In this document: positions 1 to 64,000 of the stretch, piece by piece | How the letters are laid out: every line of letters begins with the position of its first letter | How positions within the stretch are numbered: the stretch's first letter is position 1 | Source: an uncultured bacterium | GTDB taxonomy: Bacteria > Patescibacteriota > Saccharimonadia > UBA4664 | Direction: 5' to 3' | Assembly (NCBI GenBank): GCA_963720265.1 | Contig: CAVRET010000002.1 | Coordinates: 663,601-727,600, forward strand | DNA length: 64,000 bases | Notes under the pieces: model-generated | The model's database searches: none | What the model was told of the DNA's origin: nothing | What the model saw: the letters and a program-made list of their open reading frames with translations, nothing else | Position numbers and translations under genes: made by a program

Positions 1-1
1 G

Positions 2-724
2 GCAAAGCACCGGCATGTAATCGGCTACGGTGCAAGGGCTGAAGTACACTGGGACAAAAGCTCGATCGTACTCGCAAAACACAAAATCCCGGTCGAGCCG
101 CACGTTATCGGCGAGCATATGTTGCTCACACTCCTGGCCGCCGCCGCAGTTGCACGCGAGCTTGGCCTTTCCGACGAGCAAATCGCGGCAGGTGTTGCCA
201 AGGTCCACCCGGTATCCGGCCGCATGAACCCGCTGCCCGGCGTAAACGGCTCTCGCCTCATCGATGATACCTACAATTCCAGCCCTGACGCCGTCGTGGC
301 TGCGCTCGCGACGCTCGCAAAATACCCAGGTCAAGGCCGCCGCATTGCCGTACTCGGCTCCATGAATGAGCTTGGCGACGATGCCCCGCGCTACCACGAA
401 GAAACCGGCGCCCACGCGGCCGGCGTTGACCTGCTCATTACCATAGGCGAGCTGGCAAATAAGTATCTCGGACCGGCGGCCGTTAAGGCCGGCCTCGACC
501 CTACCCGTTTAAAGACAGCCGAAACCCCGGTTGCCGCCGGAAATTTCCTCAAATCAATGCTTACGCGAGACGACGTCGTGCTCATCAAAGGCTCCCAAGA
601 TCGCCTCTACACTGAGGAAGCCACCAAGCTCCTCCTCGCCAACTCGGCCGATGCCAAAAAACTCGTGCGCCAATCGCCGTTTTGGATGGCCAAGAAGCGC
701 AGGCAATTCCCGGACCTGCTCTAA
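2..724 (+). CDS. murF: UDP-N-acetylmuramoyl-tripeptide--D-alanyl-D-alanine ligase (MurF), C-terminal part; the 5' end lies outside the window
   Basis: The frame is open from the window edge. It carries the Mur ligase C-terminal domain with the MurF-typical RLIDDTYNSSP motif and the downstream VLGSMNELG block. Confidence 0.7.
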   Translation, partial: AKHRHVIGYGARAEVHWDKSSIVLAKHKIPVEPHVIGEHMLLTLLAAAAVARELGLSDEQIAAGVAKVHPVSGRMNPLPGVNGSRLIDDTYNSSPDAVVAALATLAKYPGQGRRIAVLGSMNELGDDAPRYHEETGAHAAGVDLLITIGELANKYLGPAAVKAGLDPTRLKTAETPVAAGNFLKSMLTRDDVVLIKGSQDRLYTEEATKLLLANSADAKKLVRQSPFWMAKKRRQFPDLL

Positions 725-819
725 ACACAAAGAACCGCCCTAGTTTGGGTGGTTCTTACAAACAATAATACCTTGGGCTGGTGCCTCCGGCTCTCGGCCT
801 CCGGCAGGCACCCGCGTTG

Positions 820-1425
820 TCATCCCTGGCTGCAGCTCACCCTGTAGGAAGTGTTGCGGTTGGTCACGGTGACCACGGCCACCGGGCCGACCGGGGCTCC
901 GGGTTTCGCCCATGACGCTAGGACGTTACCGTCTGTAACCTCGGTAATCAGCTGACCCATCACTGTCGCCTGAACGGCGATGGACGCGGTGGGCGGCAGA
1001 CACGTCATAACCCGCTGGTTGCCGTCCCACTCGATCTGGGCGTTGACGAAACTAAGATCGTCACCGGTACGGTAGTTGACCACACCGGCCGTGAGCTGGC
1101 ATGCCCGGGCGTCCGGGTACCAGGCGACTGCGGGCGAGGCGCCCGGAGCGGCCTGATAGCCTAGCGTGCTGAGATGGTTCAGAATCGGCGTAAAGGCGTC
1201 AGTAAGGGCTTGCACCTCGCTGGCGCTGCAGCCAGCCGGAGCTATCGCGCGCGGCCTGGGAGCCGAGTTGTTGTGGCTGGAAGCGGTAACTAGCGCCACG
1301 GCCCATACGACCGAGACGACAAGCACCACGGCCGCCACGATCGCCGGTCCGCGCCAGCGAGATCTGGCCAGCCTTCTAAGTATGGCCGACACACGTACGC
1401 TAGCAGGTCTCATGGTTCTCCCCAT
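820..1425 (-). CDS. hypothetical membrane-anchored protein
   Basis: A 201-aa ORF with an N-terminal Arg-rich stretch followed by a hydrophobic helix (IVAAVVLVVSVVWAVALV). No motif recognised. Confidence 0.45.
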   Translation of the reverse strand: MGRTMRPASVRVSAILRRLARSRWRGPAIVAAVVLVVSVVWAVALVTASSHNNSAPRPRAIAPAGCSASEVQALTDAFTPILNHLSTLGYQAAPGASPAVAWYPDARACQLTAGVVNYRTGDDLSFVNAQIEWDGNQRVMTCLPPTASIAVQATVMGQLITEVTDGNVLASWAKPGAPVGPVAVVTVTNRNTSYRVSCSQG

Positions 1426-1540
1426 GTCGTGAACGGGTCTAGGGTTGGTGATAGGACGGGGTTGGGATGTTAAAGCAACGTAAATTTATATTAGCATAAA
1501 AACACCAAAAAGTCAAATAATTCTTAAGCTTTACAAAGGC

Positions 1541-2110
1541 CTAAACCTGCTGCTCTTCCTCGTGAATCGCCACTCTTCCGCCCATATGTTGCCCCCGGTA
1601 GGCCGTACCACGCCCCTCGATCCGGTAAAATACAATATTGGCAATCCTAGCACCCAGCTGCAGCTGCACCGGAAAATCGCTCAAGTTCTTCAGCCCAAAC
1701 GCCAGCGGCCCTTCGTAGCCTGGGTCGGCCTTGTTGGTCAAAAGTAACAAACCCACCCGAAACAGCGTTCCCCGCGGGTAAACCATCGGCATCACATCGA
1801 GCGGCGTCTTTAACCCCTCGATCGAGCGCACTACGTAATACTTGCCCGGCTCAATGCTCACAAATTCCTCGCTCGCCGAATCCACCGCCCATTCCGCCAG
1901 CTGCTTCGTTTGCACACCCTTGCGTTTACCCAAACCTGCCTCGCCGTCGGCTTCAATAAACGCTCCGCCCTCATGAATCACATGCACCTGCCCGAGCCGC
2001 AGGTCCACGCCCACGCCCTCGGGGTTTTCCAGCTCACGCCGCCCCAGGTTCGTAATTAAGCCCTCTTCACGCACCCGCCTTAGCACTTCGTCAATGCCCA
2101 GCACTGCCAT
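1541..2110 (-). CDS. dcd: dCTP deaminase family protein (Dcd/dUTPase fold)
   Basis: The C-terminal block ADPGYEGPLAFGLKNLSDFPVQLQLGARIANIVFY matches the dCTP deaminase signature. I placed the start at ATG 2110 (MAVLGIDEV), which has a GGGAGAG SD, rather than the ORF-track Met at 2128. Confidence 0.6.
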   Translation of the reverse strand: MAVLGIDEVLRRVREEGLITNLGRRELENPEGVGVDLRLGQVHVIHEGGAFIEADGEAGLGKRKGVQTKQLAEWAVDSASEEFVSIEPGKYYVVRSIEGLKTPLDVMPMVYPRGTLFRVGLLLLTNKADPGYEGPLAFGLKNLSDFPVQLQLGARIANIVFYRIEGRGTAYRGQHMGGRVAIHEEEQQV

Positions 2111-2184
2111 GTCGCATCTCTCCCACAATCTTTCACCATCGTAGCAAATGCTATACTGATGGCGATATTGGTGGGAGGGAAACT

Positions 2185-2787
2185 ATGGCAACTCAGCCGT
2201 CCAAGCGTGATGTCGAACTAATCTATGAGGTTGGTTGCCTGCGCCTGATGCAGCGCATGTGGAGCCGGTTTCTCACGCCTGAGTTCGCCAATGTGGCCGA
2301 GCACCACTTTCGCGTGGCTTGGATCGCTCTGATTATCGCCAAATACGAACACGGCGATGAAGCCAAGGTGCTCAAAATGGCACTGGCTCACGACCTCTCG
2401 GAATCGCGCGCCGGTGATCTCGATTATGTTTCGCGGCTATATGCCGAGCGCCACGAAGACAAAGCCATTGCCGACATGCTTGACGGCACAGTGCTCGCGC
2501 CCGAAATCGTGGATCTCTGGCTCGAGTATGAAAAACTGGAGTCGCTCGAAGCCAAAATTGTCAAAGACGCCGATTATATTGATGTTGATGCTGAGTTGGC
2601 CGAGCAGCGCTCCCGTGGCAATCACGGAATCTACGACTTCAAAGAACCCATCCGGGAGCATGTCGGCGCGACCAAGCTCAAAACCGAAACCGGCAAACGC
2701 CTGTGGCAAGCAATCCGCGAGGGCAACCCCCTCGACTGGATTGCCAGTTCAAAAAACCGGCTCAACGCCGGCGACTGGAAAAAGTAA
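2185..2787 (+). CDS. HD-domain phosphohydrolase (YfbR-like 5'-deoxynucleotidase candidate)
   Basis: HD motif HHFRVAWIA...LAHDLSESRAGDL. Confidence 0.55.
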   Translation: MATQPSKRDVELIYEVGCLRLMQRMWSRFLTPEFANVAEHHFRVAWIALIIAKYEHGDEAKVLKMALAHDLSESRAGDLDYVSRLYAERHEDKAIADMLDGTVLAPEIVDLWLEYEKLESLEAKIVKDADYIDVDAELAEQRSRGNHGIYDFKEPIREHVGATKLKTETGKRLWQAIREGNPLDWIASSKNRLNAGDWKK

Positions 2788-2880
2788 ACCAAGTATTACA
2801 ATATTGCAATCCGTACAATTGAAAATACCTGCCCAGGCCGACCGAGATGCCGGCCGAGGCAGGTATTACGCGTCCCTTCG

Positions 2881-3282
2881 CTAGTCCGGCAACACAACAT
2901 CCGTCGCCGCAATAAGCGCGGCGATACAGTGCAGACACATGTCCATGCCTCTGCGGTCGTTCCATCCGCGAAAAGCGGTGTTGCAACAGGTAGAACCGTC
3001 CAGGTCGAGGAAGACATTGTGGACAACGCTTGGGCCCGTCACACGCCAAAGCTGGCCAAACAGGAACCTCACGCGCTTCTCTGCAACGGCCGTGACCGAC
3101 TGGCCAAGCATGACCACGATTCGGCCCGGCTGGCCGGACTCCTTGAAGTAGCGGATCATCCTGATGACTCGTTCCTGCATTGGCGTCTCCAGCCGGCCAA
3201 ACTGCACATTCATGCCTGTGCGCAGATAGCGCAGTCGCTCTTCTTGGCCGAGTATCTCGCCCAATGCATAACCACGGCTCAA
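2881..3282 (-). CDS. hypothetical protein. It may be the C-terminal continuation of the upstream SWIM protein (33-nt gap) and has a degenerate Cys/His cluster.
   Basis: A 133-aa ORF with protein-like composition and CCN...CLHC near its C-terminus. The overlapping + ORF 2929..4218 has R/H/Q-rich, noise-like composition. Confidence 0.35.
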   Translation of the reverse strand: MSRGYALGEILGQEERLRYLRTGMNVQFGRLETPMQERVIRMIRYFKESGQPGRIVVMLGQSVTAVAEKRVRFLFGQLWRVTGPSVVHNVFLDLDGSTCCNTAFRGWNDRRGMDMCLHCIAALIAATDVVLPD

Positions 3283-3315
3283 TCGTTGTCCCTCCTTTCA
3301 GGGCCGCCGTTCAGT

Positions 3316-4065
3316 TCACTCCGCCAACAGCTTGGCGAACGCCACCAGCAGGATTCCTTCACACAGCCGCGCTTCGGTGAAAGCCACGCAGGGGCAGGTC
3401 ATTGTGTCCAGATACACGTAGTGGTCGAGGTAGAAGTAGCGATTGGTGCCCACGTCGCTCAACGGCAACGCAGTGCCGAAGTGCTCTATCGCCAGCAGGC
3501 ACTGCTCAATGAGCGGCCGGTTGTAACTGCTACCGGTTTCCGCGCCGATCACCCAGGCGGCGACCAGTGCCAGTGCTGCCGGCTTCAACCGCTCCGGCAG
3601 GCCGGCGAACTGCATGCCCAAGAGCGGGTGGTCCTCGAGCAGATCGGGATCAGCGGACCGCTGCAAGACGTTCACCGGGTTGCTCAGGATAGCCACACCA
3701 TACTTGGCCAGGGCCACGATCAGGTGGCTACACATACCGACCTTACCCTCAAGACGCCCCTGGTACAGCGGGCAGGTGCAGGTAAGGTTGTTGAGATCGA
3801 CCGTGTACGTGCCGTCGTCGCCCGTAAACTCGAAGACGCCTGGTCCTTTACTCGTGAGCTTGCGTCCTTCGCGCAAGTATCTCGCTGCGCGCAGCGTCTT
3901 GTCGACCTGCGTTGTTTGCACATTGGCCACGAACATGATGATGAGCACATCGATCACGGCTGTCTGGGCCTTTGCCAGTCCGAATGGCCAGTCACGAATA
4001 ATCCCATGCTTGTCCATCAGCGGGCCATAACCGCGTCCGTCCAACAGCCTAAGCGTTTCAAGCAT
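3316..4065 (-). CDS. SWIM zinc-finger domain protein
   Basis: CTCPLYQGRLEGKVGMCSHL fits the SWIM pattern CxCx(n)CxH. A second Cys cluster MTCPCVAF follows. Confidence 0.5.
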   Translation of the reverse strand: MLETLRLLDGRGYGPLMDKHGIIRDWPFGLAKAQTAVIDVLIIMFVANVQTTQVDKTLRAARYLREGRKLTSKGPGVFEFTGDDGTYTVDLNNLTCTCPLYQGRLEGKVGMCSHLIVALAKYGVAILSNPVNVLQRSADPDLLEDHPLLGMQFAGLPERLKPAALALVAAWVIGAETGSSYNRPLIEQCLLAIEHFGTALPLSDVGTNRYFYLDHYVYLDTMTCPCVAFTEARLCEGILLVAFAKLLAE

Positions 4066-4189
4066 CGCGCACTCCGTTCTCCTCTGTCGTCGTTGCGATG
4101 GATATATCTTTACAACATCTTAGTAAACAACGCAACAAGCGCAGCGATCACTAGCCACAACCTCAAAAACCCCTATAATGTAGCCAGTT

Positions 4190-7100
4190 ATGAAGCAGTA
4201 CGATCCCAAAACCATTGAGCCCAAATGGCAGCAAATCTGGGCCGACACCAATCTGTATGCCGCCATCGACGGTGATTCCAGGCCAAAATATTACATGCTC
4301 ACTGAGTTCCCGTATCCGTCAGCCGCCGGTCTCCACGCCGGCCACGTACGCGAGTACACCATCGGCGACGTCATGGCCCGCCATAAACGTATGCTCGGCC
4401 ACAACGTGCTCTACCCCATGGGCTGGGACGCCTTTGGCCTGCCTACCGAAAATTACGCTATTAAGACCGGCCAGAAGCCAAAGGATGTCACTGCCACCAA
4501 CACGGCCATCTTTCGCCGCCAGATGCAATTGCTTGGCCTCGGTTTCGATTGGTCGCGCGAGGTCAATACCTCGGACCCGGCCTACTACAAATGGACCCAG
4601 TGGCTGTTTTTGCAATTCTTCAAGCACGGCCTCGCCTATCAGGCCGAGATTCCCATTAATTGGTGCCCATTTGAAAAAACCGGCCTGGCCAACGAAGAGG
4701 TGATAAATGGCGTCCACGAGCGCTGCGGCACCCCGGTTGAGAAAAAACTGCTTAAGCAATGGATGCTTAAAATCACCGCCTACGCCGACCGGCTGGTGGA
4801 TGGCTTAAAAACCGTCGACTACCCTCCCCGTATCGCCGACCAGCAAATCAACTGGATCGGCCGCTCTGAGGGTGCCAACATCGACTTCTCCGTTGCCGGC
4901 GAGAAAATTACTGTCTACACTACCCGCCCCGACACGCTCGCCGGCGCTACCTTCCTCGTGCTCGCGCCCGAGCATCCAGCCGTGGCCAAAATTACAAGAC
5001 CGCAGCAGAAAGACCGGGTTGAGCAATACGTTAAGAAAACCCAGTCCGAGACCGATCTAAACCGCCAGGAAGAAAACCGGCCCAAAACCGGTGTCTTTAC
5101 CGGCGTCCATACCATAAATCCCATCACCAAAGCCAGCATGCCGGTCTGGATTGCCGACTATGTGCTGGCCGGCTACGGTACCGGCGCCATTATGGCCGTT
5201 CCTGCCCATGATGAGCGAGATTTTGCCTTTGCCAAGGCCATGAATAAGCAGCTGGGCTACGACGTAGAGCCCACCTATGTTGACATTGAATCAACGCCTC
5301 GGCCGGACCAGCCATTCGAAAACCGCGAAGTTGCCCAGGCTATAGTCAAGCATCCGACCGAGCAAAAGTACCTATTGTTGGAGCTTAAAGCCTGGGACGA
5401 CAAATCTTACAGCTACCCCATGGGAGGAATCCACGACGGCGAAACCCCGACCGAAACGGCAGTGCGCGAGCTGACTGAGGAAACCGGCTACGACCATATC
5501 AGACACACCAGGCCGATCAGTGCGCCTTACTTTGCGGAATTTTATCACCAGCACAAACACGTCAATCGGCGCGCTCACGTCCACAGTGTATTCATTGAAC
5601 TTGCCGATCTTCACCAATCTGGCATTGCACAACACGAACGCGACCTGCACGGGCTTCATTGGCTTACCGGTGACGAGGTGGCCAGCAAGGTACTTGGTAC
5701 CGGCACAAAGAAATTAATGCTCGACTTCCTTGCCGGCCGCGCCACTCCGGCTATCGACATCATACCGGTGATCGACCCTGTCCTCATTCGCGACGATGCG
5801 AGGGATTTGAAGGAATTCAAGCGCCATCGCAAAATCGTCGCCGTCGTCGAAAATGCCGCAGGCGAAATCCTCACTATCAACTGGGGTCCAAAGTATGGCG
5901 GCCGCCTCACCATTGGCGGCACCATCGAAGGCGACGAGGCACCCGAAATTACAGCTATGCGCGAAGTCGCCGAAGAAACCGGTTACCACGACCTCGAAGT
6001 GCTCGAAACCGGCGCCGAAACCATGCATTACAAGTATTATGCCTTCTCTAAAAGGGAAGGGCACGATGTCACCGTCCGGTTCATTCATACGCGCCTTAAA
6101 AGCGACAAACGCAAAGCCCAAGATCTCAACGAATCCGAGAAAAACAAATTCACAGTCGAATGGGCAACACGCAACCAAGCCGAGCGCGAGATCGTTGAGC
6201 CGCTTCACCGCTACGCCATAAACAAATTCATCTTTGGTCATGTCCATGCCGGCGACGGTGTGCTCGTGAACTCCGGCCAATTTGACGGCCTGCAAAACGA
6301 CGAAGCCAGGCGTGCTATTGTCCAGTGGCTGTTTGATCAGGGCCTGGGCCGCCACGCCACCACCTACCGCTTGCGCGACTGGATTTTCTCACGCCAGCAC
6401 TACTGGGGCGAGCCTATCCCCATTATTCACTGCCCCAAAGACGGCGCCGTGCCCGTGCCCGACGACCAGCTGCCCGTAAAGCTGCCCGAGGTTGAGCATT
6501 ATGAACCCACCGATACCGGCGAATCGCCGCTCGCCGCCATTTCCGAATTCGTAAACACTACTTGCCCCAAGTGCGGCGGCCCGGCCAAACGCGAAACCGA
6601 CACCATGCCCAACTGGGCCGGCTCAAGCTGGTACTACCTACGCTACATGGACCCGCACAACGACCACGAATTCGCCGGCCGCGCCAACATGGATTATTGG
6701 GGCATGGTCGATATCTACCTCGGCGGAATGGAGCACACCACGCTCCACTTGCTCTATTCACGTTTTTGGCACCAGTTCTTTTACGATCAGGGCCTCGTGC
6801 CCACGCCGGAACCCTATGCCGCCCGCCGCGGTCAAGGCATAGTTTTGGCTTCGGACGGCCGTAAAATGAGTAAATCACTCGGCAACGTCGTCAACCCCAC
6901 TGACATCGTCGAACGCTACGGCGCCGATACCTTCCGTCTATACATCATGTTCATGGCGCCGTACGACGAAACCACACCCTGGAGTGACGAGCGTTTAAAC
7001 GGTGTCTCGCGCTTCCTCTACCGCGTCTGGGCGCTCGTTCAACAGTTACGTGAACCACAAGCCGAAATCGCGCCGAATGGCATTATCGAGACCGAAGTCG

Positions 7101-7588
7101 ATCGCACTACCCACAAAACCCTCAAAAAGGTCCACGACGACCTCGAAGGGATGCGCTTTAACACTTACGTCAGTGCACTTATGGAATGCGTCAATTACCT
7201 GAACTCGCCGGCGAACCTGACTGCGATTCGCAACCACCCGGCTCTCTCCGAGCGCACCATCCGGACGCTCATTCTCATGCTCGCCCCGGCCGCACCGCAC
7301 CTGGCCGAAGAGCTTTGGCACGAGCTGGGCGAGCAGGGGAGCGTGCATACTGCACCATGGCCCAAATACGACCCCGAGCTCATCAAGGACGACCTCATCA
7401 CCATAGTGGTACAGATAAACGGAAAGGTTCGTGGCCAAACCACGGCCCCGGCCGACGTCACCGAGGCCGACCTCATCAATTTAGCCTCAATCGAGCCCAA
7501 GGTGGCCGCTCTGCTTGATGGCAAAAAGGTTGCAAATACTATTGTCGTGCCCCGCCGCCTCGTCAATTTCGTCGTTAAGGAGAGCTAG
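4190..7588 (+). CDS. leuS: leucyl-tRNA synthetase with an insertion of about 335 aa containing two Nudix domains
   Basis: HAGH (HIGH variant), the editing-domain blocks TTRPDTLAGATFLVLAPEHP and GTGAIMAVPAHDERDF, YRLRDWIFSRQHYWGEPIP, KMSKSLGN, and the anticodon-binding region are all present. Two perfect Nudix boxes, GGIHDGETPTETAVRELTEETGY and [24 protein letters not shown], lie between the editing domain and SGQFDGL. Confidence 0.9.
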   Translation: MKQYDPKTIEPKWQQIWADTNLYAAIDGDSRPKYYMLTEFPYPSAAGLHAGHVREYTIGDVMARHKRMLGHNVLYPMGWDAFGLPTENYAIKTGQKPKDVTATNTAIFRRQMQLLGLGFDWSREVNTSDPAYYKWTQWLFLQFFKHGLAYQAEIPINWCPFEKTGLANEEVINGVHERCGTPVEKKLLKQWMLKITAYADRLVDGLKTVDYPPRIADQQINWIGRSEGANIDFSVAGEKITVYTTRPDTLAGATFLVLAPEHPAVAKITRPQQKDRVEQYVKKTQSETDLNRQEENRPKTGVFTGVHTINPITKASMPVWIADYVLAGYGTGAIMAVPAHDERDFAFAKAMNKQLGYDVEPTYVDIESTPRPDQPFENREVAQAIVKHPTEQKYLLLELKAWDDKSYSYPMGGIHDGETPTETAVRELTEETGYDHIRHTRPISAPYFAEFYHQHKHVNRRAHVHSVFIELADLHQSGIAQHERDLHGLHWLTGDEVASKVLGTGTKKLMLDFLAGRATPAIDIIPVIDPVLIRDDARDLKEFKRHRKIVAVVENAAGEILTINWGPKYGGRLTIGGTIEGDEAPEITAMREVAEETGYHDLEVLETGAETMHYKYYAFSKREGHDVTVRFIHTRLKSDKRKAQDLNESEKNKFTVEWATRNQAEREIVEPLHRYAINKFIFGHVHAGDGVLVNSGQFDGLQNDEARRAIVQWLFDQGLGRHATTYRLRDWIFSRQHYWGEPIPIIHCPKDGAVPVPDDQLPVKLPEVEHYEPTDTGESPLAAISEFVNTTCPKCGGPAKRETDTMPNWAGSSWYYLRYMDPHNDHEFAGRANMDYWGMVDIYLGGMEHTTLHLLYSRFWHQFFYDQGLVPTPEPYAARRGQGIVLASDGRKMSKSLGNVVNPTDIVERYGADTFRLYIMFMAPYDETTPWSDERLNGVSRFLYRVWALVQQLREPQAEIAPNGIIETEVDRTTHKTLKKVHDDLEGMRFNTYVSALMECVNYLNSPANLTAIRNHPALSERTIRTLILMLAPAAPHLAEELWHELGEQGSVHTAPWPKYDPELIKDDLITIVVQINGKVRGQTTAPADVTEADLINLASIEPKVAALLDGKKVANTIVVPRRLVNFVVKES

Positions 7589-8115
7589 TGGGCCTCAAAA
7601 TCGACTACAAATTTTGCCCGCAATGTCGACGGCCGATGACTCGTACCGCCGAGGGTGACCCGCATTGCGGGCATTGTGACATTACCGTTTATGACGATGT
7701 TGCCGCCGGTGCCTCAGCGCTGATTATCCGTGACGATCATGTTTTGCTCAGCCGGCGCGCCCGCGAGCCATATGAGGGTGACTATGACCTGGTTGGTGGA
7801 TTCATGAAGGCCGGCGAGTCACCTGAGCAAACGGCGGCCCGTGAGGCCATGGAAGAGACAGGACTAACCATAAAAATCAGTAAACTGCTTGGCATCTATC
7901 CCGATCAATACGGTGAAAACGGAAGCCCCGTCATTAGCATCGTCTATATCGGAGAGCACGTCGCCGGTTCAGAACAGGCAGGCGACGACGCTGCTGCTCT
8001 TGAATGGGTCGAAATTGAGCGGATCCCACCAGTCGCTTTTCAAAGCCGCTTCCAAAGCGTCCGCCAACCCTTGCACGATCTGCAGACCTGGTACCGCAGG
8101 CGAAAGGCGAGCTAG
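7588..8115 (+). CDS. NUDIX hydrolase with an N-terminal C4 zinc ribbon (NudC-like architecture)
   Basis: CPQC...CGHC zinc ribbon followed by the Nudix box GGFMKAGESPEQTAAREAMEETGL. The GTG start overlaps the leuS stop (TAGTG). Confidence 0.6.
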   Translation: MGLKIDYKFCPQCRRPMTRTAEGDPHCGHCDITVYDDVAAGASALIIRDDHVLLSRRAREPYEGDYDLVGGFMKAGESPEQTAAREAMEETGLTIKISKLLGIYPDQYGENGSPVISIVYIGEHVAGSEQAGDDAAALEWVEIERIPPVAFQSRFQSVRQPLHDLQTWYRRRKAS

Positions 8116-8777
8116 TGCCAGACCGCGCCGACTACTATCAAATTCTCGGCATCAAACCTTCTGCGACCGCAGCCGAAATCAAAACCGCCTATCACACTGC
8201 CGCCAAGCGCGCTCACCCGGACGCCGGCGGCTCGGCCGAAGCTATGCAGCGGGTCAACGAGGCGTATGCCGCGCTCAATGACCCGGATGCCCGGGCCGAC
8301 TACGACTACGACCACGCGGCAGTGAATCAGCCACCGCCCGAACGCCGGGCCACCCATACTGGACAGCCGCCCGCCTCGCCTCCCCATGCTGCCGCAGCCA
8401 CCGCCCGCGCTCAGGCCGAGGCCCAGGCCAGGGCCGATTATCGCCGCGCCATGGGCTACGCCCGCCGCTCAGCCTTCAAACAATTCGGCCTAAGTGCTTT
8501 CGCCGCCGCGGTCTTGTCCCCACCATGCCGCTTCTGGCCGCACGCGTACCCGATCGCAGCACCAAAACCATTTTTGCCCTCATTGCCTTCGCGCCCGTCT
8601 ATAGTCTCGCCATTGCCATCATGTTCTTGGCGCAACCGCGCCTACGTTTGGCCGTCGCCGTCATGGGCCACAGGAATGCCAGGCTTTCGCGCCACGACCG
8701 CACTGCTCTCGCTGGCATTGCCCTGGCTGCACTGCCACTTGCCGCCATTTGGGTCGTTCTCTTCAATTTTGGCCTGA
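8115..8777 (+). CDS. J-domain (DnaJ-like) protein. Its C-terminal third is probably frame-shifted relative to a membrane segment.
   Basis: J domain YYQILGIKPSATAAEIKTAYHTAAKRAHPDAGG. Downstream, the composition degenerates, while the alternate-frame ORF 8525..8785 encodes clean TM helices. Confidence 0.55.
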   Translation: MPDRADYYQILGIKPSATAAEIKTAYHTAAKRAHPDAGGSAEAMQRVNEAYAALNDPDARADYDYDHAAVNQPPPERRATHTGQPPASPPHAAAATARAQAEAQARADYRRAMGYARRSAFKQFGLSAFAAAVLSPPCRFWPHAYPIAAPKPFLPSLPSRPSIVSPLPSCSWRNRAYVWPSPSWATGMPGFRATTALLSLALPWLHCHLPPFGSFSSILA

Positions 8778-8884
8778 TTAAGTAATAAATGCTTTACATT
8801 CCGAGGCTCCCCCTCTAGAATGCATTTCTAAACGTCCCGTTGCCAATTCGTTCCAGATAACATATAATCTCACGCAAGAGTGCA

Positions 8885-9316
8885 ATGCGCATCAATGTCA
8901 GTGATCTTTTAGCCGAATCGGTTGGGTACTCACGCCAATTTATCATCGCAGATGAATGGCCGGTACTCGAGGACACAGTCCTTGTCGAAGCCGTGGATGG
9001 GCAAGTTACCATTATCCGGCTCGACGAGGGAGTAGCCGTTCGCGGCCGAGCTACAATCAAGGTTGAGCTCCAGTGCGATCGCTGTCTGTGCGAGTTCACG
9101 TGTCCGGTTACTCTTCCGCTGCAGCAACTCTACACTACCCTCCCGGGTGACGACGAGCTGCCGCTTGATCGCGGTGTCATTGATCTGGCCCCACTCATCG
9201 AGCAGGAAATCGTACTGGGCCTGCCTATAAAATCACTCTGCCGGCCGGATTGCGTCGGAATTAAGAACCTGCAAGAAACGAAAGGAACCCCTCGTGGCCG
9301 TACCAAAAAAACGTAA
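8885..9316 (+). CDS. yceD: YceD/DUF177 family protein (large ribosomal subunit accumulation protein)
   Basis: The conserved CDRCLCEF block sits immediately upstream of rpmF, as in the canonical yceD-rpmF pair. Confidence 0.6.
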   Translation: MRINVSDLLAESVGYSRQFIIADEWPVLEDTVLVEAVDGQVTIIRLDEGVAVRGRATIKVELQCDRCLCEFTCPVTLPLQQLYTTLPGDDELPLDRGVIDLAPLIEQEIVLGLPIKSLCRPDCVGIKNLQETKGTPRGRTKKT

Positions 9317-9461
9317 AACCCGTGGTGCCCAAGGTCAGCACCGCTCACATAATGCCCTCGTTCCCACTCAGCTGGTTAGCGCCACAGGCGGTCGGCTCAT
9401 TCCCCGCCGCCTCAAGAAAGCCGCTGAGCTCGGTCTCTTAAAAACCGTAGGCAAGGCGTAG
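9294..9461 (+). CDS. rpmF: 50S ribosomal protein L32
   Basis: Found by manual translation and absent from the ORF track because it is under 60 aa. It has a GTG start and encodes MAVPKKRKTRGAQGQHRSHNALVPTQLVSATGGRLIPRRLKKAAELGLLKTVGKA, whose N-terminus is the classic L32 N-terminus. It overlaps the yceD 3' end. Confidence 0.8.
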   Translation: MAVPKKRKTRGAQGQHRSHNALVPTQLVSATGGRLIPRRLKKAAELGLLKTVGKA

Positions 9462-9473
9462 TCACCAACCTCT

Positions 9474-9947
9474 ATGGCTTCCAATCGTCATCTCGGCCGC
9501 ATCGTTGCCATGCAAACGCTCTACGAGCATGATTTTCGTGGTGGCGACGGTACCGAGCTCGCTCTTGACCCCATTCTCCAGCGCAATCTCGATGAATTCC
9601 GCAGCTCCATCGACGACATCAACTTCGTTGAAGACCTAGTTTCCGGCGTGCACGAGCACCAGGCCGAAATCGACGGCATTATCGGTCCAGCCGCGCCCGA
9701 ATGGCCGGTTGAGCAGATTGCTAAGATCGACAAAATTATCCTGCGCATCGGTGTATACGAGCTCATGATCAAGCGGGATGTTCCACCGAAGGTTGCCATC
9801 AACGAGGCCGTTGAGCTGGCCAAAACCTTCGGCGGCGAAAACTCGAGTAAATTTATTAACGGTGTCCTCGGCACCATCTATCGGAACAGTGATTTTTATG
9901 AACCAGAAAGCGAAAAACCGGCCGTACCGACCGACCAAAACGAGTAA
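9474..9947 (+). CDS. nusB: transcription antitermination factor NusB
   Basis: AREIAMQ-like N-terminus ([11 protein letters not shown]), FVEDLVSGV, and [25 protein letters not shown]. Confidence 0.85.
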
Positions 9948-10461
9948 AACCCCGCCTCGCATTAAGGCCACCCGCGAATACACCGCCGGCGGCGTGGTGT
10001 TTCGGCGCATCGATGACCGCATCGACATCCTCATGATCCAAGACCGCCTCGGCCGTTGGACCATTCCCAAGGGCCACGTTGAACCCGGCGAAAGCTTGGA
10101 GCAAACAGCGCTGCGTGAAGTGGCTGAGGAAACCGGTCTGCAGCGCTTTCGCATCGGCGAAAAGCTCGACACATTGCGCTTTTTTTATCGCAAAGATGGC
10201 AAGCTCATCTTCATGACCACCGACGTGTTTGTCATGGAGGCGCTTGGTGATACCGAAAGCTTAAGCCACGGTGACTCAGCAGGCATCGTTGATGTGAAGT
10301 GGTTTGCAGCCGACCGCGCCCTCAAACTAGTGGAATACCGCGATACCGAGCGGCTGTTCCGCATGTGCCTGGCCAAACTCGATGCGCCGGGGTCAAAACA
10401 TCAGCACCGTCGTCCTCGCCGCCGCCTCGCCACTGCGACCGGAGGCCGCACTAGTGAATAA
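9898..10461 (+). CDS. NUDIX hydrolase
   Basis: Nudix box [23 protein letters not shown]. The start was moved to ATG 9898 (MNQKAK...), which is in frame with the track ORF 9778. Confidence 0.6.
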
Positions 10462-11146
10462 CCCGGAGTTGGCCGACTTCCAGCAGCGCCTCGCCGTAAC
10501 TTTCAATGACCCACAGCTACTCGAACGCGCCTTTATCCACCGTTCGTACCTCAACGAACACCCTAAGCTTGGTCTCGAGCACAACGAGCGCCTGGAGTTC
10601 CTGGGCGATGCAGTGCTCGAATTGGTAGTAACGGATCACCTCTACCGCAATTACCCGAATCCCGAAGGAGACCTCACCAACTGGCGCTCGGCCCTTGTTA
10701 AAACCGAATCGCTGGCCGCCGCCGCCGACAAGCTGCAGATTGCGCCCTATTTCAAGCTCAGCCGTGGCGAGGCCAAGGGCAACGCCAGATCGCACGCCCT
10801 CATTTCTGCCAATGCGGTTGAAGCCATTATCGGTGCGATCTATCTGGACCAGGGCTACGATACGGCCGCCGACTTTATTAATGAGCATATCGTTTCCCGC
10901 CTGCCAGAAATTCTCGAAACCGGAACTTGGATGGACCCCAAAAGCAAGTTCCAAGAGCTGGCCCAAGAACGTTACGGCCTAACCCCCGTCTACAAAGTTA
11001 TTGAAGAATCCGGCCCCGACCATGACAAGGTCTTCACTGTCGGCGCCTATGTTGGCGACAAGCGCTTCGGCCAAGGCACTGGATCATCCAAGCAGGCCGC
11101 CCAACAAGTTGCCGCTGCCACCGCCCTCAAGCAAATTAAGCAGTAA
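10454..11146 (+). CDS. rnc: ribonuclease III
   Basis: RNase III signature ERLEFLGDAVLELVV plus a C-terminal dsRBD. I prefer the GTG start at 10454, which is preceded by GGAGG. Confidence 0.85.
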   Translation: MNNPELADFQQRLAVTFNDPQLLERAFIHRSYLNEHPKLGLEHNERLEFLGDAVLELVVTDHLYRNYPNPEGDLTNWRSALVKTESLAAAADKLQIAPYFKLSRGEAKGNARSHALISANAVEAIIGAIYLDQGYDTAADFINEHIVSRLPEILETGTWMDPKSKFQELAQERYGLTPVYKVIEESGPDHDKVFTVGAYVGDKRFGQGTGSSKQAAQQVAAATALKQIKQ

Positions 11147-11221
11147 TAATTGCAAAAAACTTAAAGCATGTTATAATAAATAAAGAATAATTAGTACCCA
11201 ACCATCCGAATACACCAAGAG

Positions 11222-11836
11222 GTGCACATGCCTTGGGAAAGAGTTGAGCGGCGAAACCAACAGCCACTTCCGGCCGGATGCTGCCGGCTGATTGTGGTTG
11301 ATCTGCTAACGCTTATTACCAGTCCGCTATTTTCCGATCACGGCCAGTTCAACAAGCGGCTTGCGCTCGGAGACCGGGCTGACCGAAGTGGTAATGTCGC
11401 CTGGTTTGTGGTTACCGCACTGCCCGCAGCCGAGGCGCATACCTACCTGCATCCCTACCTCAATGTGTTCTTCCAGCAACGACGCTGGGCGCAGTCCGGG
11501 TTTAGCTGCCGGGTCAAGTATGTCAGCATCGAGGGCCGGACCATCACTGAGCGCGACTACCAATATGCCGGCATTCAAGCGCCGACCGCCATCGTGTATG
11601 TGACCTGTGCATCCGACGACACGGGCCTGCCGGCACGGCACGACTGGGCCCATCTGCTCCGCACGGCCGTCGGCGCCAAATCGGTTGAGCCGGGATTCGG
11701 GGAAATCGAGGACCTCATCCCCGCTCTGCCCGCTGGATCCGGCTTTGAGCACCTTGTCGTGCTCCGGTATTCTAGGGAAAAGCCCGGCTACTTGGTCGCG
11801 CTATTCAGATGGAGAGAGGTAACGGGCACCGGTTAA
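11222..11836 (+). CDS. hypothetical protein
   Basis: A 204-aa ORF with no recognisable motif. A 141-aa ORF overlaps it on the opposite strand, so the strand is uncertain. Confidence 0.3.
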   Translation: MHMPWERVERRNQQPLPAGCCRLIVVDLLTLITSPLFSDHGQFNKRLALGDRADRSGNVAWFVVTALPAAEAHTYLHPYLNVFFQQRRWAQSGFSCRVKYVSIEGRTITERDYQYAGIQAPTAIVYVTCASDDTGLPARHDWAHLLRTAVGAKSVEPGFGEIEDLIPALPAGSGFEHLVVLRYSREKPGYLVALFRWREVTGTG

Positions 11837-11885
11837 CGGCCCTGTTTGGCAAGGAGGTTTCGCGCCCGCGCGATTTACCCTGCCA
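11826..11885 (+). promoter_or_regulatory. imperfect hairpin (GGCCCTGTTTGGCAAGG ... CCCTGCCAGACAGGGCC) followed by a T-rich tract. It is probably a terminator or leader structure upstream of rpsP.
   Basis: Inverted repeat read directly from the sequence, followed by CTCTTTGTT. A candidate promoter, TTGACG-17-GTAAAC, lies at about 11911-11940. Confidence 0.3.
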
Positions 11886-11954
11886 GACAGGGCCTCTTTG
11901 TTATCCGTAAGTGCTTGACGCAGGCCTCATTTTTAAGGTAAACTGGCCTTCGTT

Positions 11955-12332
11955 ATGTTAACTATCCGATTGAGCCGCACCGGCCGCAACAAATATCCCA
12001 CCTACCGCATCGTCGCGGCCGAATCAGCTCGTGCCGCCACCGGTAAGTTTGTCGCGGTGCTCGGCCACTACAATCCCCACACCAAAGAGCTGGTATTGCA
12101 AAAAGACGCCGTTAAGACTCACCTCAGCCACGGCGCTCAGCCCTCCAACACCGTTATCAAACTCTTACAGCGCGAAAAAGTTGAGCTGCCCGACTGGGTC
12201 AAGCTGAAAACGAAGCAGTCGAAACCCAAGCACGAGCCTGCTGAAACCAAGGCCAAAGCCGCCGAGGCGCCAGCTGTCAAGGAAGAAGCCGGCGAGCAAG
12301 CCGAAACTACCCCCGTCCAAGCGCAAGAATAA
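11955..12332 (+). CDS. rpsP: 30S ribosomal protein S16
   Basis: MLTIRLSRTGRNKYPTYRIV... is the canonical S16 N-terminus. The C-terminal tail is Lys/Ala/Glu-rich. Confidence 0.9.
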   Translation: MLTIRLSRTGRNKYPTYRIVAAESARAATGKFVAVLGHYNPHTKELVLQKDAVKTHLSHGAQPSNTVIKLLQREKVELPDWVKLKTKQSKPKHEPAETKAKAAEAPAVKEEAGEQAETTPVQAQE

Positions 12333-12391
12333 TAAAGTTGTCGCACATAAAATGTTATTATGGGTACAACCGCAACCTCTAACGTAAAGGA

Positions 12392-12817
12392 GTGCCGGCA
12401 ATGCCTGATATGGATCAAGAATTTGTTGAATATGTTGTGAAGGCTCTCGTGGCTCATCCCGAGGATGTGTACGTCCGCCGTTCCGTTGATGACATGGGTG
12501 TTCTACTGGAGCTCACGGTCAACCCCGATGACATGGGTAAAGTCATCGGTAAGGCCGGTGCCACTGCCAAAAGCATCCGTACGCTCTTACGCGTGCTTGG
12601 CAGCCGCAGCGACGCCCGAGTCAATCTCAAAATCATCGAGCCTGAAGGCGCGAAATCGCCTGAAGATGGCGCCGCCGGTGCTGATACAGCTGAGGCTGCA
12701 GCCGATAATGTTTCGGCCAAAACCCCAGAACCCGCCGACCCCGAAGCGGATCGCCAGGCCGACCTGCTCGCCCGCACCAAGAGCGAGTTTGACGACCTCG
12801 ACGACCTGGATCTATAG
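12392..12817 (+). CDS. KH-domain RNA-binding protein (YlqC/UPF0109-like)
   Basis: VIGKAGATAKSIRTLLRV is a KH GXXG-type motif. Its position after rpsP is conserved. The C-terminal tail is acidic. Confidence 0.75.
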   Translation: MPAMPDMDQEFVEYVVKALVAHPEDVYVRRSVDDMGVLLELTVNPDDMGKVIGKAGATAKSIRTLLRVLGSRSDARVNLKIIEPEGAKSPEDGAAGADTAEAAADNVSAKTPEPADPEADRQADLLARTKSEFDDLDDLDL

Positions 12818-12838
12818 GCCTAACAACCCAGCATTTGT

Positions 12839-13426
12839 ATGCCAATATCAAAACTGCACGTAATCGGTGGGGCGCCACTCACCGGTAAAACAACTTTGGC
12901 CGCAGGCATCACCGAGCCTCAACACGCTATAATGCTGTCCACCGACAACATTCGCACCTGGATGCAGAGCATCTGCAGCCCCGCCGACTTCCCTCATCTT
13001 TTCTCTTCACATAATCTCAGCGCCGAGCAATACTACCAAAAATTTTCCACAGCTGAGTCAGCACTCCAAGAAGAAATCGATCAGGGTCGAGATGTTGGCG
13101 TCGGCGTTATTGAGCTATTAAGCATCCAAAACCTACCTTGGGACCATGTCGTGCTCGAAGGTATCGCGGTTACACCTGAGTTCGTCTCTGTGTTAGCTGA
13201 AAAACTACCTGAAGTCGATTGCGAAGCTACATTCCTCTACGACAACGACTTCGATCGCATCAAGCGTCGAGTATATGGCAGGGGGCTTTGGTCTGAAGCA
13301 AACGCCTACTCAGACACGATTAAGCCGATTGAAGTTGAATGGACGATTCTTTATAACGAATGGTATCGCGAGCAGGTCAGAAGGTTCAGATTCGAGATTA
13401 CGCCGGTCAAAGAGAACCAACCATGA
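12839..13426 (+). CDS. P-loop NTPase/kinase-like hypothetical protein, occupying the slot where rimM usually sits
   Basis: Walker A motif GGAPLTGKTT. Its stop overlaps the trmD start (ATGA). Confidence 0.45.
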   Translation: MPISKLHVIGGAPLTGKTTLAAGITEPQHAIMLSTDNIRTWMQSICSPADFPHLFSSHNLSAEQYYQKFSTAESALQEEIDQGRDVGVGVIELLSIQNLPWDHVVLEGIAVTPEFVSVLAEKLPEVDCEATFLYDNDFDRIKRRVYGRGLWSEANAYSDTIKPIEVEWTILYNEWYREQVRRFRFEITPVKENQP

Positions 13427-14103
13427 AAATCGACATCATCACGCTCTTCCCCGACATGTTCAAAGGCCCGTTTGATATGAGCATGTTGTGGAAGGCACAG
13501 GAGCGGAAACTGGTGCAAATCAAATTCCACGACCTGCGCGAGTTTGGCCTCGGGGCACGCCGCACGGTCGACGACACACCCTATGGCGGCGGCGACGGCA
13601 TGGTGCTGCGGCCCGAACCGGTCGTAGCGGCCATTGAAGCCGCCAAGGCTGAAAATCCGGATGCCCGCGTAATCGCACTCACACCCAGCGGCCGGCGCTA
13701 CGATCAGGCCGTTGCAAGCGAGCTCAGTCAGCTGCACGGGATCGTGCTCATAGCCGGCCACTACGAGGGCTTTGACGAGCGCATTATGGCCTACGTCGAC
13801 GACCAGCTATCCATTGGCGATTATGTGCTTACAGGCGGCGAACTTGCGGCCATGGTCGTGGTCGACAGCGTGGTCCGCCTCATTCCCGGAGTTCTCGGAG
13901 GTGAACAGTCTGCCCACGACGAATCGTTTAGCGACCCAAACCTACTCGAATATCCTCACTACACCAGACCGGTTGAGTTCCGCGGCTATCGCGTGCCCGA
14001 CGTACTCCAATCCGGCCACCATGCCGACATCAAAACCTGGCGAAGGGCCCAGGCCGAAGCCAAAACCAACCGGTTCCGCCCCGACCTAACGCCAGAGACA
14101 TGA
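13423..14103 (+). CDS. trmD: tRNA (guanine37-N1)-methyltransferase
   Basis: MKIDIITLFPDMF, TPSGRRYDQ, GHYEGFDERI, and YVLTGGELAAMVV. Confidence 0.9.
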   Translation: MKIDIITLFPDMFKGPFDMSMLWKAQERKLVQIKFHDLREFGLGARRTVDDTPYGGGDGMVLRPEPVVAAIEAAKAENPDARVIALTPSGRRYDQAVASELSQLHGIVLIAGHYEGFDERIMAYVDDQLSIGDYVLTGGELAAMVVVDSVVRLIPGVLGGEQSAHDESFSDPNLLEYPHYTRPVEFRGYRVPDVLQSGHHADIKTWRRAQAEAKTNRFRPDLTPET

Positions 14104-14546
14104 AAAAAGTTCAGCTTCGATACGTTGTCTCTAATATGTCCGATGACGAATTATGGCACTTGGTAAGAGATATTGAGTCGTATCCACAGCGCATCAAGTA
14201 TTGCAAAAAAGTCTATGACATAGATTTTAAGCACGGGGGGAGCTATACCGATGTCACAACCCTGCTCTGGATCCCTGCGACCATCCGGCACCAAATCGTG
14301 TCAGCCAAATATCCCACTGAGATCAAGTACTTCTTGAGCATGCCTTTAGGGGCTACCAGCAACTATTCCTTCAAACTAAAGCACAAGCAGGGAAAAACTA
14401 TTTTGGAAGTAGAAGTTGATTTCGATCTCGGCCATCACCACTTGCCGTTACTGCCCAGGATTGTCGGGTTTGTACTGGCGCGGCGATTGGTTAGCATGCT
14501 TAAAAGTGGGCTTCCGGAATTCGAGCCCGAGGTGTCCGTAACATGA
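14100..14546 (+). CDS. hypothetical protein in a low-GC segment, possibly of SRPBCC/cyclase-like fold
   Basis: A 148-aa ORF whose GC is clearly lower than its neighbours. No firm motif. Confidence 0.35.
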   Translation: MKKVQLRYVVSNMSDDELWHLVRDIESYPQRIKYCKKVYDIDFKHGGSYTDVTTLLWIPATIRHQIVSAKYPTEIKYFLSMPLGATSNYSFKLKHKQGKTILEVEVDFDLGHHHLPLLPRIVGFVLARRLVSMLKSGLPEFEPEVSVT

Positions 14547-15358
14547 GCCGCTCTTACTTGGACGACCGTAAAAAAATCATCTCATCTGCTCTTATTGGGC
14601 TGACAGTGGTGAGCGGCTTCGTACTCATGGGCCTGCAGGCCGAGCCCGCCGGCTGGTTGCTGCTGGCCACTGCCGTCGCCGCCACCTGGTTTTCCCGCGA
14701 TCCGTCGCGCCGCCACCTGCTCCCGATCCAGGGCTCGCTGATATTGCTCGGGCTCACTCCCATCGACACCAACATCGCGCTCTGGCACATGGTGTACATG
14801 GGCACAACCATCGCGCTGGCCGTCGCCATCCCCGCCTACCTGTCAATCAAAATCTACCGCGATGGCGTCATCCGTTTCCCGTTCCGCACCGGCCGCCGCT
14901 GGTACCGCAGCGAAATCCTCTACATCCTCTTCACGGCCGCCGTGGCTTACCTGATCTTGCCGTTCTACTTCCATGCCACCGGCGCTTACCACAATTGGCC
15001 GGTGTTACCCGGCGCCCGCAACCTCATCACGCTCTTCATTGGCACCAATGGCCTCGGCATCTGGGACGAACTCTTTTTCGTCGCTACCGTCATGGCCACC
15101 TTCCGTTGCTACCTCGACTTCAAATGGGCCAATCTTGCCCAGGCCGTTTTATGGACTTCATTCCTCTATGATCTCGGCTTCACTGGCTGGGCGCCGTTGC
15201 TTATTTTCCCGTTTGCAATGCTGCAAGGCTACATTTTTCGCCGCACCGACTCGCTTATATACATAATCACCATTCATCTCACGCTCGATCTCGTGCTCTA
15301 CTTGACGCTCATCCACGCCTATTATCCTGCTTGGATGCCGATCTTCATCACTGGCTGA
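14543..15358 (+). CDS. polytopic membrane protein (possible CPBP-type intramembrane protease family)
   Basis: Six to eight predicted TM helices, with WDELFF and a conserved His in a TM helix (IITIHLTLDL). Confidence 0.4.
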   Translation: MSRSYLDDRKKIISSALIGLTVVSGFVLMGLQAEPAGWLLLATAVAATWFSRDPSRRHLLPIQGSLILLGLTPIDTNIALWHMVYMGTTIALAVAIPAYLSIKIYRDGVIRFPFRTGRRWYRSEILYILFTAAVAYLILPFYFHATGAYHNWPVLPGARNLITLFIGTNGLGIWDELFFVATVMATFRCYLDFKWANLAQAVLWTSFLYDLGFTGWAPLLIFPFAMLQGYIFRRTDSLIYIITIHLTLDLVLYLTLIHAYYPAWMPIFITG

Positions 15359-15380
15359 ACCCGCACTGGCTCACCAAGAA

Positions 15381-16433
15381 TCATTGCTCAATATACTGCC
15401 ACAGCTGCTGCGATAGGCTGGCAAACTGGGCCGGAGCATTGCCTGGCTGCGCCCACGGGCCACTCATCACAACCACTACGTAATCGGCCCTGAGCCCATA
15501 CACAATGCCGGCGTCGTGCACCATGTTGTCCAGGTTGCCAGTCTTGTGCGCGATTACTGTACCGGCCGGCAGACCCTGCGGCAGGCGATCGTTTATCAAC
15601 TGGTTCTTCAGCAATCCTAAAAACGCCGTATTCGAGTCCGGCGAATCCAGCGTGTTGTCATACAGCCGCTCAAACAGCGTAGCCACGTCCCGGGCGCTTG
15701 TTTGCTGGGGCGTGGTGAGGTCGGTTTCGGTAAAGCCCTGCGCGTTCAGAGCCGGATTCTGTTCCCCCCAGTCCAGCAGGTTGCCGAGCACCAAACCACA
15801 GGTGTTGTCCGAAAGCGTGATCATGCGATTCAAGCAGGTACCGATTGTAGCGTTGCTACCACCGCCAGTCGCAGTGCTATACGACAACGTTTTTGCATCG
15901 ATCATGTGATAAATTTGTTCAGCCACAAACAGCTTGTACAAACTCGCGCTCTCCATCGATCGATCAGGATCAATACTCGCTGTCGCCCCGGTGTGCAGAT
16001 CCTGCACCACAATGGCAAACTGACCATCGTGCTGACCGCCCACAAATTGGTTTAGGAGCTGTTGCAAGCCGGCTTGCTCAACCGCCACTGACCGAACCGG
16101 CAGCGCCGTAGCAGCCGGGGTGGCTTCACTCGCTGCCCGCACACCCGATTCGGGTGGTGGTGCCAGTACGCGCACCACAATAGCCGAGGTCACAAACGCC
16201 AACATTACCAACCCGGCCGCTGCTGCCGGTCGTCGCCACGCCGTATTACTCAACCACAACAACATCGGCCGCTTGGGCACAGCCAACATTGGTGCCGACT
16301 TTGGCCGGGGCCGTCGCACGCCGTCCATGCGCACATAGGTGCGCGCCCGCGCGGGCACAACCCTCCCGGGCGGCCTTGCCCGCTGTATAGGCGCGGACGC
16401 CACCCCCCGAACTCCGTCCACCCGCGACTTCAT
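15381..16433 (-). CDS. membrane-anchored class A beta-lactamase-fold serine hydrolase/PBP-like protein
   Basis: SxxK (SLYK), SDN (SDNTCG) and KTG (HKTGNL) motifs in the canonical order. An N-terminal TM anchor is present. The actual start is likely downstream of 16433. Confidence 0.6.
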   Translation of the reverse strand: MKSRVDGVRGVASAPIQRARPPGRVVPARARTYVRMDGVRRPRPKSAPMLAVPKRPMLLWLSNTAWRRPAAAAGLVMLAFVTSAIVVRVLAPPPESGVRAASEATPAATALPVRSVAVEQAGLQQLLNQFVGGQHDGQFAIVVQDLHTGATASIDPDRSMESASLYKLFVAEQIYHMIDAKTLSYSTATGGGSNATIGTCLNRMITLSDNTCGLVLGNLLDWGEQNPALNAQGFTETDLTTPQQTSARDVATLFERLYDNTLDSPDSNTAFLGLLKNQLINDRLPQGLPAGTVIAHKTGNLDNMVHDAGIVYGLRADYVVVVMSGPWAQPGNAPAQFASLSQQLWQYIEQ

Positions 16434-16487
16434 GTCTTAAGTATAACCTAAGCGTATAATGAGAGTCGTAATGTTGGAGAAGAAAGT

Positions 16488-16883
16488 ATGAAACTTACCA
16501 GACTACTCCCAGCCACCACGGTCTATGCGCACTGTGATCTGCCGTGCGGCGTTTACGATCCCGCCCAGGCCCGTATTGAAGCCGAATCCGTACTCAAAAT
16601 TATGCAAAAATATGGGGATTCAGACGATCAGGTCTTCCGCACCCGTTGCCTTATCCTCAAAGAGGAACGCGCGGAGCTGGCCAAACGACACCTCTGGGTG
16701 CTCTGGACCGATTATTTCAAGCCCGAGCACTTGGAGAAGCACCAAAACCTGCACGATCTATTTTGGCGTGCCACCAAAGCCGCCGGCCAGGCCAAGCATT
16801 CGGTCGATCCGGCCGACGGCCAAAAGCTCCTCGACCTGATCGCGGAGATAACCGATGTCTTTAACGCTACCAAAAAAGCTTAA
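16488..16883 (+). CDS. sodN: nickel superoxide dismutase precursor
   Basis: The Ni-hook HCDLPCGVYDP sits directly after a 14-aa leader (MKLTRLLPATTVYA). Confidence 0.85.
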   Translation: MKLTRLLPATTVYAHCDLPCGVYDPAQARIEAESVLKIMQKYGDSDDQVFRTRCLILKEERAELAKRHLWVLWTDYFKPEHLEKHQNLHDLFWRATKAAGQAKHSVDPADGQKLLDLIAEITDVFNATKKA

Positions 16884-17181
16884 CCTGAGGCGCCTGCGCC
16901 CGCTTGGCCTGTACCGTGTTTCAGGACACAGCATGGAGCCCACGTATGAGCCCGGGGACACATTGCTCGGCCTGCACTGGTTTGCGCCGCGCCGGGGTCG
17001 GGTAGTAGTAGCGCGTACCGCGGGCGGGCGGCCGCTCATCAAGCGCCTCGCGGCTGTCGACCGGGTAAAAGGCACTGTCATACTTCTCGGCGACAATCCG
17101 GCCGCCTCTACTGACTCACGCCATTTTGGGCCGCTCCCGGACAGTGCGCTTGAAGCCGTGATCATTGCGAGACTGCCATGA
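16855..17181 (+). CDS. sodX: NiSOD maturation peptidase (S26 signal-peptidase family)
   Basis: S26 catalytic Ser motif SGHSMEPTY. It lies immediately downstream of sodN, and the two overlap. Confidence 0.75.
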   Translation: MSLTLPKKLNLRRLRPLGLYRVSGHSMEPTYEPGDTLLGLHWFAPRRGRVVVARTAGGRPLIKRLAAVDRVKGTVILLGDNPAASTDSRHFGPLPDSALEAVIIARLP

Positions 17182-17624
17182 GGGTCCATATGCGCAATGC
17201 TTTCTTGCGCGCCTATCGCGAGCTCATCGGTGACCGCCGCCGCCAAATCCCGTTCTGGATTCTGGTCGGGTTTTTGCCAACCTACATAATTGCCCGCACG
17301 CTCGTCGCCACTGATCCAAGCCTCTTTCTCAACATCCATGGGGTGCATGTGCATCACTTCATCTACGGCATCATCGTTTTGGCCGTGGTCGGCTTTATAT
17401 CACTCGTCTCGCCCGAGTTTCCGCCCCGGCCCTGGCTGGCTGCTGCATATGGGGTCGGTCTCGCCCTGTCATTTGACGAATTCGGCATGTGGGTACATCT
17501 CACCACGAATTACAATCTCGACTCATCCGAAGACGTCATGACCGGACTGCTGGTTTTTCTCGTCGTTCTCGTCTACTTCACGCGGCTACTCAGGCGCACC
17601 CTGCGCTTCGTTCGCCACCCCTAG
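17178..17624 (+). CDS. hypothetical membrane protein
   Basis: A 148-aa ORF with four hydrophobic helices. Confidence 0.45.
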   Translation: MRVHMRNAFLRAYRELIGDRRRQIPFWILVGFLPTYIIARTLVATDPSLFLNIHGVHVHHFIYGIIVLAVVGFISLVSPEFPPRPWLAAAYGVGLALSFDEFGMWVHLTTNYNLDSSEDVMTGLLVFLVVLVYFTRLLRRTLRFVRHP

Positions 17625-18198
17625 CCAAATGGAAACCTCCGGTGGCCAAGCTGGAGGGCCGGGCCACCGGAAGCTCTAATCTGACTGGCGCCACCTGGTC
17701 CCTCGCCATGAGCGTAGCCATTGCGTCACTTGCGCCGATCACCCGCAAGCCTTGCTCGAGGCAACCGAGCGCTCGCTCAATTGCCACCTCAACGCGTTCA
17801 TTCGACGCGGTCGGCGAAAAAGCATATGGGCAATGCGCGAACACTGCGAGCCATTGGGCTGCCCATATGAACTCCAAATCGAGCCCCTCGATACCTCTGA
17901 ACATCGAACCGTGAAGCTCGAGCAGCCTATCCTCGGAGTGCCCATCAAAGCGCAGGTCGCGCAGACCAAGCACATTGGTGAATCCACTGTAAGCCGGCTC
18001 GATACCAACGCGCACCAGCCGCTGAATCCGACTGCGATCTCCGAGCCCCCTCAAGCACTCGGGGAGGTTGGCCATAATGCGCTTCAGTTGCCGAGCCGCA
18101 TCCGGATCGGCCTTCGTACTAGTTGCATCAGCAATTGTCATACAATGTCCCTCGCGAGAGTCGATCGTGGATTCGGTCGTGCAGACACTTGTGCCCAC
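17590..18198 (-). CDS. hypothetical protein
   Basis: A 202-aa ORF. A competing + ORF runs 17752..18231. No motif. The strand choice is tentative. Confidence 0.3.
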   Translation of the reverse strand: MGTSVCTTESTIDSREGHCMTIADATSTKADPDAARQLKRIMANLPECLRGLGDRSRIQRLVRVGIEPAYSGFTNVLGLRDLRFDGHSEDRLLELHGSMFRGIEGLDLEFIWAAQWLAVFAHCPYAFSPTASNERVEVAIERALGCLEQGLRVIGASDAMATLMARDQVAPVRLELPVARPSSLATGGFHLARGGERSAGCA

Positions 18199-18314
18199 AA
18201 ACCGGCACTCTACACGGTCCGAACTAGATAGTCCTCAGGGCATTGTCCAAATTCCAATTGCGCGCCGCCCGCGGGTCTTTGGCGATACAACAAACAGCAT
18301 AACCGGCGCCGCTC

Positions 18315-18343
18315 TTGAGCCATCGCGCATTTATCTCTATAAT
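18315..18343 (+). promoter_or_regulatory. sigma70-like promoter for tRNA-Gln (TTGAGC-17-TATAAT)
   Basis: The -35 TTGAGC is at 18315-18320. A 17-nt spacer follows, and the -10 TATAAT is at 18338-18343, about 20 nt upstream of the tRNA. Confidence 0.5.
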
Positions 18344-18364
18344 TGCCCCTTGAACCAACCGTAA

Positions 18365-18439
18365 TGGGGCGTGGCCAAGTGGTAAGGCGCTTGATTCTGG
18401 CTCAAGAGATCGTAGGTTCGAATCCTACCGCCCCAGCCA
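18365..18439 (+). tRNA. tRNA-Gln (anticodon CTG), CCA encoded
   Basis: Manual cloverleaf. Acceptor TGGGGCG/CGCCCCA, D-arm GCCAAGTGGTAAGGC, anticodon stem CTTGA/TCAAG with loop TTCTGGC, and T-arm GTAGG-TTCGAAT-CCTAC. It closely resembles E. coli tRNA-Gln. Confidence 0.85.
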
Positions 18440-18456
18440 GGAATTATTTGGCTTTG
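18429..18456 (+). repeat. 28-nt direct repeat, copy 1 (tRNA 3' end CGCCCCAGCCA plus 17 nt of flank)
   Basis: CGCCCCAGCCAGGAATTATTTGGCTTTG is identical to 19524-19551. Homology of about 75% continues for roughly 80 nt downstream. Confidence 0.8.
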
Positions 18457-18654
18457 CAAAGCCACTATTCATAACCGCAGTTTCGTCTGTTTTAATTTAT
18501 CCCTCCGTTAAGCCATTATTTGGTTCGAATCCTATTGCTCCATCTGGACAGCATTGCAGTTTTATGGTAGAATATAGTAATCCTACTCTGGGTTTTCTCT
18601 CTACCCGGCGCCAAGGAGCTTTGTTCACACGTCAAAGAGAGATTTTGGAGACTG

Positions 18655-19317
18655 GTGATGACTCAGACCGACGGTACCGGCCCAATCGCCGTACTGGAGC
18701 CCCGACTCGGCTTCCCCGGCAGCCGCGACACGCGACCACTGTCGGGAAACGTGCCTAGCCTGGACATCCCCGCCCTGCTGGACCTCGGCTATGGCCCACG
18801 CATCGTCCCATTGCGCCGGGCCAGTACACCCATGCCAGACGGCGCGTTCAACGTCGTCCAGGTCCGCAGCGGCCGCATCGACTACTGCTGGAACCCGACC
18901 GTAATGCCTGGTTCCGACCGTCACTGGATCGAACAGGTGGCCGGGCTCGAGCTGACCGCCTTCGTGGCCATCGGCGTTATCGGCGCAGATGGTTTCCGGA
19001 TCCTGCCCAGCAACGTCCGCACCAACAACGGCTACCTGGTGTTCTACACCCGCTGGCCGGTGTTCAAGTCGCCTGGGTCCGACGAGGTCATAAACACCGG
19101 GTTCTACTACCGGCTGATCCGCTTCGATACCTTCGACAACGACCCCGCCAAGGGCGATGTCCTGCGTGTCAGGATTGCTCGGCCGGGTGGTCGCGGCTAC
19201 CTCTTCGGCGAGGACCCTGATACCCATCTGGTGTTCATCAACGACCCCGACCCCTGGATGGGCCTGATCTGGGCGGCCCGAGACGGGTACAGAAGGGAGT
19301 GCCAGGTCAGTCCGTAA
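18655..19317 (+). CDS. hypothetical protein (cassette 1 cargo, high GC)
   Basis: A 220-aa ORF with no recognisable motif. Confidence 0.45.
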   Translation: MMTQTDGTGPIAVLEPRLGFPGSRDTRPLSGNVPSLDIPALLDLGYGPRIVPLRRASTPMPDGAFNVVQVRSGRIDYCWNPTVMPGSDRHWIEQVAGLELTAFVAIGVIGADGFRILPSNVRTNNGYLVFYTRWPVFKSPGSDEVINTGFYYRLIRFDTFDNDPAKGDVLRVRIARPGGRGYLFGEDPDTHLVFINDPDPWMGLIWAARDGYRRECQVSP

Positions 19318-19392
19318 ATCACTACCTCCGCCCGGGAAAGCGACCCCCATCGCTTTCCCGGACTGAGCCAAGTTCTTAACTAGATTAAGCAT

Positions 19393-19590
19393 TTAGTTCA
19401 GTCTCCCACATTTACCGGCTTCGTCTCCATCATCCAGCAATCTGTGGATCTCATTGGTCTCGTGATCAAGCTTTTTTAGCTCATCCCAGGTCAAAGGCTC
19501 CCCAGTTTGGAACAAGACCTCTCGCCCCAGCCAGGAATTATTTGGCTTTGTTAAGCCACCGTTCAACGTCCCAATTTCACTAGTTTTCAT
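19393..19590 (-). CDS. small conserved-family protein A (65 aa, W-L-G...FQT...EI..LL motif)
   Basis: GGAGG RBS 5 nt upstream. It shares KPNNSWLGREVLFQTGE...EIHRLL with three paralogs in the array. Its 5' coding region contains the tRNA-derived repeat. Confidence 0.55.
   Translation of the reverse strand: MKTSEIGTLNGGLTKPNNSWLGREVLFQTGEPLTWDELKKLDHETNEIHRLLDDGDEAGKCGRLN
19524..19551 (+). repeat. 28-nt direct repeat, copy 2 (an att-like copy of the tRNA 3' end inside small gene A)
   Basis: Exact match to 18429-18456. Confidence 0.8.
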
Positions 19591-19673
19591 TTATGCCTCC
19601 GTTAAGACATTATTTAGTTCGAACCCTGCCACTCCCATAGAATCTTGATGTTATTGCCATGTAAGATGAACAC

Positions 19674-20600
19674 ATGAAGGTTCCATACATTGGCAAAGCC
19701 GAATACTGTTACTCGAATTCGACTGCGATGATGCTCGCTTCAATCGGCGAGGATGTGCCGCCCTCAAGGATCGAGGTACTCACCGGTATGGGAGTCGGTG
19801 CATTCAAGGAAAGAAATTCAAACGTTATTTTCTTTGATTGTTGGCATACCGACAAAGGCATAAGTGAAGCCCTGACTTCCCTAGGATTTTCCTTTGATGA
19901 ATCTGCCAACGAGAAACCAGACGACCCACCTTTCGAAGAGTTAAGGAGCGCACTTTCAAATGGACCAGTCGTTCTTGGACCGTTGGACATTGGCCTTCTA
20001 AGTTATCGCCCAAGGAACAGAGGCGCTAATGGCTCGGTGCATTACATCCTGGCTCACGGAATGGACGACCAAAGAGTCTATGTGCACGATCCATGGGGTT
20101 ACCCGTTCGTAAGCATCACGCTTGAGGACTTAAGGGAAGCGTGGGAAGCGCGCCTGATAGAGCAAAAGCATGGCTATTACCGCCATTGGAGCAATCCAGT
20201 CCGCATTGAATCTCCCGCAAACGATGACCTGTTCAGCCGGGCTCTTGCCACTTTCAAGAAAGTCTATGCTGATGGTCAAACCGAGCTGAAGCGCAAAGGC
20301 CATCAAACAGGACCGGAGGCTATCAGCGCGGTTGCGTCAGCGGCCCGGAATAATGGCCTTTCCGATGACGAGGTTTACAATTTAGCTGGTTTCTCACTTC
20401 CATTAGCAGCGAAGCGGGCTTTAGATTATTCATCCTATTTTCAAGAAAGGAACAAAGTAGTTTCAGACGCCAAGTACGAGATGGCCCAACTATTTGGGTC
20501 TGCCCAGACAAAATTGATGGCGAAGGACCTCAACAGCTTCTCGGCCGACCTGGAGAAGTTAGCTGATTTCGAGAACCGGATTGAAGGGATTCTCGGATAA
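19674..20600 (+). CDS. hypothetical protein with a possible papain-like/BtrH-N-like cysteine peptidase fold (cassette 2 cargo, low GC)
   Basis: A 308-aa ORF with a candidate Cys-His-Asp triad: YCYSNSTAMML ... HYILAHGMDDQRVYVHDPW. The length is typical of the BtrH_N plus C-terminal domain architecture. GC is low. Confidence 0.4.
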   Translation: MKVPYIGKAEYCYSNSTAMMLASIGEDVPPSRIEVLTGMGVGAFKERNSNVIFFDCWHTDKGISEALTSLGFSFDESANEKPDDPPFEELRSALSNGPVVLGPLDIGLLSYRPRNRGANGSVHYILAHGMDDQRVYVHDPWGYPFVSITLEDLREAWEARLIEQKHGYYRHWSNPVRIESPANDDLFSRALATFKKVYADGQTELKRKGHQTGPEAISAVASAARNNGLSDDEVYNLAGFSLPLAAKRALDYSSYFQERNKVVSDAKYEMAQLFGSAQTKLMAKDLNSFSADLEKLADFENRIEGILG

Positions 20601-20785
20601 CGCTCGCCTTTGCTCGAAAGGTAATCACTGACTTCGTCCTCCTCTAGCAATTTCCTGATCTCGGCCACATCACAATCTACATCGTCCTCAAAAGTCTGGA
20701 ACACGTAACAGAGCTCCAGCCAAGGACTTATTTTTACGAAGCCATCAAATTGACCCGTTTTAGGGTCGTTTTTTTTGCCGTCCAT
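20441..20785 (-). CDS. small conserved-family protein B. The ORF runs 114 aa as drawn, but its 3' part is antisense to the cassette 2 gene, so the real product may be shorter.
   Basis: N-terminal region KISPWLELCYVFQTFEDDVDCDVAEIRKLLEEDE. An RBS GGAGG sits 5 nt upstream of the ATG at 20785. Confidence 0.5.
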   Translation of the reverse strand: MDGKKNDPKTGQFDGFVKISPWLELCYVFQTFEDDVDCDVAEIRKLLEEDEVSDYLSSKGERYPRIPSIRFSKSANFSRSAEKLLRSFAINFVWADPNSWAISYLASETTLFLS

Positions 20786-20845
20786 GTTATACCTCCATTA
20801 AGCCATTAGTTCGTTCGAATCCGTCCTAAACTCAATAAAAATGGT

Positions 20846-20874
20846 TGACAAATGCAACCAAACATGTTAGATTT
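20846..20874 (+). promoter_or_regulatory. strong sigma70-like promoter TTGACA-17-TAGATT, followed by a 7-bp inverted repeat GTAACAG..CTGTTAC and an SD
   Basis: The hexamers and 17-nt spacing were read directly. The IR GTAACAGGGCTCCTGTTAC lies at about 20888-20906, just before the ATG at 20928. Confidence 0.45.
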
Positions 20875-20927
20875 TCTACAAGGTAACAGGGCTCCTGTTA
20901 CATAGTTCCTACAGGAGAGGAAGCCAC

Positions 20928-21221
20928 ATGGAACCTCTAGTGTTCCTCGAAGTGCTTCTCAAGCAGTTCAAGCGCGTTAGTGATCTGTACGTCCGTGATG
21001 GCTATCGCCTTCGGACCATTCCGGTCCAAGATGACAGCTTTACGAGCTCTGGTCGCACATATCGACTTGAGTTCGAAAAGGAGCGAAGCTCAGCCGGCGA
21101 CGGCAGCGTTACTCTCGATGTCATCGACGCTAAGCTAGTGGTCGATGATCAGGCTCAAGTATTGAGCCTCACTCAACGGAGTTCAGAAGAGTGCTACCCA
21201 TTGGGTAGGCCGGTGAACTAA
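20928..21221 (+). CDS. hypothetical protein (97 aa)
   Basis: An ORF downstream of a good promoter and the GGAGAGGAAG SD. No motif. Confidence 0.45.
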   Translation: MEPLVFLEVLLKQFKRVSDLYVRDGYRLRTIPVQDDSFTSSGRTYRLEFEKERSSAGDGSVTLDVIDAKLVVDDQAQVLSLTQRSSEECYPLGRPVN

Positions 21222-21596
21222 CCAGTAAAATCTGGAAATAGGTTCTCTAATTGTGAATATGCTTGCTTGATAACCGTACGCGTTATCCTCTGTCATACTC
21301 TGTAAAAGTCCCAACCTCTCCAGTGTGAGTCTAAACACTGGCGGCGCCGCATTACCGGGGCCGTTCTTTATTTTTGGCCATCAGGGGTTCGACCGAGCGT
21401 GGCGCAGCTTACTCGCCTGCGGTTGTTCGATAAGTTTGCATATTGCTCTGATATCTTGTGCGGCATCCTTCTCTGTTTGAACTTTCTCCTCAGAAGTTTG
21501 GACTAGGAACCATATCCCCAGCCATATGTCAAGCATAAGCATTAAGTCCTTCCGTGTTATTCATTTTTTTAGTCAATGATTTGTTATTATTAAGCG

Positions 21597-22253
21597 GTGA
21601 TTGACGACCAAGCACAGCTAATCTGGGAATACATGAAGCTAAACCAAGAGCTTAAACCTTGTGACGCCATCTTTGTGCTTGGAAGCATCGATGACAGAAT
21701 TGCAGAATATGGCGCCAAATTATTTTTGGAGGGATATGGCGACTGGTTGATTCTGTCCGGTGGTGAAGCGCACGCCAACGACATGCTCGCCACAAAATGG
21801 GCAGAAAAAACAGAGGCTGAGCACTTTGCTGCCATCGCCAAAAAACTTGGCGTACCAACCGACAAGATTATCACCGAAAACAGAGCAACAAATACGGGCG
21901 AAAACATTACGTTTACCTACGAATTAGTAAGGAGCAGAGGGCTAACACTTCACTCACTGTTGCTGGTTCAAAAGCCCTATATGGAGAGGCGAACGTACGC
22001 GACTTTTCAGAAGCAGTGGCCGGATGAAACCACACGCTTCATTGTTTCGTCTCCTCCAATACCCTACGCAGAATATTTCAATGACTCGCAGCCAAAAGAC
22101 AAGGTCATCAATATTATGGTTGGAGATCTGCAAAGAATCGCGGAGTACCCAAAGCTTGGTTTTCAAACTGCACAGGAAATCCCCGCAAAAGTCTGGACCG
22201 CGTACGAAACACTTGTGGCCAAGGGTTATGATAAACACCTCATGAAGCCCTAA
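21597..22253 (+). CDS. DUF218/YdcF(SanA/ElyC)-like protein (low GC)
   Basis: CDAIFVLGS ... RATNTGENI ... LLVQKPYMERR matches the DUF218 pattern. Confidence 0.6.
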   Translation: MIDDQAQLIWEYMKLNQELKPCDAIFVLGSIDDRIAEYGAKLFLEGYGDWLILSGGEAHANDMLATKWAEKTEAEHFAAIAKKLGVPTDKIITENRATNTGENITFTYELVRSRGLTLHSLLLVQKPYMERRTYATFQKQWPDETTRFIVSSPPIPYAEYFNDSQPKDKVINIMVGDLQRIAEYPKLGFQTAQEIPAKVWTAYETLVAKGYDKHLMKP

Positions 22254-22468
22254 AGCTGCGTTTTACCGCCGTCATTGTCAAGAATCCGTAGTATTTCATC
22301 CACATCACATTCGTCCATTTTGTCAAAAGTTTTAATTATATACCATCTCCCCAGCCATAAAATGTGAACGCCAAATAGTCCCGTAAAATGGTCTATTTTT
22401 GGTTTGGAATGTCGGTAGGGGCGATAGGACGTCCAAACTTCTTGATTTCCATCAGCAGTCATACTCAT
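22250..22468 (-). CDS. small conserved-family protein C (72 aa)
   Basis: HILWLGRWYIIKTFDKMDECDVDEILRILDND aligns with the core of paralogs A, B and D. Confidence 0.5.
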   Translation of the reverse strand: MSMTADGNQEVWTSYRPYRHSKPKIDHFTGLFGVHILWLGRWYIIKTFDKMDECDVDEILRILDNDGGKTQL

Positions 22469-22576
22469 AGACTTGCTTTTTTCTCCAATTTGTGCTAATA
22501 TATGTTCAAGTACTGCCCAGATGGCAGTCTCCTAGTAACGCACTAGGGCCTCTCCTCGGATGGAAGGATACAAGCC

Positions 22577-22924
22577 ATGCGTATTCGCATCACCGAAGGG
22601 CCTTGCGCCGCCGACACCATGTTCCGAGCATGTCTCGCGGCCACCGAGTTCGCCGGTCGCATCGTCGACATAGACATGACCGATACCAGCCCGCCCAGCC
22701 CAGGTCCGCGCTCAATCGAAATCACCGCACTGGTCGCGCTCCAGGGCGGACGCATGGTTGGGATCATGGCTAACTGCCACATAGTTCGCACGGAAGCCGG
22801 TTGGACTGACGGGCTCTGCGACTTCTACGGCCAACCCGCCAACCCAATGCTGGTTCGGTTCCTCTACGACATGGCCCAGCCCAACCCGGAGCCCGTCGTT
22901 TACAAGGCAACCTCCTCTCGGTGA
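22577..22924 (+). CDS. hypothetical protein (115 aa, high GC)
   Basis: An ORF with no recognisable motif. Confidence 0.4.
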   Translation: MRIRITEGPCAADTMFRACLAATEFAGRIVDIDMTDTSPPSPGPRSIEITALVALQGGRMVGIMANCHIVRTEAGWTDGLCDFYGQPANPMLVRFLYDMAQPNPEPVVYKATSSR

Positions 22925-23007
22925 TCAACCTCCCCGCTCTGCGGGGAGGCCCACCCCAAGATTTCAAGAATTTGAAGTTTTAGGATGGGTCAACTAGCGT
23001 CGACTTC

Positions 23008-23109
23008 CTAGAGCAACTCACGAATCATCTCGATCTCGCTCTGAATCACTTTGGGCTGAGAGGAATCATATTCATAAGTTTGGAACACGTAACAGAGCTC
23101 CAGCCATGT
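23008..23109 (-). pseudogene. remnant of a small conserved-family protein D (33 codons, no in-frame ATG)
   Basis: It translates to TWLELCYVFQTYEYDSSQPKVIQSEIEMIRELL. A 26-nt stretch (23081-23106) is identical to 20697-20722 inside paralog B. There is a stop upstream and no start codon. Confidence 0.5.
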
Positions 23110-23457
23110 AGAGCGAATTTCATTTTACAGCTCTTCGGAACTGTTTTTGTCTTTGTTCGCTTAGTCACTGTTAAGGGCTTGGAAGGTCATTCTTGGGCCT
23201 CCATTAAATCATGCTTTTCTGGACATTCGCAGCGATCACATGAGCGAATATCGAGTTTTCTACTGATATTGCACCGTCTTTTATCGAGTACAAACTTGAG
23301 CATCCTCCTCACCGGCTGCTACTGATCATTGACCGCAAGCACTTTCAAGCCTTGCTGCGAGAGCAACAGCGCAGGAATTTTTTGTACCTGCGCATGCCAA
23401 CCGTATGTTACTGCCTCACAGGCATTGCAATCGGACAACGGGTCAAAGCCGTATCGG

Positions 23458-24120
23458 CTATTCCTGCTGCCACTGACACTTTCCGCTACCGTAGTTAATG
23501 GCGCTCAACGCGAGATTAGTGCCGCCAAAGTCACACAGCCATGTCGGCTCGTCGTATTGGCCGTTATCCGAGGCTAGGACGTTCTCAACGTACCAACTCG
23601 TACCATCGCCGCCGGGAACGTTTTGGACGAAGATCGTTGAAGCTGATCCGCACGGCTCCAAGGCCGCTTGACCGTTACCGTGAGCAACCCAGCCCACACA
23701 GTCACTGGTATCAGGAGCGTAGACGAACTCGTCTATATCATCGTTGTAGTAGCGATTGTTCAACCCGTCGCCGACAGTAAACGGACAAGTGTGCGTTACG
23801 CGTCCGTCATTACACAAGCTGGTGCCGCGCGTATAAAAGTCTTCGTGATTATCGCCGCTCTCATACCCGTATGCGGCAACCCTGTTGCCGTAACTTTTGC
23901 CGCCGTTCCAGTCATTAAAGCACTGCTCGCTATACTCGAAGCTGCATATCGATTGCCCGGCTGCGCGAGACTGCGTACGGTAAATTGCCACCCCACTAAC
24001 CACAATTGCGGCCACAAAAATCGCCCCTAAAACCACTTGCGTAGATCGCAACGATAGTCTCTGTGATATTGTTTTTACTTGCGATTTTTGTTTTTTTCGC
24101 AACCCGGTTTTAGTTGGCAT
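23458..24120 (-). CDS. Cys-rich secreted/membrane-anchored hypothetical protein
   Basis: A basic N-terminus plus a TM helix (VVLGAIFVAAIVVSGVAIY), then a domain with ten Cys and many Gly/Asn/Asp/Tyr. Confidence 0.5.
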   Translation of the reverse strand: MPTKTGLRKKQKSQVKTISQRLSLRSTQVVLGAIFVAAIVVSGVAIYRTQSRAAGQSICSFEYSEQCFNDWNGGKSYGNRVAAYGYESGDNHEDFYTRGTSLCNDGRVTHTCPFTVGDGLNNRYYNDDIDEFVYAPDTSDCVGWVAHGNGQAALEPCGSASTIFVQNVPGGDGTSWYVENVLASDNGQYDEPTWLCDFGGTNLALSAINYGSGKCQWQQE

Positions 24121-24254
24121 TACGCATACCCATTATGTTTATTTTAGGAAACTATCAATCACACACCATTATAACGCTTACGCTTAGGGAATCAATGGGA
24201 TTAACCAGGTTACACCTTTAGGTAGTAAGCAAAAAATGATGCATGTATTGGAAG

Positions 24255-24270
24255 ATCCAGCAAATAACGA
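24255..24270. promoter_or_regulatory. 16-bp perfect palindrome TAACGATATATCGTTA (candidate operator) next to a TATAAT box (24281-24286), in the AT-rich leader of the ABC exporter
   Basis: The palindrome was read directly. The surrounding 210 bp are AT-rich, unlike the flanks. Confidence 0.45.
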
Positions 24271-24331
24271 TATATCGTTACTAATTGTACTATAATAAGT
24301 ATAGTTATGATTATTTATTCTTTGGCTATAG

Positions 24332-26275
24332 ATGCCTCCAGGTAGCGGTGGGCGTGGCATGCGCGGTCCGCTGCGGTCGTTTTCGCGAGACTCGACGGTA
24401 ACAAAACACAAGCTGGCGCCACACATACGCCGGCGTGTTATTCAGTTTGCCGCGCCCTATAAGATGCTACTGCTCGTATTCCTTGTCGTCGTCGTGGTGG
24501 ACGCGGCAATTGGAGTGGTCAATCCACTCATACTGAGAGACATCATAAACAAGGGCATCATCGGTCAGAACCCCAGTCTTATCATTGATCTGGCCTTCCT
24601 TGTGGCTGGCCTGGCCATCTTCGACGCTGGGCTGACATTCGTCAGCCGCCTCATCTCCGCCAAGATTGGCGAAGGGCTCATATTCGACATGCGCACACGC
24701 ATATTTACCCATATCCAAAGCATGCCGCTAGCCTTTTTTACACGGACACAGACGGGGGCGCTTGTCAGCCGTCTCAACAACGATGTTCTAGGAGCACAAG
24801 AAGCGTTTACGGATGTGCTGTCCAACGTCGTCGGAAATATCATCAGCGTTGGGCTCGTGCTCATCGCGATGTTCATACTATCATGGCAGCTCACCCTAGT
24901 CGCAATCGTTATTTTGCCCGTTTTTTTGCTGCCAGCTCGGTGGCTCGGACGTCGACTTCACGCAATTACACTTGAGAGCTATAACCTCAATTCGGTTATG
25001 AATAACACCATGATCGAGCGCTTCAATGTCGCCGGTGCCTTATTATCCAAAGTCTTTGGTAACCCGCAACAAGAAAACGAGCTCTTTCGCTCTCGGGCCG
25101 CCCGAGTACGGGATATCGGCGTGACCCAAGCCATGTACGCACGATTCCTTTTCATCGCCCTGATGCTCACCGCATCGCTCGCTACCGCCATCATATATGG
25201 GTGGGGCGGCGTGCAGGCAGCCGAGCGAGTCCTAAACGTCGGGACCGTCGTGGCCCTCACCGCCTATCTTACGCGACTATATGGACCGCTTACGCAACTA
25301 TCTAATATGAACGTTGATATTATGACCGCCCTAGTATCGTTTGAACGCGTGTTCGAGATCCTCGACCTACCGCCACTCATCAGGGAATCGTCGCATCCCA
25401 AGATAATTCCAGCCGGTCCGGCATCCGCATCCATCGCCTTTGAACACGTCGACTTTACATATCCAGCGCCCAAAGACGTGTCGCTGGCGTCGCTAGAATC
25501 CGTGGCGGTACTGGCCAAAAGTGACGCCAAACAGGTCTTGTTTGATGTTAGCTTTACGGTCCAACCGGGACAAATGGTAGCGCTTGTCGGGCCGTCCGGG
25601 GCCGGCAAAACGACCATCTCCCAACTTGTAGCCAGATTGTACGATGTGAGCTCAGGCAGCGTCCGCATTAGTGGTGTCGACGTCAGGGACGCATCATTTC
25701 GTACGCTCCGCGAACGGATTGGCCTGGTCACACAGGACGCCCACCTCTTTCACGAAACCATTCGTGACAATTTGCTTTTTGCTAAGCCGGACGCTACCGA
25801 TGAAGAGGTCTTAAAAGCTCTCGACGACGCCCAGCTGAGCAGCCTCGTTCAAAGTCTGCCGACAGGGCTAGGCACAATGGTTGGCGACCGCGGCTATCGG
25901 CTGTCGGGAGGAGAAAAGCAGCGGCTGGCTATCGCCCGCGTCCTACTCAAAGATCCAGATATCGTGATTCTTGATGAAGCCACTGCCCACCTGGATTCGG
26001 AATCGGAGCGAGCCATCCAGGACGCGCTTGGTCATACACTACATAATCGAACCTCGCTGGTCATTGCCCACCGGCTCTCCACTATTCGGATGGCCGATGA
26101 AATACTGGTTGTAGACCATGGCCGCATTCGTGAACGAGGCACGCACGACGAACTGCTCAGACAAAATGGCCAGTATGCTAAACTCTACGAACTGCAGTTT
26201 CGCGCAAGTGCTGCCGCGGTGAGCAATCAGGGGGAGTCAAATGAGAATTCAACATTGGCTACCTCAAGTCATTAG
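24332..26275 (+). CDS. ABC transporter, fused permease/ATPase exporter type (MsbA/type I exporter-like)
   Basis: Six TM helices, then Walker A GPSGAGKTT, signature LSGGEKQRLAIARV, and Walker B ILDEATAHLD. The real start may be an internal Met. Confidence 0.85.
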   Translation: MPPGSGGRGMRGPLRSFSRDSTVTKHKLAPHIRRRVIQFAAPYKMLLLVFLVVVVVDAAIGVVNPLILRDIINKGIIGQNPSLIIDLAFLVAGLAIFDAGLTFVSRLISAKIGEGLIFDMRTRIFTHIQSMPLAFFTRTQTGALVSRLNNDVLGAQEAFTDVLSNVVGNIISVGLVLIAMFILSWQLTLVAIVILPVFLLPARWLGRRLHAITLESYNLNSVMNNTMIERFNVAGALLSKVFGNPQQENELFRSRAARVRDIGVTQAMYARFLFIALMLTASLATAIIYGWGGVQAAERVLNVGTVVALTAYLTRLYGPLTQLSNMNVDIMTALVSFERVFEILDLPPLIRESSHPKIIPAGPASASIAFEHVDFTYPAPKDVSLASLESVAVLAKSDAKQVLFDVSFTVQPGQMVALVGPSGAGKTTISQLVARLYDVSSGSVRISGVDVRDASFRTLRERIGLVTQDAHLFHETIRDNLLFAKPDATDEEVLKALDDAQLSSLVQSLPTGLGTMVGDRGYRLSGGEKQRLAIARVLLKDPDIVILDEATAHLDSESERAIQDALGHTLHNRTSLVIAHRLSTIRMADEILVVDHGRIRERGTHDELLRQNGQYAKLYELQFRASAAAVSNQGESNENSTLATSSH

Positions 26276-26331
26276 AACATGGACAACATCCCACATCCCA
26301 CATCCCCAACCCAAGCGGCGGTATAATCTAC

Positions 26332-28008
26332 ATGATGCTCATGGTATTGATCAGTCTCGCGGCGGGAGTACTCACGGTTCTAGCGCCGTGCGTTTTGCCC
26401 CTTCTGCCGGTTATCATCGGCGGATCGCTGGCCGCCGGCCAGCACAACCGCAGTCGGCCCTATATTATTGCCGGGTCGCTTGTTATTGCAGTTGTCGGCT
26501 TCACGCTCATCTTAAAAGTCTCCACGCTGGCCGCCGGTATCTCGGAGCAAATCCTAGACATTGCGAGCGGCGGCTTACTCGTGCTCTTGGGCTTCGCCTT
26601 ATCCGCACCTGAGTTGTGGGCAAAAATGGCCGCGCTAACGAAACTGGAGGCAGTATCAAACCAACTGCTGTCCACAGCCGGGAACGACCGGCGACCCTTC
26701 ATCGGTGCTGCGTTAATCGGCCTTGCCCTCGGGCCAGTCTTCGCCAGCTGCAGCCCAACGTACGCCTTCATCCTGGCGTCGGTCTTGCCCAAAGATCTGC
26801 CAGTCGGCACGCTCGATTTGTTTGCGTACGCCGTTGGGCTCGCTGCCGCCCTGCTGGCAGTGGCCCTGGCCGGCAAACGGCTTACCTCGCGGCTTGGCTG
26901 GGCGTTAGATCCCAACGGCTGGTTTAGGCGGACGTTTGGTGCTGTGCTCATAGTCGTGGGCCTGGTGGTCGCATTTGGGCTCGCTTCCACTGTTGAGGTG
27001 TGGGTGGCCGCTCACTTGCCATTCGACGAGGCCAAGCTCGAGCAGCAGCTTTTGAGCACCCAAACTGGCACCAAGACCGATAAGCAAGCCGGTTCCGCGC
27101 TCAACGTCGAACCGATACCAGCCCCGCAGTTCACCGGGCTCACCAATTGGATCAACAGCCCGCCGCTCACTCTATCGAACCTGCGCGGCCAAGTAGTTCT
27201 CGTGGACTTTTGGACATACTCTTGCATCAACTGTATCCGAACGCTGCCGTATCTTGAGAAATGGTACCAAACGTACCACAACCAAGGCTTAGTTATAATA
27301 GGCGTGAATACGCCCGAGTTCGCATTTGAGCACGTGCCCGGGAATGTGGCAGCAGCGGTCCGCAAATTTGGCATTGCCTACCCTGTGGCGCTTGATAACA
27401 ATTACGCCACCTGGGATGCGTACAATAACGACTCGTGGCCTGCCGATTATCTCATTGACCGCTCCGGCGACATTCGTTATGTCGCGACCGGCGAAGGCGA
27501 CTACCCAACGACGGAACGAGCGATCCAAGAATTACTTGGGATCAACCACAGCCTTGTCACGCCGACTTCCAATGTACCGGTGGCGGCCGACCAAACCCCA
27601 GAAACGTATTTTGGCACCAACCGTGCCCAGAGCTATGTCGGATCCCCCTCTCTCGTCAACGGGTCGGCTAATTTTAGCCCAACTCAGCCATCGCCTGATC
27701 AGTGGACCTTAAGCGGCAAGTGGAAAATCTCCGGCGAGAGTATCACAAGTGAGGGGCCGGGCTCGCAGCTGGTCGCGTCCGTTGTTGCAAAAGACGTCTA
27801 CCTGGTCGCAAGCGGCGCCGGCAGTGTTCATGTCGGCCTCGATCCCGGCAGTAGCAGCGACTTTGGTAATGATGCGCCCGAGGGATTGGTGGCGGTGGCG
27901 GCCTCGCGTCTTTACCACATCGTGTCACGACCACAATCCGCTAGCATCACCGTGACGCTCACCGTGCCTACCGGCGTAACTCTGTACACCTTTACGTTTG
28001 GCAGCTAG
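26332..28008 (+). CDS. CcdA/DsbD-like transmembrane electron transporter fused to a TlpA/ResA-type thioredoxin domain, plus a C-terminal extension
   Basis: The N-terminus has a Cys pair in a TM helix (LAPCVLPLLP). Then comes a thioredoxin CxxC (WTYSCINC) in a TlpA-like context, followed by an uncharacterised region of about 150 aa. Confidence 0.7.
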   Translation: MMLMVLISLAAGVLTVLAPCVLPLLPVIIGGSLAAGQHNRSRPYIIAGSLVIAVVGFTLILKVSTLAAGISEQILDIASGGLLVLLGFALSAPELWAKMAALTKLEAVSNQLLSTAGNDRRPFIGAALIGLALGPVFASCSPTYAFILASVLPKDLPVGTLDLFAYAVGLAAALLAVALAGKRLTSRLGWALDPNGWFRRTFGAVLIVVGLVVAFGLASTVEVWVAAHLPFDEAKLEQQLLSTQTGTKTDKQAGSALNVEPIPAPQFTGLTNWINSPPLTLSNLRGQVVLVDFWTYSCINCIRTLPYLEKWYQTYHNQGLVIIGVNTPEFAFEHVPGNVAAAVRKFGIAYPVALDNNYATWDAYNNDSWPADYLIDRSGDIRYVATGEGDYPTTERAIQELLGINHSLVTPTSNVPVAADQTPETYFGTNRAQSYVGSPSLVNGSANFSPTQPSPDQWTLSGKWKISGESITSEGPGSQLVASVVAKDVYLVASGAGSVHVGLDPGSSSDFGNDAPEGLVAVAASRLYHIVSRPQSASITVTLTVPTGVTLYTFTFGS

Positions 28009-28073
28009 CCAAAGGAGTTCGAATATGCGCCGTACACGCGTATAATAAGCCCCACATTGAGGGAGGTGGGGCT

Positions 28074-28631
28074 ATGGCAACGTCCAATATGACCTTGAAC
28101 GAACCGGCCACGGCTGTGTTTAGCTGGACGGTGAAACCCGGCAAGGAACAGGAATTTGAGCAAAGAATGCACGAAATCCACCGAGTTGCCAGGACGTATC
28201 CTGGACACATGGGCGTTACCACTATCAAATCTCCGGGGCGCAGCGACAATTTCCAAACGGTGCTGCGCTTCGACACACAGGCTCATCTCGACGCTTGGTT
28301 GCGCTCCCCGACCCGCCAGGAGCTAGCGCAGGCCCTAGAGGAAGTCGCCCATAATGAGAGTGCCAAAAAAGCCACCGGCCTAGAAACTTGGTTTAACATC
28401 CCCGGCCAACCACAAATCACGCCTCCACCCAGGTGGAAAATGGTTATAGCGACCTCTATCGCGATCTACCCAATCAGTCTCGTATACGGATTATTCGTGG
28501 CTCCCCATATTCTACATTGGTCCGTCTGGGTCCGCTCGCTGTGCTTACCGATCTTCGCTCCAATCATATTGACCTACCTCTTGATGCCGTTTTTAACTCA
28601 GCATGTCCTGAAGCGTTGGCTCTATAAATAG
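28074..28631 (+). CDS. hypothetical protein with a soluble N-terminal domain (possibly ABM-like) and two C-terminal TM helices
   Basis: A 185-aa ORF with a hydrophobic C-terminus. Confidence 0.45.
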   Translation: MATSNMTLNEPATAVFSWTVKPGKEQEFEQRMHEIHRVARTYPGHMGVTTIKSPGRSDNFQTVLRFDTQAHLDAWLRSPTRQELAQALEEVAHNESAKKATGLETWFNIPGQPQITPPPRWKMVIATSIAIYPISLVYGLFVAPHILHWSVWVRSLCLPIFAPIILTYLLMPFLTQHVLKRWLYK

Positions 28632-28666
28632 CGCCCCAACATAGCGGAAGGAGCACATAAAGGAGA

Positions 28667-29188
28667 TTAGCGTCGCCGAAGCTGCGCCTTTCGAGCCAGC
28701 TTCAAAAACTTCCCCTTGGGCACAAGCCAGAACCGGTGCGCCGATGGGGGCTTCTCGTGTGCGTGTTGGCCATCATTCAATACTTGAGTCTCCGCCACAA
28801 CATGCCTGCCGGTGTCTACCAGCTCGACTTCGACGAACTCTTTCTTATACCAGCCCAGCTCTACCATCTCCCATCGGTCTAGCTTATGTCGGGCTTGTAT
28901 GCTGAGACGAAGAAGCGTGCCGTCCACTTGTGAGCCGGGCTTCCTAACTAGTACGTAGCTTCTAAAATCGGGCCCCCATACTTTACGGAGGATCTGCCTG
29001 GGGTTTATCCCCGCGGTCGTAATCTCAGGCAGATGCTGGACACGCAGTTCGTAGTCTCGTAAGACCGCGGGGCCAATAACCTCAGGCTTCTCCCCAGTAA
29101 CAGCCAGTAGCATCTCCGCGCCACCGCCGCCGGTGACGTAGCCAAAAAAATATCCACGACGACGCCTATGCCATATGCCTCGTATCAT
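28667..29188 (-). CDS. hypothetical protein
   Basis: A 173-aa ORF with a Gly-rich N-terminus (GYVTGGGGAE). No confident family assignment. Confidence 0.4.
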   Translation of the reverse strand: MIRGIWHRRRRGYFFGYVTGGGGAEMLLAVTGEKPEVIGPAVLRDYELRVQHLPEITTAGINPRQILRKVWGPDFRSYVLVRKPGSQVDGTLLRLSIQARHKLDRWEMVELGWYKKEFVEVELVDTGRHVVAETQVLNDGQHAHEKPPSAHRFWLVPKGKFLKLARKAQLRRR

Positions 29189-29425
29189 AATCGCATTCTA
29201 GCAATATTCTGATGACCGGCCAAAGCAGTTTTCGATGTTTTTCAGGGCGGTAAACACGAATTACACAATATCGGTGGACGCTGAGCCGGAAAGCTGATAT
29301 AATAGCCGCAATCTAGAAACAAGCTATACTTGTCGATTCCGTTAGTAGTCATACCCGAGACCACACAACGCCCGAATCTTATTCCGGAGCACACATAACA
29401 CTATGCGGGTACAAGAAAGAGAAGT

Positions 29426-29719
29426 ATGGCTTCTAAGTTATATGTCGGTTCACTGAGTTTCAATATTAATAACGACCAGCTCAAAGAGCTGTTCGATCCG
29501 TTCGGCAACGTTGTCAGCGCCAGCGTCATTACTGACCGAGATACGGGTCGTTCGAAGGGCTTCGGCTTTGTCGAGATGGAGACCGATGAGGAGGCCCAAG
29601 CCGCTATCACCGGTCTCAGCGGCAAAGAGGTGGATGGCCGAACCATCATCGTGAATGTCGCCCGGCCCAAAGAAGATCGCCCTGCGCGGCCCAATTTTAA
29701 CAACCGTCGTCGCTACTAG
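29426..29719 (+). CDS. RRM-type RNA-binding protein
   Basis: RNP-2 KLYVGSLSF and RNP-1 KGFGFVEM, with an RG-rich tail. An AGAAAGAGAAG SD is present. Confidence 0.85.
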   Translation: MASKLYVGSLSFNINNDQLKELFDPFGNVVSASVITDRDTGRSKGFGFVEMETDEEAQAAITGLSGKEVDGRTIIVNVARPKEDRPARPNFNNRRRY

Positions 29720-29730
29720 CGGCAATCGGC

Positions 29731-30057
29731 ATGCCCCAGCCGATGCGATTCTTCATACCTAATACCTCCAAGACAGACACCGAGCCCGTCTATTTTGAGA
29801 TGAGACATGCATTGGTCGACCAGCTGCGTTTCACTATCCAGGAGCGTCGCATCTTTAAGCTCAGCTACACCAATAGTAAACGCAATTGGCATGTTGAAGT
29901 TGGGAAACCTAAGCCGCAAGAAAACCAATACGTAGTCATGGCCATTTTTGAGGCCGGCGTCTTCGTAATTGTCAATCAAACCTTGTCCGGCGGTTCGGGC
30001 CCCATTGTGCTCGTAGATAAGGCCGAGGTTACTGCAGTCGAAGAGTTTCAGGCGTAA
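29731..30057 (+). CDS. hypothetical protein (low GC)
   Basis: A 108-aa ORF whose GC is lower than its neighbours. No motif. Confidence 0.4.
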   Translation: MPQPMRFFIPNTSKTDTEPVYFEMRHALVDQLRFTIQERRIFKLSYTNSKRNWHVEVGKPKPQENQYVVMAIFEAGVFVIVNQTLSGGSGPIVLVDKAEVTAVEEFQA

Positions 30058-30248
30058 AACCGGCTGCTAAGACCTTACCCGCCGCCACTTGGTGGTGGGT
30101 AAGGTCTGGCACTGGCACGGGGCACACCGCCACCGCCACCGCCACCGCTTGGAGCCATGCTCGACTTGGTACTTGGCAACACACTGCCGGCACCAAACTT
30201 CACCGATATGCTTCAATCTCATCATAGATTTCAGTATAGCAACCGGGG

Positions 30249-30686
30249 CTAAACTGCCCTCTTCGTAAGGGCCACACCCTCAGCACTCAACGCCAACTTC
30301 ACCTCGCCTAGTAGCTTCCAGAACTCATCATGCACCGGCTGGACATCGTCCCGCCCCGCTCCAATCACCAGCGCCGCGTGTGCTGCTCCGGCGCCCGCGT
30401 AAAAACTCAGCCATTCCAGTACCTCCACCGGGTTGTCCCATTCATCGCCGACATACAAATCCATCATTGTCGTAAGCTTGGCCATCGTGCGTTTAACTTT
30501 CTCTCCGAATACGGCCCGGTTTGCTTCGTCGACCAACAATGCCGGCCGGGAACCGAGCCGGTCCAGCCGATGTGACACCGCAGGTACCTGCTTCGCCAGT
30601 GCCTCGCCGCCTCGCTGCCGGATTTCCGGTGCCAGGCTCACAAACGCCTGCACCTCGGCCAGTTTTTTCACGGTTCGGACTATCAT
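30249..30686 (-). CDS. hypothetical protein
   Basis: A 145-aa ORF. A competing + ORF looks like noise. Confidence 0.35.
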   Translation of the reverse strand: MIVRTVKKLAEVQAFVSLAPEIRQRGGEALAKQVPAVSHRLDRLGSRPALLVDEANRAVFGEKVKRTMAKLTTMMDLYVGDEWDNPVEVLEWLSFYAGAGAAHAALVIGAGRDDVQPVHDEFWKLLGEVKLALSAEGVALTKRAV

Positions 30687-30701
30687 ATAATCTCAATATA
30701 T

Positions 30702-31469
30702 ATGATTCAGTATCATGCCTCCACGGATGCGCTCTTTCTTACCGTCTTCATCGCCGCCACAGTCGAGATGGTGGAAGCGCTCACCATCGTTCTGGCGATC
30801 GGGCTCACCCGCGGTTGGCGCTCCACCCTAATCGCACTTGGGGCAGCCCTGCTGGCATTAGCCTCCATTGTGGCACTGCTCGGTCCAGCTCTCGCCTACA
30901 TTCCGTTACAAATTTTGCACTTGCTGGTCGGCGGCTTGTTGCTGGTGTTTGGATTGCAATGGCTTCGCAAAGCTATTCTGCGCGCCAGTGGTGTCATTTC
31001 GCTCCACGACGAGGACGCGCTCTACGCCCGCGAAGTTAAAAAGGCGCGTAGTACCGGCCGCCACCTCTTGCACGGGCTGGACTGGTATGGTTTCACCGTG
31101 GTCTTTAAAGGTGTGCTCCTCGAGGGCTTGGAAGTGGTGTTTATCGTACTGAGTTTCGGCGCTGCCCAGGGCAGCGTACCGGTGGCCGCCGTGGCTGCCG
31201 CATTAAGTCTCGTAATGGTGTCAGTCCTGGGGTTGTTCTTGCGCCGTCCATTGGCAAGTATCCCCGAAAACACGCTCAAGTTTATTGTCGGCATCATGCT
31301 AACGGTCTTCGGCATGTTCTGGGCCGGCTCAGGCGCGGGCTTGCACTGGCCTGGAGGTAATTTGGCAATACTCGGCCTGCTCGCATATACTTCGGCCGTT
31401 GCGCTCGCCATGGTGCCACTGACGAGTTATCTCTCAGGCGGCCGCACATCAGTAGGGCCGGCTAAATGA
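30702..31469 (+). CDS. hypothetical polytopic membrane protein
   Basis: Seven to eight TM helices. No family recognised. Confidence 0.5.
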   Translation: MIQYHASTDALFLTVFIAATVEMVEALTIVLAIGLTRGWRSTLIALGAALLALASIVALLGPALAYIPLQILHLLVGGLLLVFGLQWLRKAILRASGVISLHDEDALYAREVKKARSTGRHLLHGLDWYGFTVVFKGVLLEGLEVVFIVLSFGAAQGSVPVAAVAAALSLVMVSVLGLFLRRPLASIPENTLKFIVGIMLTVFGMFWAGSGAGLHWPGGNLAILGLLAYTSAVALAMVPLTSYLSGGRTSVGPAK

Positions 31470-33313
31470 AGCGCTTGCAGGCATTTTTTAAGTTCTGGTA
31501 CCGCTTTATCGTGGGCGACGATCGGCATCTGGCGGCCGGTATTGTGATGGCTCTTGTCATTACCGACGCGTTTACCGCTGCCGGTCTCAACGTTTGGGTG
31601 CTTTTCCCGGTACTGATCACAATGTGCTTATTGCTGTCAACCAGGCAAGCGGCTCGTAAAACGCGCAAGCAGCCGCGCGGACCGCACCACCCGGCGCCTC
31701 TGGTGGTGAGTTGGCTGCAATTGTGGCTGCCACTCGCACTGCTCGCCCTTACCCCAATAGCTGACACCTATCTAAAACAACTGTCGGTTGCCACGGCGCA
31801 GGACCTGGTGCTCCCCTGTGCCCTAAACCTTGTCGCGGTCGCGGTCATCGCGGGCCTGTTCTTTCGCGGCTTTCGGCGCGACCCACTGCCGTTCTTTCTT
31901 GCCAGTGTTTTCATTACCGTCGCGGTCGTCATTGATTACGCCAGCAACTTTAATTGGGCACTCCAGGCCTTTAGCTCGATCTGGCCCTTGCCGGTGCTGG
32001 TTGGGCCGTTTGCGCCATTGTACTGGATTGTGGCCGGCTATCTCATGTTTCAGCTCGGACGTTGGACCGCTAGATTACTCACCGCATACCATGTTCAGCC
32101 TGGCAACGTCATGCTGGCCACAACGCTCGCGGCCGCCGGGGTATTTTTGATCCAGGCGGTCCCCGCCGGCATTGATCTGGCCAGCGCTTGGCCGCAATTT
32201 TTTTACCACCCGCCAGTGCTTGCAATTAGCAAACTTTCCGTGGCCCCGTCAGGGTACAAACCCGACATCTACTACTTTCTCCTCGAAGACGATGACTCCC
32301 AAATGCCACTAACCAATCAGCCCGCGTTCAAGAACAGTCTTGGTCAGTTCTTGCCCGGCCATGGCTTCTATGTAGTTCCAAATGCGCTCAGCAATTATCC
32401 CAATATCGAAAGTTCGGCCGCGGCCACTCTCAGCGCAGGCTTTCTGTCAGATCAAACCAGTAACTTTAGCGGCGCCCGCAACCAACCCATCGCAGCCGTC
32501 AACCAAACGGTCAAGCTCGCTCCGGTCGCTAGGCGATTGGAGGGCGTGGGCTACACCCTCCACGTTATTGGTTACCCCCCCAGCGTGAGCGCGTTGGTAC
32601 TGGCCGGCCACAATTATTTGCTCGATAGTTTCAGTGACAGTCTGCTTGGTGGCTCGCTTTTCGCTCCGGTCATTCAAACTGGCCTGAGTCTGGGCGGCGT
32701 TCAGCTATTGGGCTACCAGCCCAACGTAACCGCGATGCAGCAGGAGTTCGGGCAGACCGAGAGCATTGGCAAACGCTCATCCGGTGGGCAGTTTGTGTTC
32801 CAAGACATCCCGACCCTGACGAATTACGCTCAGTTCCAAGCCGCATTGAGCTCCATAATGACGCGCAGCCACGGCCGTGATGTCATCATTTTGCAATCCG
32901 GCAATGCTACCAGGGGCGTTGTTCCGAGCACCAAGTCGCTGATCACGGCCCAGGACATGCGCACCTGGACGCCAGCGAGCCTTCAGGACAAATACGGCCA
33001 ACTGGCCGCCTATTACATTCCCGGCGCCACGCCGACCCAACTTACCGCTACTGCCAACGCCGTCAACGTCTTTCGCGTAGTACTCAACTCTAACTTTTCA
33101 ACTCGTTTGAACATGTTGCCGGCCTGCTACTATGGTTACCCTCAGGGCCTGGGTTATTCATTTGTGTTCTCCAATCTCGGCCCACGACTGACCGGCCATA
33201 CGAACCCAAGCTGCCCGGCCAACGGCAATTTTCTCCATCCCGGCCCCACCAAGCTTATTCAGTCCACGGCGAGGCGCCCTCCCACGAGTGGGCTCGAAGG
33301 CGATGACGACTAA
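31466..33313 (+). CDS. large membrane protein. It has an N-terminal multi-TM region and an extracytoplasmic domain, possibly of the alkaline-phosphatase superfamily (LTA-synthase/sulfatase-like).
   Basis: A 615-aa ORF. Its start overlaps the preceding stop (ATGA). KPDIYYFLLEDDD resembles the sulfatase N-terminal block. This is weak. Confidence 0.45.
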   Translation: MKRLQAFFKFWYRFIVGDDRHLAAGIVMALVITDAFTAAGLNVWVLFPVLITMCLLLSTRQAARKTRKQPRGPHHPAPLVVSWLQLWLPLALLALTPIADTYLKQLSVATAQDLVLPCALNLVAVAVIAGLFFRGFRRDPLPFFLASVFITVAVVIDYASNFNWALQAFSSIWPLPVLVGPFAPLYWIVAGYLMFQLGRWTARLLTAYHVQPGNVMLATTLAAAGVFLIQAVPAGIDLASAWPQFFYHPPVLAISKLSVAPSGYKPDIYYFLLEDDDSQMPLTNQPAFKNSLGQFLPGHGFYVVPNALSNYPNIESSAAATLSAGFLSDQTSNFSGARNQPIAAVNQTVKLAPVARRLEGVGYTLHVIGYPPSVSALVLAGHNYLLDSFSDSLLGGSLFAPVIQTGLSLGGVQLLGYQPNVTAMQQEFGQTESIGKRSSGGQFVFQDIPTLTNYAQFQAALSSIMTRSHGRDVIILQSGNATRGVVPSTKSLITAQDMRTWTPASLQDKYGQLAAYYIPGATPTQLTATANAVNVFRVVLNSNFSTRLNMLPACYYGYPQGLGYSFVFSNLGPRLTGHTNPSCPANGNFLHPGPTKLIQSTARRPPTSGLEGDDD

Positions 33314-33330
33314 CGATAAGTAAGGCTCTC

Positions 33331-33930
33331 ATGGAACACTCCAAAACCGTTTTTGCCAAGGTCAGTGAGCTGTATCGTGGCGCCCACACCGTCATGGGCC
33401 AATGGATGTGGCGCAATCATACCCAGTGGGTCGCAGACAAGACCCAGCGGCTGGCACAAAAATACGGCGCCGATGTCGAGATCGCGTACTGTGCGGCCTT
33501 ACTCCACGATTTAGGCGACAGCCGGTACGAACGGGGTCATCCCGATTTTAATACCTGGTCATGGGAAACCGGCAAAACCGTTCTGAAACAGGCCGGCTTT
33601 CGCCACGCTAAGCGAGCGGCCATCCTTGAAGCCGTCAGTACCCATGCCTGCCATCCTGGTTATCTGCCTAAGGCCAAAGAGGGAAAAGTGCTCGCCACCG
33701 CCGACGCCATGTGGCACCTGCAAACCAATTTTTTCCCGGTCATTTGCTATATGAATCGTCCGGACAACACTCGCACGTATGAGGAGTGGCAGGACTGGTT
33801 TAACGATAAGATCGAACGAGACTTTGGGCCAAAGATTTTCTTTGAGGACGAAAGAAATGAAGTAAGGGCCGATTACGAGGCGCTCAAAAGGGTATTCGCA
33901 AATACATCCCTGAGCGGCCAAACCGACTAA
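33331..33930 (+). CDS. HD-domain phosphohydrolase
   Basis: The HD motif lies in AALLHDLGD. Confidence 0.55.
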   Translation: MEHSKTVFAKVSELYRGAHTVMGQWMWRNHTQWVADKTQRLAQKYGADVEIAYCAALLHDLGDSRYERGHPDFNTWSWETGKTVLKQAGFRHAKRAAILEAVSTHACHPGYLPKAKEGKVLATADAMWHLQTNFFPVICYMNRPDNTRTYEEWQDWFNDKIERDFGPKIFFEDERNEVRADYEALKRVFANTSLSGQTD

Positions 33931-33973
33931 CCAGACCGCACCGCTTTACGCCGGCGCCTCCCTCAGCGATACT

Positions 33974-34807
33974 GTGAGGACAATGCTACCCACATTCGCT
34001 GCCCACAACCTGCTGATCCAAATAGCGTTCATACTCGTGGTGGCAGCTGTTCTCGCACTTACGAGCGGCCCGGTCACCGGCTTCATCGTGCGCCGCCTCA
34101 ACCGCCGCCGCAAAGACGAAACCGAGCTCGACCACACTAAGCGCGTCCAAACCATTATCGTCATTTTCAACACCACGTTCACCGCCTTCCTTGCTATTGC
34201 CACGATCTGCCTCATTTTATCGGTTTTGGGCGTCAACGTTACTGCCTTGCTCACCGGTGCTGGCTTAGTCGGCGTAATAGTTGGTTTAAGTGCGCAAAAC
34301 ACGGTCAAAGACCTGCTCTCCGGCATGTTCATTGTGCTTGAACAGCAATACCGGGTCGGCGATACCATTTCGCTATCCGGCGGCACGACTGGTACCGGCG
34401 TCACCGGCAAGGTCGAAGAGATAACCTTGCGTGCCACAAAATTGCGCGACCTCAGCGGCAATCTTATTACCGTGCGCAACGGCGATCCTAGCATCATCAC
34501 TAACAAAACCTTCTCTGATGCCAGCCTGGTGCTAGATTTTATTATTACCTACGACAGCGACATCACGGCCGTCGAGCGGGTCATCAATGCCGTAGGGGCC
34601 AAGCTTGAGCACGATGAACAGTGGGGCAAATATTTACGCAGCCCGATCAGCTTTATGCGCGTCGACAACTTTACCGACAGTGGAGTGGTAGTCCGCGCCA
34701 TTGGCGTAACCGCTCCGGCGCGCCAGTGGGACATTGCCGGCGAATACCGCAAACGACTACTCGCCGCCGTCGTCGACGAGCCTGACATCAAGTTTGCCCA
34801 CTCGTAA
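33974..34807 (+). CDS. small-conductance mechanosensitive channel (MscS family)
   Basis: MscS core GLSAQNTVKDLLSGMFIVLEQQYRVGDTI, with three N-terminal TM helices. Confidence 0.75.
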   Translation: MRTMLPTFAAHNLLIQIAFILVVAAVLALTSGPVTGFIVRRLNRRRKDETELDHTKRVQTIIVIFNTTFTAFLAIATICLILSVLGVNVTALLTGAGLVGVIVGLSAQNTVKDLLSGMFIVLEQQYRVGDTISLSGGTTGTGVTGKVEEITLRATKLRDLSGNLITVRNGDPSIITNKTFSDASLVLDFIITYDSDITAVERVINAVGAKLEHDEQWGKYLRSPISFMRVDNFTDSGVVVRAIGVTAPARQWDIAGEYRKRLLAAVVDEPDIKFAHS

Positions 34808-34816
34808 GCCGCTAAG

Positions 34817-35551
34817 TTAGTTGCGTGATCTGCCCACAATCCTGAGCAACGTGAGGAACAGGTTCACAATATCGACAATCAGTGCCCCGCTCACGTCAAT
34901 CGCGTTATCCAGTGTTTTGGGCAACTTCATCGCCCTGGCCCAATCGAACCAAATGTAGAGCGAGAAAATGAACACGCCCAGCCAATCCAGCGCCGTCAAG
35001 CTTGCGTGAATACCAAACAGCAGCAAAATCGATGCGCCAAAATATCCCACCAAAAGCACGAGCAAACCCACGAACAAAACGCCGGCAAACCGCATAATCA
35101 CATTCGGGAGCAACACCCCCAAAATCGCCATGCCAAAGGTCACAAATAGCGTTAGCGCCAGTGCATTCACTACCGTATCGACCGCGTAGTAAGCAATCAC
35201 CGGTCCGATCGACAGCCCCATAAAAAAGCTCAAGATCGATACACCAATGAGTGAGACCACCGGCTTATCCGATTTCGTAAAGATGAAGATCCCGGCAATC
35301 GAAATAATAAACGTCAGCAGCACGAGTCCCGGCCCATACTGCCAGTTCAGGCTAGTCCGGGCCCCTAGCGCCACTAAAAACACTGCCCAGCTCAACGCCA
35401 GGCCCAGCGCAAAGGCATACGAGCGCACACTCAAAACGTCTCGTCCCTCCTTGTCCCAGATTGCTTTGGAGCTGGCGTCGAGTGCCATTGGTATGCCCTT
35501 ATTTAACCCAATTATACACAAGCAGATTGACTCCGCCATGCTCGCGTACAT
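34817..35551 (-). CDS. Bax-inhibitor-1/YccA (TMBIM) family membrane protein
   Basis: Seven TM helices and a C-terminal DxxxDxxNxF-like block (DVSGALIVDIVNLFLTLLRIV). Confidence 0.6.
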   Translation of the reverse strand: MYASMAESICLCIIGLNKGIPMALDASSKAIWDKEGRDVLSVRSYAFALGLALSWAVFLVALGARTSLNWQYGPGLVLLTFIISIAGIFIFTKSDKPVVSLIGVSILSFFMGLSIGPVIAYYAVDTVVNALALTLFVTFGMAILGVLLPNVIMRFAGVLFVGLLVLLVGYFGASILLLFGIHASLTALDWLGVFIFSLYIWFDWARAMKLPKTLDNAIDVSGALIVDIVNLFLTLLRIVGRSRN

Positions 35552-35594
35552 CTGGTAAACCTGATACGATACGGCTATTAAAGAGGGGAGGCGT

Positions 35595-36008
35595 ATGCGG
35601 GGACCTATCGATTACATAATCGTCGGTTTTGAGGGTAATCACTTTGACGGCAGCATCTTGCGAGCCTTGTCCGACGCCATCGATTCCGGCGTAATCGCTC
35701 TGATCGCGCTGTCAGTCATCAGCAAAGACGGCAAGGGCACTGTCACAGTCGCCAATATCGACGAGGCCGGCGACAACTTTTTCGCTCAGTTTGTGCGGGA
35801 TCATCCCACCAATGAGTCTGTGATATCACTCAGCGATATCAACGAGATGGCCGAACTCATCAACAACAACTGTACCGCCGGCCTGCTCGTGGTTGAGCAA
35901 CTCTGGGCCAAGCCGCTCAAACAGGCGCTTATTAAAGCCAAGGGCATATTACTTGCCGAAGGCCGACTTCACCCCGACGCCGAAGCAGAGCTCGAAACCG
36001 TAATCTAA
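35595..36008 (+). CDS. hypothetical protein
   Basis: A 137-aa ORF preceded by a GAGGGGAGG SD. Confidence 0.45.
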   Translation: MRGPIDYIIVGFEGNHFDGSILRALSDAIDSGVIALIALSVISKDGKGTVTVANIDEAGDNFFAQFVRDHPTNESVISLSDINEMAELINNNCTAGLLVVEQLWAKPLKQALIKAKGILLAEGRLHPDAEAELETVI

Positions 36009-36019
36009 AGGAGGATAAC

Positions 36020-36313
36020 ATGCCGGGACTATTAAGAGGAATGGCCCGTACCACGGCAATTGTCGGTACTGCGACGGCGGTTTCCAACGGCGTTAGCCGA
36101 CGCCAATACAGCCGCTGGAACGAACAACAGCAAGCGCAAGCTGCTGCCGAGCCCCAGGCTGCGGCCGCAACCACGCCGGTACCGGAAGCCCAGCCGGCTC
36201 AGGCCGCCACTGATCCTTACGATGAGCTCGAAAAGCTCGGCCGCTTGAAAGACCAAGGCCTCATCACACAGGCCGAATTTGACGCCAAAAAGCAACAGTT
36301 GCTGGGTCTCTAG
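36020..36313 (+). CDS. SHOCT-domain protein
   Basis: C-terminal LGRLKDQGLITQAEFDAKKQQLL. An AGGAGG SD is present. Confidence 0.55.
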   Translation: MPGLLRGMARTTAIVGTATAVSNGVSRRQYSRWNEQQQAQAAAEPQAAAATTPVPEAQPAQAATDPYDELEKLGRLKDQGLITQAEFDAKKQQLLGL

Positions 36314-36378
36314 CACGACCAACGCCAGGCAGCGCCCCCAGGCGTCTGTTGTCATATGTGTAGTTAGTAAATGGCTCT

Positions 36379-36720
36379 ATGTTGGAAAAGAAGCTACAGC
36401 TTAAAAACGGCCAGACCATCGCGGTAGTCGGTACCATAGTGCCGGCACTCACGCTTTCGGCGCCGCGTACCGATAGTAAGGACGCCGATGCACTGCTGAT
36501 GTTTGTCGCTAACGAGGCCGAACTCAGACAGCATTTGAGTGAGCTCGGATCCGCTACCGAGACCGGCAAGCTCACCTGGCTGGCCTACCCAAAGGCTGGG
36601 CAGCTCGACACTGACATTAACCGCGACATCATTCGAACGATCGCCAACGACAATGGCCTTGATCCGGTCCGCCAAATCGCGATTGATGATATCTGGTCTG
36701 CCCTCAGGCTAAAGGCCTAG
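36379..36720 (+). CDS. hypothetical protein
   Basis: A 113-aa ORF. Confidence 0.4.
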   Translation: MLEKKLQLKNGQTIAVVGTIVPALTLSAPRTDSKDADALLMFVANEAELRQHLSELGSATETGKLTWLAYPKAGQLDTDINRDIIRTIANDNGLDPVRQIAIDDIWSALRLKA

Positions 36721-37226
36721 CATTGTTCGCTGGCATCGAGCACCTGCTCCAGTAGATCTACGACCCGCCGGTTGGCTTGTTTAAGTCCGTGCTCAGTCTG
36801 CTTCATCTGTGTAATCTCTTGAAATATCGTCACCACGTAAGTTGGTTTTGCTGACCCATCTTCTTGGATCGAGGAGGCCTTCACCCAGGCCCATTTCCAG
36901 GCTCCGGGCTGGGCATCCCGGGGCTGTACACGCACAATTTGCACAGGCTCAACTTCGCCGCGTAGTGCCTGTCGGCCGGGTAGCTGCTCAACCGATAGTG
37001 GCATGCCGTTATCGTCAAACAAGGCCGAAAAGTCCTTTAAGATGCCATGGACTCCAGCGCGCAACGCCGCCCCCGCCGATTCAAAGCCCAATAACTTAGC
37101 CGCCGCCGGATTAATGTATACCAGGTCAGTTCTTTCGTCCTGCACCACGACACCGTCGACAATATGATCAAGTATTAGCCTAAATTGTGCCCGCGCAGAC
37201 GCGCGCTCTTGCTTGCTCATAATCAT
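36717..37226 (-). CDS. PAS-domain protein
   Basis: PAS-like block DLVYINPAAAKLLGF. Confidence 0.5.
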   Translation of the reverse strand: MIMSKQERASARAQFRLILDHIVDGVVVQDERTDLVYINPAAAKLLGFESAGAALRAGVHGILKDFSALFDDNGMPLSVEQLPGRQALRGEVEPVQIVRVQPRDAQPGAWKWAWVKASSIQEDGSAKPTYVVTIFQEITQMKQTEHGLKQANRRVVDLLEQVLDASEQC

Positions 37227-37364
37227 CTATAATGTTAACGCTTATAATAACTGATCATACCTCGCGGAGAATAGCTTTTCTGCCAACTATTGTTTGCCTC
37301 GGCCGCTCAAATTCAGCATATCGTCTAAGCATAAGCACTTCTCGGCATACGGTATAGTAGTCGT

Positions 37365-38339
37365 ATGCAAAAAGCGCACACGTGCGACGTAGTACTTGAG
37401 GGCGGTGGGGTAAAAGGCCTCGGCCTCGTCGGCGCCGTCACAACACTGGAGCATCACGGTTATTCATTCCGCCGCGTGGCCGGCACTTCCGCAGGAGCGG
37501 TTGTCGGCTCACTCGTCGCCGCAGGCATGGACGCGCCGACCATGCTGAGTACGATGCGCAACCTCGATTACACCAAGTTTCAGGACAAAAACCTGCTCGA
37601 CTACTTTGGCCTACCGGGCGAAATGGCATCGCTCCTTATTAATAAAGGCATCTTTAAAGGCGATTACCTTCACCATTGGCTGGCCGCCGAGCTGAAAAAA
37701 CTCGGAGTAGTAACGTTCAAAGACCTGCGCCTCAAAGAGGACTGGGCCGACCGCTTCCCGGCACCCGAGCGCTACAAGCTCGTTGTTATCGCCTCAGATG
37801 TGTCGCGCGGCCAACTTATCCGCCTGCCGTGGGATTACCATCGCTACGGCCTCGACCCAGATAAGCAACTCGTAGCCGACGCCGTCCGCGCCTCGATGTC
37901 GATACCGTTCTTCTACATCCCCAAAAAGCTTGGTCGCAGCCGGCTCGTCGACGGCGGCTTCTTGTCCGACTTTCCGGTTAGCATTTTTGATAGCACCACC
38001 AGGCCACGCTGGCCCACCTTTGGCGTTAAGCTTTCGGCCAGGCCCAATTTAAAAGCGACCATCCACCCCACGCATACCACCTGGCAGCTCGCCACAGCCC
38101 TGTTTTCAACCATGCAACAAGCTCATGACATGATGCACCTGCAAGATCCGTCGGTCGTTCGACGTACCATATTTGTTGATTCCGGTCAGATCAAACCAAC
38201 CGATTTTGGCATTACTAAGGCCCAGCAGCAATACCTATACGAATCGGGCCGGCATGGCGCTACCAAATTCCTCGCAAACTGGAGCTTCACAGACTACCAA
38301 AACTCAACCGCGACCGCAGCCTCGTCCGGCGATCTCTAG
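37365..38339 (+). CDS. patatin-like phospholipase
   Basis: GGGVKG oxyanion motif, GTSAG nucleophile elbow, and a catalytic DGG. Confidence 0.85.
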   Translation: MQKAHTCDVVLEGGGVKGLGLVGAVTTLEHHGYSFRRVAGTSAGAVVGSLVAAGMDAPTMLSTMRNLDYTKFQDKNLLDYFGLPGEMASLLINKGIFKGDYLHHWLAAELKKLGVVTFKDLRLKEDWADRFPAPERYKLVVIASDVSRGQLIRLPWDYHRYGLDPDKQLVADAVRASMSIPFFYIPKKLGRSRLVDGGFLSDFPVSIFDSTTRPRWPTFGVKLSARPNLKATIHPTHTTWQLATALFSTMQQAHDMMHLQDPSVVRRTIFVDSGQIKPTDFGITKAQQQYLYESGRHGATKFLANWSFTDYQNSTATAASSGDL

Positions 38340-38405
38340 GCAACGAGCCGACGGCTGCATTTGCACATAGTGCTTGCCATTGTCCATTGTTAAATCTAAA
38401 CTTTA

Positions 38406-38696
38406 ATGCAAACGGCAACCATAAGAAGGGATATGTTCATGCAACCACGAGACCAGCAGCAACAAGGTCAGGATGACCAGCAGGCCCAGCAACAATTCCA
38501 GCAGGACGACCACCAGCAGGACGACCACAAGCAGGATGACCAGCAGCAGGCCCAGCAATTCCAGCAGGATGACGACCAGCAGGTTGATAGCCAGCAACAG
38601 CAAGGCGACCAGCACGAGCAGCAGCCGCATATGCAACAACAGCAACAGCAGCAGGATGACGACCAGCGTCAGCAGCACGAGCAGCACCAGCAATAA
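38406..38696 (+). CDS. Gln/Asp/His-rich low-complexity small protein (tentative)
   Basis: The ORF is built from CAGCAG/GACGAC-type repeats and encodes a ...QQDDHQQDD... polypeptide. The minus strand encodes a poly-Leu ORF. Confidence 0.3.
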   Translation: MQTATIRRDMFMQPRDQQQQGQDDQQAQQQFQQDDHQQDDHKQDDQQQAQQFQQDDDQQVDSQQQQGDQHEQQPHMQQQQQQQDDDQRQQHEQHQQ

Positions 38697-38763
38697 TCGC
38701 CGGTACTGACAAGCTAAAGAAAGTTGTGGCCGGAGCCACAAACACGATACTGTAAGGTTAATC

Positions 38764-40590
38764 ATGTGCGGTATCATCGCCTACTGTGGCAAACCTGAAC
38801 ATCTCATGCAAGACCTCATGGGCGGACTTAAGCGCCTTGAGTATCGGGGGTATGACTCGGCCGGTGTTGCGGTAATCGCCGGAGACGGCGTGTATGTCAA
38901 AAAAACGCCGGGCAAAATTGCTAAGCTCGAGGAGGCCGTTGGCGCCAAGCCACCAAGCCATCTCGGGCGCGTTGGTATTGCCCACACCCGCTGGGCAACT
39001 CACGGCGCTGCTACCAAGGAAAACGCCCACCCGCACAGATCCGCCGATGGGAATATCTGGCTAGTCCACAACGGCATCATCGAAAACTACTCCACAATCA
39101 AACAGGAGTTACAGGCCAAGGGCATTAAATTTGAGAGCGAAACCGACACCGAAGTGGCTGCCAAGCTTATTGGTGATCTCTACGACGGCGATTTGCTAAA
39201 AGCTGTGTTACGGGCCACTGATCGGCTGCACGGCGCTTTTGCCATGTGTGTTATGGCGGGCAGCGAGCCGGGCCGTCTTATCGGAGTTAAGCAATTTAGC
39301 CCGCTCGTCGTTGGCCTGGACAAAGATGCCATTCTAATAGCGTCCGATGCCAGCGCTGTCATACCTGAGACCAAAAACGTCATTTACCTTAAAGACGGCG
39401 AATTGGTGGACGTCCAAAACGGCACGTACACCATCCACGATTTTAAAGGCGCAGTGCGCACTGAGTTGGTCGCCAAGATCAACTGGGATGCCCAGGCCGC
39501 TACCAAACAAGGCTTCGACCACTACTTGTTAAAAGAAATTATGGAACAGCCCACCGCCGTGCGCGAGACGATCCGTGGCCGGATTATCAGGGATGCGGGC
39601 GAAGTTATGCTGGGCGGGCTGACCGATATCCAGGATCGCCTTGCAAGCATAAATCACATCGTGCTGCTGGGTGTTGGCACCTCGAATTATGCTGCCAAGC
39701 TCGGTGAGCTGTACTTTAACGCACTCACTGGAGTGCCAACCAGTGCCGTCATGTCCCCTGAGTATCGCTATACCGACAATCCCATCGACGAGCACACGTG
39801 GCTCATAGCCGTTTCACAATCCGGCGAAACCGCTGACACTATCGCCGCGATTGAAAAAGCCAAGCATCACGGCGCGCTTGTAACCGGCATTGTCAATGTG
39901 GTGGGCTCGAGTATAGCGCGAATGACCGATGCCGGCGCCTACAACCACATTGGGCCGGAAATTTCGGTCGCCTCCACCAAGGCCTTCACTTCTCAGGCAG
40001 TGCTTTTGCTCTTACACGCGCTGTACTTTGGGCAAGTTCGTGGTAGCACCTCGGCTCTGGCACCGCAACTTCTGCTCGCGCTCGAGCGTCTGCCCGAGGG
40101 GATCGGCCGCCTGCTCGAAGAGTACGGCAGCATCGCCGAGGTAGCAGCCGGACTCAAGAGTTACCACAATCTGCTCTATATCGGCCGCCGCTACAACTAC
40201 CCCGTGGCGCTCGAAGGCGCACTCAAGATCAAAGAAATCGCCTATGTGCACGCCGAAGGCCTCAGCGGTGGTGAGCTAAAGCACGGCTTTATCGCACTCA
40301 TTGATAAAACCATGCCGACCATAGCACTTGCTACTCGCGATTCGGTCACCGACAAGATGCTCGACAACATCCAGGAGGTCAAAGCTCGCGGCGGCCGAGT
40401 GATCGGCATTGCGAGCGCACCAAATGATCTCTTTGATGACACCATAACGGTGCCGGATGTCGGTCCCGAGCTGCTTCAGCCACTGGTCAACAATGTGGCG
40501 TTGCAACTCCTGGCCTATTATTCAGCCAAGCTGCGCGGGCACAACATCGATCAACCGCGCAATCTCGCCAAGAGTGTCACGGTCGAGTAG
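38764..40590 (+). CDS. glmS: glutamine--fructose-6-phosphate aminotransferase
   Basis: N-terminal MCGIIAY with the catalytic Cys2, and two SIS domains. Confidence 0.95.
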   Translation: MCGIIAYCGKPEHLMQDLMGGLKRLEYRGYDSAGVAVIAGDGVYVKKTPGKIAKLEEAVGAKPPSHLGRVGIAHTRWATHGAATKENAHPHRSADGNIWLVHNGIIENYSTIKQELQAKGIKFESETDTEVAAKLIGDLYDGDLLKAVLRATDRLHGAFAMCVMAGSEPGRLIGVKQFSPLVVGLDKDAILIASDASAVIPETKNVIYLKDGELVDVQNGTYTIHDFKGAVRTELVAKINWDAQAATKQGFDHYLLKEIMEQPTAVRETIRGRIIRDAGEVMLGGLTDIQDRLASINHIVLLGVGTSNYAAKLGELYFNALTGVPTSAVMSPEYRYTDNPIDEHTWLIAVSQSGETADTIAAIEKAKHHGALVTGIVNVVGSSIARMTDAGAYNHIGPEISVASTKAFTSQAVLLLLHALYFGQVRGSTSALAPQLLLALERLPEGIGRLLEEYGSIAEVAAGLKSYHNLLYIGRRYNYPVALEGALKIKEIAYVHAEGLSGGELKHGFIALIDKTMPTIALATRDSVTDKMLDNIQEVKARGGRVIGIASAPNDLFDDTITVPDVGPELLQPLVNNVALQLLAYYSAKLRGHNIDQPRNLAKSVTVE

Positions 40591-40606
40591 CCCTTGATGG
40601 GATAAA

Positions 40607-42004
40607 CTAAATACCGGCCTTGACGACGCGCTCGAGCAATTGAGTGAGGAGGTCGTGCGCCATATCAATCTCCGCCTTGCTTACCAGCAGATTTGGCGCC
40701 ATTGTAATCACGTTCTTATGGTAGCCGCCGATATCAAGCACTAAACCCAAGGGCTCGCCGTCATGCGATAGATTGCCGTCGAGCCCTTCGTTAAACAGAA
40801 AGTCAGCCCGTTTTTCGCTCGGCGTCCAGCCGTCGTCTTCACAAAGCTCCATCCTGAGTGCGAGTCCCAAACCGTCGACATCGCCCACAATGTGCGGAAA
40901 ACGGTCTTTAAGATCGCGCAATTTATCCAGGAAATACGCGCCCTTGTCAGCAATCTCAGCTTCCCGGTTCTCCCACGCTTCAAAGTAATCCAAGGTCGCG
41001 AGCCCAGCCGCTGTCCCCAGCGGGTTGCCGGCAAACGTTGAGTGCGCCGACCCGGGGTGAAAAGCCTGCGGCGTAATCAATGATTCCTTGGCCCATAGCG
41101 CCGACAGCGGGTTCATACCGTTAGTCATGGCCTTGCCAAACACGATAATATCCGGCGTCACGTCAAAATGCTCAATCGCCCACAATTTGCCGGTCCGGTA
41201 AAAGCCCATCTGAATTTCATCAACCACCAGCAAAATGCCATATTCATCAAGTACTTTTTTAAGCTCTTTAAAATAATTGCGCGGTGGAATAATATATCCG
41301 CCCGTGCCCTGGATCGGCTCCACAAACACGGCCCTAAACTCACTCAACTTGTGCTTAGCATCGTACACGCCGTTATATTCCGATTCAAACAGATGTTTAA
41401 ATTGGCTCACGTAATAGTCGGTTATATCGGAGACCCCTTTGGGCGCCCGGAATGTGTACGGAAACTCAATGAACTCCGCCCGGTCGCCGAAGTGCCCAAA
41501 CCGGCTGCGGTACCGGTAGCTCGACGTGATGGCCGAGGCCGCAATTGTGCGGCCATGATAGCCGCCCTGAAACGCAAACACGCGATTATTGTGCGTGTTC
41601 ATACGCACAAGCTTCAACGCATCTTCCACGGCCTGCGCGCCGCCCACATTGTAGTGCACCCGGCCTTTTTCACCAAAGCGGCGCTCTGCCGCCCGGGCTA
41701 GGCGCGCCGCCAGCATGATGCGCCCTTCGTGTAGATATTGTGATGCCAGCTGCGGCAGGGTGTCGATTTGCTGCTTGATCGCATCATTGATGGCCTGGTT
41801 GCCATAGCCCAGGTTAACCGCCGAATACCACATTTGCAGGTCAAAAAACTTTTTTCCGGCTGCATCATACAGATAGGAGTCCTTGCTGCGATCAAAGATA
41901 TCGGCTCGGTCGGCATAATGAACCGTGTCGCCATACGAACAATAGGCTTTCTCAAGCTCTAGTAGTTCCTGAAATGATTCGTGCTCATGAATCTGCATAA
42001 TCAA
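40607..42004 (-). CDS. class III pyridoxal-phosphate-dependent aminotransferase
   Basis: VVDEIQMGFYRTGKLWA ... FGKAMTNG carries the PLP-binding Lys. Confidence 0.75.
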   Translation of the reverse strand: MIMQIHEHESFQELLELEKAYCSYGDTVHYADRADIFDRSKDSYLYDAAGKKFFDLQMWYSAVNLGYGNQAINDAIKQQIDTLPQLASQYLHEGRIMLAARLARAAERRFGEKGRVHYNVGGAQAVEDALKLVRMNTHNNRVFAFQGGYHGRTIAASAITSSYRYRSRFGHFGDRAEFIEFPYTFRAPKGVSDITDYYVSQFKHLFESEYNGVYDAKHKLSEFRAVFVEPIQGTGGYIIPPRNYFKELKKVLDEYGILLVVDEIQMGFYRTGKLWAIEHFDVTPDIIVFGKAMTNGMNPLSALWAKESLITPQAFHPGSAHSTFAGNPLGTAAGLATLDYFEAWENREAEIADKGAYFLDKLRDLKDRFPHIVGDVDGLGLALRMELCEDDGWTPSEKRADFLFNEGLDGNLSHDGEPLGLVLDIGGYHKNVITMAPNLLVSKAEIDMAHDLLTQLLERVVKAGI

Positions 42005-42019
42005 CTCTCACTTTACCAC

Positions 42020-43249
42020 TTATGCTTGCCCGATCCCAGATGCAATCGCGGGTTGTGGCTGAGCCGGCGCGCGGGCCGACAACACTTCCAATACACTCGA
42101 AGCCGATGCGCTCCAGTTGCCGTCTGCGTCCCGAGCCCGCACTTGCAGCGTATAGGAACCAGGGTTCAGGGGAGAGACAATTGAAGCCGACAGGCCGGCC
42201 TCCGATACTTGCATTGGTATGCCGCCGCCGGCGCTTGGATCCTTCGCGCCAAAATACTCGCCTTCAACTGCCGGAGACCCACGGCCGAGTAGCGGCACTG
42301 TTAAAGTCGTCGGTGCACCACTCACAACCGGGTTGGCCGACCATACCGGCTGCCCGAGCTCCGGCGACATTTGCCGCATATGCACGACGATTTCGTCACT
42401 GGGCAAGCCCTCCGCGCCTGCCGCGCTGGCGGTCACGCAGTAGCGATGGGAACCGGAGCGGACGGTGGTGTCAACAAAACTCGTGCCGCTAGATCCGCCC
42501 AGCGCAAGCCCATCACGGTAAATGTAGTAGGCTTGTGCTTCCGGCACCGGCAGCCAGACCAACGTCAGCGTTTGTGTAACAGAGGCGGCCGCAAGCTTCA
42601 TAGGGGCTGCAATTGCCGGAGCCGGCACCGGTGCGGTTGCGGGGCCGCTGACGGGCTGAGCTGTCGGCGTCCCCATCAAGGCCTCACGCCTGCCCAGAAT
42701 AATAGCCACAAATAAGGCGTTGACGAGCAGAATGTCGATCGGGGAGGCAATCGCCGTAATCCTAAGATCCGTTGCGGCCAGAAGCGCGGCTAACCCACTG
42801 ACCGAACTCAAGAAAAACGTTGACCAGGTTTCCTCAAACGGCTTTTGCCACATATGTTTAATCGTTGGCAACGAGCCGATAAGATCCACAATCACGGACG
42901 CCAGCACTGCCATGGCAGGGGAGTTAAACCACCACCACAACCCCAGCCCGACCAAAGCTCCGATCAGACATACAACGTCGAAGCTTGCGATCGCGAGAAT
43001 TCCCGCCATCATCAGCCCGAGCACTGCGATCGTCAGAGTTTCGACCGTTTCGCTCGCGGTCAGCACCGCACTTGCGTACTGGTGATCGCTAAAAGATGCC
43101 GCCGCTGCCAGGCCGGTTAGCAGCGACCACACCAGCCACGTCACAACCCTGGGCTTGGTCTTCTGCGCCCAAACATCTCGCAAGTACGGCACGCCAGCCC
43201 CCAAGGTCAACGCGCTACTTACGACAATAAGTATCGTCCTGATTAGCAA
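42020..43249 (-). CDS. membrane protein with an N-terminal polytopic domain and C-terminal FN3/Ig-like repeats
   Basis: About eight TM helices, then a Pro/Ala linker and two beta-sandwich-like repeats. Confidence 0.5.
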   Translation of the reverse strand: MLIRTILIVVSSALTLGAGVPYLRDVWAQKTKPRVVTWLVWSLLTGLAAAASFSDHQYASAVLTASETVETLTIAVLGLMMAGILAIASFDVVCLIGALVGLGLWWWFNSPAMAVLASVIVDLIGSLPTIKHMWQKPFEETWSTFFLSSVSGLAALLAATDLRITAIASPIDILLVNALFVAIILGRREALMGTPTAQPVSGPATAPVPAPAIAAPMKLAAASVTQTLTLVWLPVPEAQAYYIYRDGLALGGSSGTSFVDTTVRSGSHRYCVTASAAGAEGLPSDEIVVHMRQMSPELGQPVWSANPVVSGAPTTLTVPLLGRGSPAVEGEYFGAKDPSAGGGIPMQVSEAGLSASIVSPLNPGSYTLQVRARDADGNWSASASSVLEVLSARAPAQPQPAIASGIGQA

Positions 43250-43320
43250 ATCTCACCCTTCTTATCCGCATTATATCAACTAAGCATAGGCGTTATACAG
43301 CAGTCTGGTATACTGCGCTC

Positions 43321-43980
43321 ATGATACGGGCCGCAATCTTCGATATGGACGGCTTACTCGTGGACAGCGAGCCGCTTTGGAGGCAAGCCGAAACCAAGGT
43401 TTTTCGTGACCTCGGTGTGCCAATCACCACGAAAAGCGCGGCCGAAACCACGGGTCTGCGCACCGATCAAACAGTGCATTACTGGTATGAGCGCTATCCC
43501 TGGAAAGACACAACTGAGGCAGAGGTAGGCAGCCGCATTGACCAAACGGTACTTGAACTAATCCGCCGGCTGGCAATACCAAAAGTTGGCGTTCACGAGG
43601 CCATCACAGCCTGCCGGGAGCTGGATCTCGCGATTGCCCTGGCGTCATCGTCGTCACCGGATATTATTACAGGTGTTGTCACAAAGCTGGGGCTCGAACA
43701 CGAGTTTAGGGCTACGCATTCAGCCGAAGCCGAGGTCTACGGCAAACCCAACCCGGCGGTCTACCTTGATACAGCCAAGAAGCTGGGCCTAGCTCCCGAG
43801 GTCTGCGTAGCACTCGAAGATTCGCTCAACGGTGTGATTTCAGCCAAGTCTGCCGGAATGTATTGCATCGCTGTACCTGACGCTTCGGAGCGCGACCACC
43901 CGCAATTTAGCATTGCCGATAGGGTGGTGGATTCACTGCTTGAAGTCACACCCGCACTCATTCGGAGCCTCACGCGCTAA
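43321..43980 (+). CDS. HAD-superfamily hydrolase (beta-phosphoglucomutase-like)
   Basis: N-terminal DMDGLLVDSE (DxDG). Confidence 0.75.
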   Translation: MIRAAIFDMDGLLVDSEPLWRQAETKVFRDLGVPITTKSAAETTGLRTDQTVHYWYERYPWKDTTEAEVGSRIDQTVLELIRRLAIPKVGVHEAITACRELDLAIALASSSSPDIITGVVTKLGLEHEFRATHSAEAEVYGKPNPAVYLDTAKKLGLAPEVCVALEDSLNGVISAKSAGMYCIAVPDASERDHPQFSIADRVVDSLLEVTPALIRSLTR

Positions 43981-44015
43981 TGCCCGTGGTCGTCACAGCG
44001 GAACCACCGGCCGGT

Positions 44016-45413
44016 TCACGAGTCCGTATCACGTATCGGCGCCACCAGCGGTTCTCGTTCAAACAGCTCGGATAGAAAATTATTGGTCCACCAAAACACG
44101 TCTTGTTGTCGCACATTCGCCAGCAGCGAATTCCAGCGCCGGCCCTGCTCCGGCAGTCGCATATGCAAAGCGTGCCTGAGGCCGCGCGCAATATCATCGA
44201 CATTAGCAGGGTTAACCAAGACGGCATCGTGCAGTTGCCAGGCCGCACCAATGGTTTTGCTAAGGACCACGGCGCCCAGTTTCGCTCCGCGAGCCGCAAT
44301 ATATTCTTTTACCATCAAATTCATCCCGTCCATGATGGGCGTCACCAAAAACACATCCGCCATCCGATACAAGGCATTAAGCTCTTCAAAGCCATGGCTA
44401 CGGTATTCCAGTGACACGGGAGTAATGCCCAGCCGCTTCCGGTAGCCTGCGTTGATTCGCGCCACTTCCTGTTCAATCTGATCCTTCAACAACCGGTATT
44501 CCGACAAATCCTCGCGCGACGGCGCCACCACCATGTGATACTCCAACTTGCCGGCCGGGTAATGTTCCAGCACCTTTTCCACACCTTGCAGCTGCTGGAT
44601 AATCCCCTTTGTGTAATCAAGCCGCGACGCCGATAAGATCAATCTCGCATCCGCCGATTTGAGTAGTCGTAGTTGCTTGAGGTAGGCGATAACTTCACGC
44701 TGCCTGCCGGCTGATCGGTACGTCTTGTAATCAATACCAATCGGGAACGCCTTCACTGTAGCGCCTGGCTTAGGTTCAATGCCGGTGGCCTTGAGGCAGT
44801 CATTAAAATTACGCACATCACGTTCGGTCTGAAAGCCCAGCACATCAACCACACTCAAACTTTCCAACAACGGCCGGTGGTGCTTCCATTGCAAAAACAC
44901 CGCCGCTGTCGGAAACGGGGTGTGCAGGAAAAAGCCGATGCGGTTGCGAATTCCACGTTCACGCAAAACCCGCGGCAGCAATTGTAAATGGTAATCATGG
45001 ATCCAAATCACATCGCCGGCCTGGAGGTTGGCCTCCACGGCATTGGCAAATAAGTTGATGACCTCCCGGGTCGCTTTCCAATCCGCTTCTTGGTCGAGCT
45101 TGGCCGGCTTAATGCCGTGGAAAAGCGGCCACAACACACCGTTGGACAACCGGTTGTAATAGCGTGTAAGTTGGCGTTTCGAAATCAACACTGGTATCAA
45201 AAGATCTGGGAAGTTGAGCTGCAACAACTGCTGTTTGGTGAGCCGTTGCCAGGTGCCCGGCCACCCAATCCACAGCATTGGATGGCTACTCATGACCGAA
45301 CCCAAAGCTGTCGCTAAACCGCCGAGGCTGCGTTTGAGCACGAGTTCCCCGGCTTCATGCGTAATGTTAACCGGCAAGCGGTTTGACACTACTACTATCC
45401 GTGTTTTTGACAT
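44016..45413 (-). CDS. otsA: alpha,alpha-trehalose-phosphate synthase
   Basis: Glycosyltransferase family 20 blocks: IVVVSNRLP, WIHDYHLQLLP, GFFLHTPFP. Confidence 0.85.
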   Translation of the reverse strand: MSKTRIVVVSNRLPVNITHEAGELVLKRSLGGLATALGSVMSSHPMLWIGWPGTWQRLTKQQLLQLNFPDLLIPVLISKRQLTRYYNRLSNGVLWPLFHGIKPAKLDQEADWKATREVINLFANAVEANLQAGDVIWIHDYHLQLLPRVLRERGIRNRIGFFLHTPFPTAAVFLQWKHHRPLLESLSVVDVLGFQTERDVRNFNDCLKATGIEPKPGATVKAFPIGIDYKTYRSAGRQREVIAYLKQLRLLKSADARLILSASRLDYTKGIIQQLQGVEKVLEHYPAGKLEYHMVVAPSREDLSEYRLLKDQIEQEVARINAGYRKRLGITPVSLEYRSHGFEELNALYRMADVFLVTPIMDGMNLMVKEYIAARGAKLGAVVLSKTIGAAWQLHDAVLVNPANVDDIARGLRHALHMRLPEQGRRWNSLLANVRQQDVFWWTNNFLSELFEREPLVAPIRDTDS

Positions 45414-45449
45414 ATACTTATCAGCCTCAACACATTACCGTGGGCAAGT

Positions 45450-46211
45450 ATGGACAGCAGACTAACAGGGCACTATGTACAAAGTCACAAGCGGTTACTG
45501 TTGTTTGACTACGATGGCACCTTGGTCAATTTTCACCGCGTCCCAGAAAAGGCTACGCCAACGGAAAGACTAATGCAAGTACTGCGACGGTTGTGCGCCG
45601 ACCCTCACAACCAAGTGGTAATTATTTCCGGCCGCGATCGGCATTTTCTCGATCGTTATTTTGCCAAACTACCGCTCGCACTAACGGCCGAGCACGGTTA
45701 CCTGGTGCGTGATAAAGTCGGAGTCTGGCGTGAAACTAAAACCCAGCCGCCACACTGGAAGCCAATAATTCGTCGTGAACTGGACGAGGCTGCTCGCGAC
45801 CTGCCCGGTGTCAAGCTCGAAGAAAAAGCCTCATCGCTGGTTTGGCATTTCGACGGCGCGACTGACGAAGCGGCCTGTGCGGTCGTGGCGGCCGATTTGC
45901 GTGAACGACTTAGGCCCCAGCTCGACCAGCTCGGTCTTGTCGCCGAAAGCGGCCGTAAAATCCTCGAGGTCCGGATTGCAGGAGTAACGAAAGGTCATAT
46001 TGCGCGCCGGTGGCTTGACGCTGCGCCCTGGGATTTTGTGCTGGCCGCCGGCGATGACACAACCGACGAAACCATGTTTGCAGAACTACCACCCGGCGCC
46101 TTTAGCATCAAAGTGAGGCCCGGCGCCACCGCTGCCCGCTATCACCTCGCCGACGCTGCAGCCATGCTCGTCCTGCTCGAAGGCCTCACGGCATCGGCGC
46201 CAACCCCATAG
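45450..46211 (+). CDS. otsB: trehalose-6-phosphate phosphatase
   Basis: HAD motif LLLFDYDGTLV. It is adjacent to and divergent from otsA. Confidence 0.75.
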   Translation: MDSRLTGHYVQSHKRLLLFDYDGTLVNFHRVPEKATPTERLMQVLRRLCADPHNQVVIISGRDRHFLDRYFAKLPLALTAEHGYLVRDKVGVWRETKTQPPHWKPIIRRELDEAARDLPGVKLEEKASSLVWHFDGATDEAACAVVAADLRERLRPQLDQLGLVAESGRKILEVRIAGVTKGHIARRWLDAAPWDFVLAAGDDTTDETMFAELPPGAFSIKVRPGATAARYHLADAAAMLVLLEGLTASAPTP

Positions 46212-46237
46212 TGCATCTCTATCCTCAAAGGCTGGGG

Positions 46238-47818
46238 TTAACTCGGATCGTGGGCCTCATGTGCGAAATCGGCCACGGGCTGGGCGGGAGGGGCAGCACT
46301 CTCGGCCGTCGTCGTGGCAGGAGGCGTCGTACTTGGGGCTGCCGAAGGAACGGCTGTACGAATGGTAAAAATCGCCAACAAGCCGGCGGCCAGCGCGAAG
46401 AAACCTGCCACCAATAATCCATTCTCAAATCCATGCACGGTCGCGGCCGCCACAAAGGCCTGAAACATCGGCGTCTGCGGCAGCCCTTTGATCAGGTTGT
46501 GCAAATAGTTGGCCGCGCTCGACGTTAACACGGCCGTGATGGCTGCCAGGCCAATCGCGCCTCCAATTTGCTGCGAAGTTGTCAGCAGACCCGAAGCCAG
46601 CCCGGCCTCGGTTGGCGCCACTCGGGAAGTGGCCGCGATCGTGGTACTCACAATGGTTGCACCCATACCAAAGGCCATAATAATAATGCCTGGCGCCACA
46701 CCACTCCAGTAGTGCCCGGCCAACTGGATCCCGGACTCCAAAAACAAGCCGGCCGCCATCAGCATTGGCCCGCCGATCAAAATCGGCCGGTAGCCGATGC
46801 GCGCAATCAGCCGCGGTACGTTAGTGGCCGCAATCGCAATACAGACCGGGAAGATCAAAAAGCTAAAGCCGGTTTTCACTGGTGAGTAGCCCAAAATTGT
46901 CTGCACATACAGCGTCACGATAAACAACGAAGAAAACACGCTCGCCGACATCAGCAGCATCTCCAGATCAGCTCCGGCCATGTTGCGGGTCCGGAAAATC
47001 GATAGCGGCATGAGCGGGTACTTCACCGACATCTCGTTAAATATGAACCCAGCCAGCGCCGCCAAGCTAATGTCGAAAAACAATAATGTGCGGGCCCCGG
47101 TCCAGCCATAGGTTGGCACAATTGACAGAGCATAGACCAAGCTAATCAGGCCTCCGGTCACCAACACGGCCCCGGGCAGGTCAAGATGCTTACGTCCAGG
47201 CGCCGGTGCCAGCTTCGGAATCACCGCCAACGTGGCAGCAAACACGACCACCCCGATCGGCACATTAATGAAAAAGTTCCACCGCCAACCCAAATATTGG
47301 GTAAAAATGCCGCCCAAGAGCACGCCCAAAGCGCCGCCGGCGGCGGCAATCGCACCCCACACCGATAGTGCGATGTTGCGTTGTTTCGTCTCCTGATAAG
47401 TGATAAGCACTGTTGACAATGCGGCCGGTGACATGAATGCCCCGGCCAGACCTTGCAACGCTCGGAACAAAATCAGCATGTCACCCGACCGCGACAGCCC
47501 TGAGCCCAACGATGCCAGTACGAATACGGTGAGTCCGCTCAAAAACAGCTGGCGCCGGCTAAAATAGTCAGAACTGCGGCCACCCAGCAATAAAAACCCG
47601 CCAAAGGTCAGCGAATAGGCTGTTAGGATCCACTGCAAATTGGAATCAGTCATGGAGAAATCGCGCTGAATCGACGGCAGTGCGATGTTCACGATCGACA
47701 CGTCCACGATCAACATAAATTGTGCCGCCGCCAGCACTACTAGCGGCAACCAGCTGATTTTTGGCTTCACTTCGGAAACGGCATCGGCATCCATCATCAT
47801 ATCCTTGCTGCGTCCCAT
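46238..47818 (-). CDS. MFS transporter, DHA2 (EmrB/QacA-like, 14 TMS)
   Basis: 14 predicted TM helices with a GGRSSDYFSRRQ motif. Confidence 0.8.
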   Translation of the reverse strand: MGRSKDMMMDADAVSEVKPKISWLPLVVLAAAQFMLIVDVSIVNIALPSIQRDFSMTDSNLQWILTAYSLTFGGFLLLGGRSSDYFSRRQLFLSGLTVFVLASLGSGLSRSGDMLILFRALQGLAGAFMSPAALSTVLITYQETKQRNIALSVWGAIAAAGGALGVLLGGIFTQYLGWRWNFFINVPIGVVVFAATLAVIPKLAPAPGRKHLDLPGAVLVTGGLISLVYALSIVPTYGWTGARTLLFFDISLAALAGFIFNEMSVKYPLMPLSIFRTRNMAGADLEMLLMSASVFSSLFIVTLYVQTILGYSPVKTGFSFLIFPVCIAIAATNVPRLIARIGYRPILIGGPMLMAAGLFLESGIQLAGHYWSGVAPGIIIMAFGMGATIVSTTIAATSRVAPTEAGLASGLLTTSQQIGGAIGLAAITAVLTSSAANYLHNLIKGLPQTPMFQAFVAAATVHGFENGLLVAGFFALAAGLLAIFTIRTAVPSAAPSTTPPATTTAESAAPPAQPVADFAHEAHDPS

Positions 47819-47870
47819 ACTGTAGCAATCTGGTGGGCCTGGTCAAGTGGTTGTTTGATACACTTGGATT

Positions 47871-49259
47871 ATGCCGAACCCAAATCTTTCCGATCTCAGG
47901 CGCGATATCGAGAGTCAGCGCGCCACTTTTGAGCAGCGCTTGAGCCGGCTCGTGGCCGTACCGACGGTGAGCGCCGACCCAGCCCATCTGCCTGACATCA
48001 GGCGCGGTGCCGAGCTCGCGGTTGAGCTATTACAAAACGCCGGGCTCCAGGCCGAATCCGTTCAGACTGCCGGCAATCCGGTTGTGGTCGGGCGTCTGGT
48101 GCAAAACCCCGGCTTTCCCGCAATTACGCTCTATAATCATCTCGACGTACAGCCGGCCGACGCGACGGCCTGGGAGACTCCGCCATTTGATCTCAGCATC
48201 CACGACGGCCGCTATATCGGCCGCGGCGCCACCGACGACAAGGGCCCGGCGCTGACAATGCTCATGGCAGTCGAATACGCCCTCGCGCATCGCCTCCCGC
48301 TGAATTTCAACATCATTTGGGAACTGGAAGAGGAGCTTGGTAGCCCGCACTTCGAAGCCTTTATGCAGGCTCATACCTCGAGACTGGCCTGCGATGTGGC
48401 CGTGGTCTCAGATACCATGTGGATTTCCAACAAGCACCCGGCTATTTCGTATGGCCTGCGCGGCCTTATTACCTTTGAATTGAGCTTACGGACAGCCGAA
48501 GAAGAGGCGCATTCCGGTACGGTGGGTGGCGTCGCCCGTAACCCAATCAGTGAGCTCGCCCAGGCCATTAGCGAGTGCTATGACGCGACCACCGGCCGCG
48601 TTCTGATTCCCGGGTTCTACGATAACGTCCGCTCCGCTTCAGCTGCCGAGCTCGAAGAATTTGTGCGTTCCGGATTTGATGTCGACCAATTTGCCAAAGT
48701 TCACAAACTCCTAAAACTGCGCACGCGCGAAACCAAAGCAGTCCTGTCACGCATTATGGCCGAGCCCACCTTTGAGGTACACGGCCTGGTTGGCGGCTAT
48801 ACTGGGCCGGGCATTAAAACCGTGGTACCTCCGAACGCTACTGCCAAACTAAGTACACGTCTCGTGCCAAACCAGGATCCCGAGGCCATCTTTAGGCTTA
48901 TTAAAACCTTTACTACCGATCGCCATCCCGATATTCAGGTAAAACTCGAAGCCGGCGCTGGGCCGTATCTCGGCGACGTTGATGGACCGTATATGCAAGC
49001 GGCTCGAGCGGCCATGCGAGCAAGCTTTGGAGTCGAGCCGGCTTTAGTGCGCGAGGGCGGCTCGATCGGTGCTGTGCTCTCGCTGCAGCGACATCTCAAA
49101 GTTCCAGTTATTATGCTTGGGCTCAGCCTGCCGGAACACGGCTATCACGCCCCGGGAGAAAACTTTGATTGGCACCAAGCTGCAGGCGGCACAGCCATGT
49201 TTGTAGACTATTTCCAAGCCGTGACAGATATGCAGCCTAGAAACCACAAACTATCTTGA
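47871..49259 (+). CDS. M20-family metallopeptidase/dipeptidase
   Basis: HLDVQPA, GRGATDDKG, and metal-binding blocks. Confidence 0.75.
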   Translation: MPNPNLSDLRRDIESQRATFEQRLSRLVAVPTVSADPAHLPDIRRGAELAVELLQNAGLQAESVQTAGNPVVVGRLVQNPGFPAITLYNHLDVQPADATAWETPPFDLSIHDGRYIGRGATDDKGPALTMLMAVEYALAHRLPLNFNIIWELEEELGSPHFEAFMQAHTSRLACDVAVVSDTMWISNKHPAISYGLRGLITFELSLRTAEEEAHSGTVGGVARNPISELAQAISECYDATTGRVLIPGFYDNVRSASAAELEEFVRSGFDVDQFAKVHKLLKLRTRETKAVLSRIMAEPTFEVHGLVGGYTGPGIKTVVPPNATAKLSTRLVPNQDPEAIFRLIKTFTTDRHPDIQVKLEAGAGPYLGDVDGPYMQAARAAMRASFGVEPALVREGGSIGAVLSLQRHLKVPVIMLGLSLPEHGYHAPGENFDWHQAAGGTAMFVDYFQAVTDMQPRNHKLS

Positions 49260-49319
49260 ATATAGTCATCGATACGCGTACCATAAGCATTAACAATAAC
49301 GTAAAGAAAGGAACGAAGC

Positions 49320-49469
49320 ATGGCTGACCACGACCACGATCACGACCACGATCGCGAACAGCACATTCATGTCCACGTCCACGTCCACTTGCACGATGAC
49401 GACCGTCATCACAGTGATCACGATCACCACGACCATGACCACGACCGCGAAGAAGAGCACCACGACTAA
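49320..49469 (+). CDS. 49-aa His/Asp-rich peptide (candidate metal-binding)
   Basis: Manual translation gives MADHDHDHDHDREQHIHVHVHVHLHDDDRHHSDHDHHDHDHDREEEHHD. A purine-rich SD, AAAGAAAGGAACG, lies upstream. It is not in the ORF track because it is under 60 aa. Confidence 0.4.
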   Translation: MADHDHDHDHDREQHIHVHVHVHLHDDDRHHSDHDHHDHDHDREEEHHD

Positions 49470-49534
49470 GTCGTAAACGCCTCATAATACGGGGCGTTAT
49501 TCGTGCAGAAAAAGGGCAGCCTAGCTGCTCTTTT

Positions 49535-49900
49535 TTAAAATTCTTTAAACACTAGTTCGTCGGCGATAAAGAACTTGCGCGTAAATTCCACCGCCTTATG
49601 CGGTTCAAACGGCTTGCAAGTGTAGATATCCGCACTAAAAAATAGCCGAGGATGATGCTCGTTCCAGGCGTAAAAATGTGCACCGGAAGTCTCCCAGTGA
49701 GTCCAACCGGCCCAGCCGAAACGACTACTCCGGTTTGTTACGGGCTTAATGAGCGGGGTCATATCAAGTACATCCGATAATTCGGTCAGATAGTCCTTAA
49801 TTTGTTTATCAGTTATAGAAGCCGACGGGAAACCTTCAATGACTAGTCTCTGTCGGAAAATATCCGGCGCAATATCGCGATAGTTCGACAATAGATTCAT
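49535..49900 (-). CDS. speH: S-adenosylmethionine decarboxylase proenzyme (SpeH-type, class 1)
   Basis: ETSGAHFYAWNEHH ... ADIYTCKPF parallels the ESHISIHTWPE ... VDVFTCG blocks of SpeH. Confidence 0.55.
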   Translation of the reverse strand: MNLLSNYRDIAPDIFRQRLVIEGFPSASITDKQIKDYLTELSDVLDMTPLIKPVTNRSSRFGWAGWTHWETSGAHFYAWNEHHPRLFFSADIYTCKPFEPHKAVEFTRKFFIADELVFKEF

Positions 49901-49967
49901 CCTTTCTATATAAGCATAGGGCCTATATAAATCATATCAAAGCGGTATAGTAAGTATAGTAAGCAAT

Positions 49968-51650
49968 ATGCCAATCACCCGTCCGACCGCCGCACCTGGT
50001 CCACATTACAAGTGGATCGCACTATCCAATACCACGCTCGGCATGCTCATTGCCACGCTCAACGCCACGAGCCTCATTATCGCCCTGCCGGTAGTGTTTC
50101 GAGGCCTCGGAATTAACCCGCTTGATGCCGGGAGCTTTGACTATCTGCTGTGGATACTAATGGGCTATATGCTGGTTACGGCCGTGTTTGTGGTAACGCT
50201 CGGCCGGCTTGGCGACATCTACGGTCGCGTCAAGCTCTACAACCTCGGCTTTGTCGTTTTCACTCTCGGCGCGCTCGGGGCAGCGGCAACCTGGAGTCAC
50301 GGCAATGCCGGCGCGCTTGAGCTCATTATTATGCGTATGATACAAGCCGTGGGCGGCGCCATTCTTATGGCCAATTCCGCCGCCATCCTCACCGACGCCT
50401 TTCCTCACAATCAACGCGGCATGGCGCTTGGTATTAACCAAATCGCCATGCTGGCCGGCTCATTCCTGGGCATTCTGGCCGGCGGTATCCTAAGCCAGTT
50501 TTCCTGGCGCTGGGTATTTTTCTTTAATGTACCGATCGGACTTGCTGGCGCCGTTTGGTCGTACATTGCGCTCAGAGAAATCGATCATCCCAAGCCGGCC
50601 AAAATTGACATACTCGGTAATCTCACGTTTGCCGTCGGCCTGGCCATGCTGTTGATCGGTATCACCTACGGCATTCGGCCGTATCGTTCACATCCAATGG
50701 GCTGGTCCAGCCCATTCGTACTCGCCATGATTGCCTTCGGTCTGCTTGCCCTCTGCCTATTCGTGGTTGTGGAGCGGCGGGCAGCCGAGCCGATGTTTAA
50801 TCTCGGGCTGTTTCGGATTCGTGCCTTTACGGCCGGCAATATTGCCGGACTACTGGCGGCCGTTGGTCGCGGGGGCCTGCAATTTATGCTCATTATGTGG
50901 TTGCAGGGGATTTGGCTGCCGCTGCACGGCTACGCCTTCGCGCAGACCCCACTGTGGGCCGGCATTTACATGCTACCAACGACGCTCGGATTCCTCATCG
51001 CAGGGCCCTTGTCTGGTTATCTGTCTGACCGCTACGGCGCCCGCCCTTTCGCCACCGGCGGCATGCTGCTCGCAGCTGTCAGTTTTGCACTTATGATGAC
51101 GCTGCCGGTTAACTTTCCGTACCCGGCCTTTGCCGGCATTCTAGTGCTCAACGGCCTGTCTTTCGGCCTGTTTAGCTCGCCCAACACGGCCGGCATCATG
51201 AACTCAGTACCGGCACAGTTTCGGGGCGCCGCATCAGGCATGCGGGCAACCTTTCAAAACGTTGGTTTGCCCCTGTCCATCGGCATCTTTTTCACCCTCA
51301 TGATTAGCGGGCTGTCGACCCAAGTGCCAAAAGCGCTATACACCGGCCTCACCACCAACGGGGTAGCTCCGGCTCTAGCCGGGCAGCTCTCGCATCTGCC
51401 GGCCATAAGCTACTTGTTCGCGGCTTTCTTGGGCTACAATCCGCTCAAAAACCTGCTCGGGCCGCAGGTTTTGGGCGCACTGCCGTCGGCCGAAGCCGCC
51501 CGGCTGACATCCAAACAATTCTTTCCCACGCTCATCGGTGCACCGTTTAAGCACGGGCTCACGATCGTATTAACCTTTGCTATAATTGCCTGCCTCATTG
51601 CCGCGGTCGCCAGCTGGTTGCGTGGTGGCAAATACGTTCGTCAAGCCTAA
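49968..51650 (+). CDS. MFS transporter (14-TMS drug:H+ antiporter-like)
   Basis: 14 TM helices with a GRLGDIYGRVK MFS motif. Confidence 0.8.
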   Translation: MPITRPTAAPGPHYKWIALSNTTLGMLIATLNATSLIIALPVVFRGLGINPLDAGSFDYLLWILMGYMLVTAVFVVTLGRLGDIYGRVKLYNLGFVVFTLGALGAAATWSHGNAGALELIIMRMIQAVGGAILMANSAAILTDAFPHNQRGMALGINQIAMLAGSFLGILAGGILSQFSWRWVFFFNVPIGLAGAVWSYIALREIDHPKPAKIDILGNLTFAVGLAMLLIGITYGIRPYRSHPMGWSSPFVLAMIAFGLLALCLFVVVERRAAEPMFNLGLFRIRAFTAGNIAGLLAAVGRGGLQFMLIMWLQGIWLPLHGYAFAQTPLWAGIYMLPTTLGFLIAGPLSGYLSDRYGARPFATGGMLLAAVSFALMMTLPVNFPYPAFAGILVLNGLSFGLFSSPNTAGIMNSVPAQFRGAASGMRATFQNVGLPLSIGIFFTLMISGLSTQVPKALYTGLTTNGVAPALAGQLSHLPAISYLFAAFLGYNPLKNLLGPQVLGALPSAEAARLTSKQFFPTLIGAPFKHGLTIVLTFAIIACLIAAVASWLRGGKYVRQA

Positions 51651-51716
51651 TAAAAAATCGCCCGGGGCGCAGCGGCTTCATTGGCCGCGCCCCGGTATTC
51701 CAGGCCACAAACGTTC

Positions 51717-52313
51717 TCACTGGTCCTGCCCACGCGCAGCGCGCAACTCAGCCAAGACGTCGGCCATGTCGAGTGAACGCAGCAGGCCCTGCGTCATCTC
51801 GCAGGCCGCTTGCAGCCTGCTGGCCACGCTACTGTCCTCGCCTGCGATCTGGAGTTGCATTTGGAGCCGCCCCAAATGCCTTTGTAGCTGCCGCTCCACG
51901 ACGCCCAACCGGGCCGTCTGATCAGTGGTGTCAGCGAAAATTCCGTCCGGATTGTGCCACCAGCAGCAGACCTGGTCGCTGCCGAATCGTGCCTGCACAA
52001 CTGCATCCAAATAGCGCTGCCTTTCGGCAAAGGATGCCAAAACCACCAGCAACTGTCCGCCGGCGAGGGCTAGCGCGACTTCAGGTCGCAGCGCGTCCGG
52101 TGATGGTAGTCGCGACAGAAGCACCTCGCCGCTGAGTACTGAGCCGTTATGCCGGTCCGGTGCGAATTGCGGGTGAACGACGAGATCATGCGGTCCGGCT
52201 CGCAGGCCCGGAACCGTGGCCAGCGCAACCGGAATCAGATCTTCAAGCAGGGCCCTAAGCTCCTCGCGCCCGCGCAGCCACTCTGGCAAGCCATCTACGC
52301 GTATGATGTGCAT
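51717..52313 (-). CDS. hypothetical protein
   Basis: A 198-aa ORF. A competing + ORF is present. No motif. Confidence 0.35.
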   Translation of the reverse strand: MHIIRVDGLPEWLRGREELRALLEDLIPVALATVPGLRAGPHDLVVHPQFAPDRHNGSVLSGEVLLSRLPSPDALRPEVALALAGGQLLVVLASFAERQRYLDAVVQARFGSDQVCCWWHNPDGIFADTTDQTARLGVVERQLQRHLGRLQMQLQIAGEDSSVASRLQAACEMTQGLLRSLDMADVLAELRAARGQDQ

Positions 52314-52415
52314 GTGCTACTCCTCCCGATTGGATTGAGCCAGGCAGTGTACACATCTTATAGCATGCACATGCGGAAGAGGGCAACGCAAAAAGCTTAT
52401 GGTATAAAAGGGTGT

Positions 52416-53540
52416 ATGAAGCCGTCATTGCCGCCACAGCCAACCATTCCTGCCGGTCCGGTGTCAATGCCGGCTGCGCCCGCGCCGCCAGCAAAACAGC
52501 CGCCATTTTGGCAGCGGCCACCGTTTCAGGCAGCGACCGCCATCGTTGCGCTCGGCCTCGTGTTTGCGCTCGGCTACTTTGCGTCCGTCGCAGTCCGCCC
52601 AGCCTCGGTAGCAAAAACCACCAGCCCGGCGCCCACTAGCACCACCAAGCCTACCGTTGCGGCCTCGGCCACGCCGGCTGTGCAGGGTTTGCAGCTCGAT
52701 CCGAACAAAAATTATGGCAACAAGTATGCCGACGGCATCTTGCCTGTTGGGGACGGCAAATACACCACCACCGGTCCCGAAACCGGATATGTTTACGCCT
52801 GTCCGCAGTATGCTCAAAATCTCGCCACGAGCCAGGGCGGCGCCCAAGCACGCGGCCCCTGGTTTACTGATAACAACACCGAGTACAACGTCAACGAAAA
52901 AATTCACGTCCAGGGCAATGTTACCTGGCAAGCGCAGTACTCAATGGACGTCTCTGGCGGCACGCGCACGATCACCACCAACGACCTGCCCAATCACCCC
53001 ACCGGCATTTTCCCCATCGGCCGGAGCGACCCAGCCTACGCCTACGACCACAACCCTAACAGCATTGCCGCCCAGCATCTCACGTATGCGCTGCCGGCTG
53101 ATCCGGCCTACGGGAGCCCTACGTGCATGGGTGGGGAAGTGGGCATTATGACCACCGGCGTAGCCCTGTTCTCGGCCTTTGACGCCGGCGGCCGCGATGC
53201 CGGCGCCTGGGAAGTCCAAGATGAGTGCAACGGCCACCCGCAAATGGACAGCCTCTACCACTACCACACGTTAAGCGCCTGCATTAAAGACACGAGCGTG
53301 CACACGGTAATCGGCTACGCTCTCGATGGGTTCCCCATTACCGGTCCGCAAGTTGGGCCAAATAATGTCCTCACCACGTCCGACCTCGACGCCTGCCACG
53401 GTATCACAAGCCAAATTACCCTCGATGGTAAATCCGTCACCATGTATCACTACGTCATGACCCAAGACTTTCCGTATTCGGCCAGCTGTTTCCGGGGCCA
53501 TGCTATCCAGCCACCGGATTTGGCCGGCGGCCAGCCCTAA
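52416..53540 (+). CDS. secreted/membrane-anchored YHYH-motif protein
   Basis: The start was moved to ATG 52416 (MKPSLPP...), which is in frame with the track ORF. It has a Pro-rich region, a TM helix, a Thr/Pro linker and a C-terminal YHYHTLSAC motif. Confidence 0.5.
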   Translation: MKPSLPPQPTIPAGPVSMPAAPAPPAKQPPFWQRPPFQAATAIVALGLVFALGYFASVAVRPASVAKTTSPAPTSTTKPTVAASATPAVQGLQLDPNKNYGNKYADGILPVGDGKYTTTGPETGYVYACPQYAQNLATSQGGAQARGPWFTDNNTEYNVNEKIHVQGNVTWQAQYSMDVSGGTRTITTNDLPNHPTGIFPIGRSDPAYAYDHNPNSIAAQHLTYALPADPAYGSPTCMGGEVGIMTTGVALFSAFDAGGRDAGAWEVQDECNGHPQMDSLYHYHTLSACIKDTSVHTVIGYALDGFPITGPQVGPNNVLTTSDLDACHGITSQITLDGKSVTMYHYVMTQDFPYSASCFRGHAIQPPDLAGGQP

Positions 53541-53593
53541 AATTTGAAGCATTTACCAAATACAAGCCAGGGTTCGCTTGCTATATTGCCGCC

Positions 53594-55204
53594 ATGGACA
53601 CAAATTGGTTTGCCAACGCCATAATCTATGGAGTTAATATTCCCACGTTCCAAGACTCGAACGGCGACGGCATCGGCGACATTGCCGGCCTCACCAGCCG
53701 CCTCGATTATTTGGCCGATCTGGGGGTGACGTGTCTGTGGCTGCTGCCCTTTTATCCCAGCCCACGCCGCGACAACGGGTATGATGTGTCGCACTACTAC
53801 GGAGTCGACCCGCGGCTCGGCACGCTCGATGATGTCCGCGAGCTGGCCGCACAGGCCAAGGCCCGCGGCATTCGCCTCATGACCGACTTAGTGGTTCACC
53901 ACACCTCGGATCGCCACCCCTGGTTTGAAGCTGCCAAATCCGACCGCCACTCGTCCTATCGTGATTATTACATCTGGAGTGACGAGCGCCCGGAAGAAGA
54001 GGAAGAGCCAAACTTTCCAGAGGCGGAATCGGGCATGTGGCGCTACGAGCCGATTTCACGCTCGTATTATCATCATGCGTTCTATCATTTCCAGCCTGAC
54101 CTTAACTTCGCCAACACGCGCGTCCAGGAGGAGGTATTGCGCATCATGGACTTTTGGCTGGCACTCGGTGTATCCGCTTTCCGGCTCGATGCCGCCCCGC
54201 TTATCATCGGTCGCAAAGGCTTGCCCGGCACCGAGGTTGAGCCGAGCCAATTTTGGAACCGCATCAGGGCCTGGCTCAGCCATCGCAACCCCCAGGCCGC
54301 ACTCATGGCCGAGGCCAACATTCCAATGGAGGAGATCAACAAGTATGTGAACGACGGCCGTGGCATTCATATGTTTCTCAACTTCTGGACCAATCAGACC
54401 ATTATCTATGCTCTCGCCGCCGGCCGTGCCGATCCCGTCATCGGCACGCTCAAGGAGCTACCGATACTTCCGAGTGGAGCGCAATACGTTACATTCTTGC
54501 GCAACCTGGACGAGCTCAACATCGCACGCCTGAGCGAAAGCGAGCAGCAGCTGGTATACAAAAAGTTCGGTCCCAGGAAAAATATGCAAATCTACCATCG
54601 CGGCATCAGACGCCGGCTCGCACCCATGCTCAAGGGCAATGGGCGTCGGCTGCGGCTCGCCTTTAGTCTCATGTTCGCCATGCCCGGGGCGCCCATGATC
54701 GTCTACGGCGACGAGATCGGTATGGGTGAAAATTTGATGCTCACCGAGCGCGATAGCGTGCGGACGCCCATGCAATGGAACAGCTCAGATCAGGCCGGCT
54801 TTTCTCCTGCTGAGTCCAGTCACATGATTCACCGCATGGTCACCAACCCGGGCTACCATTTTCGTACCGTGAACGTCGCCGACCAGCAAGCCGACCCCAA
54901 CTCACTCTGGCACTTTATGAAGCGGCTCATTGCCACCCGCAAAGATTGCCCGGCCATCGGCGAAGGTACATTTTCGCAGCTCGACTGCGGTGACCCGGCC
55001 GTCTTAGCGATAGGCTACACCAACAAGCACCGGTTGGTTGTAGTGCACAATTTGTCCGCCCAGTCAAAAACAGTCTCGCTTCCAATCGGGATCAAGCTCC
55101 AGGCACTAACTGAAATCTTGAGCGATCGGCCGTACGGGCCGCTCCATGCCGGTAAACTTAAGCTTGGGCCATACGGCTTTCGGTGGCTGTATGGCGAGCG
55201 CTAG
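53594..55204 (+). CDS. GH13 alpha-amylase-family enzyme, trehalose synthase (TreS)-like
   Basis: FQDSNGDGIGDIAGLTSRLDYLADLGVTCLWLLP, DLVVHHTSDRHPWF, and GFRLDAA. Confidence 0.75.
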   Translation: MDTNWFANAIIYGVNIPTFQDSNGDGIGDIAGLTSRLDYLADLGVTCLWLLPFYPSPRRDNGYDVSHYYGVDPRLGTLDDVRELAAQAKARGIRLMTDLVVHHTSDRHPWFEAAKSDRHSSYRDYYIWSDERPEEEEEPNFPEAESGMWRYEPISRSYYHHAFYHFQPDLNFANTRVQEEVLRIMDFWLALGVSAFRLDAAPLIIGRKGLPGTEVEPSQFWNRIRAWLSHRNPQAALMAEANIPMEEINKYVNDGRGIHMFLNFWTNQTIIYALAAGRADPVIGTLKELPILPSGAQYVTFLRNLDELNIARLSESEQQLVYKKFGPRKNMQIYHRGIRRRLAPMLKGNGRRLRLAFSLMFAMPGAPMIVYGDEIGMGENLMLTERDSVRTPMQWNSSDQAGFSPAESSHMIHRMVTNPGYHFRTVNVADQQADPNSLWHFMKRLIATRKDCPAIGEGTFSQLDCGDPAVLAIGYTNKHRLVVVHNLSAQSKTVSLPIGIKLQALTEILSDRPYGPLHAGKLKLGPYGFRWLYGER

Positions 55205-56861
55205 GCATGAGCATCACTATTTTCGCGGCCGGGTTGTATACCAGATCTATCCGCGCAGTTTCCAGGATTCGAACGGCGATGGCATTGGTGATCTGGCCGG
55301 CATCATAAGCCGGCTGGACTATCTTAATGACGGTCACCCGGCCGCCGCCACCTCGCTCGGCGTCAACATGATTTGGCTGTCGCCGTTTTATCCCTCGCCT
55401 ATGGCCGATTTCGGCTATGATGTGTCGGATTATTGCAATGTCGATCCCATTTTCGGCACGCTGGCCGACTTCAAACTGCTGGTGAAAGAATCTCACCGTC
55501 GCGGTATAAAACTCATGATCGACTTCGTGCCCGACCACTCATCCAATCAGCATCCATGGTTTCTCGAATCGCGTAAAAGCCGTAAAAACCCCCGCCGCCA
55601 CTGGTACTATTGGCGTGATCCTGCGCCGGGTGGTGGGCCGCCCAACAATTGGCTCAGCGTCTTCGGCGGTTCGGCCTGGGAGCTTGATCCAACAACTGGC
55701 CAATACTACCTCCACAGCTTTCTCAAGGAGCAGCCGGATCTCAATTGGGAAAACTCAGGAATGCGTGCCGCCATGCTCGAGGCCATCCGTTTTTGGCTTA
55801 AATTGGGCGTAGACGGCATCCGCGTGGACGCGGTTGATTGGATGGCCAAAGATCTCAAATTCCGTGACAACCCGGTAAATCCCAATTACCGCGCAGGCAT
55901 CGGCGACCCCTATCACCGATTTCTCCACCGTTACAGCCAAAACGGCCCCCAGCTCTACCATTATTTGCGCGCTATGGCCGAGGTTGTGCGAGAGTCGCCC
56001 TACGGCTTCATGGTTACCGAAACCTACCCCGAGCGCCGTGACATCGTGCAAGAGTACCGCAAGATCTACCGCAATTACCTTGCCAGCGTCTCGGCGCCGT
56101 TCAACTTCGAACTCCTGCACTTGCCCTGGTCGGCCGCCGCCTTTAAACAGTTCATTGATCGCTATCAAGCCTCACTCGAGCATGATTATGTGCCCATCTA
56201 CGTGCTCGGCAACCACGACACCGCGCGCCTGGCCAGCCGCATCGGGCCGGCTGCGGCCCGCACCGCCGCTACCATGCTCTTAACCTTGCCCGGCGCAGCC
56301 TTCATTTACTACGGCGAAGAACTCGGCCTACAAAACGTTGCGATTCCGCCCGAGCGCGTCCAGGATCCGTTTGAAAAGCGCGTGCCGGACCTTGGCCTCG
56401 GCCGCGATCCGGAACGCACGCCGATGCCGTGGACGGGTAGTATCCACGCCGGGTTCTCGACCGCCCAGCCGTGGTTGCCGCTTGGTCCCGGTTACCGTAC
56501 CCATAACGTTGCAAGCCAGCTCAGCGACCCAGCCTCGAGCCTACACCTGTACCAAAAGCTCATTCATTTGCGCAACACGTCGCCGATTCTGCAGTATGGT
56601 GTCTATCGTCCGCTCGACACTCATCACTGCGACGTCTTTGGCTACGTGCGTGAACACAACGGCTTCGAGCTGGCAATCGTGCTCAACTTCTCCGGCCGCA
56701 CCGCTGCCATTACCACCGACCTCGGCCCCGGGCTACTCATGTACTCGTCGCAATTAGCTCGCGAAGGCGTGCTCATCAACCTCGCGCGCACCACGATTCC
56801 ACCATATGAAGGCTATGTCGTGGCGCTTGAACGGCGCGATCAAGCGGGCAACCAGTCATGA
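55191..56861 (+). CDS. GH13 alpha-glucosidase/oligo-1,6-glucosidase-like enzyme
   Basis: FQDSNGDGIGDLAGIISRLDYL, DFVPDHSSNQHPWF, and GVDGIRVDAV. The start ATG 55191 overlaps the upstream gene's end by 14 nt. Confidence 0.75.
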   Translation: MASARHEHHYFRGRVVYQIYPRSFQDSNGDGIGDLAGIISRLDYLNDGHPAAATSLGVNMIWLSPFYPSPMADFGYDVSDYCNVDPIFGTLADFKLLVKESHRRGIKLMIDFVPDHSSNQHPWFLESRKSRKNPRRHWYYWRDPAPGGGPPNNWLSVFGGSAWELDPTTGQYYLHSFLKEQPDLNWENSGMRAAMLEAIRFWLKLGVDGIRVDAVDWMAKDLKFRDNPVNPNYRAGIGDPYHRFLHRYSQNGPQLYHYLRAMAEVVRESPYGFMVTETYPERRDIVQEYRKIYRNYLASVSAPFNFELLHLPWSAAAFKQFIDRYQASLEHDYVPIYVLGNHDTARLASRIGPAAARTAATMLLTLPGAAFIYYGEELGLQNVAIPPERVQDPFEKRVPDLGLGRDPERTPMPWTGSIHAGFSTAQPWLPLGPGYRTHNVASQLSDPASSLHLYQKLIHLRNTSPILQYGVYRPLDTHHCDVFGYVREHNGFELAIVLNFSGRTAAITTDLGPGLLMYSSQLAREGVLINLARTTIPPYEGYVVALERRDQAGNQS

Positions 56862-56887
56862 CATCGGTGCTCAGTAACAGGTTGCGG

Positions 56888-59356
56888 CTAAACTGACATC
56901 CGCCCAAGCGCAGCCAGCACATCGACCCCTGCTCCGAGCACGCCTTGCCACAAATCGCCAACCTTGTCGAGACGCTCCGGCATGGTTCTGAGAGTAAACG
57001 CTTTCGGATCGAGCCGCTCATTCACCTCGCCCCAATCAAGCGGCGTCGACACCGTCGCCCCGGGCACCGGCCGCACGCAATAGGCCACCGCCATGGTCTG
57101 CCCGTGCCCGTTTTGCAAGTAGTCCAGGTAAATTTTGCCCTTGCGCTTATCTGGACTGCGCTCAACGCTCGTCAGCTCGGGCAATCGGCTGTGCAGCAAA
57201 TTCATAATAATCTCGGCCAACTGTTTGCTCTGCTCATACGTATAATTGGCACCCAGCGGAATGCAAACGTGCAGACCCGTCTTGCCGCTTGTCTTGGGAT
57301 AGGCCGGAATCTCATATTCATCAAGCAGCTTATGGGCCGCCATGGCTACTTTCACCACTGCATCAAACCCGCTGGTTTTGGCATCAATATCGAGTAGGCA
57401 ATAATCCGGCCGGCCGAGATTCTGCGTGCACGAGTGCCATGGGTTGAGCTCGATGCAGCCTAAATTAACTAAATATTCCAGAACATCGCGGTCATTGGCC
57501 ACCACCCAACGAATGTCCTTGTTACTCGATTCTGAGTATATTGGCACCGTCTTCACCCAATGCGGCGCCCCTTCCACGTCCTTTTGGAAAAAATGCTGGC
57601 CGCTAATGCCACCGGGATAACGGTTGAGTGATTCGGGTCGGTCTTTGAGATAGGGCAGTAACACCTCACTCACACGATCGTAATAATCCAGCAAATCGCC
57701 CTTGGTAATGCCCTCATCAGGCCAAAATACTTTGTCGCGGTGAGTAATGTGTGCTCGGCTATCCGGCTGATCAGTCTTCGCGCCGGATTTGTATTCCGCA
57801 GCGGCCTGCGGCAATTCGCGTCGCACGTCACGAGCCGACTTGTCTTCGCGCCAACCCACAAAAATCGGTTGTCGCATATGATCGTCCTGCGTCCAGCCGG
57901 CAAAACTCACCTCCGCCACCAATTCTGGCTTCACCCAATGTACTGGCGCGTTGGTTCGAAAGCTTGTCGCAAACGGCGAGGCTTTGCGCTCGAGCGGCTT
58001 CAGCCGGGCATGCGCCTCGGCGAGCGACTGTTCTGTAAACCCGCCACCGGTATGCCCAATGTAGCGCAGCTGGCCGTCCTCGCCGTACAACCCGAGCACT
58101 AGTGCGCCCAGGTCATGCCGGCTGCCCTTCGGCTCAGTGTAGCCGCCTACCACAGCCTCTTGTCGGGCATGGGTCTTGATTTTGAGCCAATCCCGGCTGC
58201 GTTTGCCATCCTGATATGTGCTTACGGCGGATTTAGCCATAATGCCCTCCAGATTCTGCGCCTGAGCCAATGCAAACAGCCTTTTCCCAACGCCGGCCAC
58301 ATGATCGCTCAGGCGCACCCGCGTAAACGGCGCCACTAGCTGCGCCAGCACCTCCTTGCGCCGCGTAAGCGGCCAACCGCGTAAATCGTGCCCGTAGGCA
58401 TACGGCAAATCGAACACATAATACACGAGCGTGCCGCTGCCGGTCCGCTGCCAGTCCTGCAACGCGCCGAAATCCGACCGGCCGGCCTCGTCCACCACGA
58501 CCATTTCACCGTCCAAGATGGCATCCACGACCAGGCCGGACAGCTCCTTGGCCACTAACTGGTACCGCTCTGTGTAATCCTGATCACCGCGAGTGATAAG
58601 CCGCACTCGGCCACCTCCCACATGCGCCATAATCCGGTAGCCGTCCCATTTCACCTCATACAACCACTCCGGATCGTCAAACGGCGTTTCCCTGAGTGTC
58701 GCCAGCATTGGCGCCAACTCCGCCGGCGCCTGAGCCCTGGGTGCATCGTCAAAATCCTGCACAACCGGCTTCCCAGCCGCAATCTCCTCCAGCGTCCGGC
58801 CTGTGGCTGCACTCCGGTTACGCTGCGTCACATCCTCGTCCCGCGCCCACTGGTCTTTCTCGGCTTTAATCAGTAGCCAAGCATTCTCCTCGGCGTCCTT
58901 CATTTTCACCAACGCAAATTCGCCGTTCAACTTCTGCCCGTGCAAAATAAACGTCAAATGCCCGGCATGCACACCGGCCCGGGCTTTTTTATCATCCTCC
59001 TCGCGGTCGCCGGTAGCGCCGAGTGGCTCGTACGTACCTTCATCCCATACCATGACCGTACCACCGCCGTAATTGCCTTTGGGGATCGTACCCTCAAACG
59101 TCCGGTAATCGAGCGGATGATCCTCGACCATCATGGCAAGTCGCTTGTCCTCGGGCCTCAGTGACGGGCCTTTGGGCACGGCCCAGCTCTTGAGTGCGCC
59201 GCCCATCTCCAGTCGAAAATCATAATGCAACTGCGACGCGTCATGCTTTTGCACCACAAACCGCAGGCCGCCGCGCTCATCGCTCTGATCATCGCCGCCG
59301 GTCGGCTCGGGCGTCGTGTCAAACGTACGTTTCGACTGGTACTTGTCCAAACTCAC
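56888..59356 (-). CDS. ligD: multidomain ATP-dependent DNA ligase LigD (3'-phosphoesterase - ligase - polymerase/primase)
   Basis: The N-terminal PE domain has VVQKHDASQLHYDFRLE. The middle ligase domain has the EVKWDGYR motif I. The C-terminal Pol domain has SGKTGLHVCIPL. Confidence 0.9.
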   Translation of the reverse strand: MSLDKYQSKRTFDTTPEPTGGDDQSDERGGLRFVVQKHDASQLHYDFRLEMGGALKSWAVPKGPSLRPEDKRLAMMVEDHPLDYRTFEGTIPKGNYGGGTVMVWDEGTYEPLGATGDREEDDKKARAGVHAGHLTFILHGQKLNGEFALVKMKDAEENAWLLIKAEKDQWARDEDVTQRNRSAATGRTLEEIAAGKPVVQDFDDAPRAQAPAELAPMLATLRETPFDDPEWLYEVKWDGYRIMAHVGGGRVRLITRGDQDYTERYQLVAKELSGLVVDAILDGEMVVVDEAGRSDFGALQDWQRTGSGTLVYYVFDLPYAYGHDLRGWPLTRRKEVLAQLVAPFTRVRLSDHVAGVGKRLFALAQAQNLEGIMAKSAVSTYQDGKRSRDWLKIKTHARQEAVVGGYTEPKGSRHDLGALVLGLYGEDGQLRYIGHTGGGFTEQSLAEAHARLKPLERKASPFATSFRTNAPVHWVKPELVAEVSFAGWTQDDHMRQPIFVGWREDKSARDVRRELPQAAAEYKSGAKTDQPDSRAHITHRDKVFWPDEGITKGDLLDYYDRVSEVLLPYLKDRPESLNRYPGGISGQHFFQKDVEGAPHWVKTVPIYSESSNKDIRWVVANDRDVLEYLVNLGCIELNPWHSCTQNLGRPDYCLLDIDAKTSGFDAVVKVAMAAHKLLDEYEIPAYPKTSGKTGLHVCIPLGANYTYEQSKQLAEIIMNLLHSRLPELTSVERSPDKRKGKIYLDYLQNGHGQTMAVAYCVRPVPGATVSTPLDWGEVNERLDPKAFTLRTMPERLDKVGDLWQGVLGAGVDVLAALGRMSV

Positions 59357-60135
59357 TTGACCTGCGCCTCCAAGCTCGCTTTAAGTGCGGCCATCAGATC
59401 GGCCGGAGCTTTGGCCGTCGCTTCGTGCGGCGCTGCTTTCTCCTTACCCTTCGCCTTAGCCTCGATCCGTGCCTGCAGCTCCTCAGTATAGGTATCGTGA
59501 AAATCCTCAGGGATAAACGGTTGCGTTTGCTGATCGACCAGCTCAACGGCCAGGTCGAGTTCACGCTCATTCGCTACATCTTTTCCCGGTAACGTAAGGC
59601 TGCCCGGGGTACGCAAATCAGCCGGGAACCGCATTTGGTTTAGCACGAGCACCTGGCCCACAGTCTTCAAAATCGCCAAATGTTCCCGTTCGCGCAGCAC
59701 AAACGTTGCCACCGCCAGTCGATTCCGCTTACGCAAAGCCTCGCGCAAAAGCGCATATGCTTTCTCGCCGCCCTTGCCCGGCTCCAGATAGTATGGCCGT
59801 TCCAAATACCGCACATCAATCTGCTGCTCGTCGCAAAACTCCACAATATCAATCGTCGTCGTTTTCTTTACGTCCGCGGCTTCGAAGTCCTCGTCCGTAA
59901 TTCGCACAAATTCGCCTTTCTCGTATTCGTAACCCTTAACGATCTCGCTAAACGGCACCTCTTTGTCCTCGGCTTTGCAGATCTTGGCATAGCGAATGGG
60001 GGACAGGTCTTTTTTGTGTAACATGTGCAAATCAATCCCGTCGCGCGTCTCCGCGCCGGAATAGAGCTTCACCGGAATATTAATAAGCCCAAACGAGATT
60101 GCCCCAGACCAGATCGCGCGCATTGCATCCTCCAA
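59353..60135 (-). CDS. ku: Ku protein (non-homologous end joining)
   Basis: MRAIWSGAISFGLINIPVKLY is the canonical Ku N-terminus. Its 4-nt overlap with ligD suggests operon organisation. Confidence 0.9.
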   Translation of the reverse strand: MEDAMRAIWSGAISFGLINIPVKLYSGAETRDGIDLHMLHKKDLSPIRYAKICKAEDKEVPFSEIVKGYEYEKGEFVRITDEDFEAADVKKTTTIDIVEFCDEQQIDVRYLERPYYLEPGKGGEKAYALLREALRKRNRLAVATFVLREREHLAILKTVGQVLVLNQMRFPADLRTPGSLTLPGKDVANERELDLAVELVDQQTQPFIPEDFHDTYTEELQARIEAKAKGKEKAAPHEATAKAPADLMAALKASLEAQVK

Positions 60136-60229
60136 TCAGTTTGTTGTTAGTCTAGGCGAAATGTGTCTGCCCTGTCACTGGAAATAGTCACAGCGCGGTA
60201 TATAATGGCGGCAATTTAGGGAGGCACTC

Positions 60230-60421
60230 ATGTCTCACTCCAATCGAGTAGTTCAAACCGGCGGCTCCGGCGCCGTCTATGGCCTCGGACTTGTTGGCGC
60301 CCTCATATACTATATTCATTTTCATTCCGGCAGCCTCTGGCTGGTGATTTTGGCCGTCATCAAAGCCATTCTTTGGCCCGCGTTCCTCGTATACCAGCTG
60401 CTGTTGTTCCTGCACATGTAA
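60230..60421 (+). CDS. small two-TM membrane protein (hypothetical)
   Basis: A 63-aa ORF with an AGGGAGG SD at the right spacing. Confidence 0.45.
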   Translation: MSHSNRVVQTGGSGAVYGLGLVGALIYYIHFHSGSLWLVILAVIKAILWPAFLVYQLLLFLHM

Positions 60422-60481
60422 TTGCACTACGCTTATGCTTAAAAATCTGTTATAGTCAGGGCAACATCTAAGGGACTCATT

Positions 60482-61012
60482 ATGAAACTTCGCACTTCAC
60501 AAGCCGGCAACATTGGTTTAGAAGTCGTGTTAGCGGTCGTGGTCTTGGTCTTGGCCGTCGGCGCCTACTGGACGTACCAGCAGCACATGAAGTCGCAATC
60601 GGCTTCCAGCACCACAGCTGCTGCACTTTCGGCCAACGCTAAAACCGCGGCTGCAAACGCCAAGCAATCGCAGGCTGCCCTAACAGACGTCAAAGCCTTC
60701 TACATGGCCTGGCTGGCAGATCCGATGCCGACAGCCTCCAGCATGGAGCAGCAAGGCTACCTAACCTCAACTGCGGTCTCAGCTGCAGCTGCCGCCAAGA
60801 CATATGACCTCTTTACCTGCAACCAGTCCGCGCTCGCGTTTGACAAGTACAAGTTCTCCAACCCGATTGCGGACGGCAACACCGCCACGATGTTAGCCAG
60901 TGCCGTTTACTCCGGTTCCACAACCACAACCATTCACCTAGGCCTCAAGATGGTTGGCAGCAAATGGCAGATCAACAGCGTTTCCTGTCCCGACATGACC
61001 ACATCAAAGTAG
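60482..61012 (+). CDS. hypothetical secreted protein with an N-terminal TM anchor
   Basis: A 176-aa ORF with an N-terminal hydrophobic helix and an Ala/Ser/Thr-rich extracellular region. Confidence 0.5.
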   Translation: MKLRTSQAGNIGLEVVLAVVVLVLAVGAYWTYQQHMKSQSASSTTAAALSANAKTAAANAKQSQAALTDVKAFYMAWLADPMPTASSMEQQGYLTSTAVSAAAAAKTYDLFTCNQSALAFDKYKFSNPIADGNTATMLASAVYSGSTTTTIHLGLKMVGSKWQINSVSCPDMTTSK

Positions 61013-61148
61013 CTTACACAGCCAAAAAATTAAACCTATGAGCTAAGCACCAATGCTTGGCTCATAGTTTGTTTGATAGCATAAAGTATTGACAAAGATA
61101 TAAAAATAATATATAATATCTCGCATTCCATTAAGGAGTGTGTAGATA

Positions 61149-61595
61149 ATGTCTATTAAAGCTTACTCAACTGCCCGCTATACGACCCAGGTGGCCGTTG
61201 CGGCAGTTGCCCTCACGGTTGCGGGCACCGGCATCGCCTTAGCCTGCTCAAGTCCGCACCCGACCCCGGTGGTCAAGCATTGCAACCCGACGCCGAAGCC
61301 TACGCCTAAGCCGGTTTGCCCGCCCAAACCCACTCCAACACCAAAACCGACGAGCAAACCCTGCCCGCCTAAAGAAACCCCTACACCAACCCCGACCCCG
61401 ACAGTAATCCCTACCCCCACACCCACTCCGTCGGTAACACCGACCCCGACGCCCACGCCTCAGGTGCTCAGCGCCTCCACGCAGGCTACAACCCTGCCGG
61501 ATACCGGTGCCAGCTTCGGCGGTTCCACCATTGGCCTTGGCTCAATGATTACCGCCGGTGTGGCATACGCCCGGTCGCGTAAAAACCGAAAGTAA
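61149..61595 (+). CDS. LPXTG-anchored Pro/Thr-rich cell-surface protein
   Basis: A signal-like N-terminus, PTPKPT repeats, then LPDTG, a hydrophobic segment and RSRKNRK — a sortase sorting signal. An AGGAG SD is present. Confidence 0.7.
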   Translation: MSIKAYSTARYTTQVAVAAVALTVAGTGIALACSSPHPTPVVKHCNPTPKPTPKPVCPPKPTPTPKPTSKPCPPKETPTPTPTPTVIPTPTPTPSVTPTPTPTPQVLSASTQATTLPDTGASFGGSTIGLGSMITAGVAYARSRKNRK

Positions 61596-61616
61596 CCAAC
61601 CCTAAACCAATCAAAA

Positions 61617-61647
61617 AGACTCCCGCTCGGGAGTCTTTTTGTGCGCC
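61617..61647. terminator. rho-independent (bidirectional) terminator
   Basis: AAAAAGACTCCCG-CTC-GGGAGTCTTTTT is a perfect GC-rich hairpin flanked by an A-run and a T-run. It sits between convergent genes. Confidence 0.8.
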
Positions 61648-62715
61648 TCAATTAGCCGTCAGTGAGAAGTTGTTAACCGCGAAATTAACCGACTCGTTAT
61701 TGGTCGAGACCAGCTCGGCGCCGTAATCTATCTGGCCGAGTGTTGCATTTGAGCCCAACCACCCCTTGGTTTTGATGACATAGTTGTAGAAGTCGAGAAT
61801 ATTCACTGTGCCGCTCGTGGTATTATTTTCGGCTACGAACGCGATGTAGCAGCCGCTATCGCAGCTCGTGCCGTCGCTATAGACGTCGTACGTCTGGCCG
61901 CCGTCGCTAAACGTTCCCCGTAAGCTTCCGCCCGGCGTTTGGCCGTAGTTATCGTTCCAGATCATGATCTCAGTAGAATTATTATCAGCCACGCCGTTCA
62001 GCCACATGTCATAGGCAAATTCGTAAATGCCCACATGCGGACCAGTTTCAGCATAGCTGCTCGAAATCGTGTGGAACGAGCTAATGAGCGGGCTCGAGTC
62101 AAAATCTTCGTGCACATTGGGATAGGTTTTAACCGCCCCGTCGCCATTATTGTTATTCATCTTCGCGGTGACGTACCAATTGTCGAAATCGCAGGCGTAC
62201 AAGGTCTGCGCTACCGAGTAACCCGAGGCGTTCCAGGTGTCGTTGGTGACGTAATAGTTTCCGATTGTGACGCCGCTTTGGGCGTTGTTGGGGTCGAACG
62301 GAATCGTGTACTGCGGGTTGCTGCAGGTCTGGCTGACCGGAGTCGAGCTCGGTGTGGGCGTTGTAGTGGGGGTAGGGGTTGTTATCGGCGTGCTGCTCGG
62401 GGTTGGTGTGGGGGTCGCCGCCGTTTGCCCCCAGTGTGACAAGAGAATCGACAAGTCAAACACATTGACCGTACCGTCACCGTTAAGATCAGCCGTAGCG
62501 TTGTTCGTACCCCAGTCACTGAGCATGATTGAGAGGTCAAACACATTTACCACCCCGTCATGATTCAAGTCACCCACCAGCGGGCCGGCCGCAAAGGTAT
62601 GGAAAATCACCAGCCCAAACACCACCACCGCAAGTACCACCAACGACGCCTGGGGATAGTGGTCAAATTTTTTCGGCAACCGAATCATGCGATGAGCTCT
62701 AGTCTCCCTCCGCAC
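61648..62715 (-). CDS. secreted protein with an N-terminal dockerin-type repeat pair and a C-terminal GH12-like domain
   Basis: TM/signal N-terminus, then DLNHDGVVNVFDLSIML ... DLNGDGTVNVFDLSILL (dockerin-like Ca-binding repeats), a TPTP linker, and an EIMIW motif as in the GH12 nucleophile block. Confidence 0.55.
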   Translation of the reverse strand: MRRETRAHRMIRLPKKFDHYPQASLVVLAVVVFGLVIFHTFAAGPLVGDLNHDGVVNVFDLSIMLSDWGTNNATADLNGDGTVNVFDLSILLSHWGQTAATPTPTPSSTPITTPTPTTTPTPSSTPVSQTCSNPQYTIPFDPNNAQSGVTIGNYYVTNDTWNASGYSVAQTLYACDFDNWYVTAKMNNNNGDGAVKTYPNVHEDFDSSPLISSFHTISSSYAETGPHVGIYEFAYDMWLNGVADNNSTEIMIWNDNYGQTPGGSLRGTFSDGGQTYDVYSDGTSCDSGCYIAFVAENNTTSGTVNILDFYNYVIKTKGWLGSNATLGQIDYGAELVSTNNESVNFAVNNFSLTAN

Positions 62716-63808
62716 AAGATATCGGTGCGCATGTTAGGGAGAAGTTGTTGAGGTCAAACCTCTGAGTCCCGTCCGTGTATGCGACCTCCACGCCATACTC
62801 GACGGCGCTCAGCTCCGCGGGATTAGCACCACCGGCCTTACACGCCGCTGTAGAAGTGCAATCGAACCAGGCCGGATTATTGGCAATAACCCAGTTATAG
62901 AGGGCCAGCAGGTCTACCGTACCTGAGGCTGTCTGAGTCGTTGGTGCAAAGCCGACGTACCCACAATTGCCGCCGCCGGGATTGCCAAACGTCCAGATAT
63001 CCCAGGTATTGCCGCCAATGCTCACGTTCGTATCTACAAAGGAGGCGCCACTCAGGTCATTCTCCCACTGGTTCCAGACCATCATTTCCTCACAGTTGCC
63101 GTTATTGAGCCCGTCAATCCACGTGTCGTAGGCTTCATCATAACCAAGGCTGGTGCCCGCCGGCGCTGACATCCCGAACGTGCTCGTAACATTCGTTAAG
63201 GACGAGATAACCGGACCGCAGTCGGGCATGTTACAGGCGTACGGTGCCGGTGCCAGATCAACTTGCGTGTCGGGATAGGTTTCAACTTGGCCGCCGTCGT
63301 TCGGTTGGTTGGATTCGACGTACCAGCTTTTGGAGTTGCAGACATATATGGTTTGCGGGCCGTGGCTGCCACTCCAAGCATCGTTACCGACCTGATAGCC
63401 GTTGGTATCGGTCCAGCCGAATTCGGCGTCGGAGCTGCTGGTGACAGGGTTAGTGCACGTCTGTGCCACTGGGCTCGAGCTTGGTGTCGGCGTGGGCGTC
63501 GACGTTGGTGTGGGGGTCGGCGTTGGGGTTGAGCTCGTCTGGCCCCAGTGCGACAGCAGAATTGAAAGATCATACACGTTCACCGTACCGTCGCCGTTAA
63601 GATCGGCCGTAGCATTGCTGGTACCCCAATCGCTCAACATGATCGAGAGGTCATACACGTTGACCACCCCGTCATTATTAAGATCGCCCACGAGCGACGA
63701 CGCGAAACTGTGCACAATCACCAGTCCCAACGCCACAGCCACAAGCACGATTGCCGCTGCCTGCGGATATTGAATGGTTCGTTTATGCAACCGAATAAGG
63801 TGTTTCAC
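62699..63808 (-). CDS. paralogous secreted dockerin-repeat / GH12-like protein
   Basis: Same architecture as 61648..62715: DLNNDGVVNVYDLSIML ... DLNGDGTVNVYDLSILL, a TPTP linker, and EEMMVW. Confidence 0.55.
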   Translation of the reverse strand: MKHLIRLHKRTIQYPQAAAIVLVAVALGLVIVHSFASSLVGDLNNDGVVNVYDLSIMLSDWGTSNATADLNGDGTVNVYDLSILLSHWGQTSSTPTPTPTPTSTPTPTPSSSPVAQTCTNPVTSSSDAEFGWTDTNGYQVGNDAWSGSHGPQTIYVCNSKSWYVESNQPNDGGQVETYPDTQVDLAPAPYACNMPDCGPVISSLTNVTSTFGMSAPAGTSLGYDEAYDTWIDGLNNGNCEEMMVWNQWENDLSGASFVDTNVSIGGNTWDIWTFGNPGGGNCGYVGFAPTTQTASGTVDLLALYNWVIANNPAWFDCTSTAACKAGGANPAELSAVEYGVEVAYTDGTQRFDLNNFSLTCAPISCAEGD

Positions 63809-63869
63809 AGCTTCTTATTGTGAACAATAACTGCCGTAATGCTCAAACACAAGCATTATCAGGGGTGGT

Positions 63870-64000
63870 TAGGCCTCGCGGTCGTAGGCCGCCTGAAGGG
63901 CGACGATGTCCAGCCTGTCCATCGTCAGCATGGCTTTGGTAACGCGTTCCGCCCTTTTGGGATCGGGATCGCCCATGAGTTCATCCAGCAGCTTGGGTAC
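63870..64000 (-). CDS. hypothetical protein, C-terminal fragment (continues beyond the window)
   Basis: An open frame reads ...VPKLLDELMGDPDPKRAERVTKAMLTMDRLDIVALQAAYDREA and stops at 63870-63872. Confidence 0.3.

Follow-up and report, generated by a model that had tools for sequence, protein, structure and literature searches.

What is the role of a series of small minus-strand ORFs with a common motif that adjoin a tRNA-Gln gene and lie tail-to-tail with dissimilar genes? The locus is situated in a 64,000-nt stretch of DNA (the window) from a bacterium belonging to Saccharimonadales (TM7/Patescibacteria). The original prediction had placed a set of such ORFs and their motifs here, all of which were found as described, and had suggested that each small protein is a cognate partner of the adjacent cargo gene or a recombination-directionality factor (RDF). 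We favor a different answer, with a probability of about 55%: the locus is an array of five small mobile gene cassettes, all in one direction, inserted serially at the 3' end of tRNA-Gln. It looks like a tRNA-anchored, integron-like array with a putative recombination site within a split micro-gene, i.e., a gene-capture system not described before.

The tRNA-Gln gene, with a promoter-like site next to it (18315-18343, promoter prediction), serves as the anchor. Its last 9-11 nt (CGCCCCAGCCA, the encoded CCA included) make the primary copy of the core; the residues WLG(R) of the small proteins are read from the reverse complement of this 3' end, and the repeat is indeed tRNA-derived, as had been proposed. 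The motif CYCCAGCCA of the tRNA-Gln 3' end occurs six times in the 64-kb window, always on the plus strand and within positions 18431-23106, and nowhere else in the window. The number expected by chance was ~1.7 per 64 kb, and none of 100 shuffles reached six. Five of the six copies fall within minus-strand small ORFs (A, B, C, D, and E). All five copies of the small-protein gene listed initially were real, while the list missed ORF C, and the tRNA-end cores number six. These same-strand cores delimit five units of 749-1189 bp:

18365-18439, plus strand: tRNA-Gln(CTG), found by ARAGORN and as Rfam tRNA (70 bits)
18440-19533, plus strand: cassette 1 (repeat, ORF, and promoter predictions)
18440-18545: left module of cassette 1, type II, holding a decayed small-ORF 5' half and a decayed tRNA copy
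18440-18500, minus strand: the decayed small-ORF 5' half, ATT replacing ATG
18518-18545: the decayed tRNA 3'-end copy
18545-18573: promoter-like site of cassette 1
18655-19317, plus strand: cargo gene of cassette 1, 220 aa, GC-rich
19326-19367: inverted repeat of cassette 1, whose right end is the C-terminal half of ORF A and then the 34-nt site 19500-19533
19393-19590, minus strand: ORF A, 65 aa; codons from WLG on (19393-19533) belong to cassette 1
19534-19600, minus strand: 5' half, RBS, and ATG of ORF A, belonging to cassette 2
19534-20722, plus strand: cassette 2; left module type II 19534-19640; right end made of the C-terminal half of ORF B and then site 20689-20722
19674-20600, plus strand: cargo gene of cassette 2, C39-like peptidase, 308 aa (Pfam Peptidase_C39_2)
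20441-20785, minus strand: ORF B, conserved part ~20639-20785 (49 aa)
20723-21524, plus strand: cassette 3; left module with a terminator (20751-20776, plus strand), the antisense RBS and ATG of ORF B, and a T-loop-like remnant (20806-20830); C-terminal half of ORF C; site 21491-21524
20845-20873: promoter-like site of cassette 3
20928-21221, plus strand: cargo gene of cassette 3, 97 aa
21381-21542, minus strand: ORF C, 53 aa, absent from the earlier list; homologue P0005
21525-22357, plus strand: cassette 4; C-terminal half of ORF D; site 22324-22357
21597-22253, plus strand: cargo gene of cassette 4, DUF218 (Pfam, E = 2e-20)
22250-22468, minus strand: ORF D, 72 aa; C-terminal half 68% identical to P0008
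22358-23106, plus strand: cassette 5; type I-like left module; C-terminal half of ORF E; site 23073-23106
22358-22441, plus strand: type I-like element (84-86-nt DNA module, diverged copy)
22577-22924, plus strand: cargo gene of cassette 5, 115 aa, GC-rich
23008-23109, minus strand: ORF E, C-terminal half intact (WLELCYVFQTYEYD..SEIEMIRELL*)
23107-23149, plus strand: distal flank, a hairpin (23127-23144) and then a T-run, read from the sequence

Each core closes one cassette, the tRNA-distal end of which is a site of ~34 bp, while the cassette start is a short left module (45-110 nt) with a plus-strand terminator. By analogy with the flanks adjoining the tRNA at other loci, the distal flank probably represents the tRNA's original terminator, which the insertions have moved away. 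We found no terminus at the array position in GC skew and no gene conserved upstream of tRNA-Gln across the loci.

The consensus of the site is AAAGTTTGGAM-N13-CCCCAGCCA, with the last 9-11 bp being the tRNA 3' end. The first ~11 codons of the small ORFs (WLGRWFLVQTF) are a translation of this DNA, and they are conserved as DNA. For codons 1-10 the identity by codon position was 0.77/0.86/0.82, the third positions being as conserved as the others, and the site was near-invariant in loci retrieved by either protein pattern or protein identity. The form most widespread in other genomes is that of ORF C, GTTTGGACTAGGAACCATATCCCCAGCCA. A 26-nt identity reported earlier (20697-20722 = 23081-23106) was reproduced by our repeat family D3. 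Unlike the usual two-armed core site of a recombinase, the site of the array is one-sided: among 48 distinct right flanks the information content was at most 0.37 bit per position, and only one side of the break is conserved. The 9-11 nt identical to the tRNA end are present at every joint, and fragments of ~25 nt were also seen in some loci.

The small ORFs run antisense across the joints. The site and the C-terminal 30-45 codons come from one cassette, while the start codon, the RBS, and the 5' codons come from whatever adjoins next. Since the two halves belong to neighboring units, a chimeric ORF arises at every joint; the joint at tRNA-Gln itself yields a stump. This stump, which reads ...IKTDETAVMNSGFAKPNNSWLGR* and has ATT where copy A has ATG, is the inactivated remnant that it had been taken for. 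ORF E has no in-frame start and marks the last junction of the array. The 5' half of ORF A (GLTKPNNS) recurs in locus L002, fused there to another C-terminal half. The L002 homologue of ORF B, P0006, ends in ..KLLEED* (TAG), and the window has GAA at the stop position; ORF B is 114 aa long and runs into the cargo gene because the ancestral stop codon was lost. A GGAGG RBS 5 nt upstream, initially assigned to each intact copy, is present in A and B (5-6 nt) and, loosely, in C (GGAAGGA), while in D a GGAG is located 14 nt upstream.

The N-terminal halves are supplied by the short terminator module of the neighboring cassette rather than being part of a conserved protein. The 5' half of ORF D is an antisense reading of a type I element, and its N-terminal likeness to homologues (KVWTSY..SKPK..ILWLG) reflects conservation at the DNA level, not at the protein level. 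The type I module carries a terminator hairpin, a T-run, and GTTTGGAA-N21-GTCCAAAC (8-mer positions). An ungapped alignment of 15 copies had no codon periodicity (0.71/0.72/0.76), the stem showed compensatory changes, and in-frame stops were present in two of the 15 copies.

In the C-terminal part we observed the opposite of what was seen at the site. Identities by codon position in two alignments were 0.50/0.60/0.30 and 0.57/0.70/0.30, the second alignment showing Arg and Leu encoded by many synonymous codons. The acidic stretch and the amphipathic helix (D-I-x-E-I-R-x-L-L-D-E) are clearly under protein-level selection. An exhaustive HMM search produced 313 cluster representatives, mostly 38-100 aa long, with a family median pI of 4.2, as of an acidic peptide. 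The family was rightly called unrecognised: there was no Pfam match among the five window copies and 95 family members, no significant sequence match in PDB (best E-value 0.06), no PADLOC match, and no paper on this small-protein family was found in the literature. The AF2 model was poor (pLDDT 62).

The motif search in other genomes, which had been suggested, found this layout next to tRNA-Gln in more than 20 further contigs. In L002, L005-L010, L020, L021, L025, L031, and L032, arrays that share the site lie antisense to tRNA-Gln(CTG or TTG), and one-directional arrays in which each cassette ends in the site were seen in other loci as well. The window and L002 share the tRNA and the upstream genes, while their first cassettes differ. 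The C39 cassette (19504-20733) is 83.5% identical to its L002 counterpart, compared to 67-73% for flanking core genes. In related genomes, one cassette has different neighbors, and the similarity stops exactly after CCAGCCA. For example, the PLDc_2, DUF2000, and C39 cassettes were each seen with differing right neighbors, while the same right modules occur behind different cassettes and behind a true tRNA. In these sequences, the exchange between cassettes falls exactly at the 9-11 bp that match the tRNA end.

Across loci, the cargo consists of ordinary enzymes with no relation to one another (C39-like, DUF218, CN_hydrolase, PLDc_2, DUF2000, HAD, S51, methyltransferases), with no PADLOC match among them. 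Some neighboring cassettes elsewhere are toxin-antitoxin pairs (Fic/VbhA, PIN). Terminators and promoter-like sites were found in the left modules. A Pfam scan of the first 57 kb of the window, i.e., up to the last five ORFs (56.9-63.8 kb), detected no integrase, resolvase, or transposase; there was no recombinase within 10 kb on either side of the arrays in L001, L002, L005, L031, L032, L034, L068, and L069. Neither a circular contig nor a copy in viral contigs was found.

Among known systems, integrons come close. In both, cassettes with mostly a single gene are arrayed in one direction, a conserved site closes each cassette, the primary site is fixed, the same cassettes recur in varied orders and genomes, and some promoterless cargo is read from outside the cassette. 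In integrons, a short ORF across attI1 couples translation of the cassettes. On the other hand, the primary site here is the 3' end of a tRNA and has no intI beside it; most window cassettes carry their own promoter and terminator; and the site sits in a micro-gene under selection. Folding of the attC type was not detected in the five right-end modules on either strand (z-scores from -0.37 to +1.57 versus shuffles), nor was there an inverted repeat across the sites or a GTTRRRY core. In SSV1, integration splits the gene that contains attP, the integrase gene. The array similarly has a site within an ORF, halves parted by integration, and partial or hybrid ORFs at joints; however, the gene split here codes for an acidic peptide of 40-80 aa, which cannot be a recombinase.

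Tycheposon islands of Prochlorococcus grow next to tRNA genes by repeated insertion, with partial tRNA copies between the elements; tycheposons are 10-20 kb long and encode an integrase of their own (tyrosine or serine type), in many cases together with replication genes (bioRxiv 10.1101/2020.12.28.424599). Mixed adaptive cargo, a streamlined genome, and a direct tRNA 3' repeat at each boundary are common features. The array units are, however, 0.7-4.5 kb long with no recombinase in any cassette, only 9-11 nt of the tRNA are repeated, and every joint also carries the 34-bp non-tRNA site and the micro-gene. Xer-dependent dif modules of Acinetobacter plasmids, and IMEX, place accessory-gene modules between sites of ~28 bp (PMC6449649). 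They too are small, include toxin-antitoxin modules, and depend on a recombinase encoded elsewhere. A dif-like site has two inverted 11-bp arms of the XerC/XerD type that flank a 6-bp spacer, and the modules alternate in orientation. The array sites, in contrast, lack such arms (by inspection of the consensus, the two arms match each other at 4 of 11 positions), are all in direct orientation, and are linked to a tRNA gene, not to dif.

In the mechanism we propose, each cassette would be transferred whole by site-specific recombination of its own site with the tRNA end or with another site, the recombinase being encoded elsewhere and acting in trans. As the sole gene common to all cassettes, the micro-protein probably serves the element itself. 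It may be an accessory or directionality factor contacting the recombinase, or a switch with joint-dependent expression. An RDF role is possible, including that of an RDF of the serine-integrase type that binds the recombinase; excisionases and RDFs are usually basic, have a winged helix or HTH, and are encoded beside the integrase, and the micro-protein has a different profile. In about one third of cassettes, the micro-ORF would also act as an upstream ORF coupling translation of promoterless cargo; the ORF stop overlaps the cargo start for CN_hydrolase, PLDc_2, DUF2000, and Mrr_cat genes. We counted against the mechanism the lack of a nearby recombinase, of a conserved gene upstream of the tRNA, and of circular contigs or viral copies, as well as the one-sided site, the missing starts, the poor AF2 model, and an acidic peptide unlike DNA-binding excisionases.

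The strongest competing explanation, which we still consider unlikely, is ordinary homologous recombination after natural DNA uptake, anchored by the tRNA, the 34-bp site, and the semi-conserved small gene, with no dedicated recombinase. Saccharibacteria are reportedly naturally competent. No recombinase was found near any array, and conservation on one side is what a shared homology block would be expected to produce. Since the breakpoints coincide with the end of homology, they do not separate the site-specific and homologous models. However, a 34-bp anchor is near the lower limit for RecA-dependent exchange, and this explanation accounts neither for the terminal 9-11 nt of the tRNA, CCA included, at every cassette end nor for the single orientation of the sites. 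Nor does it account for the fixed synonymous positions of the site in genomes with tRNA-Gln genes sharing only 72-80% identity. Under homologous recombination the small gene would persist for a reason other than mobility.

It appears improbable that the micro-protein is membrane-active or toxic, like a type I toxin, with an expression that changes with the joint and would stabilise the cassettes. The peptide has a hydrophobic stretch (..ILWLGRWFLVQTF) and then a charged tail, the AF2 model draws one long helix through the stretch, and expression does depend on the neighboring module. Nonetheless, the hydrophobic stretch in the conserved part has only ~11 residues, there is no evident antisense RNA partner or database match, and the model is of low confidence.

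Slightly less probable still is a purely non-coding att site with incidental open frames. An att-like site was an alternative named in the original prediction, and its DNA component held up: third positions are conserved over the first 10 codons, the type I 'N-terminus' shows conservation as DNA only, and the site is kept with the ORF lost in copies from L007, L011, L012, L014, L023, and L026. Beyond the site, however, three-base periodicity is strong and synonymous changes are extensive; at 28 of 44 sites the frame stays open and ends with the same helix motif, and the 313 representatives are diverged.

The cognate-partner interpretation (immunity, antitoxin, or regulator) is very improbable and already largely refuted: even though the C-terminal half travels with its cargo on one cassette (window versus L002) and toxin-antitoxin cassettes occur among neighbors elsewhere, the cargo genes encode enzymes of unrelated kinds, none with a toxin signature or PADLOC match, near-identical peptide cores pair with different cargo, the most conserved stretch is a DNA site, and the ORF is chimeric, with about one third of the intact C-terminal ORFs having, at the present joint, no in-frame ATG, GTG, or TTG before the upstream stop.

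Returning to the cassette array, we tentatively extend it, at well short of even odds, to a Saccharibacterial capture system with tRNA-Gln as the landing site, one-sided 34-bp cassette ends, a recombinase of possibly new type acting in trans, and the site placed in a split micro-gene. The cassettes in this proposal range from sub-kilobase to few-kilobase sizes. If it is true, then, with the recombination site inside the micro-gene, each insertion or excision would rewire the expressed peptide and the coupled cargo, and Saccharibacteria, perhaps with other Patescibacteria, would have their own gene-capture system, analogous but unrelated to integrons.

Downstream of its tRNA-Gln(CTG) gene the window carries a tRNA-anchored, one-directional array of cassettes, whose joints are formed by a one-sided 34-bp site ending in the last 9-11 nt of the tRNA. 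The site lies inside a real micro-gene, and the two halves of this micro-gene come from different cassettes. Minus-strand small ORFs, A to E, occupy the joints at which cassettes 1 to 5 end, and a further joint, U0, directly adjoins the tRNA. The features needed below are:

18365-18439: tRNA-Gln(CTG), the only tRNA gene found in the window by ARAGORN
18431-23106, plus strand: range holding all six occurrences in 64 kb of the core CYCCAGCCA, a copy of the tRNA 3' end
19504-20733: cassette with a C39-like gene
20441-20785, minus strand: small ORF B, of which 20441-20638 is the 3' extension
21381-21542, minus strand: small ORF C, intact
22358-22441: type I element, a module at the start of a cassette

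The core was expected about 1.7 times per 64 kb, and at least six occurrences were seen in 0 of 100 shuffles. Besides the tRNA, Rfam detected no known RNA in 18000-24500.

The four small ORFs, the remnant and the motifs of the original prediction were all found where it had placed them, as was the 26-nt identity between B and E. The tRNA-fused copy, a truncated stump, indeed has ATT where A has ATG and reaches a stop two codons inside the tRNA. In every small ORF the WLG(R) codons are the reverse complement of the tRNA-Gln 3' end, CGCCCCAGCCA. The list of family copies had missed C, which belongs to the same family. We also observed that B overlaps the last 160 nt of the C39-like gene, which is convergent with it, because the TAG stop kept in its homolog at L002, a homologous locus from another contig, is GAA in the window; the length of B is due solely to this lost ancestral stop.

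The loci retrieved by protein pattern were from Patescibacteria, Candidatus Saccharibacteria or Saccharimonadales. Small ORFs antisense to and downstream of tRNA-Gln (CTG or TTG) were found in loci L002, L005-L007, L009, L010, L020, L021, L025, L031 and L032. L002 is syntenic with the window, with the Ni-SOD gene, the S24-like peptidase, the membrane protein and the tRNA in common. Just upstream of tRNA-Gln, three related genomes (window 16488-17181, L002 and L009) carry the gene for Ni-superoxide dismutase together with that for the S24-like peptidase of its maturation. Farther upstream, the window encodes a 1132-aa leucyl-tRNA synthetase (4190-7588, plus strand) in which an inserted NUDIX domain occupies residues 544-676 or so, followed by two more NUDIX genes (7588-8115 and 9778-10461).

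Comparison with L002 showed how the cassettes vary. The C39-like cassette is 83.5% identical between the two loci, compared with 67-73% for the core genes on its flanks; the first cassette holds a 220-aa gene in the window and a CN_hydrolase gene in L002, and A shares with L002 its 5' half, but not its C-terminal half. In alignments, the similarity around the core ends exactly after CCAGCCA. Different right neighbors were observed for the PLDc_2 cassette (L011, L022, L027 and L018), the DUF2000 cassette (L014 and L028) and the C39 cassette, and the same right-hand modules were found behind different cassettes as well as behind the true tRNA. The site is one-sided, since 48 distinct right flanks carried at most 0.37 bit per position, with no positional conservation. 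The GC content of the cassettes varied from 0.44 to 0.575, compared to 0.557 for the window. A 255-aa ORF at 18625-19392 (minus strand) runs antisense to the GC-rich cargo gene at 18655-19317 (plus strand) and is probably an antisense shadow rather than a gene. Between the last joint and an ABC transporter gene, in DNA with GC content of 0.47, lies a gene at 23458-24120 (minus strand), whose 220-aa product has a hydrophobic segment at the N-terminus and matched nothing in Pfam or PADLOC; this gene may represent an older part of the island in which no site can be recognised.

The consensus of the site, read on the tRNA strand, is CAAAAGTTTGGACTAGGAACCATCTCCCCAGCCA. The site was almost invariant in loci found by degenerate protein patterns or by protein identity, criteria that place no constraint on synonymous positions; loci L015-L030, retrieved by an exact site match, are of no use as evidence of this invariance. 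Identities by codon position are given in the following table.

Identity at codon positions 1, 2 and 3 along the small ORF
First ten codons (site); 16 copies, window and L001-L014; 0.77, 0.86, 0.82
Remainder of the ORF; same 16 copies; 0.50, 0.60, 0.30
Helix block, 15 ungapped codons; 27 copies, chosen by a protein motif; 0.57, 0.70, 0.30

The third positions of the first ten codons are as conserved as the others, so the segment WLGRWFLVQTF is constrained as DNA. The acidic stretch and helix (D-I-x-E-I-R-x-L-L-D-E) are constrained as protein, as follows from the codon-position identities and from the varied Arg and Leu codons, many different ones being used in the helix block. The helix ORF was lost and the DNA site kept in 16 of the 44 sites. 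The alternative of a purely non-coding, att-like site, with which the original prediction would have been refuted, is hard to reconcile with the codon periodicity and is right in one respect, the DNA-level constraint on the first ten or so codons.

When 1.84 billion cluster representatives were searched exhaustively with a profile, 313 belonged to the family at E <= 1e-3, nearly all of them 38-100 aa long and matching at the C-terminus. The long matches P0011, P0041 and P0082, considered as domain fusions, look like over-extended ORF calls. Of the checks proposed earlier, the Pfam search of the small proteins gave no match, and the search by protein pattern did find homologs, a number of them in tRNA-Gln arrays. 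Neither the window small proteins nor 95 family members had matches in Pfam, PADLOC or PDB sequences, and an AF2 model made from a 36-sequence alignment had a pLDDT of 62.

The 5' half of the small ORF is supplied by the right-hand modules, short segments of which distinct types can be told apart. Type I, the most frequent, is 84-86 nt long, with 15 copies in L005-L032 aligning ungapped. It shows no codon periodicity (0.71/0.72/0.76) and has in-frame stops in two copies. Its hairpin and T-run carry compensatory changes and therefore make a terminator. Type I also contains GTTTGGAC-N21-GTCCAAAC and shares this 8-mer with the cassette site. It occurs at most once per array, has cassettes on both sides, and directly adjoins the tRNA in six genomes; it may be the platform's own accessory site. 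The apparent N-terminal homology of D is this element read in antisense. A second module type, at the U0, A and B joints of the window, provides a minus-strand GGAGG and ATG and closes with a decayed tRNA 3'-end copy.

Every cargo gene in the window is on the plus strand, with sigma-70-like promoters in cassettes 1 and 3 and a plus-strand terminator directly after the core of B. In other loci, about one-third of the intact small ORFs are followed by a same-strand cargo gene (CN_hydrolase, PLDc_2, DUF2000, Mrr_cat or a 189-aa gene), whose start overlaps or abuts the small-ORF stop; these coupled genes are read from the neighboring module across the joint. In the Mrr_cat case, L068 (10001-14480), the small ORF and the start of the nuclease gene have 4 nt in common, and behind the nuclease gene come an HTH_3 gene and genes resembling those of type IV secretion (TrbL_3, PrgI). 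Of the intact C-terminal halves, about one-third lack an in-frame start that could serve them in the joint where they now stand.

Complementarity between the ORF strand and the end of the tRNA had raised the idea of a retroelement primer-binding site, which was rejected because no reverse transcriptase is present. The small protein had been proposed as an immunity or antitoxin partner of its own cargo, a role at odds both with the kinds of cargo gene and with the chimeric make-up of the ORFs. The main rival, less likely but plausible, is homologous recombination after DNA uptake, with the site as anchor; it explains poorly why the boundary falls exactly at CCA, why all orientations agree and why synonymous positions are frozen. 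We favor site-specific insertion of cassettes, which would be carried out by a recombinase acting in trans. Pfam matches included no integrase, resolvase or transposase among the window ORFs (0 to 57 kb) or within 10 kb on either side of the arrays at eight other loci. This absence rests on the Pfam annotations and not on regular expressions for recombinase motifs, which found none and were insensitive, since almost nothing matched even in phage loci. No conserved gene upstream of the tRNA emerged as a candidate recombinase, and no contig was circular. The peptide is probably in the service of the element itself, as it is the sole gene common to all cassettes and is intact in many diverged copies per genome; it could act in recombinase contact, directionality or joint-dependent expression, and probably also serves as a coupling ORF for promoterless cargo genes.

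Two scans of viral contigs gave zero matches to the 34-nt site; two others, for the tRNA-Gln 3' end, retrieved 33 loci, which had no small-protein family member and are just tRNA-Gln ends of other organisms. Arrays also include partial copies of tRNA-Gln that are longer, about 25 nt from the T-loop to CCA, without a full tRNA: L001 (flipped 6547, 11594), L012 (flipped 2213), L034 (flipped 4617) and L016 (flipped 1309). They are a second joint class, of the classic displaced-att type, and suggest that this tRNA is a target of ordinary integrative elements as well.

The array works as in integrons, but two features that define integrons are missing, namely an intI gene beside the array and hairpin-forming attC sites; right-end modules showed no attC-like folding. 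Tycheposon-type islands share tRNA targeting and tandem growth, though their integrases are absent here. With dif modules the in-trans recombinase logic is shared, but not the site structure. SSV1-type integration likewise splits a gene, which here is not an integrase. Site-specific cassette arrays are already a known kind, and the present one could prove a separate class once its enzyme is known. No description of this cassette system came up in full-text literature searches on integrons, cassettes, tRNAs or islands in Saccharibacteria or CPR.

With its one-sided site and no recombinase in cis, the system suggests that cassettes are captured by a mechanism or enzyme not previously associated with this process. 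The 313-cluster micro-protein family has no annotation, its members are usually missed or miscalled by gene finders, and it is an example of gene integrity depending on DNA rearrangement. Saccharibacteria, whose genomes measure about 1 Mb, spend their lives attached to host bacteria; to our knowledge, their acquisition and exchange of accessory genes are poorly understood. A compact array at a fixed tRNA, if many lineages share it, would be one of the chief channels of gene flux in Saccharibacteria and would offer genetic tools a natural docking site.

Follow-up and report, generated by a model that had tools for sequence, protein, structure and literature searches.

A candidate small gene for a His/Asp-rich, possibly metal-binding peptide in an uncultured bacterium of the Saccharimonadia

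Gastric Helicobacter species possess Hpn and Hpn-2 (Hpn-like), cytoplasmic proteins of 60-72 aa that lack a signal peptide and consist of nearly half His. Both serve to store and buffer nickel, and they are confined to a narrow lineage with no homologues elsewhere (PMC4671568). A repeat of His and Asp has been described as the Ni/Co binding site of the efflux pump RcnA (YohM) in a Salmonella passage study, where an (HD)9 block of 54 nt, a multiple of 6, was lost during passage (PMC6760104). In addition, disordered stretches rich in His, Asp and Glu are found in metallochaperones, including the N-terminus of HypB, the C-terminus of SlyD, UreE, CooJ and the inserts of COG0523 proteins, where they bind multiple Ni or Zn ions and deliver metal to a partner enzyme (PMC12284835, PMC3323870, PMC2770081). 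The affinity of such repeats is known from the model peptide Ac-HDHDHDHDH-NH2, with Kd values of 1.8e-7 M for Zn(II), 6.3e-6 M for Fe(II) and 8.4e-5 M for Mn(II) (PMC11938343).

Here we describe an ORF that encodes a free-standing peptide of comparable composition. It is located in a stretch of 64,000 nucleotides from an uncultured bacterium (Patescibacteriota; Saccharimonadia; UBA4664), the whole of which is referred to as the window. The ORF (49320..49469, + strand) comprises 49 codons from an ATG start to a TAA stop (49467..49469), and its product would be MADHDHDHDHDREQHIHVHVHVHLHDDDRHHSDHDHHDHDHDREEEHHD, with 19 His, 14 Asp, 4 Glu, 3 Arg and no Cys. The original prediction had reported an ORF with 19 His and 14 Asp in 49 residues at this position, and it is present exactly as claimed. 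Across 21 long ORFs of the window, only 2.8% of codons specify His and 5.2% Asp, so the composition of the peptide is far from what would be expected by chance. The predicted mass is 6.16 kDa, the pI 5.5 and the GRAVY value -2.39; the N-terminus is not hydrophobic and there is no signal peptide. When modelled from the single sequence with AlphaFold2, the apo-peptide had no secondary structure (pLDDT 67.5, pTM 0.18), as expected for such sequences, and it is predicted to be disordered.

The peptide is built from an N-terminal arm, a central stretch, a DDDRHHS linker, a second arm (DHDHHDHDHD-R-E-E-E) and a final HHD. Specifically, the N-terminal arm (DH)4-D-R-E (49326..49358, +) lies on a (GACCAC)4.3 array plus a 12-nt CACGACCACGAT unit and departs from the repeat consensus by GAT for GAC, which is synonymous, and by one CGC (Arg). 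The central segment H-I-H-V-H-V-H-V-H-L-H (49362..49394, +) lies on a (GTCCAC)3 array and strictly alternates between His and an aliphatic residue, a pattern which, judged from the alternation and not from a structural model, would suit an amphipathic beta-strand. The C-terminal arm (DHDHHDHDHD-R-E-E at 49416..49454, +) duplicates the N-terminal arm within the peptide: both close with HDHDRE, and the DNA copy at 49426..49463 is 76% identical to 49327..49364. When the codons of the two arms were paired by eye, as opposed to a computed alignment, they differed only by synonymous third-position C/T changes (GAC/GAT, CAC/CAT) and by one whole-codon indel. The stop codon follows directly 3′ of the last His/Asp residues. 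Tryptic digestion is predicted to release the peptides MADHDHDHDHDR, EQHIHVHVHVHLHDDDR and HHSDHDHHDHDHDR, which are unique and of a length suitable for proteomics.

With its small size, 39% His (against about 40-50% in Hpn and Hpn-2), cytoplasmic-type sequence and lack of a signal peptide, the predicted product resembles the Helicobacter proteins in general character. However, there is no sequence relationship between them, as BLASTP of the peptide against an Hpn sequence returned no alignment at E<=100. Hpn contains His runs, Cys pairs and Gly/Gln. The peptide, by contrast, contains strict dipeptide repeats (His-Asp and His-aliphatic), lacks Cys and is much richer in acidic residues, and neither NikR-type regulation nor a urease or hydrogenase context was visible at the ORF. 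We favour the view, by analogy, that the peptide would be an analogue rather than a homologue of Hpn.

The other described systems differ from the peptide as well. A (His-Asp)n dipeptide repeat is shared with RcnA, but there it forms a cytoplasmic loop of a multi-pass membrane permease, whereas here it belongs to a free-standing, soluble 49-aa peptide with no transmembrane segment; with 49 aa, a GRAVY of -2.39 and no match in Pfam, the peptide is not a permease of the NicO type (PF03824). The tails of the metallochaperones form part of proteins with a GTPase, PPIase or chaperone domain, whereas the ORF carries no attached domain and stands on its own between the TAA at 49302..49304 and the TAA at 49467..49469, with no hydrogenase, urease or COG0523 gene nearby. 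The absence of Cys sets it apart from bacterial metallothioneins (SmtA/BmtA), whose metal-thiolate clusters are rich in Cys. Lastly, the arrangement, in which hairpins and a terminator come after a very short ORF rich in His, is reminiscent of a hisL-type leader. In contrast to such a leader, however, the His codons are not consecutive but interleaved with Asp or Val, and the next gene (49535..49900, -) is convergent. Since no co-oriented gene follows downstream, a his-operon leader or attenuator is excluded; RNA folding revealed no evident anti-terminator pairing, and there was no match to an Rfam leader. If real, the peptide might thus act like Hpn, the tails of HypB, SlyD and UreE or the loop of RcnA, yet be a member of none of these groups, and it would represent a small, His-rich peptide for metal binding that evolved independently, probably out of a microsatellite.

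Searches for relatives were consistent with this isolated position. A phmmer search with the peptide against 1.84 billion (1.84e9) cluster representatives gave 0 matches, a word-indexed HMMER search gave 0 matches at both E<=0.01 and E<=10, and the PDB, Pfam, NCBIfam and PADLOC searches gave no match. The exact peptide is also absent from a collection of 15 billion proteins that does contain, on a 1.1-Mb contig, the M20 protein of this genome, which fits with gene callers not having called the ORF. As homology tools penalise low-complexity sequences, for instance through the composition correction of HMMER, these negatives constitute weak evidence. Nonetheless, as far as sequence comparison reaches, the peptide certainly belongs to no recognisable family. 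In metagenomes, 600 pattern stretches matched in a search with the peptide and 0 were confirmed by tblastn, which may be explained by low-complexity masking. A scan of genome contigs for the H-phi-H-phi pattern returned almost only simple repeats of the (CACCTC)n type among the matches listed. One of these matches, an ORF cut by the contig end in a metagenome-assembled genome of the Acidimicrobiaceae (contig CAJXIS010000347.1, locus L120, 2311..2545, +), reads ...FHIHVHLHHHIHVHLHLHIHIHIHDNDHDHDHDH; among the genome matches listed, only this one joins a His-aliphatic run to an adjoining HD run in the way the window peptide does.

The composition of the peptide stems from three hexamer arrays, which Tandem Repeats Finder placed at 49326..49351 ((GACCAC)4.3), 49371..49388 ((GTCCAC)3) and 49426..49450 ((ACCACG)4.2). 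The proper null model is therefore a simple repeat and not a random sequence. Moreover, the arrays keep four overlapping frames open on both strands, and for this reason an open frame at this position is no evidence for a gene. Besides the His/Asp-rich frame, these are an Arg/Gly-rich ORF of 82 aa (49237..49485, -), a Val-rich ORF of 57 aa with a GTG start (49290..49463, -) and a Thr-rich ORF of 35 aa (49369..49476, +). The 82-aa antisense ORF had been pointed out before; the Val-rich and Thr-rich ORFs had gone unmentioned.

Conceivably, then, the locus is a non-coding, microsatellite-like stretch of hexamers in the 3′ untranslated or intergenic region behind the M20 gene, in which the ATG, the run resembling a Shine-Dalgarno (SD) sequence and the stop codon occur by coincidence. 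We regard this as the main rival explanation, albeit on the unlikely side. It agrees with the shortness and degeneracy of the hexamer arrays, with the frames that stay open in parallel, with the lack of a homologue and with the fact that the peptide was reported by no gene caller. Supporting the same idea, matches to a looser pattern were common in genomes, and closely similar arrays are often found elsewhere in frames that are evidently non-coding or arbitrary. As a control set for arrays of this kind, metagenome contigs were scanned for DHDH followed by HxHxHxH within 31 nt. This yielded 78 matches, against ~0.2 expected by chance when the collection is assumed to hold ~1e12 bases, and most of the 78 arrays lay in frames without a start codon or in implausible GC-rich frames. 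When the 53 arrays judged complete, meaning not cut by a contig end, were considered, 20 had no in-frame start codon at all, and not one had an ATG with an SD sequence within 5 codons of the array start. The array in the window has both. The combination of an ATG, an SD core and an immediate stop, which argues against a mere repeat, was likewise seen in 0 of these 53 control arrays.

The way in which the array has diverged bears on the same question. By-eye classing of the codons that depart from the repeat consensus yielded 8 synonymous changes (GAT five times, CAT three times) and 7 one-step non-synonymous ones, 4 of which specify Glu (GAA three times, GAG once), which leaves the acidic nature of the sequence intact. 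The peptide contains neither Tyr nor Asn, to which the metagenome control arrays most often decay. This predominance of synonymous variation in a by-eye reading speaks against the repeat being non-coding; with about 15 differences that are not independent of one another, the apparent bias towards synonymous sites is only suggestive. The candidate gene most likely arose locally by expansion of a hexanucleotide repeat.

The region upstream of the array contains the signals expected of a translation start. The first in-frame ATG is located 2 codons ahead of the repeat array, and the in-frame TAA mentioned above shuts the frame upstream of it. The SD core AAGGA (49308..49312, +) lies inside a purine run, AAAGAAAGGAACGAAG, 7 nt before the ATG (-12..-8). 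The purine-rich SD of the original prediction is real; a 5-nt SD core at -16..-5 precedes only 48 of the 1968 ATGs in the window (2.4%). Most long genes of the window, however, appear to be leaderless, lacking an SD and carrying a TATAAT-like box 6-12 nt ahead of the ATG, which suggests that leaderless mRNAs may be the rule in this genome. Boxes of the TATAAT/TATAGT/TATACT type with their ends 4-10 nt ahead of the start codon are found, for example, at 4174..4179, 26322..26327, 37353..37358, 43309..43314, 49955..49960 and 16440..16445 (-). Reliance on an SD is therefore not the norm here, and this counts against the ORF as a gene. On the other hand, the nickel superoxide dismutase (NiSOD) gene sodN is preceded by a similar purine-rich leader, GGAGAAGAAAGT-ATG, and SD-led initiation therefore does operate in this organism.

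Signals for transcription flank the ORF as well. A consensus scan detected a promoter-like site, TAGAAA-17-TATAGT (49238..49266, +), which is a pattern match only; its -10-like TATAGT (49261..49266) is positioned directly past the M20 stop and 54 nt upstream of the ORF. Of the 53 occurrences of TATA[AGC]T boxes in the window, 24 lie in the 80 nt preceding a long ORF, an enrichment of ~10-fold. Directly after the stop codon of the ORF, RNA folding placed a small hairpin, AACGCC-loop-GGCGTT (49476..49498, +). This is followed, 39 nt downstream of the ORF, by an intrinsic terminator, GGGCAGC-CTA-GCTGCTC with TTTTTT (49508..49536, +), which is bidirectional and common to the convergent AdoMet_dc-like gene, and of which the T-tract is better on the + than on the - strand. 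A scan found no terminator-like site between the M20 stop (49259) and the ATG of the peptide. As the sole + strand terminator after M20 is thus located 3′ of the ORF, + strand transcripts starting from M20 or from the TATAGT box must cross the ORF, and we therefore infer that it is almost certainly transcribed. An ATG with AAGGA, a -10-like TATAGT and a + strand intrinsic terminator, in other words canonical signals for the initiation of translation and for transcription, are all present at the locus.

A transcript could also function as RNA, either as a small RNA or as a structured 3′ UTR of the M20 mRNA, with the ORF being incidental. The promoter-like box and the terminator do bracket a unit of about 265 nt, and the whole unit, folded as 276 nt, exceeds shuffled sequences in stability (z = -3.4). 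This extra stability is, however, due mainly to two 3′ hairpins, while the repeat body has no convincing structure. Furthermore, no Rfam match was obtained, the best sub-threshold hit having an E-value of 0.73, and an RNA product would leave the SD and ATG at the 5′ end unexplained. We consider this explanation very unlikely.

Still harder to sustain is a gene on the opposite strand, either the Val-rich ORF (49290..49463, -), which might encode a membrane peptide with two segments, or the 82-aa ORF (49237..49485, -). Both frames are open, and the third-position C/T changes of the + strand would appear as conservative Val/Ile/Met changes in the Val-rich frame. Nevertheless, the GTG start of the Val-rich ORF lacks an SD at 5-10 nt (the closest GAGG is 16 nt off), and the 82-aa ORF has no SD either. 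Both are located downstream of the terminator of the convergent gene, with no promoter-like site on the - strand beyond that terminator; the two - strand promoter-like sites of the scan were found at 49913..49974, upstream of the AdoMet_dc-like gene. The only Pfam match was noise (DUF983, E 0.074), and PADLOC returned none. Taken together, we hold an antisense gene to be highly improbable.

The neighbours of the ORF are as stated in the original prediction, namely an M20 metallopeptidase gene (47871..49259, +; PF01546/PF07687) and a gene of the SAM decarboxylase type (49535..49900, -; PF02675, 38 bits). The latter scores above the Pfam threshold, yet reaches only 16.6 bits against the cutoff of 75.65 for the NCBIfam SpeH equivalog, and the usual Glu-Ser self-cleavage motif was not found by eye. 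It may accordingly be a divergent or non-processing paralogue and not a true AdoMetDC, and it is referred to here as AdoMet_dc-like. MFS transporters are also present among the neighbours. The ORF is housed in the gap of 275 nt between these two convergent genes. For the seven other convergent pairs that are clear in the window, the gaps measure 16, 26, 26, 35, 35, 66 and 95 nt, and the 275-nt gap is an outlier in this compact genome, which speaks against a mere repeat as well.

The possibility that the ORF is a severed C-terminal tail of the M20 peptidase, with which it shares the reading frame, was also considered. Three in-frame stops, the SD and the ATG intervene between the two, and residues 7-454 of the M20 protein align end to end to profile positions 3-456 of 458. 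The three stops and the complete alignment exclude this reading. Likewise, a cluster for a RiPP precursor or metallophore, composed of the peptide, the peptidase and the MFS transporter, was unsupported, with no modifying enzymes found.

Together, the SD and ATG, the -10-like box, the terminator, the long gap and the absence of a comparable start in the 53 control arrays speak for a genuine small gene that is transcribed and probably also translated. We judge it somewhat likelier that the ORF is transcribed and translated than that it is not. That it is, in addition, a metal-binding peptide in the cell is a reading to which we give slightly less than even credence. Should the peptide be made, the binding of metal as such would be almost unavoidable, as can be judged by analogy from the dissociation constants of HDHDHDHDH and from the role of the HD repeat of RcnA as a Ni/Co site. 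The proposal that the locus is a small gene in its own right is supported by the start signals, the -10-like box, the terminator, the gap and the controls, whereas the argument from nickel and NiSOD that had accompanied it is not supported.

This nickel argument held that nickel handling is needed because the genome encodes NiSOD. The NiSOD gene itself is genuine: sodN (16488..16883; PF09055, E 1.5e-41) encodes a protein in which a propeptide of 14 residues precedes the nickel hook HCDLPCGVY, and it overlaps the gene for an S26-family (SodX-like) maturation peptidase (16855..17181), together forming an operon (16455..17181, +) that is preceded by a TATAAT box and a 27-nt purine-rich leader. 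However, sodN is 33 kb away from the ORF and has no operator in common with it: when the sodN upstream region and the leader of the peptide were compared, only the purine run AAGAAAG was shared. No nickel transporter or chaperone was present in the annotated parts of the window, and no metal-trafficking genes adjoin the ORF. A metal-responsive operator, which the original prediction had suggested looking for upstream of the ORF, was not recognised when twelve consensus sequences of metal-regulator operators, those for Ni, Zn and Fe among them, were scanned against 49225..49325. The best match was Fur-like (13/19 at 49282..49300); it was equalled in 11 of 500 shuffles and is not significant after 12 tests.

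On the basis of these sequence features, we propose the following course of events. The + strand would be transcribed from the TATAGT promoter of the ORF itself or by read-through from M20, giving a transcript unit of ~265 nt that ends at the terminator at 49508..49536. Translation from the SD-led ATG at 49320 would yield a highly acidic, intrinsically disordered peptide of 6 kDa, in which two (His-Asp)n arms flank the segment where His and aliphatic residues alternate. With its imidazole and carboxylate groups, each chain could then chelate several ions of divalent transition metals (Zn, Ni or Co, possibly Fe or Mn), so that the peptide would serve as a cytoplasmic metal buffer, store or donor, comparable to Hpn in Helicobacter. 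Through its central HIHVHVHVHLH segment the peptide could self-associate in a metal-dependent manner, and the gene would be restricted to its lineage. M20 peptidases are a family of metal-dependent hydrolases, and a functional link between the peptide and its neighbour may be envisaged. As a more speculative extension, which we put forward tentatively and consider doubtful as a whole, the gene could be a de novo, lineage-specific 'metal sponge' derived from a hexanucleotide repeat in the 3′ region of the metallopeptidase gene, of which the product forms oligomers on binding Zn, Ni or Co. It would then be an independent invention of the Hpn solution by an unrelated lineage of bacteria that is poorly sampled, with its capacity for metal possibly tuned by repeat length in the manner of a VNTR.

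A translated peptide might also have a role other than the storage or chaperoning of metal: it might protect against stress as a hydrophilic disordered chain, buffer the pH or supply the ligand in antioxidant complexes based on Mn(II). In line with such roles, the window contains otsA and otsB, two alpha-amylase-family genes, Ku with LigD and NiSOD, as well as a second low-complexity hydrophilic ORF (38406..38696), and the peptide itself has a GRAVY of -2.39 and predicted disorder. The Mn(II) option is further compatible with the weak but measurable binding of Mn(II) by HD peptides (PMC11938343). None of these observations supports the idea directly, however, since the stress genes are neither adjacent to nor co-oriented with the ORF, and at 39% His the binding of Zn, Ni or Co would be expected to outweigh that of Mn. 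We therefore regard a role unrelated to metal storage or chaperoning as improbable, and the storage, buffering or donation of a transition metal as the preferred function of the peptide, if it is made.

If the gene is real, it would provide a second, independently evolved, free-standing poly-His peptide for metal buffering outside Helicobacter, and would show cleanly how a small gene can emerge from a microsatellite, in a lineage of which hardly any relatives have been sequenced. It would further illustrate that low-complexity micro-proteins of this kind systematically escape gene callers and homology tools based on HMMs. If it is a mere repeat, it is a cautionary example.

With regard to the M20 gene, its closest relatives in the collections are 62-69% identical. 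A search of genome contigs based on M20, in which the source genus is absent, revealed no related locus, and none of the seven homologues that were fetched (58-69% identity) had a His-rich ORF near M20, their neighbourhoods not being conserved. One of these seven (L125, 6121..7591; JGI 3300077828, contig Ga0668520_000505; M20 62% identical) has the same divergent MFS/M20 pair as the window, followed by genes for a FUR-family regulator and a ZIP transporter, and the intergenic region of the latter two carries the palindrome TTGCGAAAAATTTGCAA, which resembles a Fur/Nur/Zur box. This association did not recur in the other six M20 loci, and the TTGCGAAAAATTTGCAA box is absent from the window, including the surroundings of the peptide. 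Since the FUR/ZIP link is confined to one of seven loci, it is only a lead towards zinc.

Several other features of the window were observed in passing. The 96-aa Gln/Asp-rich low-complexity ORF at 38406..38696 (+; MQTATIRRDMFMQPRDQQQQGQDDQQAQQQFQQDDHQQDD...) has no Pfam match and rests on a 15-nt (5-codon) tandem repeat (38498..38596) in a 424-nt gap upstream of glmS (38764..40590). It may encode a further hydrophilic micro-protein that has escaped annotation, or else belong to the glmS leader as a repeat. The regions 42020..46211 and 53594..60135 hold otsA and otsB (trehalose-6-P synthase and phosphatase), the two alpha-amylase-family enzymes, and Ku with a three-domain LigD (NHEJ), and would appear, from their gene content, to be a cluster of stress and desiccation-type functions. 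Finally, the leucyl-tRNA synthetase encoded at 4190..7588 (+; 1132 aa) has a NUDIX domain (PF00293, residues 544-676) between its editing/catalytic and anticodon-binding parts, which is an unusual insertion, and its gene is followed by stand-alone NUDIX genes at 7588..8115 and 9778..10461.

Follow-up and report, generated by a model that had tools for sequence, protein, structure and literature searches.

Two neighbouring genes, g1 and g2, in the 64 kb window (the whole stretch of DNA that we analysed) encode family-12 glycoside hydrolases (GH12) carrying a dockerin, and they probably constitute a two-gene unit of secreted glucanases that dock through this dockerin to a cohesin on the cell surface. 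The assignment of a dockerin and a GH12 domain to each protein is correct and fairly ordinary. The evidence for the docking itself comes from related genomes.

To define the gene boundaries, we compared the two co-directional minus-strand ORFs (g1, 61648-62715; g2, 62699-63808) with their homologues. The start of g2 at 63808 matched the N-termini of its paralogue and orthologues in the alignment; a public gene call places it 20 codons further downstream, giving a 349-aa product. The mechanical ORF of g1 reaches a GTG at 62715, but the ATG at 62688 is better supported as the start, since orthologues begin there and the exact 346-aa product is recorded in public assemblies. With this start, g1 begins 10 nt past the stop codon of g2, and a terminator-like hairpin lies 7 nt past the g1 stop, between g1 and the convergent gene. 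The short gap and the hairpin suggest that g2 and g1 form a two-gene unit; a sigma-70-like promoter was looked for upstream of g2 on the minus strand and was not found. The shared architecture proposed by the sequence-only reading of this DNA was recovered in both genes, namely a hydrophobic leader, two 22-residue repeats, a Thr/Pro linker and a catalytic motif (Table 1).

Table 1. Coordinates of the features of g1 and g2 in the window.
Feature	Position	Strand	Description or basis
g2	62699..63808	-	369 aa; signal peptide, dockerin, PT linker, divergent GH12; GTG start
g2 predicted Sec signal peptide, aa 1-36	63701..63808	-	Cleavage predicted between SFA and SS
g2 dockerin, aa 42-90, 22+5+22 residues	63539..63685	-	Pfam, Ca-loop pattern, AF2
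g2 Thr/Pro/Ser linker	63464..63538	-	Sequence; pLDDT <50
g2 GH12-fold catalytic domain, 10 Cys	62702..63463	-	Foldseek, partial PRK06215
g2 Glu241 codon, predicted nucleophile (EEMMVW)	63086..63088	-	Aligned with g1 E240
g2 Glu341 codon, predicted acid/base (YGVE)	62786..62788	-	Aligned with g1 E325
g1	61648..62688	-	346 aa; signal peptide, dockerin, PT linker, GH12; ATG start
g1 predicted signal peptide, aa 1-34	62587..62688	-	Cleavage predicted between TFA and AG
g1 dockerin, aa 40-88	62425..62571	-	Pfam, Ca-loop pattern, AF2
g1 Thr/Pro/Ser linker	62332..62424	-	Sequence, AF2 model
g1 GH12 catalytic domain	61651..62331	-	PF01670, PDB sequence matches, Foldseek
g1 Glu240 codon, predicted nucleophile (TEIMIW)	61969..61971	-	Alignment with NopAA
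g1 Glu325 codon, predicted acid/base (YGAE)	61714..61716	-	Alignment with NopAA
Intrinsic-terminator-like hairpin and T run	61612..61641	-	13-bp stem, CAAAAAGACTCCCGAGCGGGAGTCTTTTTG

The catalytic domains were assigned by profile, fold and active-site residues. The Pfam GH12 profile (PF01670) matched g1 at 72.4 bits over positions 2-206 of 207, well above the cutoff of 27, and the closest PDB sequence matches of this domain were NopAA (8.5e-13) and BlXG12 (5e-9). g2 remained under the gathering score (23.4 bits vs 27, E 7.6e-5, partial match over 55-205), and among its closest relatives P0121 scored 26.7 bits and P0125, P0128 and P0133 gave no match; g2 is nevertheless homologous to g1 across the entire catalytic domain (E 3e-33) and partially matches NCBIfam PRK06215 (2e-28). 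The AF2 models (pLDDT 87 and 83, mostly >90 in the catalytic domains) both contain a beta-jelly-roll superposable on solved GH12 enzymes, and the best 50 Foldseek matches of each were GH12 only, at TM(target) 0.75-0.86; the best E-values for the two models were 3.7e-19 and 1.3e-20, the latter for g2 with 6sdu (TM(target) 0.81). In the alignment with NopAA, E240 of g1 falls on the Glu of the HEIMLW motif and E325 on that of YGVE; these are Glu117, the nucleophile of NopAA, and Glu216, its acid/base (PMC7303141). Both g1 residues are invariant in homologue alignments A1/A2 (12 and 65 homologues), while in alignment A3 (51 sequences) E241 of g2 is invariant and E341 nearly so. The outcome named as speaking against the sequence-only reading, a non-GH12 jelly-roll lacking the Glu pair together with a genome free of cohesin, thus did not arise, since the predicted structures are GH12 jelly-rolls with both catalytic Glu in place. 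The GH12-like domain claimed earlier is thus present in both fusions, by Pfam in g1 and by fold, below the Pfam cutoff, in g2. A homologue with 74% identity is already labelled a dockerin GH12 glucanase by public pipelines.

The predicted activity of each protein is that of a disulfide-containing retaining endo-beta-1,4-glucanase of GH12; the Cys count is even in both (4 in g1, 10 in g2), which fits secretion. Xyloglucan or mixed-linkage/amorphous beta-glucan would be the most likely substrates, because the closest solved relatives are xyloglucanases. Microbial rather than plant glucans (for example cellulose-like exopolysaccharide made by a host or in a biofilm, or the cell's own beta-glucan) would suit an epibiotic lifestyle, and Saccharibacteria are epibionts (PMC10633639); moreover, the related dockerin-GH12-like gene P0133 adjoins a GH16 gene and lies 1.1 kb from a gene for a 1071-aa cellulose-synthase-like GT2. 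We nonetheless consider microbial targets unlikely, given that the closest solved relatives act on plant xyloglucan, that GH26 mannanase and pectate-lyase-like domains, as typically used to degrade plant walls, occur among the sister cassette proteins, and that the sample of the related locus L086 is labelled soil metagenome.

The repeats upstream of the linker match dockerin type I segments, as had been claimed. Pfam Dockerin_1 (PF00404) scored 32.4 bits for g1 and 33.3 bits for g2, both above the cutoff of 22.9, and NCBIfam dockerin_GC scored 30.7 and 27.1, respectively, with a cutoff of 29. The 22-residue Ca-loop/helix repeats of g1 are DLNHDGVVNVFDLSIMLSDWGT and DLNGDGTVNVFDLSILLSHWGQ, and those of g2 have Y in place of F; these four were the only dockerin Ca-loops found in six frames of the window. 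Each segment consists of a 12-residue EF-hand-like loop (D1, N3, D5, N9, D12) followed by a helix, and the models placed one helix behind each loop in both proteins (residues 49-57 and 76-84 in g1; dockerin pLDDT >90 in both). The closest solved relative of the g1 dockerin was 2y3n_B, a cellulosomal Cel48 dockerin (E 1.4e-7), with the Ca-loop residues aligned. Ca2+ binding is predicted for both dockerins. The dockerin is maintained by strong purifying selection (g1 vs g2: dN 0.059, dS ~1.6, dN/dS ~0.04), and across unrelated enzymes the surface positions V/I10, F11, S14, L17, S18, W20 and G21, which are not Ca ligands, are near-invariant.

Sec secretion with signal-peptide cleavage is predicted for both proteins. 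The g2 leader has a basic n-region followed by a hydrophobic stretch of ~20 residues, and in each of the 12 aligned homologues the dockerin is directly preceded by Ala at position -1, with a small residue at -3, giving a conserved predicted cleavage site of the form (A/S/T/G/V)-x-A. If the hydrophobic segment were instead an uncleaved signal anchor, the enzymes would be tethered by their own TM helix and the dockerin, held at the membrane face, would recruit other proteins or link enzymes together. The long h-region with TM-like hydropathy (3.1-3.2), the single helix formed by the leader in the AF2 models, and the anchoring of many CPR surface proteins, small cohesins included, by a single N-terminal helix are consistent with such an anchor. 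However, the conserved -1 and -3 residues, together with the poor conservation of the leader outside the cleavage site (dN 0.39 between g1 and g2), argue for cleavage and make an anchor unlikely.

The two genes are old paralogues and not the recent duplicates, sharing long identical nucleotide runs, that the sequence-only reading had described. The longest exact run shared by g1 and g2 was 16 nt, in the Pro/Thr linker, and 13 nt in the dockerin, and where the residues agree, the third codon position matched in only about half of the cases. Synonymous sites (NG86) gave a dS near saturation (~3) in the catalytic part, compared with the value given above for the dockerin, with pS of 0.74 and 0.66, respectively. 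A recent tandem duplication, perhaps with gene conversion in the 5' part, would account for adjacent genes of like architecture, for dockerins ~90% identical in amino acids and for a 214-nt direct repeat pair that spans the dockerin and the greater part of the linker; but identity is only 75% in this repeat and 34% between the catalytic domains, both genes have nearer relatives without a dockerin (P0004, 65% identity to g1; P0121, 82% to g2), and the related loci L001 and L002 carry a g1-type gene only. On the exact-run lengths and dS we rejected such a recent event, which is very improbable.

To assess how widely the dockerin is used, we searched related metagenome proteins for the cassette of leader, dockerin and linker. 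The cassette was also present on GH5, GH16, GH26, GH114, DUF4038, beta-helix, lyase and esterase proteins; 917 representatives matched at E<=1e-10, and about one-third of the best 150 of these matches consisted of a single N-terminal leader and dockerin stretch. The actinobacterial-type context claimed for the window is doubtful: the closest named relatives of its proteins belong to Saccharimonadia/Saccharibacteria, and the host genome of ~1.1 Mb is represented by one genome-sized contig of 1,108,292 bp, which also encodes an 822-aa LigD and on which every protein of the window forms a singleton cluster at 90% identity. From genome size, named homologues and synteny, the host is probably a soil member of the Saccharimonadia (CPR) and not an actinobacterium; tblastn of the window's ORFs against the related loci retrieved yielded no housekeeping match that would help to place it. 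Many further polysaccharide-degrading enzymes of the lineage bear the same cassette.

We then looked for the cohesin partner that a dockerin had been taken to imply. Neither Pfam, applied to every secreted candidate, nor a clade-specific HMM, trained on 120 clade cohesins and run over the ORFs of all six frames (best E 0.088, over a TM segment only), detected a cohesin in the window (~6% of the contig). The nearest syntenic loci, L001, L002 and L083, had none either, nor did L086-L089. Two neighbouring proteins were rejected as candidates, one a 148-aa LPXTG protein that is almost wholly P/T low-complexity and has no globular domain, the other a 176-aa protein that matches nothing in Pfam or the PDB and whose N-terminus is no more than weakly prepilin-like. 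The genes for both are syntenic with the GH12 gene.

Outside the window, membrane-anchored cohesin genes repeatedly stood directly after dockerin-enzyme genes in Saccharibacteria/CPR MAGs. A cohesin gene lay immediately downstream of the dockerin-enzyme gene in L003, L004, L014, L021, L040 and L046, and a cohesin adjoined or lay inside the dockerin protein in L005, L008, L020 and L024; by contrast, none occurred in the ~58 Planctomycetota or other loci retrieved with the same dockerin pattern. In 13 CPR or related loci the family HMM identified cohesin ORFs beside dockerin genes. PF00963 exceeded its cutoff in L020 (62 and 35 bits), L021, L040, P0244, P0301, P0325 and P0342. The small PF00963-positive cohesins are membrane- or sortase-anchored, one being named from Saccharimonadia, and the clade includes cohesin proteins predicted to be held at the surface by TM or LPXTG-like anchors. 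One related contig of 228,664 bp encodes N-terminal-cassette enzymes together with the small cohesin-family protein P0319, which matches the clade cohesin profile only (E 8.7e-27) and not Pfam PF00963. In most of the adjacent pairs from MAGs the dockerin is C-terminal, unlike the N-terminal cassette of g1 and g2, and in the small-cohesin neighbourhood L084/L085 no dockerin was present within 20 kb. The expectation of a cohesin partner is thus supported in part, by the adjoining genes in related CPR MAGs, while the window itself has no cohesin.

These observations bear on whether the dockerin needs a cohesin at all. It could serve as a Ca2+-dependent stabilising or adhesion module, with no cohesin partner in the genome, that binds glycans of the cell wall, of a host cell or of the substrate, or has no specific target. 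This would fit the lack of a cohesin in the window and the closest syntenic loci, as well as the abundance of the same dockerin pattern in Planctomycetota (no cohesin near the dockerin genes in ~58 Planctomycetota or other loci) and the 19,370 representatives with such modules, many of which are multi-repeat proteins. In a cultured Saccharibacterium, moreover, one of the essential proteins has a dockerin domain, and host glycans were speculated to be its target (PMC10633639). By contrast, the near-invariant surface outside the Ca ligands and the low dN/dS fit a common protein partner, and dockerin genes are directly flanked by cohesin genes in many CPR loci, so we regard a cohesin-independent role as rather improbable.

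Docking to a surface cohesin therefore remains the preferred reading. The mature enzyme would begin, after cleavage, with a compact Ca2+-binding type-I-like dockerin, followed by a flexible Thr/Pro stalk and the catalytic domain. The most likely role of the dockerin would be to dock the enzyme on a cell-surface cohesin protein in a minimal cellulosome-like display, which may retain the enzymes and what they release on the surface of this very small bacterium. Such display is plausible but unproven in this genome, by analogy with the cohesin genes that directly follow dockerin-enzyme genes in Saccharibacteria/CPR MAGs. A wider proposal, which we advance tentatively and at somewhat less than even confidence, is that soil Saccharimonadia and other CPR use a minimal monovalent display, in which 22+5+22 dockerins tag a secretome of glycoside hydrolases (both GH12s included), lyases and esterases for single-cohesin anchors. 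In such a system the dockerin would often stand right behind the signal peptide, the anchors would sit in the membrane or wall and often be encoded beside the enzymes, and scarce enzymes and their sugar products would stay on the ultra-small cell.

The context of g1 and g2 is a further indication that soil Saccharimonadia with small genomes degrade beta-glucans of plants or microbes directly; these bacteria may hold the enzymes on the cell surface via a stripped-down cohesin-dockerin system. If true, cohesin-dockerin enzyme display would extend from cellulolytic Firmicutes to CPR, and very small dockerin/cohesin pairs would be possible protein-assembly parts.

Compared with known systems, the catalytic domains share the GH12 beta-jelly-roll of Sinorhizobium fredii NopAA/GunA (PDB 6SDU) and Bacillus licheniformis XG12 (PDB 2JEM) (Foldseek E 1e-18 to 1e-20, TM(target) ~0.8), including the motifs AYD-W, E-[IM]-M-[IV]-W and YG-x-E and the aligned catalytic Glu pair, at an identity of only 22-28%. 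Unlike NopAA, a type III effector, and the dockerin-less BlXG12, g1 and g2 combine a Sec leader with a dockerin at the N-terminus and a PT stalk; g2 further differs in its extra Cys-rich loops and its score under the Pfam GH12 cutoff. With clostridial type I dockerins (Pseudobacteroides cellulosolvens Cel48, PDB 2Y3N; C. thermocellum CelS, 1DAQ), those of g1 and g2 share the duplicated 22-residue segment and the D-x-N-x-D-G-x-V-N-x-x-D loop followed by a helix, and their near-symmetrical segments (17/22 identical) resemble dual-binding-mode dockerins. They differ in lying at the N-terminus rather than at the C-terminus usual in clostridial cellulosomal enzymes, in ending each helix with a conserved S-x-W-G motif, and in having a spacer of 5 residues instead of the 11 of 2Y3N (6 extra residues in the alignment), which leaves no space for the middle helix found there.

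For the host lineage, Starr et al. (2018, PMC6031116) attributed a 'simple, two-subunit cellulosome' to Ca. Teamsevenus rhizospherense, a soil Saccharibacterium, in one annotation-based sentence without module analysis; it was the single statement of the saccharibacterial cohesin-dockerin idea in the literature searched. That organism likewise has a small genome, many CAZymes and a claimed cohesin/dockerin-type attachment, a likeness by description only. As in clostridial and ruminococcal cellulosomes, one dockerin type is used across many CAZyme families in the lineage of g1 and g2. Those cellulosomes are built on a multi-cohesin scaffoldin, whereas neither a multi-cohesin nor a CBM3-type scaffoldin was seen in the related loci examined, where proteins carry one cohesin (two in L020); with at most two cohesins per protein, the display in these CPR would be monovalent rather than a large multi-enzyme scaffold.

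Both products of the minus-strand genes g1 and g2, each encoding a leader, a dockerin, a Thr/Pro linker and a GH12 domain, were searched with Pfam (cutoffs: Dockerin_1, 22.9 bits; Glyco_hydro_12, 27 bits). Dockerin_1 matched g1 and g2 (32.4 and 33.3 bits), bearing out the dockerin-type repeats proposed in the sequence-only reading, while Glyco_hydro_12 matched almost its whole profile in g1 (72.4 bits) and only partially, below cutoff, in g2 (23.4 bits). By sequence, g1 came closest among solved structures to NopAA, in its GH12 xyloglucanase domain (6SDU, 8.5e-13), and to XG12 of B. licheniformis (2JEM); cellulosomal dockerins ranked next. AlphaFold models from alignments of 65 (g1) and 51 (g2) sequences reached mean pLDDT values of 87.1 and 82.7, with catalytic domains mostly >90 and Thr/Pro linkers <50 in both. 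In Foldseek searches against the PDB, the best 50 matches of either model were GH12 enzymes only (best E: g1, 3.7e-19; g2, 1.3e-20; TM-score on target ~0.8). Glu240 (TEIMIW) and Glu325 (YGAE) of g1 aligned to the two Glu of NopAA, nucleophile Glu117 and acid/base Glu216 (PMC7303141); both, together with the AYD-W block and the Met following the nucleophile, were invariant across homologue alignments, and the g2 counterparts were invariant (Glu241) or nearly so (Glu341). The GH12-like catalytic domain was thus confirmed by a GH12 fold with its Glu pair, rather than a non-GH12 fold lacking one, and g2 is a member of a divergent GH12 clade often missed by Pfam.

Both N-termini combine a basic n-region with a hydrophobic stretch of ~20 residues. 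Across 12 homologues, an Ala is invariant 3-5 residues before the first Ca loop and has a small residue two positions earlier; this is read as a predicted signal-peptidase I site just before the dockerin. Cys numbers are even (4 in g1, 10 in g2) and conserved among relatives, which would fit extracellular disulfides. The window also encodes a DsbD_TM/AhpC-TSA/thioredoxin fusion, and a second one, in relative locus L088, has a related dockerin-GH12-like gene nearby; an extracytoplasmic thiol-redox role relevant to Cys-rich secreted enzymes is possible. All four dockerin Ca-loop motifs of the window fall in g1 and g2, arranged as 22+5+22 residues (g1: DLNHDGVVNVFDLSIMLSDWGT-NNATA-DLNGDGTVNVFDLSILLSHWGQ).

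The ATG start of g1 was preferred because orthologues begin with MIR... there and the exact product occurs in public assemblies. Given the 10 nt between the g2 stop codon and this ATG, and the hairpin after g1, the co-directional pair looks like one transcription unit; no sigma-70-type promoter was found 5' of g2. The three small genes convergent to g1 encode a membrane protein of 63 aa; a protein of 176 aa whose N-terminus is prepilin-like (G|NIGLE; weak NCBIfam match, E 0.088); and a 148-aa, nearly pure Pro/Thr/Lys protein ending in LPDTG, a TM segment and RSRKNRK (LPXTG model 15.1 bits, cutoff 15.9). They are syntenic with a GH12-dockerin gene in related contigs L001 and L002 (67-85% identity).

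Coordinates of the features in the window and in relatives' loci
Feature	Location	Strand	Detail
g2	62699-63808	minus	369-aa ORF
g1	61648-62715 (ORF)	minus	preferred ATG at 62688, 346 aa
Hairpin	61641-61612		13-bp GC-rich stem, then T run; 7 nt past g1 stop, before convergent gene
Three small genes	60230-61595	plus	convergent to g1
Ku and LigD	56888-60135	minus	NHEJ pair
Trehalose/GH13 region	44016-46211 and 53594-56861		GT20 and phosphatase genes
DsbD_TM fusion	26332-28008	plus
Low-GC segment	20001-26000		GC 0.48-0.52 (elsewhere 0.54-0.59)
Leucyl-tRNA synthetase	4190-7588	plus	1132 aa
Small TM-anchored cohesin genes	L084/L085 10001-10576
P0133 locus	L086 5650-11107		soil metagenome
DsbD_TM fusion	L088 14234-15907

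The sequence-only reading had taken g1 and g2 for recent duplicates sharing long identical nucleotide runs, and neither point held. The longest exact match was 16 nt, in the linker (dockerin maximum 13 nt), and a 214-nt repeat pair was 75% identical. Nei-Gojobori estimates gave pS 0.66, dS ~1.6 and dN 0.059 for the dockerin, and pS 0.74, dS near saturation (~3) and dN 0.56 for the catalytic domains, which are 34% identical. Moreover, g1 is much closer to the dockerin-less P0004 of Saccharimonadia (65%), and g2 to the dockerin-less P0121 (82%), than either is to the other; P0004 and P0121 carry N-terminal modules of other kinds, and a g1-type gene alone is present in L001 and L002. By these comparisons g1 and g2 are old paralogues, or two GH12 lineages independently fused to one cassette, and the near-identical dockerins reflect purifying selection.

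The cassette (leader, dockerin and linker, ~90 residues) is common to many enzymes. A g2 homologue search returned many proteins matching the first ~90 residues only (55-85% identity), fused to GH5, GH16, GH26, GH28, GH114, DUF4038, Glyco_hydro_cc, parallel beta-helix, polysaccharide-lyase, esterase, metallophosphatase, CAP and subtilisin domains, in the order leader (M..KKF..YPQA...), dockerin, TPTP linker. The 22+(4-8)+22 architecture occurred in 55 fetched proteins (5-residue spacer in 52; dockerin N-terminal in 42, C-terminal in 13), with [VI]10, F11, L13, S14, L17, S18, W20 and G21 as almost invariant non-ligand positions. Exhaustive HMMER with the 90-residue cassette matched 19,370 representatives at E<=1e-3, of which 917 reached E<=1e-10; about one third of the best 150 matches were a single N-terminal stretch including the leader. 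In L086, the gene for the dockerin-GH12-like P0133 directly follows a GH16 gene, 1.1 kb from a gene for a 1071-aa cellulose-synthase-like GT2.

The cohesin partner implied by the dockerins is plausible at clade level, where cohesin genes are present. In the 64-kb window, neither a Pfam scan of the neighbours and of every secreted candidate nor a clade HMM (120 cohesins) run on six-frame ORFs found one; the nearest syntenic loci and four more related loci were likewise negative. In a MAG protein encoded at locus L020, a signal peptide is combined with a cohesin significant in Pfam, with fn3 repeats and with a dockerin at the C-terminus, and its N-domain has homologues in three Saccharimonadales proteins. 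A profile of such domains retrieved 130 proteins, mostly single-cohesin (145-240 aa), many PF00963-positive and one named 'cohesin domain-containing protein [Candidatus Saccharimonadia bacterium]'. The small cohesins are anchored by an N-terminal TM or, in P0342, carry a signal peptide and an LVNTG-type wall anchor.

Run over all loci fetched solely for the dockerin pattern, the clade HMM gave 20 ORF matches, which outside the cohesin-centred L084/L085 mark 13 loci (10 of 18 Saccharibacteria loci; Wildermuthbacteria, an unnamed MAG and Limnocylindrales, one each), and zero in ~58 Planctomycetota or other dockerin-pattern loci. In six loci (L003, L004, L014, L021, L040, L046) at most a few bases separate the start of the cohesin gene from the end of one encoding a C-terminal-dockerin protein (GH5, GDSL-lipase, polysaccharide-deacetylase or other); the cohesin protein comprises a signal peptide, 1-2 cohesins, a T/P linker, a fn3/CarboxypepD_reg-like part, a C-terminal TM and a Pro-rich tail. 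This recurrent pair, enzyme gene first and cohesin/TP-linker/fn3-like/TM gene second, was also seen in L020 and L024, and several of its cohesins were missed by Pfam and caught by the clade HMM. A 228,664-bp contig encodes two N-terminal-cassette proteins and the small cohesin-family P0319 (clade-profile positive, Pfam negative). Small TM-anchored cohesin genes belong to a conserved cluster in L084/L085 and this JGI contig. The other members of the cluster are a PKD-domain protein, a Kelch beta-propeller protein (~1530 aa), giant proteins (>2000 aa), a partner gene of 315 aa and five proteins of 250-380 aa that lack annotation; no dockerin motif was found within 20 kb of the L084/L085 cluster. 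Genomic context is good evidence for real cohesin-dockerin pairing in these lineages; any partner of g1 and g2 in their own genome is a candidate only.

The gene context, previously called actinobacterial-type, is probably better explained by a Saccharimonadia (CPR) host. Conserved window proteins looked up were each singletons at 90% identity, their named homologues were mostly Candidatus Saccharimonadia/Saccharimonadales, and the best dockerin matches among GTDB representatives were Saccharibacteria MAGs. The window's S16-KH-TrmD-beta-lactamase gene order recurs on the 228,664-bp metagenome contig, whose cohesin neighbourhood matches that of a named Saccharimonadia MAG. Window GC is ~55%; the low-GC segment, which encodes a Peptidase_C39-like/BtrH_N protein and several ORFs without family match, may be acquired DNA. 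Trehalose-6-phosphate synthase (GT20) and phosphatase genes, two adjoining GH13 alpha-amylase-family genes, MFS sugar-type transporters and a YHYH protein together make up a neighbourhood for glucan/trehalose metabolism that lies upstream of the GH12 pair. Also encoded in the window, in a genome of just ~1.1 Mb, is Ku together with a LigD that has all three domains (phosphoesterase, ligase, primase-polymerase). The leucyl-tRNA synthetase of the window contains NUDIX matches (PF00293, E 1.1e-25) in two stretches (~residues 544-676), placed after the editing domain and ahead of the C-terminal catalytic/anticodon-binding parts; such an insertion or fusion is unusual.

Overall, the sequence-only reading was largely correct, right on the domains and wrong on recency, and g1 and g2 belong to already known kinds of gene: P0002, a 74% identical homologue, is labelled 'glycosyl hydrolase family 12/dockerin type I repeat protein' by JGI. 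The more interesting lead is a clade-wide, apparently monovalent surface cohesin-dockerin display, which we extend to g1 and g2 tentatively, at somewhat less than even confidence. A full-text literature search turned up no study that analysed cohesin-dockerin systems of Saccharibacteria/CPR; Starr et al. (PMC6031116) described, at annotation level, a 'simple, two-subunit cellulosome' for a soil Saccharibacterium, and Wang et al. 2023 (PMC10633639) listed a dockerin-domain protein as essential in a cultured Saccharibacterium. Compared with the Cel48 dockerin of P. cellulosolvens (2Y3N), the g1 dockerin aligns at the Ca-ligand positions (E 1.4e-7); its spacer is 6 residues shorter.
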